From assembly GCA_900088475.1 (NCBI GenBank), contig FLMG01000797.1, positions 1-33,890 on the forward strand: a DNA stretch of 33,890 nt. Direction: 5' to 3'. Every line of letters begins with the position of its first letter. The first letter of the stretch is position 1. The translations under genes were made by a program, and so were the position numbers. The notes below the pieces were generated by a model. The model saw only the letters and a list, made by a program, of their open reading frames with translations, was not told the DNA's origin and searched no databases. Shown piece by piece: positions 1 through 33,890 of the stretch. Origin of the DNA: Hyphochytrium catenoides (lineage: Eukaryota; Protista; Hyphochytriomycota).

Positions 1-84
1 ATATTTCAGTTTATATAAGAATATTGAGACGAAGGGGCTGAAACCTACAGCTACTGAAGTTTATTAGTCATTGATGGCATGGTT

Positions 85-228
85 CACTCTTTCTTCCTCA
101 GTCACTTTTCCTCTCTCCTGCTCTGTCTCGCTCTGCCACTGCCTCTCGCTTGCTCCCATTTCCCTCTCTTATATCCTCTGCCCGCCAGCTCCGCTACTTT
201 CCTCTCTTTATCTCCTCTCCTTTCCCTG
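85..228. repeat. Degenerate CT-rich low-complexity tract
   Basis: Strongly pyrimidine-biased on + (ctctctcctgctctgtctcgctc...), ending in tttccctgtag. Confidence 0.6.
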
Positions 229-311
229 TAGATTGGCTTGTCTATGTTCGAGCCATTGTCTCAGCAAGAGGGAAGACTTTATTGAGATGATACTAAATAT
301 ATTAGCTCGTG

Positions 312-3300
312 CTAGTGGGAACCTAAGCCGAAACCTTGTTGGCTCCGCGGTGTAGGTGCCTTTGCCATCGGTTTGGTCTTGGCTCCAAAAAGAGAGAAGC
401 TGCTCTGATTACTCTTGATAGCTTTCTCTCTCTCCTCGGGGCTGCACAGCGGTTGAGTGAGAAGGCAAGTTCGCAAAATTATTGTGAGAGGAGGGTGAAA
501 TGAACTGACCTGAAGTTCAGTACTGTCGCCACTACTGGCACCAAGCGTTGGCGCTGCTCTGGGTCTCCCACCAGGATGAAATTGAGGATGACGTTCTTCA
601 GATACTGTTGAAGCGAAAGACGCCATTAGCATAGATGCAGCCAAATCCCGCTATCCAAGCAAAAGGATGAGAGAGACTCTACAGAACAGAGACGACGGGT
701 ACCTCTACGTTAACTCCAGATTCTTGCCCAGTAGCAAGAGTCTTTTCTCTTCCAGCACTTCTGCCCAGCTCTTCTGCTTTAGCCTTCCAGCTGCTCGCCT
801 CCGTTCTCTCTTTCTCAGCCGTGACCCTTTCCTCAATCAAATCTTTCTCTAAACTTGCAATCTGGGCCTTCAGACGGCTAAACTCCTCGTCGCGCTGAGC
901 TTGAAGCTGCACGGCAGCATGGCCGCCATAGTGAGGTTTGAAAGAGAGGAGAGATAGAGCATCAGAAACTGCAACTGTTCTGAATAGTCATCGCACAAAT
1001 GAGGCAATAACGGATGTAGATATGTTGGCAGGCGAGAGGAAGTAAACGGTATGAGTAAAAACAGTGCCGCTGTCTACATCTGTCGCGACATTGCAATAGC
1101 CATTATCAAAAGGTAGCCAACAAAAAGGAGACCGACAGAGGTCGATAGAGATGTCATACCCTGGCAAACTCAAGGATTTGCTGTTCTGCGGCATTCTCGG
1201 GCTTGGGGGCCTTCAGTTTATCCTCAAGTGTCCTAATGTTACCAACCAGTTCTTCGATCTCTTTGTCCTTTTCGACAAGCATCCTTTTCGCCACGTCAGA
1301 CTTTTCTCTCAAGTCCTTAGATGCAGCTTCCACCTGTGTCAGAAGTATAAGTGAACACGAAGTTAAGGAAGAATGTCACAGGAGTGCGAAGAAGAGGCCA
1401 AAGCGAGACACACCTCCAGGGCAGAAAAACAAAATAGAAAAGAACGAGACAGAGACAGAGAGAACAAAAGAGATGGAGAGATGGAGAGAGATAACGGGGC
1501 TTAAAAGAGAACAGAAGGGAGAGCCAGGCAGGCATAGTACACTTAGCCCCGCAGGACGGGATGCCTGGTCTTAAGGAGAAGGAGCGGAGTAGGATGGACC
1601 AATGCAATGGGCGGTATTGAAGGGTAGGAAGAGGAGAAGTGCTGGAGACGGACGCGAGGAAGGCTGATATATATATCAGACGTTCATACCTTTTGCAGAA
1701 GCTCCTCCTTTGCTTGTTCTGAAGCCGTGAGAAGCTCACGTTGTTCTCCTAGTCTTCTTTCAAGCTCTACTTTTTCTTCCTCTGCACTTTGCAGGCGCCT
1801 GCCCAAAATGTAAGCACAAGAGGGGAGAAAGAGACAGAACCAGCCCATAGGTACGGAGAAGTGTACCTCTGTGCTTCTTCTTCAGCATGACGTCGATCTT
1901 CTTGAAGTTTGGCTAGTTCTTCCTCAGCCTTTTGCAGTGCATCAACCTTTTGCTGATAGGTTCTGCGCGTGAAAGAAGTCTCAGATTCAGAGAGCTTCCC
2001 AGAGGAACGATCGAGAGCACAGACTCACGAAGGACTGTAGACAGAATACTGTTGAGACGAAAGTGAGGAGAATGTGACTACCTTGAGCTCTCTTCTCCTG
2101 ATAAGCGTGCAGCTGTCAGCTGCTGCTCCAGTTTCTCAACCTCTTTCCGCGAGAAGTCCGCTTGCTCACTCATGGCCTACAGGGAAGGCGCGAAGTCAGG
2201 AAGGTCGATGGTATCCTGCAGTGAGCAGGGAGGTTAAGGCGCCGATCCAGACCTTGACAAGCTCTTCAACTCTCTTTCCAGCCTCTTCCTTCTCGATCGT
2301 AAGCTTCTTGATTGCGGATCCAGCTCTACTCCTGAAGGAAAGTAGTGTCACAGTCTTCCCCAGTGCCTTCTCTATAAAGTAGAGCCTCCTACCGGTACGT
2401 TTCAAACGCAATCTTGACATCCTCATTCTCCTTGACCACTGTCGCTAACTGGCCTCGCAGGTCCAAGACGATATCCTATTTAGGAACAGTTTGAGAACGA
2501 GGAAAGCGAAGGTAAAGTGAATAATAGCTTAATGACTGACCTCCTTCTGTGATACAGAGCTGCTTGCCACCTCAAGTTCAGTAGTCAGCTTTTGAACAGC
2601 AGCCTCAGACGTCGATAGCTGCGACGTCAACGTAGAGATGCGCTCCTTTTCCTTCGTCAGTTCTCCCTCCTAGGGGCAGAGATAATCAGTGCACGTGGTG
2701 CACAATGGTTCATCTGTGAGAACGAAATGGTTACCTGTGTAGAAAGTCTCAGCCTCAACGCCTCTAGCTCCTCTGCAACTCTGCCTTGATTCTCTTGTGC
2801 GTCCTTTAGTGACTCAATCTCTGCTTTTGCTCGTTCAAGCTCTTCTTGAGCTTGCTAGATATATGCGAGTTTTTTAGACTTCAAGAAGATCTCCGACTCG
2901 ACGTAAAATTGAGTCTGTCCAGTGAGACCCACCTTTAGTGAATGCTGAGCATCCCCCAAGGTGGCTCTCAAAGCATCAGTTTCGACTGTTGAGGAGCCTT
3001 GTTGGGCCTCGAGTTCCGCAGCTAGTCTTCTGCCATTCTCCACCGCCTCGTCCTGTCACAAGAAAGTCATGCTCTTAGCAAGACAAGGTCTCCCTCCGAA
3101 TATGCCCCTGGCAATCCGCCTCCTGACCCTGTACGAAAAATACTCACCAACTTAGTAGCTAGGTCATGCTTCTCCTTCTCGGCGTTCTCCAGTTGAGTTT
3201 GGGCTTCCTGCAGTTTCACAGTAGCCGAGGCTTGTAAATTGCTCATTGCTGTCTCCCTGTCACTCGCCCTAGATGTGACCTCTTCCAGTTGCAGCTTGAG

Positions 3301-6300
3301 AGCATGTAGCTCCTCTTCCTTGCCGGTGGCAGCAGCAGCCGTTGCCTTCGTACTCTGCAGCTCAGCTGTAGTCTCAGCAAGCTGTTGCTGCAGGGCTTTG
3401 TATCGCACGATTAGCTCTTTCAATTTGCCCTAAGCAAAGAAGTTAAAGTAAGTCATCCGCCTAGTCTTTATGCCTACAAACTGGGACGCCGAAGAGCTCC
3501 TTACGGTGAGTTCATCCTTGTCGCCTTTCGACTTGGCTTCTTGCTCCCTAAGCTGTTTCTGGCTTGCCTCTAATGCTGACTCTAATTCTTCACGCTTCTG
3601 TTGGTGCTGAGAAAAGGAAGGAAGGAAACAGACATCATCAATGCTGCTCAGCACCTGTCCGCGCCTTGCATTTCTCAAACTCTCTGTGCCTACCGCTCTC
3701 TCTAGGTTCTGCTTCTCTTCTTGAATGGCTTTCAGCGTCTCTTGCATGGAGCTAGATCCTGGACGATCACCCGCGATGCAATAGTTAGCAAGCGGAAGAG
3801 CTTACCACCCCCGGAAAAGCCAGGAAGGACACGACGCCCAGACCTGATGCAGCTTGAAGTCTTTCTGTGTCCAGCTGCTCCTTAACCCTTTGAAGCTCAT
3901 CATCTGCAGTCTGGAGTTGTCTCTTTAGGAGCTCTGTCTCCTCTGCAGCCTGCTTTAGTCGTGTGGTAGCCTGCTCTTTCATATGCTGAAACTGTTGAGC
4001 TGCACGCTGGAGCTCGTCCTCTGCTTCAGTCACCTGCGAGTCCATGCCGACGATGACCTTAATAAGCGATACCAGCACAGAGAGCAAGACCTTTGTCGAG
4101 ATACAACAGGTGCAGGCACCTAGGCCTAGGACCAAAGCTTCGGATCAGTCAAGAGTAGATCGGGTGTACCTTCGTCTTCAATTGCTCATTCTCCGCCATG
4201 GCCTTTTGAGATGCAATCTGCAGTTGCTGGTGCTAGTAAGGCATACAGGGAGCACAGAAGAGCCTTAGACTAATGGTGATCGGTGAAGATTCTAGCAAGA
4301 GTGACGACCCAAGGATGAAGCTTACCTCTTGCTCTATCTTCCTCACTCGGGTGTTAGCAGAGTTTGCTTCCGCGATGGCTCTCTGCAATTCCTCTTTCAG
4401 CGATTGTGAATCAGCTTCAGCCTGAGGAGGCGCTTTATTCCCAAGCAAGAGCCAGAGGAAAAGGCTATACTTCGCCAGTTACCTTAGACACAGCCTCTTG
4501 CCTCAAGACCAAGGACCGCTCGACTTCCTGTTTCAATTCGATGACCTGCGTGGAGACCGAGCGATATCCGCAATCCACGATACAGGTGCGCGACAGGTGA
4601 GAAAAGAACCACAGACCAACAAGGAGAAAAATAGCAGAAGCAGCAGCAACACCACTCCACCTCGTTCTTTTTGGCGGCTAACTCCTGGGTCAGTCTGGCC
4701 GCATCACCTCCAGCTGCCTCAGAAGCTGCTAAACGGTTTTCCAGTGCCTCGCCCTGGATAAACCCAGAGCAATCAATGGGGAATATGCAGAGGTGTCAGC
4801 AAAAGGAGGCAGTGGTAATGCTAGACATTTCAAAGACTGACCCTCTTTAGGGCATTTTCAAGGTCCTCTTGCAGACGGAGGAGAGACTGCTGGTCTTGCC
4901 GCATCTGAGTCATGATGAATGAGCCAACGCACATATCACAGTCCCATAACAACAACTTGACTAACCTGCTCTTTTTGCTCTTCAGCCTCAGACGATAGCC
5001 GGTCCACCTGAAGTTGTAGGGCATGCTTTGTTGCTTCTACCTCCTCCACGGCCTTCATGGCTTCTGCCTCCTTCCGCCTCACCTGAGAATAACGATTTAG
5101 AAGCTCTAAGACCAGCATGTCGTGGGGACGATACAGAGCATCATCATAGGCAGGCCGTGCCTGTTCCCGCTAGGGGCAAGAGTATCAAAAATAAATAAAT
5201 AAAGTGCGCTGACCTCCTCTCTTAGACTATCTGACTCTGCTTTATGTGTAGATACATCGTCCTGGAGTTCTTTTAGTGTATGTTGGAACCTCTGCGACTC
5301 TGATTGCCACGTCAATGACTTCTTCTGATGATCCGCCGTTGCGCTTGCAAGCTTCTGCTCAAGCTCCTCTACCTAAAAGGTCAAAGTAGAAGGCCGCAGA
5401 AGGTCGGAAGCCAGCGGGTTAGCCTAATAGCCAAACGGCAGGATCGTGATAGTTACCAACTGCACTACGCTTCCAGCCGGGTTAAATACCTGTGCTAAGA
5501 GCTTATTAACTTGCATGTCCTTGTCATTGGAGCTAGAGCTGAGCGCTTTCTTGGCCTCCTCAGCAGCGGCTTCAGCGTTCTTGACTTGTAAGCTCAAAGC
5601 CTCTATCTGTGCCGCTGCTTCTCCCAACTAGGGGGAACAAGGGCGGGGGGCAACGACAGTAAGAAAAAGTCACCGCAGGCGTGAGCAAATAAGCGATGAC
5701 GAGACACTCTAGATATAAGAGTACGTTGATGGTGGCTGCCAACCGTAGAGGCTGTGTACCTGCTGGTTCTTCTGCTGCGCAAACAGCTGCGCCTTTTGCT
5801 GCAGATTTCTCAATTGTGTCGTGGCTTCTGTGGCCTCCATCTCCTTAGCATTCAGTCTTTCCCCCGCTTCGGAGAGCTGTGCTTCTAGCTGTTCCTTGGC
5901 AGCGAGTGCGGCCCGCATTTCCACTTCATTTGAGCTTCGTTGTCCCTTCAAGATACTGATATCAGAGGCTGTTGACCGCATTTCTGGCACGACAATTGAG
6001 GTCTACCTCAAGGGCTCTCTCCAAGTTTGCCAATTGTTCGCGCAGGTTGGTGAGTTCGGCATCTCGTTCTTTAACGCTTGTCGTCAAAGCGTCGATCGTT
6101 CTGGAGCTTTCTTGCGACAGATTTTGTGCAGCGTCTTCCCGCTGTCGGCAAGCGTTTGAAACACTTAGCAACACATCGGCGGAAGCAATACATTAGCATT
6201 ACCTCGGACTTCAATCTGTCGAGCTCTGCCGCTCGTTCCTCTAAACGGGCTTCTAACTCTGATTGCTTCCGTGCCATGTCCGACCGCCTACTCCCCTCTT

Positions 6301-9300
6301 GTTTAAGTTCCTCCGCCATCTCTTTTAGCTGGGTATCAGAAGCTGCTGTGAGTCCAAAGCCAGCAGACGGATTTAAGGGCTCCATAAAGGCTAAACCTTG
6401 TTCTTCAACTGTCCAAGCTCCCTGTCCTTATCGCCAATATCCCGCCGCAGACCCGAAACAGTCTCTTCTAACTCCTTTTCAGCGGCCTCCACTTTCCTCT
6501 GGGCGTCCTGGAGGTGCTGCTGCAGCAGTGTCCTCTGTAAAAGAGGTGTTAGGACAATGGACAACTTGGCCCGGTAACTCTCATAGCGGGACGCTTAATG
6601 TTCCAGCGGTCTTTACGTACCTCTTCCAACAACTGTGAGTGCTCGCTGGAACGTATAACGAGCTGGAAAGGTTGAAAGAAGAATGCGCGTAAGAGTTATC
6701 ATTCCATAACAACTAGGCTATCCCCTATCCTGCCATATACGGATGAAAGCTCCTGTCTTACCTCCTTCTCTAGCTGCTGTAGACGCTCGTGCTGTGTCCT
6801 TTGTAAGCCTTCTAGCTCATCTACTCTATTTAAGCCTTTTGATGCTCCTTCTGCTTTCTCTCTGGCGCTATTAAGTTCGAGTTCTAACTCTTCAACCTAC
6901 AAAGCGGGGAGGTGTTTCGGCGAGTGCTAGTGGCGAACGCAAGGGCATGAGAGACGACCCTACCTTTTGTCTCATAGCATCTCTAGCTTCCTCGGCAGCT
7001 GTGGCGGTCTCTCGATACCTCTCAAGCTCCTCCTTCATAGCTGCCAACGTGTCAGCAGAGGTCTGAGTCTGAGCTTTCCGTGCGTGAAGCTCCTCCAACA
7101 GCTCGCGTTTGTGCGTCTCTCCCTCGGCCTGTGCTCTGGCCTGTACGTCCATTTGCGCCTGCAATCGCTGCAGCTCTTCCTCACGCTCCTTGATGATGCT
7201 GGACAGTTTCTCGGTAGCCTAAGGAGGCAGGCTTGTATCAGCTCAACTTTCAGGTTTTCCTTTTCTACGCCCTAATAGCCCTTTCTCAAAGGCGTTCCAG
7301 CGTCGGGTTGGAAACTTCCATCCATTTTTGTTGAGCTGAATGGCCAAGGCTCTCTAATTTCGCATCCGTCCACCTTTCTTCTCTTCACCTTCCCTCAGGC
7401 GGCCTGTATCTGCCTTACCTCCGAGCTCTGTCTAGTAGCCTGAACCTGTTCAGTGAGTGACTTCACTTGCTGCGTGAGTTGGCTGATCTGCTCATGCTTC
7501 TGGGCAGCGAAGACCTTCGTCTTCTGTTGAAATGTAATAAACTGGGCCTTAAGATCTTCCAACTGTTGAACCGCAACATAACAGTCAGCAGAGACAAAGA
7601 ATAACCCAGTAGAAGAAGGGCTAGATGAAGGAATACGGCCACATACCTCTTTGCTTCGGCTTCCCGCCACGTTTCTTTCTGCGTCGACTTGCTGCAGAAG
7701 GCCTTCCTTCTCCGCTTTTAGGGTCGCGAGCTCTGAGGTTAGATTCTGGAGCTGATCTTCGAGAGCCTTTGCGTTCTGGGTAAGATTTTCGACATGTCCA
7801 TTTTCAACCGCGGGCTGCAGCAGGTATAGGCACATGCATCTATCATCACGTCTTTAGAGGATGAGTGAACATTCTTTTACCTTCTGCACTTCTAGCTGTT
7901 GGATCGTCTTTTGCTGCTCCTGCAGCTGGTGTTGCATCTGCTTGAACTTGCCTGCAGCCTGCTGTAGCTTATCAACCAGGGTCACATTCTCCTCCTGTTG
8001 CCGATTCAATGCCTCCTTCAGGGCCGCAATATCTTCCCCACTCCCCCTGCACGTATTGTCAGACAGTTGTAGGAAGAGTTGGATGACCATACATGTTGAC
8101 TTGAATGGAGAAATAGAGGGAAAAATTTTGATGAGTAAGACAACGGAGGAAGCGCAAAGTGAAAGAGCCTCCGAGAGAATAGAGTGGCGAGGAAGGGATG
8201 AAATGAAGAATAAACTATGGTAATTGCGGTATGCACCTAGAGGAGCGCTTGGCGGCATCAAGCTCAGTGGTAAGCTGCTCAATCTTGGCACTGAGGCTTG
8301 CAGTCACTTCCGCTGTCGCGTCACTGGGGCAGTGTCAGTCGTCAGAAATTCTTGAAAGCAGAGTGTCATCTAAGTGTCATCTAATAAGCACCTTGTTTGC
8401 TGCTTTATAAGGGTCTCTTTCTCTTCCTGCAACTGTCGATATCGCATAGCCATTTCCTAGAAAAACCGATAGCATCAGTAGAGGTGAAAAAGAACAATCA
8501 AACGTCTTGCTCCAGCGTGACCAGAGTGGTCCCACCTTCATCTTCGATATCATCTTCTCACGTTCGCTCTGGAGCGTATTGACCTCTTCTAGCACCTTCT
8601 CCAGCTGAGTTTTCAGGGCTGTTACCTTTGGGGTGGACAAACAAAGCAGGTTTATTTGACTCGCCCATCAACCCAAAGGTCAGTCAAACGGCCAGTCACG
8701 ACGCTTTACCTCTGCTTCGCTGTTGCCGACAGAGCTGCTGAAGGCTCCACTTCGTGGAGGGCTGCCTGTGAGTAAGTCAGGAGCCATTTCTACGGGTGCT
8801 GGGGGCGCCTTGACGGTTGCTTCAAGCTCCTGGTTCTTCTGAAGCAGTGCTTTGTACTTGACTACTAGCTCCTGCAGTTTCCCAGTAAGCTCCTGATTAC
8901 GAGTCCGCAAGGCCTCAACGTCCGTCGCGCCATCTCCTGTTGAGCCTCCCAGGGGTGCAGTCTCAAGCTCTTTGTCTGGCATTCATATCTGTTTAGTGAT
9001 CCGCTACCAACTCTTAGGTGGAGGCTGAGCTTACTTTTGGCCTGCAGCTTACGGAGTTCCTGCTCGTATATCTTTAGCTTCCCATTCTGCTGACGGACAA
9101 AAACAAGAAGATCATCCCTGGAGAAGTCGTTTAGACTTGGTCGCCTCTGGAAAAAGAGGTAATAGGTAAGGTCAATATGTAGGCGTTGTGTTAAAAAAGG
9201 AGTTATCAACTAACCTCGCCAGAGCTGCTGCTGACAGATCCACTCTCTCCATCGGCAGTTGATGAGCCTGCACCGCCAGCGGCGACCTGTTGAACTCCCT

Positions 9301-9400
9301 GCTGAACGCGAGTCTGAAGGTGCTGGCCTTGCTCCTTCAACTCAGCCTGAAGTTTCGTAGCCGCCTGGGCGGCGCCCTTTAGCATGCTGCCGAAGTTCAT
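312..9400 (-). CDS. GRIP-domain trans-Golgi golgin (long coiled coil; AtGRIP/GCC88-like), about 40 introns
   Basis: Continuous frame rebuilt through GT-AG introns from ATG 9400 (MNFGSMLKGAAQAA) to TAG 312-314. E/Q/K/L-rich heptads throughout. The last exons (ending at 703; 604-510; 441-312) join to GVNVE|YLKNVILNFILVGDPEQRQRLVPVVATVLNF|SPEEREK, a canonical GRIP domain with the conserved Tyr. The upstream AEQQILEFARLQAQRDEE resembles the pre-GRIP motif of plant GRIP as I recall it. Confidence 0.92.
1420..1525. repeat. GA-rich degenerate microsatellite in an enlarged golgin intron (about 1335-1689)
   Basis: gagacagagacagagagaac...gagatggagagatggagagag; explains why this intron is several times the typical length. 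Confidence 0.65.
2029..2034 (-). other. Candidate 6-nt microexon (TCCTTC) in the golgin gene
   Basis: Minus strand reads ttctgtctacag|TCCTTC|gtgagt, a strong acceptor and a consensus donor 6 nt apart, between phase-2 junctions. Confidence 0.6.
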
Positions 9401-10022
9401 CTCTCCTTCACCTGATACCTATCCCAAGCTGTCTTGGCCTTCAACTAGCGCTTAGACCATAGACTCTTGTCCTTCTAGCAGGTCGCCCTAAGGTCGCCCT
9501 CGTCCTTTCTGGACCTAAACTCTCCCCTCACCGCTAAGGCTGACTAAGCAGCGACACCGCCTGACAGCAAGCTCAGTGCTCTTTCATCTGTAGGTGCAGA
9601 TCGAGCTTCGATAGCAAGAAGTAAGGGGAAGAAGCAGCACCTTGATAGGAGGAGGGAAGTTAGTTACTCAGCAATGTACGTTGGATGCAAGAGAGCCGGT
9701 ACTGGCTGGATGAAGCATTACGGTTATTTATTCTAAATAGAATGAGCCAAAATGGTGCCTATCTGGAAGGGGACCCGTTGAATGGTAAAATCTGCATTGC
9801 AAGAAGCTTTCTTGAACGTTTTGTGTGCTTGTGTTGGTGTTGAAGAGCTTCGGACATCGCAGAAGTGCAGAACAGTTCTTCAAGGCCTTTCTTGTGAGAA
9901 GCCTTGGCTGGAGTCTGTCAGCAGAGAATTAGCGACTTCCCCGGCACACCTAAGCCAGCGCATTAACTGGCAGACGGAAGTCTCTGTTCGCTGTGACAGC
10001 AAAGCAGTAATTGATTTGTATT

Positions 10023-10783
10023 ATGGACCATCAGCAAGGGCATCAAGGGCATCATGCCACGCCCGGCAATGAGATGCCAATGCACTCTGGGAGTGATATG
10101 GCGATGCCGATGACGTTCTGGTTCTCCTGCGAGTGTTCTATACTCTTCGACTCTTGGAAAACAACGTCCTGCCTCTCCTTCTGGCTAAGCTGGCTCGTGG
10201 TTGTGCTTCTGGGAGCCATGCACAGATGGTAGACAAGCATGTATCTCTTCTCGCTGCCTTACAGACCCACAGACTAACTGTTATCGCAATCCTACTTTGC
10301 TACTTCTTGATGCTTCGTTTTTAGGTTGATTCAAAGACAGCTAATTCATGCTTCAAAACGGAAAGCTGAGCGCTTACTTGGCGTAGATGGAGCTGATTAT
10401 AGGCCTTTAAATGGGCCCGGAGGTTATCAGACTTCAAGGTGCGTTTGATTGACTGCCTAATACACCCCAACCGGAACCTCTTAGGCAGTGTCGTTACCTG
10501 TACCAGACGGAGAAGTATCCGAGATTTGGGCATGGAAGGGCTCCTCTTTGCTGCCAATATGACAGTGGGCTACTCATTGATGCTTATAGCAGTAAGTTCC
10601 CACCATACCTTTGAGAGATTTCCCGCCCGCCAACGGAAGAAGCTGACATTTTGCCCATGACCTATCATCCATCATCAGATGACTTTCAATACGGCTCTAG
10701 TGGCTGCAGTGATTCTTGGATCCACAGTCGGACACCTTACATTCCCTCCACGCAACCACGCGCCCATTTTTGAGTGCCATTGA
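10023..10783 (+). CDS. Ctr/COPT-family copper transporter, 4 exons
   Basis: His/Met-rich N-terminus MDHQQGHQGHH...MPMHSGSDMAMPMTFWF, then ILFDSWK before TM1. The spliced TM2 reads GYSLMLIA|MTFN (MxxxM), TM3 has GxxxG (ILGSTVGH), and the protein ends FECH-stop (TGA 10781-10783). Introns approximately 10229-10324, 10439-10488, 10592-10678. Confidence 0.93.
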
Positions 10784-11427
10784 CGAGCCAGTAGGAAGAA
10801 CACCGCTAGAGTTGAAGTCTCATTTTGTCCACGTACCATTGCTGTTAGAGGCCTATCATTATTCTACAAAGCGACGGCTGTCCCAGCCCTCATTTACCTT
10901 AAATACCGCAGCGAGACCCAGAAGGGCAGAGTGGATCATCTGGCGCTTGGCATGATGGAAGGAACCTGCAAGACTAGTTCAAATCGATGGTGACCTCCTG
11001 GCCCAGCCGCGGGCTGCCTGCTCCCCCGCTCCACGCTGTGGCTTGTTGGGAACCTGGATGAGGTCGACAAGGCTCTCCTCTCTGTTGCAGCGCTGTACCG
11101 AGCATGATGCTCCTAGCCGGGCCGGCCGCTGTGTGTTGGCTTGGATTTGATGATGAAAGGTTTCAGGCCCGAACAAAGGGCAAAAGGCGACTAAGTTTGG
11201 AAATTACGGTTCAGGTACTGCAATGTAGACGACTGAATAAGAGTAGAAAGGTTACGTATAGTGACGGTCCGAAGACTTATTCATCACTTCAATAAAGGAG
11301 TATTGAAAACGTAGTAAATACGACTATACTTGGAGAGGGAGGAGAGGATTATTCTGTCTCTCTCCTCAAAGGCAAAGAACCACATGTCAGAGACACTTCT
11401 GTTCTTCGTCCAAAGGAACGTTTGACA

Positions 11428-11470
11428 CAGCAGCAGCAGCAGCAGGCGGCCGATGTGGAGGAGGAGGAGG
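11428..11470 (+). repeat. Adjacent (CAG)6 and (GAG)4 trinucleotide runs upstream of the SNARE gene
   Basis: cagcagcagcagcagcag gcggccgatgtg gaggaggaggag read directly. Confidence 0.8.
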
Positions 11471-11581
11471 ATGACTCTGCTTCGTTGCGTCGCGCTATTG
11501 ATTGAGAGGGCTAATGAGCGCATGCCTGGTGGAAGAAGCATTTTGTTATGCACGAACTAGTGTGCGGTATACCAACCAGGA

Positions 11582-13028
11582 ATGGAGGACAGCATGAAAG
11601 ACCGTCAGCGTGATCGTAGCCGGCTCTTTGCCAGGCCAGACGGGAAGAGCGAAGCAACTACTTATCCAAGAAATGTTGGAGCCCAGGCACAGGCCCAACC
11701 CCAGGACCGATTTTATGAGGACCTCAATCAGCAAAACTTATCTCTTCTTACAGAGACAAAGTCTATTGGAGGTGCCGTCCTCAGCTCCCTGGACCGTCAG
11801 GGAGGTAAGACGTAGATTAGAAGCAATTTTCTTTGTGACTTAAAGCATGACTGTTCTTCCGCACAGAAAAGCTCAGTCACACAGAGCGTATGCTGCAAGA
11901 AACTCACCATGACGCACTCCACGCGCGGAGGACAGTTCGGTTAGTTGTTCGTTGTATTACATTGAAATCGTTCGGTCAGTAGCTGAGAATGTATGAACTT
12001 CCTTAGGGGAATGACCTGGTCGGGTTGGCTTGCAAACATTGTTTCAAGGAGCCCTTCTACAGGCCTGCCTAGTCCAAGTGCCCCAGTCAGCACTAGATCT
12101 CTTTTGAACCATGCTAACTCCAGGACTACTGAGAACGGGAACGGTGTGGCCGCCATGGGAACTCCGACTGCCGAGTCTGTGGCATCCCGGGTATTTTCCG
12201 CAATGAAGTGTCAGCTGTTGTCCTTGACACTCACTAGTGCTATGGTAGACATCGACGAAGGCAGACACGGACTTGGCTGCCATCGAAAGTGATCTTAATG
12301 AGCTTGAGGCAATGGGAAAGGATATTGGATTTGCCCTTCACAGCCAATCTAAGCAGGTCGACTCTATCGCAGACAAAGCTGAAACAGTTGAAGATGTCAC
12401 GCGTGAAGTGAATAGACGCGCCGCCAACATCATGAACACAGTCACCAGGCAGAGGCCAATCTTCGTCAAGTTCGTAGCTCTTCAGGACAGCAAGAGTGGG
12501 AGGTTTTTACAGGCAGACATGGCATCTAATGACCTTATCTTAGGGTAGGAGCATCCTGTACACATACTAGTTGTCGCCTCCACACTCATGCGGTTCTGGT
12601 TGCAGACCAACATCCATGACTGAGGACTGCCAGTTTGGTGTCTACACCTTAGGTGAATCAAGCGAGATAATAGGCCTCCAGAGCGTGAAGACCGGGCTTT
12701 GGGTCGGCCAAAGTCGGCGAGGTTTTCTCAAGGTATAAAACTTCTGATAACGGGTTGTATGAACGTTACGAGCTGATGATTGATGCAGGCTCAGGCTAGA
12801 GCTATGAAGTCATGGGAGCATCTTTCTTTTAACATCCACCTGCCAGAGGCGAAGCTCCTCTTCTGTAGTGCCTTTTTCGGCAGGGGCGGTTGGTTAGCAG
12901 CGGATGAACGGTGCAATCTTCGTCTCCTACCTGCTTACGACTCTGACAGCAAGAGTCTGGCACTCAGCTTCATTATGATAGACCTTGTAAAGGTGAAAAG
13001 AGGAAATAGTCGTGATAGATTGAAGTAG
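11582..13028 (+). CDS. SNAP-25-like Qbc-SNARE with a C-terminal beta-trefoil (fascin-like) extension
   Basis: Spliced Qb motif LLTETKSIGGAVLSSLDRQG|EKLSHTERMLQETHHDALHARRTVR|GM and Qc motif DTDLAAIESDLNELEAMGKDIGFALHSQSKQVDSIADKAETVEDVTREVNRRAANIM both carry the zero-layer Gln. No transmembrane helix. About 140 further residues form three internal pseudo-repeats. The exact C-terminus is uncertain (possible extra intron at 12992-13058). Confidence 0.85.
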
Positions 13029-14131
13029 AGATACCCAAAGTATCGCTGTCTCTTCTAGGGGGAAAGCCAGCTGGCAGCCTCCTTGTCGTTGTTTCCTCTC
13101 GCCCAGCGAGCCCGTGTCCTCGTCAGGAGTTATTTTGCTTTTGCGAAGCCCTGCGGCTACTATATGAACAAGGCGGAGCCCACAGCTCCATTATTTATCT
13201 GTACAATATTAAGGCTACCTTAGCTAACGAAGTCCATTAGAGCTTCAATTGAGTCCGTATTTTCTCTGCTTCCTTTTCATGAGAGCACATACGCTACCCT
13301 CCTTGTGACCCTAGTGTTACCCTGGGTCGCTCAAGAACTTCGGCATGTAATACGCTGCCACGCATGGCCTCAACTTTAGAATGGCCCTACTTTGTAGTCC
13401 TGAAGGGTTCTTGACACTCCTTCGACAACCGACAGGATTCATTTCTGGCTGGATTCTACGACTCTTGAGAGCCCAACGTCATGATGTTTCGGAACCAAAG
13501 AGACTACCTTTTTCCACTCATTATAGCGCATGCCATATATGGACTACCAGGCAAATCATCATCCTTCTAAGCGCTAGTCGGCTAAAGCTAGACTTTCGCT
13601 GTGCTGGGTCTTAAGCTTCGATGAGGCGTGAGGCTGCGCGCTCGCTGAAGGCGATGCGGCTGCCGCACAAGGCTCATGATGGGCGCCACATAACTCAAAA
13701 GAGATGATGGGAGGGAATGCCCGGGGGAGGTCTGGATAGGCTGGGTGGGCATGGCGTCTATCCCTAGGTCTACTTTAGTGAGAAGTGGGTGGTGCTCCTC
13801 GGTCGTTACATTGTATTCGCCATCAAAAACGGCGTGGAACTCCTCTCTCTGCACTGTTGCCACTTCACAGTCATTATATTCCAAGGCTTTGCCTGCCAGA
13901 CCGGTCACGAGCCAAGCTCAATAACGAAAGGTCTTGGCTGCGCTACTGGCGGCACTTTCTGCGCTAAGATCAGCGTGGTTCAGGTGCCACTGCTCGTAAG
14001 GTTTCGAGTCTCTGAGGGTAGAGAAGTGCGGGAGTAGTGACCGTCTTCATTTTTCAAGTCTCGTTAATTGAGTTGGGCTGCCCACAGCCTCTGGATCCTG
14101 GGAAGAGTCCCCTTCGTGGAGAACGAGAACA

Positions 14132-16344
14132 ATGTTCTTGAATGATGATACGATCGATGATAACAAGGACTCTAAAGGAGAGGTTAGGCGCCCCTCTCGC
14201 CCCCCGTCATCAGGCAGTACTAGGATGTCCATCCCAGGTGCGCCAGTTGGTGACGACGATGACTCCGGCCTTGGAAGTGCTGGTGCTCTGTCATCTTCTG
14301 CTGCCCGCTCTCGGGTTTTGCAGCAGCAGAAGGAGCTGCAGATGAAAAAAATGCAAACTCGCATGGGTTCAGGTACGCGCAATTTTGCAGGGTCTGTGGG
14401 GCTCTCAGTCAAGAGATAACACCACCCGTTGCTGTTAGGGTTGCTGACTTCCACAACCGAGAAGACAGAGAGTAGCATTACCTCATCCAGCCGCCAACTT
14501 TCGAAGCCCAAAGATGTTGAGGATGATGATGAGGTGTCTTCCCCATCTTCTCGAAGAAGATCATCTGTAGAACGTGAGGAGCGCAGTAGCAGAAGAAAGT
14601 CCTTGCGTGACTCCGACGAGAATGGGTCCGATGACGATAACCGGCGGCCTTCATCGAGAAGGTCAAGAAGAGAACGCCGCAGAGACGATGATGACGACGA
14701 GCACGACGATCGACGCGGCAGCCGCCGGGACCGTGGCCGAGAGAAAGATGTTAGCGATGAAGAAAGGCCAAGGACGGCAAATCGGCGAAGAGAGTCAGAG
14801 AGGGATCGCGACGGAGAAAGAGACAGGGATCGCGAGAAGGATCGTGGGCGCGACCGGGACCGTGATCGCGACGCCAGAGACGATAAAGAGAGGTCAGATA
14901 GGCCACGCGATCGCCGTGAAAGCCGCCGTTCTCGCAAGGATGACCGCTCAGAAGATGAAGATCGAGACAGAGGCAGTTCTGAGGATGACCGGCCAAGAGA
15001 GAGGGAGCGGACTCGAGAAAGAAGGTCCAGCTCCGCTAGGAGGCGAAGAAATACTGAGTCTAGCGAGGAGGAAGAAGAGTATCAGGTTTCTTCTCGAAAG
15101 GTAAGAAGCTGCTATCTCGTTCCATCTAGGAAGTAGGCTTATCCATCTTCCTGCCAGAGTGAGCGTAAGAAATCGATCGACGACAACACTTCCAACGCAG
15201 ACCAAGACGAGACAAGAGCAGTTTCTCCACTCAAAAGCCCAGAAAAGGAAGGAGCTGAAAAAGCCGCCATTCCACCGACCGTGAAAGTACAGCTCGATCT
15301 GTCTGACATCAGGCAATTCATGATGAGGTAGGCATCAATGGCTTGTATGACCTAGGCCGCAAGATCCCATAGACGATAAACTCTGCCAGGCCGACGCCCA
15401 AGGAGTATGGTTGCGTACAGTGCACCATTATAAGGCAGCGAGGAAGTGGGCTAGACAAGCCTTATCCTGAGTACTTCCTTCACCTCAGGGTAAGCACGCC
15501 TTTTCCTTCACCATAGTTTCCGCAGCTAAGCGGGTCGTCGCCTATCAATAGGAAGGAGACAAGTTTTTGGCTTGTAGCAAGAAGAGGCCCAAGAACAAGA
15601 CGAGCAACTATCTGATCTCTCTGCAGAAGGGAGACTACAACCGGACCGGTCTGAACTGTCTGGGAAAGCTCAGAAGCAACTTTATTGGGACTGAGTTCGG
15701 GATCTTCGACAAAGGCGTCAACCCCAAGGATCTGGAGGATGAGAACCAGACCGTGAGCGAACTAGCCATTCGCCAGGAACTGGGTGTGGTCACATACGTA
15801 AGCCTACTGACTTCTTACAGTGCAAGGAGGCATCCGCGATGTTAACACCTCTGATTCTCCCCCACCCTAGGAGCAAAATCTATTGGGCAAGCGTGGACCA
15901 CGAAAGATGCGTGTAGCTGTTCCCAAGGTGCGGGACGACAATACTCGCATTATCTTCCGCCCTCGGACTAAGGAGGAGGAGATAATGACGAAGCTTAAGG
16001 ACCAAGATCATACCAACCTTGTGTTCCTGGTCAACAAGCCCCCTAAGTGGAATGATCAGGTGAAGTCTTAACCAGCTTGACGCAGTTACTGCCCTGTCCG
16101 TGCGTCCTAACATGTTAACTTCGCTTAGGTTGGCGCCTACGTCCTAAACTTTAATGGCCGTGTGACAATGGCTTCCGTCAAGAACTTTCAGCTGGTGACG
16201 CCGGACAATTTGGATCGCATTGTCCTTCAGTTCGGCCGCGTAGGACAGGATCAGTTCACAATGGACTACCAATGGCCACTCTCACCCTTTCAGGCGTTTG
16301 CTATTGCGCTTAGCAGCTTTGACTCAAAGATTGCGTGTGACTAG
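14132..16344 (+). CDS. Tubby/TULP-family protein with long Arg/Asp/Glu/Ser-rich linker
   Basis: C-terminal Tubby domain motifs: [116 protein letters not shown]-stop. All introns are GT-AG and phase-compatible. Confidence 0.95.
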
Positions 16345-17127
16345 TTTGCCAAGTCTGCCTCATTTCGAAGCAATTGGACTTCTTAGCGAATGGCAGTACT
16401 CTCAGCAAAGGCCTAGAATGCTTTGCTAACCATCTTTTAGCGTCAGTCAAATTAATTCATATCACTATGAACAGGATGAGCTCTTTTCTCTGCATAGTGA
16501 AGAGCTGAACTCAACTTGTCAATGGAGTCCTAGGGATGTGCCGCTTATACTGAGGAGCTGTCCGCTCCCTTCAGATCCCGTGACAGAGACACTTTCAGAG
16601 ACCGCGACACAGCATGAAGGGGAAAGGGGGAAAGGGCGGAAAGTCATAGCTGCTGCACCTTATACTATCACTCTAACCGGCGTCACCGCGTGACAAGGCG
16701 CTCTACTCCTCAAACACATCTCTTGTGACGTTGCAGACACAGCCGTCGCCGTCTATCTCTACAATCCCTGAGCAATACTTTGACTGGGTAACCTAGTTCA
16801 GGCATCACAGATCCGCAGAAGGCGTACCCGTAGGATGTATGCTGAAGAGCGCGTGAGGAGATCTGATGGATCGTGGCAACCTTGACCTCGTAGAAGCTCC
16901 ACAGGTGTGCGCTCTGCGACCAAGGAGCTTTTGACCTTAGGAGCGTGTTCTGATCCTGCAGCCCTTATGGGCTTCTTCAGATTCGGCATTACTCGTACTT
17001 ATTCAGGATATCACATGCACTCTTTGGTATTAAGCTCAAAGTGACCAGTCGGATTCTCAATACAAGCGCTAGGACTCACACTCTGTTCCTGTTGAAGAGC
17101 TCTTCCACTTTTTCATTGACACTTTGA

Positions 17128-20100
17128 ATGCCAAGCAGCAAAGTCTCCTTCGATCCACAGCTGTCGGCCTCGCCCCTGCTGCCATCACACGTCTCCCCCG
17201 TCCTTCGCAAGCGCTGGTGGGCACGTTACCTGTCAGCCTTCCGGACGCTGCAGGCTTGTGGCCTCATAGTCCCGCGTATTTATCTCTGTGCAGGTGCTAG
17301 GACAGATCTCTTTCTGATTTGTGGTGTAAGTTAGCTAGCTCTCATTCTTCTTCTGCAGCTCAAGCACTATAAGACAGCTCGCCAGTTGTATCTACCATGG
17401 GGGAGCATTTGACGCAAAGACAAAGCTTCTTACATTAGAAGGTTGGCACCATGCCTTCCCCGCCATCAGGTTACCATCTTCAATGGCCCTTGCCTAGTGA
17501 GTGGACTAACAGGCTGGTATTGGAACAGAGTCCTCAAGCTCGTCAGGGCCTGGAGATAAGAGGCCCAAGCGAGCAGCGACTCAGAGGAAAGAAAGCAAGC
17601 CTACTTCTCGTGCTGGGTCTGCCACTCGGAGAGACATCAGAGATGGAGTGACGGGTAGCCCATCGTGCTGCTTTCAACGATAACTACTTGCCAATCTGAC
17701 GTTTTCTGCCTCCCCTAGACTCACTAATGAGCAAAGACGGTGAGAACCAAGTAATGTCTGATGCTCATGAGGAGGATAACTCTACGGAGAGCTCCGATGA
17801 TGATGGTCCGCATACTACGGACTACCCATATCGACCTCCGCGCGTGGATCCTGAACTCTATCAGGTTGCAGTGCTTGATGATGTCATTGCCGCCAAGCCG
17901 TCCAATGGCAGACTTTCAGGTATGGGTTTCTCCATGGAACTGACGATGTTGCCTCTCTGAGCGCGTAACTGCTTTCTCTCTCTAAAGCCCGCCTATCAAT
18001 CGAGTCAGATGTGCGAGGGAACCAGATGTCCATTCACGATGGGCGCATCTGGTCTCCAGACTTTGAGGACATGTCATCGGATGCAGGTGCGAGGCCTGCT
18101 TTGCCCTGCCAAGGAAGTTTTCTGCTAACGAGTCTTTTCTTGACATATCGAAGTGGACCATTTTATAGAGTTTGCTCGGAGCTTGACCCGAGAGATGCCA
18201 CCAGCCTTTGTAACTGGCCAGAGCATTACCCTTGATGCAGAGGTGGGCAAGCTAGCAGAGGAAGATCTTGAACTAGCGGAAGGTAGCTCCAAGCAGAGGC
18301 CAATGGCATCAGACGAGCTCGTACTTCGCTTTCTTCATCAGCAGAAGATGCAGGAAGCAAGGGCACAGTTTCTGTTGCAGGCAGCACATGGAGTTGGCAA
18401 AGGTCCTTAAAATAGTGCCAAAGCATCACTGCGCGTGCTGCTGCTCACCGAATCCTTTCTGCCCTTCCTCCCATATAGAGTTTGCCTGGTTCCAGGCAAC
18501 GGAAGAGAGCTCAAAGTCGAATTCATCCAGGCTTTCTTGGCTGCAGGGTGCGACAAATGGCTACCGGATTGTACCAGGAGGCGCCTCTCCGACGCACTTC
18601 CGCAGTGGCAGTGCCCAGGAGGTATTTGACAAGTTCAAGGAGACAAGCAACGATACTTCGGCAACCGCTTCAAGAGGTGGAAGAGATAGGGATCGGTGAG
18701 TTCTATCTAACCCCGTCTATCCCTAGCAAGCCGGACTAATCAGCCATAGTGCGAGCCGATCTGAACTTCAAGGCCGCTGGAAGAGCTGGCAAGCTGAAGT
18801 GAAGAAGTCTTTAGCAAGTAACAAGACGCCGAACGGTCCGCAGATATCCTTCCAACAGCTCCTACAGCTAGAAACTGAAGCCCAAGCTCTCCCCCCTCCT
18901 GATGAAGCTCCTGGAGGTTTGTGGCTGCGCTCTCATTTCTATAAGGTTGTTCTCCATCAGTTTACGATGTCCTTATGACGCAGAGCGCTTCCTGGAGCAG
19001 CTGAAGAGCACGTATGACGCACTTTTACAACGACTGCGGTCCGTGTATAGCTGGATTGCTAGGGCGACGGATATCCTAGCTGGCACCATCTCCAATTCCG
19101 ACGTGGTTACTCTTGAACAGTTGCTGAACTCTGCCAACTCCTTTTCTCTCTCAGTGCCGTCTGTCGAGATCGTCCGACAACTGGTCGCGGACATAAGAGA
19201 GTGGCAGGCAAGGTCTAGGACAGCACTGGGCCAGCTTTCGTCCTTGGGAACGCTGCTTACTCTTCTGCGACAAGCTGACGAAAACCGATGGACTCTGTTA
19301 GAACGTGATCAATTGCAGAAGAAGATTGAAGGTAACAGGACTTATGTACTTCGCTTACCCTGGGAGACCCCTGCCTCTTCGTCAACTTAGTGCTTCGAGA
19401 AGCCCATTCACAAGCGGCCTGTACCGTAGTATTTCCTCCACCGCCATCAGTCACTGGGATCTGACTCTGATTTTCTTAGTCGCCCAGCAGTTCGTTGCTG
19501 CCGTGAATGAAGCATTTCTTAGGAGAAACAGGCGAAAGGTGAAAATCCCACTGATACAGGTCCGTGTTGTCGGCGAGGCATTTTTCGCGGTATATCTCAC
19601 TACTTACCTCCTATCTTCGCTTTCTGATCCACATTCGCTCTCCCAATTCCTGGCCTTATTTATCTACTTTCGTATAGCTGAAAGAGTTGCTGGGCAAGAT
19701 AGACGTAGCCGAAGTGGACTTTGAGGAGGCAAAAATCTTGCGCGCACATATCTATGATGCAGAAGAGTGGGTGCGAAGAGCACGAGATGCTACCTCAAAG
19801 CGTGCTGACATGAAAACGCTCATGGCGATGCTTAATGAGGCAGAGACTATTCCAGTCGACCTATCTGAGGAGGTGATGAGGATCCAAGATGAACTGAAGA
19901 AAGCCCGAGACTGGGTTAACAAAGTCCGGAAGATGGTTCCAAAACAGGCGAAGACACGCCGGACGGCGCCAATGGAAAAGGTTTGTACCTACTCGCCCTT
20001 ATAGTCGTTACCTGGAGCTAAGTCAACGTGGATGTTCCTAGTTGGAACTGAGCACCATGAGGGACCTTCTAAGTGAGGCTGAATCTATGGCGGTGGACGT

Positions 20101-23100
20101 AAGAGAGCTTGAAGAGATGACTGATGTAAGAAATAGCCTACCCAGTATCTGCAACAGTCTGCATCATCCAGCAAACTCCGTTCTTCTCAGGCTTTTATGC
20201 TTTAGTCGTTCAGACTTTTTTGTATGCCTCTGTCTACCTTTCTGTCTGCTTTGCGCGAAACCCCTCTTGACAGGATTCTCTTAGGTGGTAGAGAGCGCAG
20301 AGGATTGGCTGACAAGGGTGAGAGAAGCACTGCAGTCCGGGACTGACTTCACTGTCAAGTCGCTCCAAGAATTATTGTTAGAATGTGAAGATATCCCAGT
20401 GGAAATGGAAGAGCAGCAAGTTTTGGTGGTGGAAGTTGAGGGACGGATCTGGTCTGATCGAGCAAGAAAAGCTCTCACTGCGCCATATACAGACCTTGAG
20501 AACCTTAAAGTTCTCCTGTCTGAGGTAAAGCTCTTCGTCGCTTCCCTCCCTTCCCCTTGATACCTTCTAAGTTTTTATGTGGATCAGAGTGCGGAGCTAC
20601 GCAACAGGCTACCCGCGCCTTACCAAGCGTCATGGGAACTTGGTGCGGAGGCTGAAGTAAGACAGGCAGTTGAGGGCGCGGAGAAGTGGCTGCATGACAT
20701 CAAACAAGCGCTTGGTAACCAGTGGCTCGCTGCTATTGGGTCGAATGCGGCTGGCACTCCGGTACCCAGCTCGCGGAGGGGAGGTTCCAGCACAAGGACC
20801 ACGATTGATGATGTGGCTGAGCTCCTTAAGACGGCAGAGCAGCTTCCTGTCAAGCTTTCTGCGCAAATTGAGGCTGTGCATCGGACGTTAGATCAGGCGA
20901 CCCAGCTGCGCTCACGGGTGGTGCAGCTTTTAGCTGATATTGACGGTGTTATTGCCAGGAAGGCAGACACCGCAGTCCCTGAGCCACGTGCAATATATCT
21001 AAGTGAACTGTCAACGCTTGCATCTGAATATGAAGCTTTGCCATTAGCCTTTCCGGAAGCTGAAACGTTACAGGTGCAGAATTTAAGTTATGGAATGTTG
21101 AAGCCATCTCGCACTGACATTCTGTGTGTGAGCAGACTTTTCTCACCACATGCGAGAAGTGGCTTGACAAGGCGAGAGCGATAGGGCCCAAGCGCCACTC
21201 GAGAGGCAAAGTTAGAGAGTCAACCAAAAAGGTTAGTACTTATAGATCAGGAGCGGATGTTTGTTGAGCGTGACGACCAGTTCTAATTCTATCTTCCGCG
21301 AAGGTCACTCTTGAGGAAGTCGAAGGCCTTATAGAGGCTGCTCGAGGGTTGCCAATAGTAGTAGAAGAGGATATTAATCATCTTCAGGCAGAGGTAGAAC
21401 GCGCAGGCAGTTGGCAGGCCAAGGCCGAAGTGGTGATTACGCAGGTTTCGGAGGATCTGCTAAAAATGAAGGAACTTGCTCTGAGGCTGGCCTCTCTGGA
21501 GGAGAAAGCATATGGGGAGTACGCAGAAAGAAGAGTCCAGAAGTGCCTACACCGGCGGGAGAGACTTCAAGAAGGCTCTGCCTCGGCGGCAGTCGCTGCC
21601 GAAACGGGCCCTCTTTCCATCTGGACACCCGCGGTGATTAGCGAGGGCTCAGACCCTTCAGCTGTCCAGGACGCCAGTGACTCCAAAAAGCAAGCTGCAT
21701 TTAACAACTGTGCCATTGTTGCCGAGATACTCGAGCGCTTCCCTCCAGTAAAGTCTGTGAAGAAGAGCGTAAGGGAGTACGCAAAGTTCAATTTCCACCT
21801 GCAGGAAGAAGACGTATATTTGGGAGTTGACGAGGACGACGATGAGAAAGAGGAAAGGAAGGAGGAGTCTGATCTGTTAGACCCTCTTTATGAGGAGCAA
21901 TGCCAATCATTCACTTCTATCGCTAGCACAGCGACAGAGAAGCTGAAGAGTCTGTCCGACGAATCCAAACTTCTTGGCATAACTACAGGGAAGGAGAAGG
22001 CAGTGGAACATCTAAAAGCGTCCCTTGACTGGACAGTCCGCGCCCGTGAGGTCCTGACGGGCTCTAAGCTTTCGAATCCGTCCGAACTACGAGGTTTGAT
22101 TTCTGAAGGCGAGAAGCTGTTGAGGAGTGCTACCAAGTCGTCAGAAAGCAGTGCGGAGAGTCACAACGTCCACCTTGAGGCCGAAGCCGAAGCGAATAGC
22201 GACGGCAGCAAGGACGCTGTTAGGCGAACTTTAGAGGACTCACTAGTGGATATAGCTCCGCTCAGGTGAGAAACAGCAGTTATCTTCGATGCAGGGGTTC
22301 TTTCTCACAATAAATCAGACAGAAAGCCTGGAACTACTTACAGTCAACAGTTTATCTAACGCTAATGCCCTTCTCAATAGGAAAGAATATGAGAAGGTTC
22401 AGCACTGGGTTTCCAGGGCCAAATCTGCACTAGAGACCGGGGCGTGCGAACTCTATGAAGTCTTGGATCTCATCGATGAAAGCGAGGAGCTTGCTGTAGA
22501 GGTTGAAGAGGCACGAAAACTGCAGAATGAAGTTAGGAAAGCAAAGTCCTGGCTCAGAAAGACTAGCAAAATGGTGGATAGCGCAGCCAAGGAAGGGACA
22601 CGCTTCACCAAGAAGTCTTTGACACAGCTAGTAAATGAGGCGGATAAGATCAAGGTTCTGCAACAGCTCCATGTTACTTTATTTGATCGAAGTTCCCCTC
22701 CTTGCTATCTATTGCCGTCCGAGCCTGACGCTGACCTTCATGGATTGCAGGACTCGCCAATACTAAAACACTGTTCTTGCCACAGATAAAGCTAAAGAGG
22801 GTAGAACGCTTCCGAGGAGCTCTGTCGGCAGGTCGAAACTGGCTGAAACGTGTAGAAGAGACAGGCATTGAGACTGGGGAGGCCAGCGTGGAAGCCTTAC
22901 AAAACCTGCTCCGGGAGTACTATCGAGGAGAGGTCATCATCGACTTGCAAGAGAATGTCGAGGTATCGATTCTTTGGTTGTTCGCCAGTACTGCAGGTCC
23001 AAATGAGATATTGATAGATCATCACTTCTCCCTCTTCATGCGCCGCCGTGAACTTGGGCCTTTCTTCTAGGTGCTGGAGCAGGCCGTCACCCCTTACTGC

Positions 23101-24538
23101 CTCTGTAGGCAGCCCTATGACGGCTTCATGATTGGGTGCGATAATTGTGATGACTGGTTTCATGGGGCTTGCGTCAATTTGACTGAGGCCCAAGCGGATA
23201 AATGTGACCAATGGTCCTGTCCTCGGTGTTCCATAGCCAAGCACTTGGCGCATGTCATCGAGCTCGGAACGACAGCGATTAACCGTTGTCTAAGCCCAAA
23301 TGTTGTCCAGACTGTGGCACAAAAAGCTAAACAGCGGGCGCAGAAACTGGTAGGCACTCCCATTCTTCGAACTCGCCCGGCTACGGCTTATTTGCCTTTC
23401 TGTTACTTTTTAGGTAAAGCGAGAACAAAAGGAGCTACAGAGGCTCCAAGCCTCCTTCGCAGAGCAAGAGGCTCACTTCCGGGCACTGAAGCAGCACGAG
23501 CAGCAAGAAACCGGAGAAGCGGCGCCTCCCAACTTCTTTCCCACGCAAATTAGCGCAACGAACCCAGCTCTCAAAACGGCGCCAAGTACTGACCCAGATT
23601 CCGGAGCGGGTCCGACCTTCCAGACCCCCGTGACGGTGGAAGACGCTGCAAGAGCCTGGCGGGCCGTAGAAGAGACTCAACAGAAACTGCAATCTTTCTT
23701 TCATAAAGCCGAAACTCTTGGTCTTCGTTTCCAGCCAGATGGCACCGTTAATGGTGCAGAGTACGCGCAGCGTTATGCGAAAGAAGCAGAGCTCTGCTAT
23801 GGAGAACTCCATCCCTTCATCGTTGACTGGATGACCTCCTGCCAAGCAATTCTTAGCCCTCCAGGGCACTTTTTAAAAGCAGCGTGTCCCAAGGGAGACT
23901 CCGCCATTCCGCCCAGCTACCAGGCCCTTCTGGATTACGCTGAGCGGCACGCTATTCACCAAGTTGATGACGTTGTAGTCGTATCTACCTGCCTCACATG
24001 TCTTGTATGGGGCGCTTGGGCTTTGCGACTGCTCTCGTGTCGGTCGGAGGAGACGGAGGTAGCAAGGCTGGTAGAGAAGGCAGCACCATACCGATGGAAA
24101 GAAGAGAAGGTGATTCGTAGTCTCAAGTACATGCTTTCTAGAGCAGGGAGCTGGAATGGCAAAGTGGAAAAGCTTCTAGTGGGCCTTGACACGTCACAAA
24201 CTTTGAAGCCCGGGGCCAAAGGCAAGCTCAAGGCCATGCTTTCCGAGGCCAAGCGAATTCCGTTGGTGTGTCGGTTGGAACGATTGGTGGAGGATCTCGT
24301 GTCTCCGGGCAAGAGAAAGCGTTCACCATCCCCGGAAGTAGGACCGCCACTCAAGCAGCATCGAGGTACAAGCCCAACTGAGCCGTCTAGGTCCATCGGC
24401 GCCAGTATCAACTCTGAGATGGAGACAGCTTCAATAGTTGGTACGTGTGATCTGGAAGATAGCCTCTCTAGCTCGCTGGAGCAATATTCGCCAATTACCA
24501 ACCCCCCTTCTCCTCGCCAGCATATCCGAAAATGGTAA
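17128..24538 (+). CDS. Large chromatin protein: ELM2-like domain + PLU-1-like helical repeats + PHD finger (KDM5/JARID1 C-terminal-like, no JmjC)
   Basis: Continuous spliced frame from at least 17378 to TAA 24536-24538; start at 17128 is tentative. PHD: [45 protein letters not shown] (about 23095-23230). Many repeats of the type A(E/D)xWxxxAxxxL...LxxLLxExxxIPV, typical of the KDM5 PLU-1 region. N-terminal [10 protein letters not shown]...IWSP...VDHFIEFA...ELVLRFLHQ resembles ELM2. Confidence 0.85.
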
Positions 24539-24840
24539 CCATCCATCCGAGTGAAGAGCAACAAGCACCGTCCTTAACCGCCGAGCAGCCACCGCCTCTG
24601 CGAAAAGGTAATGCATCCCTTTGACTTCTTCCATAATCTTCAGTCGAGCACTAAACATGGAACGCTTTCGCCTCCGCAGGTCTAAGCATGACACGGCTTG
24701 GGAATCTCCTTAACTAAGAGTTACGGGGCCCAAACACAGGTCTGAACGGACCGACACTAGCCATCGCGGCAGCCTTACACCACTCACTTGCACTCTATCT
24801 CCCAAGCACAAAGAGCCAAATAGTGGGTAGGTCGGTATTA

Positions 24841-24880
24841 TCTGTTTTATTTAACTACCAAGTACATATATTATACTCGG
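24841..24880. terminator. AT-rich putative 3'-end/polyadenylation region between convergent PHD and GH5 genes
   Basis: tctgttttatttaactaccaagtacatatattatac is a local AT island between two convergent stops. Similar islands occur after other stops (about 280-305, 13190-13212, 33105-33162). Confidence 0.4.
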
Positions 24881-24897
24881 TTAGCTTCCGTCGTAGC

Positions 24898-27200
24898 TCA
24901 AGAATAAAGAAAGGTTGCTGCCACCGGAAGTAGCATTCCGGGAAGCAGGTGCATCGCAGCCACAATCACAGCTGTGGGAAGTCACAGAATAAAGCCTTAG
25001 TGGCACGGCGTTTTCTCTTATGATGTGAACACAATGTCTTGATGAGCTTACCGGAAAGTCCGCTAAGATGGCTCGCTGCTGACTTCCTTTGTCTGAGTGC
25101 AAAATTGTCATCGCACGACCGGGATGGAGCGTCTTTGCAGGGGCTCTGGCACGCTGCGCTAATTTCTTCGCTGTCAGTCGCCTTCGGAATAAGCCCAGCA
25201 CGAACACCACCGAGGTAGCTCCACCGGGGATCTTCGTTCTCCGTTTTGAAGTTCCAGAAGAACCAACCATCCGCTCTTGAATAGGCGTTCATCATTCGCA
25301 GATACAGCTGGTAGATCAGCTCCTTGGGTGCCTCGGCGGTGATGGGACATAGACAATCCGTTGTGGGACCGTAGCCATTTGTCTCAAGGTCTCCTCTGCT
25401 TTTGTTGGGAAATCGTGGGATGCAAGGAGTGCAAGAACGCGCTCCACAAAGGTCATACTTTCCATCAGTCATTGTAACTGCCAAATGGAACTAGGTCAAG
25501 TTTGATATCGAGGTGGTTACAGCTAAGATGACAAAGCTAAGTTACCTGGCCGAGGGTAGTTCCACCCATTTAGCCAGAGTGTGCAGGGATCCGTTGCTGA
25601 GGACCTGTCGGAATCGTTAACGATTAGCTCCGACGGAGACATGCATCAATAGGCCATGCATACCACTCTGCCACCACAATCCGCAACCCTTGACGCCTCG
25701 CGTTTGCATAGGCATCGCCCTTCGCGCATACATCCGAAAACAACTGCTTTGCGGTACGCGGGGCTGCCCAAGCCTCATAAGGATGAGTATCAATGGCAGT
25801 CAATCGTCTGGGAGTAGGCAGCCCTTTCGGCCCCACCCACTCACTCAAGCTCCTAAAGCTGTCGCCATATATTCGTATCCAGTGCGGCGCAATCTCCGCT
25901 ATCTTTTTATCAACAGCCCGATACCAAGTCTTCAAAGGTTCCAGGGGCGTCGTGCCAGCGGGCTCATTAAGAACATCCAATATGCCAACCACGGTGGGGT
26001 TCCCTAAGGCCCGCTAATGAGTCGCTCACACGTATTAAAACAGGGATAAGGGAATCAAGCCTTCAACCCTTACATGAGAATGTATGCGTTATAATCTCCA
26101 CGATCTGCAAGGTAAAGTTGAGGTTTTCATAACTGATGTTGGGGTTCAAGGTGTACACAGGTTCAAAGGCTGAGGCAGCGATAGTCTCTCCTTTTACTCT
26201 CTTAGCGTTGTCCTCAAACATCCAAGCCGGATCAAAGGTGCGCACATACTCTCCTCTTCCTGCTTACACCATGATAAGGTCAGCACGTAGGGCTTACTGC
26301 GACTGACAATGTTAACTCACCTGTCCAAAAGATCTGTCGAGCTTTCCCTCCATTATCAAAGCCATTCTGGCCTCCGATGGCTGCATGCAGGTCTAACGCC
26401 CCGATGTCGTTAACTTTGCCTCTCTGGTGGTAGGGGATAAAGGAGAATGATGCCCTTACCAATGAAAACCTTGACATTGTGCTTGCCACACCAATCGATG
26501 ATTCGGTTCACATAGAAGCTACTGTTCTTCCAGCACCCGTTTGTGTAAGGGGGATACTCAATGTACACCCAATCCGCCACAGGGAGCCTCACAGCGTTGA
26601 TCCCATAGCTGGCCAGCTCCTTTATCTCCTCTTCGGTCACGAAGGTGTCCCAATGGCGTTGGAGTTGTTTGTTCGCTTCCTCGCCGCCCAACACCTTGTA
26701 CGGCGATGAAGCTAATCAGTGATGGGTTACATTGGAGCGGGAGGGTGAGTGTGAGAAGTGTTTACCTCGCAAAAGCGGAAGCAATCGATAGCTGTTTTGC
26801 TGATGGGCTTGTTCTGGAACTTTAGAGAGTTATGTGAGGGCGCATGCAACTACTATGGAGCTCCACCTTGTACAACGACGGGTGCTACCTGGTAAAACAG
26901 GGACGGTGTTATCCAGGGTTCAATAACGAAGATTCCACCAAGATTAACGCCCCGGAACTTCCAACGGTCAGAGATGTCGTCGTCGTCAACTCCCTCGATC
27001 GAAAGTTGGGAGGTGGTGGCTGTGCGATGCATTATCTTCTGTTGAAGTGCATCTTCAGATACTCCTTCTACCCACAGCTGACTTTTCAGGTCTGAAGTGA
27101 CCGCTTGGAAGTCTCTCCTATGTGCTAAAGTGCTTTCGACTGTAGCTACCAGCGCGAAAAGGTGAAGAAAGCCCATGACAAAGGGCTTGTAGCCAGCCAT
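24898..27200 (-). CDS. Secreted GH5 exo-beta-1,3-glucanase (EXG-like), probably GPI-anchored
   Basis: Signal-peptide-like MGFLHLFALVATVESTLA. Motifs RGVNLGGIFVIEPWITPSLF, HWDTFVTE, INAVRLPV, DLHAAIGGQNGFDNGG, catalytic NEP (acid/base) and AEW (nucleophile), GWFFWNFKTE. Terminal intron 25051-24972 yields a hydrophobic tail ending at TGA 24900-24898. Start could be 27263, 27200 or 27176. Confidence 0.92.
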
Positions 27201-28073
27201 CTTCAGCTGAATACTTCGTAGTGCTTTTCTCCGTGTCTTCGCTCTTGGCTTTATCTCTCCCATCGTTGAGCGCGAACGCCCCTATTCGTACCCCTACTAG
27301 GTCCAACCGGGACCGCTATACCTTTTCAAGGATCATGGGTCGCTAACTTGAACATCAGGCAACCTTTGCAGACCCTGGTTTCCTTGGTACTCTCTGCTCG
27401 GCACAGAAGAAGAGCCTCGCTCATTAACCTACAAGCAAACGCCACCGAACTCTTCACATGCATGTAGGAGCTCTGTAGCTCTTGAAAGATCTGCCGACCA
27501 AGAGGCCCTCACATCGCTCATGATGGCGAGATGATGAGGATCTGATGACTGTCAGAACAGATCAGAAGCACAGAGGCAGGAGGAGTGAGTGCCTTGAAGG
27601 GGGTCCTCCCGTCACAACCCTCGTTTCAAAGCGATAACTAGTCTGTGCTACCGTATTTGATCTTTGCAACTTTGATCCTTCCTATGTCCTTTCTATGATG
27701 TACAGGTACGAGGTCTTGATCTCGATCTGTGGAGTTCTGATGCTGATGTGATGGATGAAGATGATGGATGACAGGAAGGAGAGCAGACCAGAGATCCGGC
27801 TGCGGGCATGCTTAAATGAGGAATGAGAGCAAGCAGGGCGCTCCTCCAACTGTGTATCCGTAACGCTTGGAGAAAGAACGGTGATTGTCAAGCACGCAGC
27901 TCGGTGAAACGCTATGTGAAGGGGAAAAAGTTGGCATGTAGTTGACAGCATATCACCGCCACTAGATAGGTGACTTCGGGGGGACTACTATCACCTCTGA
28001 CTAGCATTGTGCGTTGCCATTCAAAGCCTTTTTGCTCCCGCCAGGCATGAGCATATAGCTTCCGACAATAGCT

Positions 28074-31000
28074 ATGAATGGCGTTTTGTTTGCAGCAAGA
28101 GGACGCTTTCGGCAACTCTCCAATGGTGGCTGCCACGCAGTATGTCCCCTTTTCTCAAGAAGAACCTGGTCTAAGGGCCAGGGCTGGAGTAGAGCAGGTC
28201 TAAAGCCCAGACGTTTTGTGGAAGGACCATCCATGTCGCATCTATCTCCGTTAGAGCGAGTGCGGGAGCCCATGGCACCCTCTTTTGATCCCATAGCGGT
28301 AGAGAGAGGATGGGACCAACTGTGGGCCAAGAATATCCCCAAAGCCTCACCCACTAGGGCCACTTCTAGCGAGGAAGTCTTCTCTATGGTCTTGCCACCT
28401 CCTAACATTACAGGAGCTTTGCATCTTGGACACGCGCTTACCGTGACCATCCAGGATGCGCTCGTCCGTTGGCAACGAATGATGGGGAAGAAAGTGTTAT
28501 GGGTCCCAGGAATAGACCATGCTGGTATTGCCTCTCAGGTGGGTGCAGCGTCCTACGCTCAAGACGCCAGGAGTGCAAGCTTAACAAGTTGCATCTGCAG
28601 ACAGTAGTGGAGAAGAAACTATGGCGAGAAAAGAAGCTCCGGAGGCAAAGTATGACTCGGCAAGAGTTTTTGGAAGAAATGTGGGACTGGGTAGCGGCTT
28701 ATCGGCCCACCATTGCCAAACAGCTGCACAGGCTGGGGACATCCATGAACTGGGAAAAAGAAGTGTTTACTCTGGATGAGAAGAGGTGAGATACGCCTTT
28801 CTCTACCTTCCGAGAGTCACAGAGCTGATTGTTGCTGCCGCAGATCTGCTGCAGTGACTGATGCGTTTGTCCGCCTCCATGACAAGGGACTAGTATACAG
28901 AGACAAAAGAATGGTCAACTGGTAGGTTACCTTGGATTTTCGTTCCCAGTCAGTCACCATACAGGTTCTAAAAGAAGGCTTTAGGTGTCCGGCACTTCAG
29001 ACGGCGATATCTGACATCGAAGTAGACTTAGAGGAGGTCTCAGGGCCCAAAAAGGTATAACTATATGGGCGTCAGAGCACATGCTCTTTAACTGACACCA
29101 ATTGATCCAGCTAAAAGTGCCTGGTAAAGACGGAGATCGGCTTGTAGAATTTGGCGTCCTTCACCGCTTTATATACCCGGTAATTCCACGATGAAGAGCG
29201 CCTCATTATTACCCGAGGCTCAACATGGTGGACTGTAGGTGGAAGGCGGGGGTGAGATTGAAGTTAGCACGACGAGGCCAGAGACAATGCTTGGTGATAC
29301 TGCCATTGCCATACATCCAGACGACCCACATCACAAGCACCTCCATGGCAGATTTGTCATTCATCCCTTTGATGGTAGTGTGTCTTTATCTGATGAACTT
29401 TCTATATTTGGGACTCAACCCCCGTCATAGGTCGACGAATCCCAATAATCTGCGACGAGACGTTAGTTGATCCCTCCATGGGCACAGGTAAGAGGAAAAG
29501 ACTTTGCCTTGCATTGCTCAGTGCTCACCATGCTTTAGGTGCGGTGAAAATCACCCCTTGCCACGATCCAAATGACTGGCAATGCGCTAAACGCCACAAT
29601 CTTCCGCAGATAGAAGTCATAGATAAACTGGTCAGTGAGACTGAACACTAGTTGAGTGCATTTGCTGTTTCATATAACTCTTTATCCGACACTAAGTAGG
29701 GCTACATGACACCGGCTGCTGGAGAACCCTTTGCCGGCCAGGATCGTTTCGACTGCCGAGAAGAGGTGCTTCGTCGTCTAGAATCACTCTCACTTTACCG
29801 TGGGAAGGTATCCGATTACATGGGGCTCCTCTTAGCTGCTAGACCTGACTTCCAACGTTTCCAGGACCCTCATCGAACCTCTATCCCACGATGCTCCCGA
29901 TCAGGGGACATCTTGGAGCCTATGCTCGTTCCTCAATGGTTCGTGAACTGCAAGGTTATGGCTGAGCGTTCAGCAGCGGCAGTTCGTCAAGGAGACCTTA
30001 CAATCACGCCAAGCTTTTACACCGTATGCTCGATCTCGCCTTCTTTAGATGTCCAACCGCTGACCTAGGCCCGACATATCAGGATACATGGTTCCAGTGG
30101 CTGGATAACATTCAAGATTGGTGTGTTAGTCGTCAACTGTGGTGGGGACATCGCATCCCTGCCTATCGCGTGAGGCCGAATAGTTCTGGTAAACGCCAAA
30201 AGGAGAAAGCGGATGGCGATGGGTGTTTCCTCAAAAGAGCTTGGCTAACGCTATCTGACTAGATACTTCAATCAGCTCGGAGCATTGGGTCATCGCCAAA
30301 ACAGAGGAAGAGGCGCGAAGGAAAGCTCGAGAGTTGCTGGCTTCAGATGACTTCAGCCTTTGCCAGGATGAGGATGTACTGGACACTTGGTTCAGTTCAG
30401 GATTGTTTCCTATGGCAGCCCTGGTAATGACCATGCACGCTTGCCCTTAAAGAGGCTTTGTATGATGTTAACAGCTCCTGTTCTAGGGCTGGCCAGAAAA
30501 TGTAGAAAATGATACCGTTCACTTGCCATTCGATATGAGGGGTTCTTATCCCCTCTCCGTGATGGAGACGGGGGCTGATATCCTCTTCTTTTGGGTGGCG
30601 AGGATGACCATGCTATGCTCAGAGGTAACCGTTTAGCTGCAATCGCACTACGTCTATAAGGTAGTTCCTAATAGGAACGACGTACCATTCAGCTGTCAGG
30701 CGAGCTCCCTTTCCGGAAGGTCGTGCTTCATCCGATGGTCCGAGATAAGAGTGGGCGGAAGATGAGTAAGAGCCTTGGGAATGTCATCGATCCTTTAGAT
30801 ATAATGGATGGAATTGACCTGGAGCACATGATTGACAAGATAAAGGTACGACAGATAACAGTGGTAGTTCCTGGCCTAGCTACTGACCGCCTTGTGTTCG
30901 TTAGGAAAGCAATTTGGATTCGAAAGAGATCGAGGTATCGATCAAGCAGCGCAAACGCGACTTTCCTAAAGGCATCCAGCCGTGTGGAACTGACGCTCTG

Positions 31001-32811
31001 CGCTATGCCCTTGCAGCTTACCTAAACCATGGTACGCACATTCCTAGGCCAACTAGTCTGCACAGGTTGCCATCTAGTAAGCTCAGGCTCAATGCTAATA
31101 GGCCAGCATATCAATGTCGATGTGTCTCGGATGGTGTCCGCGCGACAGTTCTGCAATAAGGTCTGGAACGGTGCCAAGTTTTTGTTTGACCACCTGCAAG
31201 CTTTCAAAGCCGAAGGGCAGCCTCAATTAGGCTTGCTGAGTGCGGTAAGAGAAAGGAGAGTATGCCTTTCGTGAGAGGCCTAATAGAAGTCCTCTTCTTG
31301 CTAAGATTGGGTCTAATGACCTAGCGAAGGAGGCCAGCCGTTTGCTGCAGCACCCTCAGATTTGCTTAGCAGACAGATGGATCCTGAGCCGTTTGGTAGG
31401 TGTGCAACATCCCCTCTTTCCCAAAGAGAAACTTATCTGCTTCGCCCTGGCATAGAGTGCGGTGGTAGAGGATTTAGAGGAAGGACTGGAGACATTTCAT
31501 TTTTCCTCTAGTGTTAGCGCTATCCACCAGTTCTTTCTCCACGACCTCTGCGACGTGTATATTGAGCAGACAAAGAGACGCCTCAACGCAATGCACAACC
31601 AGAACCTGAGCGATCACATAGGTAGCTTATTTAAACGGCAGCTTTCTGATTCGGAAGATTGATTAGCTCCTTAATTGGCGATAGGTCTCACTGAGGAGGA
31701 CAAAGTCATGGCGTTATCAACACTGGCGTTCTGCATGGAAATGTCTCTGAGGATGCTGCACCCGTTCATGCCCTTTCTTACCGAAGAGCTCTGGTCAGAT
31801 GCTATCCTGGTTCCTTGTGAATAGGCGAGCTATTGACACTTCGCCTTAGGCAAAGGATGCTGTATCTGTATGAAAGTGAACTCAAGGTTGATGAGGATAG
31901 ACTCCTAGCAACCTGCAGCTATCCAACCCTTAAAACGCTATCAATACTTAGGGACGAGGCTTCCGAGAAAGTTATGGAGGTAACGTGTCGTCAGCACCTA
32001 ACGTTACCATGTTTATTAGGCTAAAACCTATGCAGGTGAACTTGGAAATAGTTCGATGCGTTCGTTCTCTCAAACAAGTGGCGAAGGCGTTAGGTGTAGG
32101 AATATCTGAAAGGTAGGACGTACGCTGGCACTCCCGCCCAGGTACTCTAGCCCTCTGACTTTCTCTTACCATAGTAACGCTTTCGTAGTGGAAGTTTCCC
32201 CTACCTCATTGGCGCTTACAGAAGCCATTGCGGCCAACCTCCAGGTAAGCTCTGTCTATCTTTTCGGTGGAGGAGCTATTGCACAGCGCACTGTCTAACG
32301 TAGGCATTGTCTAGGACATATCCGCACTTAGCCGTGCCCCTGGGATTAGTATATCGTCAGATGCCACACAGTCTGATAGGGATTGTTTGGTGAAAGCAAG
32401 TTCTGAGGAATGCAGAGGTTGATCCATACAGCTACTATCGCTCTCATACATTGGCATTGCTAATACTAGTGCCCTCTTTGACAGTGCTCTTGAAGCTTTG
32501 TCTTGGCAAAGAAGCCGAAATAAAACTTACTCAGGAGTTGGAAAGGCTGACACAAAAGAAGGGCAAGAAAGTTGAGGCCCATGCGAAGCTAAGTGACTTC
32601 ATAAACACAGTTGACTACCAGGCCAGCACTCCAGTCCAGGTGAGATACCACTAGCCCTGAATGGTCTGCCGTGTAAATGCTAAGCAAGAGGAACGACTTG
32701 CAGATCCGGGAACGTGATCAGGGCCGCTTGGACAAACTTCAAGCAGAGATTGAAAGCCTTACGGAGAGTATAGAAACGTTAGCCCACCTCGTTCCGGGAA
32801 TCGCACGATAG
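28074..32811 (+). CDS. VARS2: Valyl-tRNA synthetase with N-terminal presequence (probably mitochondrial/organellar), 24 introns
   Basis: [15 protein letters not shown] (HIGH), [128 protein letters not shown], and a C-terminal coiled coil. The frame closes at TAG 32809-32811. The symbol reflects type and targeting, not tested orthology. Confidence 0.95.
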
Positions 32812-33372
32812 CGTGAGAAGGCCAGCTTTCGATGAGATCCACCATAAGAGGAAGCTGTCTGAGGCGGCTCTTGGACCATTGGAATCCATGGCACGAACCA
32901 TAAGGTAGCTTCGTACGACCAGGAACTTAAGGTTGCAGGCAGTATCGAAGGGCCATGGCTTAAGGGGCACAGCACCGGAGGATCAGAGTCCACACATCCT
33001 TCAGCAGATGAGTCCATCCAGAGTTCAAACTTGCCAAAGTATGCAACGAGCGGGGGCGATTCTTTGGATTGCGGCACGGGGCGGGCGTTAGCACAACCAG
33101 AGGACTAATAAAGGTCGATCTACAAGCTAAAAGGCTGTCCGTTCATTTACTCATATATTTTTGCTACGGATGCCTGTGACCTTCAGCCAGCTCCCATTGG
33201 TCGCAGCTTCTGTCATTTATCACTGAGCACGAACGGGCTAGGAACTAGAGGCATCAAGCTCATACTTCTGCTGACGCCCCATCTCTAGGAGAAGGGGCAT
33301 CCAACCAAGAGTGCCAAACACCCTGTTCTAGCCCCACCAACAGTGAGAAAGAACCTTCCAAAGAGCATTCCA

Positions 33373-33890
33373 TCACAGTGAGCGTGCTCTCCTTGTCGCT
33401 AAGTTCTTCGAATAGACTGCCATTACTATGCGCTTCTTCATCGACTGCTCTTGAGCCTTATCTTCCTGGTATGAGGCGTTGGTGGCGCCCGATGGGTCGA
33501 CCCATGTCTTCTGATGTGGACGTCTCATTGTCAGAAAAGTATCCTTCTCGTCAAACTTAATGCTTGTCTCGCGTCCTCGTGGACATGTTCTCTCGGATAC
33601 CAGCTCCTCGCCTTGACCTCAACGAGCCCATTCTTCTGTTGTTTGCCTAAGAAGAGAAGCAAGACCATGTCGATTTCATTTCTCATTCTAAGCAATGTCT
33701 CTTTGGCCAGTTCACGCAAGGATCGTTTGCCCTTGAGGAAGGTGATAAGGGGCTGACAGAGGCAAGCACTACGTTCGATGGTGCCGCGAGCGTTGAACAA
33801 TCGTCATCGATCTGATCCGCGAACCAGCTTCATCGGCATAAAGTGGTGACTGAAGGGAAGGAGAAGAGTAAACGATAGTGCGGTGGTCTT
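33373..33890 (-). CDS. Possible 3' end of an unidentified spliced gene entering from the right edge
   Basis: Stop-free minus frame 33618-33373 (...SIKFDEKDTFLTMRRPHQKTWVDPSG...RRARSL*), other partial open frames and acceptor-like sites upstream. No consistent splice model or recognisable motif. Confidence 0.25.

Follow-up and report, generated by a model that had tools for sequence, protein, structure and literature searches.

A conserved stramenopile Qbc-SNARE predicted to continue past its Qc motif into a fascin-like beta-trefoil domain

The window analysed here is a stretch of 33,890 nucleotides from Hyphochytrium catenoides (contig FLMG01000797.1, positions 1 to 33,890, forward strand; assembly GCA_900088475.1), in which positions 11582-13028 constitute an intact gene of six predicted exons. 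The gene and its component features are as follows.

11582-13028, plus strand: whole gene, with six exons and five introns; predicted product comprising Qb, linker, Qc, beta-trefoil and basic tail
11582-11804, plus strand: exon 1, encoding the N-terminus and the first half of the Qb motif as far as the zero layer (LDRQG)
11867-11939, plus strand: exon 2, encoding the second half of the Qb motif
12007-12190, plus strand: exon 3, encoding the Qb end, the Trp-rich motif and a variable linker (family profile match at 11999-12127, E 1.6e-5)
12011-12043, plus strand: MTWSGWLANIV motif, starting at Qb layer +8
12249-12544, plus strand: exon 4, encoding the end of the linker, the entire Qc motif, the connector and the first trefoil strands
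12261-12434, plus strand: Qc SNARE motif (exon-4 residues 5-62), with the zero-layer Gln within HSQSKQVDSI
12435-12458, plus strand: connector NTVTRQRP, eight residues that link the Qc helix to the first trefoil strand
12459-12986, plus strand: predicted fascin-like beta-trefoil of ~135 aa, in the pieces 12459-12544, 12606-12732 and 12789-12986
12606-12732, plus strand: exon 5, encoding the end of trefoil repeat 1 and the start of repeat 2
12789-13028, plus strand: exon 6, encoding the remainder of repeat 2, repeat 3, a basic tail (12987-13025) and the stop codon

All five introns (62, 67, 58, 61 and 56 nt for introns 1-5) are bordered by GT..AG and none has a length divisible by three. The summed exons come to 1143 nt, equal to 380 codons plus a stop, and the stop is a TAG read from the sequence at 13026-13028. 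Every exon piece was free of stops on translation, and the three codons split at exon junctions read GAA, CGG and GGA. Retention of intron 4 would bring in an in-frame TAG at 12546, right past exon 4. Junctions at 12545-12605 and 12733-12788 had been proposed in the first-pass annotation of this DNA; as read from the sequence, these spans are exactly introns 4 and 5. The joined exons also restore conserved protein sequence. The exon 1-2 junction, G/E-KL, corresponds to the family consensus QGEQL, and the exon 2-3 junction, V-R-G-M-T-W-S-G-W, to the near-invariant family motif LRGMTWSGW, whilst exons 3, 4, 5 and 6 were matched by family members in the same order. A family profile search of the H. 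catenoides genome (61 Mb, 4759 contigs) indicated that the gene is single-copy. A match to exon 6 on another contig (C845; E 8, four stops) was taken as chance.

Database searches were run with the separate exon pieces of the H. catenoides gene, whilst the fold was taken from a homologue. Pfam returned no significant match for the six exon pieces, SNARE models included. In a phmmer search against PDB sequences, exon-4 residues 4-62 aligned with the C-terminal motif of SNAP-25 over its full length. Squid SNAP-25 was the top match (1l4a_D, E 9.5e-4), and more than 15 SNAP-25 entries came after it. The zero-layer Gln of Qc is contained in this alignment, with 'sqskqvdsi' opposite 'sqnrqvdri' of squid SNAP-25. 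The Qb part was assigned by eye (LDRQGEKL...RGM) and by collinearity with the family; its zero-layer Gln is the Q of LDRQGEKL, a stretch split over exons 1-2 that corresponds to LDEQGEQL in SNAP-25. SNARE identity was also tested with a profile of six full-length homologues against the PDB. The N-terminal part of this profile matched the Qb-SNARE Vti1 (E 5e-5) and its second part matched SNAP-29 and the Qc-SNARE syntaxin 8; Sec9 was matched as well. Furthermore, both SNAP-25 motifs were matched within one chain, 3j96_M (profile positions 13-63 to residues 12-62, and 148-195 to 124-171). By these matches the protein is a SNAP-25-type Qbc-SNARE, with Qb followed by Qc in one chain, in agreement with the initial reading of the DNA. 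Such proteins, SNAP-25 and Sec9 among them, contribute two helices to a four-helix fusion complex.

Two further statements made at that stage, that the linker carries no Cys palmitoylation cluster and that the protein has no transmembrane (TM) helix, were likewise upheld. Exons 1-4 hold zero Cys, and the mean Kyte-Doolittle hydropathy over 19-residue windows never rose above 1.04 across the H. catenoides exons. Neither a signal peptide nor a TM helix was seen in the H. catenoides protein. Given SNARE motifs accompanied by neither Cys nor a hydrophobic stretch, the product is predicted to be a soluble Qbc-SNARE minus the palmitoylation cluster of SNAP-25. Among family members, 0-2 Cys occurred in the 40 residues after MTWSGW, and a 19-residue hydropathy greater than 1.6 was reached in 1/100, where the segment is N-terminal.

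The reality of a domain beyond the Qc helix was assessed with an HMM built from the homologues only, with the H. catenoides rows excluded. Across the whole window, which yielded 1403 stop-free pieces, this HMM had only three matches at E<0.01. These were the pieces 12249-12545 (HMM 3-34, E 0.007), 12571-12735 (HMM 38-75, E 5e-8) and 12780-13025 (HMM 75-141, E 1e-6). As the three matches are collinear and contiguous, they represent more than chance, and the tail of exon 4, exon 5 and exon 6 tile the family domain in order. The three pseudo-repeats quoted in the first-pass annotation were found in these same exons, and its claim that the SNARE continues past the Qc helix into an extra domain is supported by the collinear matches of the homologue HMM. 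A gene-model artefact, in which the TAG at 12546 would close the SNARE and leave exons 5-6 as chance ORFs or a separate gene, is extremely improbable. The six-exon model was predicted from DNA sequence alone and Pfam was silent on single exon pieces, as such an artefact would have it, but the three pieces match consecutive stretches of the HMM with canonical splice sites and the transcript contigs of relatives show the same fusion unbroken.

We examined the occurrence of this architecture among public proteins. A word search with exon 6 by itself yielded no candidate, an outcome accounted for by the length filter and the shortness of the query. Two proteins (472 and 440 aa) came out of an exhaustive search of representative proteins with exon 4; each is matched past its SNARE motif, and more sequence lies beyond the match. 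The family was then gathered by word searches, using the first homologue as seed and then an alignment of six homologues. In the databases it has at least 127 members, which come from diatoms, from Phytophthora and from marine protists. The diatom sources were Fistulifera, Seminavis, Epithemia, Pseudo-nitzschia, Leptocylindrus, Stephanopyxis and Asterionellopsis, and seven Phytophthora species were represented, their members being annotated as 't-SNARE coiled-coil homology domain-containing' or 'conserved C2H2 zinc finger' proteins. The family also includes MMETSP transcripts marked 'type:complete', in which the ORFs run unbroken through Qb, Qc and the trefoil. Similarly, the contigs of P0006 and P0001 (1.3-1.7 kb, transcript-like) each carry a single unbroken ORF over Qb, Qc and the domain.

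According to the domain HMM, the C-terminal domain is present in 109 of the 122 proteins fetched and, in nearly all carriers, ends no more than ~20 residues from the C-terminus. The 13 proteins without the domain have non-conserved tails; eleven stop right after Qc, and P0008 and P0120 stop earlier. In one of the 13, P0106, the trefoil is coded just downstream in two pieces (E 1e-39 and 5e-17), so this gene call was cut at an intron. A canonical subfamily of trefoil-less members was therefore ruled out for P0106, and the other twelve are probably domain-less for the same reason, an intron-cut gene call.

The H. catenoides protein is 21-46% identical, per exon, to any family member, which means that the database holds no close orthologue. 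Between Phytophthora species the domain is more strongly conserved (77-90% identity) than the whole protein (71-84%). The order found throughout the family, LRGMTWSGW after Qb, then Qc, a short connector and the C-terminal trefoil, is also the order of the H. catenoides gene, which on sequence grounds is a member of a conserved stramenopile Qbc-trefoil family.

The fold of the domain was modelled in Phytophthora cinnamomi P0100 (residues 218-373), the closest named homologue in this region, which is 21-40% identical to the H. catenoides exon pieces. The underlying alignment held 103 rows, the three H. catenoides pieces included. The model has twelve strands, with a mean pLDDT of 90.7 and a pTM of 0.85. 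Foldseek searches of the PDB returned beta-trefoils only (Symfoil, FGF, FHF, FRG1, HA17, HA33; best E ~2e-6), with TM-scores by target of 0.7-0.8 to Symfoil and FGF. VIA-align placed fascin first (3p53_B, Z 17.1, rmsd 2.5, 132 residues), with Symfoil, FGF and HA33 within ~1-1.5 Z of it and the trefoil matches at Z 15-17. At the sequence level, Pfam Fascin (PF06268) was matched by 50 of the 103 members at E<=0.01 (best 2.5e-6), the other Pfam matches being FGF (8), MIR (2) and RicinB (1). A precomputed PF06268 match exists on three database members; the separate H. catenoides exon pieces had no Pfam match. The family profile searched against the PDB also retrieved fascin (E 1e-5), then the MIR domains of ryanodine receptors, FGFs and FRG1.

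The nearest models in the ESM-Atlas were fascin-like or DUF7910 modules of plant GH5 glucanases, bacterial GH3 enzymes that carry a trefoil, and fascin/FRG1 proteins of bacteria, with no SNARE among them. A look-alike search of the Atlas with P0100 gave no usable match. The full-length P0100 model (pLDDT 84.6) shows a Qb helix at residues 2-68, a Qc helix at 159-219, the trefoil at 226-361 and a terminal helix. It also shows a small zinc-finger-like element, which the H. catenoides linker, being without Cys, cannot hold. By the homologue model and the collinearity of the profile, the predicted H. catenoides domain may fairly be called a fascin-like beta-trefoil in the structural sense. The C-terminal trefoil with fascin affinity that had been suspected from the letters of the sequence thus finds support in the P0100 model, Foldseek, VIA-align and Pfam Fascin.

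A link to actin, as proposed in the first-pass annotation, whereby the single fascin-like trefoil would bind F-actin and tie a target-membrane SNARE to the cortical cytoskeleton, is suggested by the position of fascin as the best match in both the sequence profile and VIA-align. It also has a general precedent in hisactophilin, a single cytosolic trefoil that joins actin and the plasma membrane in Dictyostelium. However, fascin contacts actin in clefts that several of its four trefoils form together, and only one trefoil is present here. In addition, FGF, Symfoil and HA33 tie with fascin within ~1-1.5 Z, and the nearest fascin-like modules in the Atlas sit on glycoside hydrolases rather than on cytoskeletal proteins. 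We therefore regard the actin link as unlikely.

The glycosidase context of the Atlas neighbours, together with the HA33, HA17, CBM42 and Mitsuba trefoils among the structural matches, could be read as a sign of a lectin, that is, a sugar-binding module of the ricin-B or HA33 type. Yet the protein lacks both a signal peptide and a TM helix, and the cytosol is where SNARE motifs work; moreover, RicinB was matched in just 1/103 members and QxW-type repeats are not evident in the family consensus. A sugar-binding role is consequently very unlikely.

Once a SNARE complex has assembled, it is the C-termini of Qb and Qc that are directed towards the membrane. On the Qb side, the M of MTWSGW is layer +8, by the same counting from the zero layer as was used for layer +8 of Qc. 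The M, T, W, G and N of this motif are each at least 90% conserved (107 rows), and in the full-length P0100 model MTWSGWVANMF forms a short helix at residues 71-79. By this counting, its tryptophans are inferred to fall where SNAP-25 has its palmitoylated Cys. On the Qc side, layer +8 lies 28 residues past the zero layer and the first trefoil strand begins ~9 residues later. The H. catenoides protein has ~160 residues beyond Qc, the folded domain among them. In single Qc-SNAREs, the position where the trefoil stands here is occupied by a TM helix.

Both membrane-facing ends bear conserved extra elements, and the customary anchors are absent. This is explained most economically if the trefoil serves as a membrane-proximal attachment module in place of a lipid or transmembrane anchor, a reading to which we give about an even chance. 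Through contacts with lipid head groups or with a cortical protein, the trefoil would keep the Qc end in place at the target membrane, and the Trp motif MTWSGW may add interfacial insertion. The first-pass annotation had likewise suggested a membrane or actin-cortex anchor, which would couple exocytosis to a ligand. The short connector and the stronger conservation of the domain in Phytophthora are consistent with such attachment. So is the mildly basic character of the trefoil (median pI 8.5; 22 K/R against 15 D/E in the H. catenoides pieces).

Family-wide, the conserved trefoil positions are Gly, aromatic and aliphatic residues of the core; a conserved patch of basic or ligand-type residues common to H. 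catenoides, Phytophthora and diatoms was not seen in the family alignment. Basic stretches conserved in diatoms, WKRQG and GRREEWE, are not kept in H. catenoides or Phytophthora, so these groups share no lipid-binding signature. As judged from the alignment, this lack of a common lipid-type basic signature counts against a specific lipid site. Moreover, a globular domain of ~15 kDa at the zippering end could hinder rather than help fusion.

The same observations bear on a different role, in which the trefoil would be a regulatory or partner-selecting cap that gates the last zippering steps and is not an anchor. Its partner in the fusion machinery may be the R-SNARE or else a calcium sensor, tether or SM protein; alternatively, the cap may fold back on the C-terminal layers. 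The connector is so short that the trefoil sits at layers +7/+8, where zippering completes, the family has no lipid-type basic patch in common, and the trefoil co-occurs with the invariant MTWSGW, a possible docking partner. We consider a cap somewhat unlikely.

The genome of H. catenoides holds one other locus matched by the trefoil profile (C1619, L009; E 8e-5 and 5e-9). There, the trefoil adjoins VASt sterol-transfer exons on their N-terminal side, the side on which known VASt proteins have a lipid-sensing GRAM domain. It has an SVKTG..(L/V)GQ stretch in common with the SNARE trefoil. That the sole other trefoil of this type in the genome is found beside sterol-transfer exons is also consistent with the attachment reading. 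Carried further, stramenopiles might anchor a SNAP-25-type SNARE in a third way, using neither a TM helix nor an acyl or prenyl group, through a trefoil after Qc that binds a lipid or cortical ligand, plus the Trp motif, making fusion competence ligand-dependent. This wider proposal is tentative and we hold it to be possible rather than probable; if true, the VASt-adjacent trefoil would be the same membrane-targeting module reused.

The known picture of SNAREs has no place for a conserved globular domain where Qc faces the membrane, and its presence prompts the question of how force and position would be passed on during fusion. Members of the family are found both in diatoms, to which much of marine primary production is due, and in Phytophthora, whose infection of plants depends on secretion. 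As genetics exists for both groups, the role of the domain is testable there. There is also a practical consequence, in that database members may look 'domain-less' because gene callers stopped at the SNARE-trefoil intron, as was shown for P0106.

The first-pass annotation had put this locus forward as a candidate for an undescribed system, which holds in part. No description of a SNARE-trefoil fusion was found in the literature; the search missed most subscription journals and this absence is consequently weak evidence. On the other hand, the family proteins are already public as 'hypothetical' or t-SNARE proteins, from diatoms and Phytophthora, and the system is not specific to this genome; it is the architecture for which no description was found. 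To our knowledge, the described Qbc-SNAREs (SNAP-25, SNAP-23, SNAP-29, SNAP-47, SNAP33 and Sec9) all end at Qc, and all that is known to follow a SNARE motif is a TM helix, a tail with a lipid modification or no more than a few residues.

Among trefoil proteins, fascin (PF06268) and FRG1 have the beta-trefoil fold in common with the SNARE trefoil. Fascin is built of four tandem trefoils, whereas the SNARE-trefoil protein has one, and identity is ~13-15%. The likeness to hisactophilin is one of functional analogy alone: hisactophilin is myristoylated and His-rich, neither of which was seen in the SNARE-trefoil protein, and no sequence match between them was obtained. Within the genome, the C1619 trefoil neighbours sterol-transfer-type exons, whereas the trefoil described here follows SNARE motifs.

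Among SNAREs, the H. catenoides protein resembles SNAP-25, SNAP-23, plant SNAP33 and yeast Sec9 in having Qb and Qc in one chain, both zero-layer Gln residues and no TM helix. SNAP-25 chains, however, stop a few residues past layer +8 of Qc, at a point where the H. catenoides protein adds its trefoil of ~135 aa, and the Cys cluster that follows Qb in SNAP-25 and SNAP-23 would be replaced in position by the Trp-rich MTWSGW. As a soluble SNARE without a lipid anchor it also resembles SNAP-29, SNAP-47 and Vam7. These three are not palmitoylated; Vam7 is recruited to membranes through its PX domain and SNAP-47 through an N-terminal region that is PH-like. The extra domains of Vam7 and SNAP-47 are N-terminal and membrane-distal, in contrast to the trefoil of H. 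catenoides, which is C-terminal and predicted to be membrane-proximal.

Some members of the SNARE-trefoil family carry an additional element in the linker between the Qb and Qc helices. In Phytophthora and in the homologue P0001 this is a C2H2-type zinc finger, the P0001 linker scoring sub-threshold against Pfam zf-C2H2 (E 0.14). Diatom members have a conserved Cys-containing insert (consensus AAQAVQNYHAN..VL..CET.EQ..TC..IC..M), which is missing from the window protein (gene 11582-13028, +) and from oomycete members. The linker of the window protein has no Cys, and therefore a C2H2-type zinc finger is not possible there.

P0001, residues 124-146: linker C2H2-type zinc finger
P0100 (Phytophthora cinnamomi), about 98-125: linker C2H2-type zinc finger
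P0007, residues about 118-165: example of the diatom Cys-containing linker insert

Diatom-type members have an intron exactly at the boundary between SNARE and trefoil. At the locus of the homologue P0106, two downstream pieces (about 4004-4270 and 4348-4512) encode the trefoil. Gene callers that read into this boundary intron yield 'trefoil-less' proteins with junk tails.

L008 (metagenome contig region, JGI), 3001-4524: P0106 locus

In the 440-aa representative P0002, the Qc motif occurs twice in nearly identical copies (residues about 197-266 and 267-336), a duplication that appears to be an artefact of assembly or of the gene model.

Elsewhere in the H. catenoides genome, on the minus strand of G000:C1619:69000-78999 (L009, about 2416-4580), lies another fascin-like trefoil of the SNARE-trefoil type. 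This trefoil and the VASt pieces downstream of it probably belong to a single gene, in which the sterol-transfer domain is C-terminal to the trefoil.

L009 4346-4580, minus: trefoil piece (SNARE-trefoil HMM, E 5e-9)
L009 3920-4174, minus: trefoil piece (SNARE-trefoil HMM, E 0.0025)
L009, downstream of the trefoil, minus: VASt pieces (Pfam VASt positions 11-58, E 0.007; 110-152, E 5e-5)

The remainder of the window contained the following features.

14047-15136, both strands: overlapping long low-complexity ORFs
18902-24538, +: series of long ORFs
23071-23553, +: PHD finger within this series (Pfam PHD, E 8e-10)
24966-27263, -: two ORFs with the motifs FRGVNLGG... and FWNFKTE..., read by eye
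28074-28607, +: class I aminoacyl-tRNA synthetase exon (Pfam tRNA-synt_1, E 1e-20)

The plus-strand low-complexity ORF, rich in Arg/Asp/Glu/Ser, had no Pfam match; its minus-strand counterpart is Ser/Arg/Leu-rich. The ORFs at 18902-24538 probably form one large multi-exon gene, and the synthetase appears by eye to be valyl-type. Neither ORF piece at 24966-27263 matched Pfam at E<=0.001, and by eye their motifs seem to resemble those of a GH5 exo-1,3-beta-glucanase.
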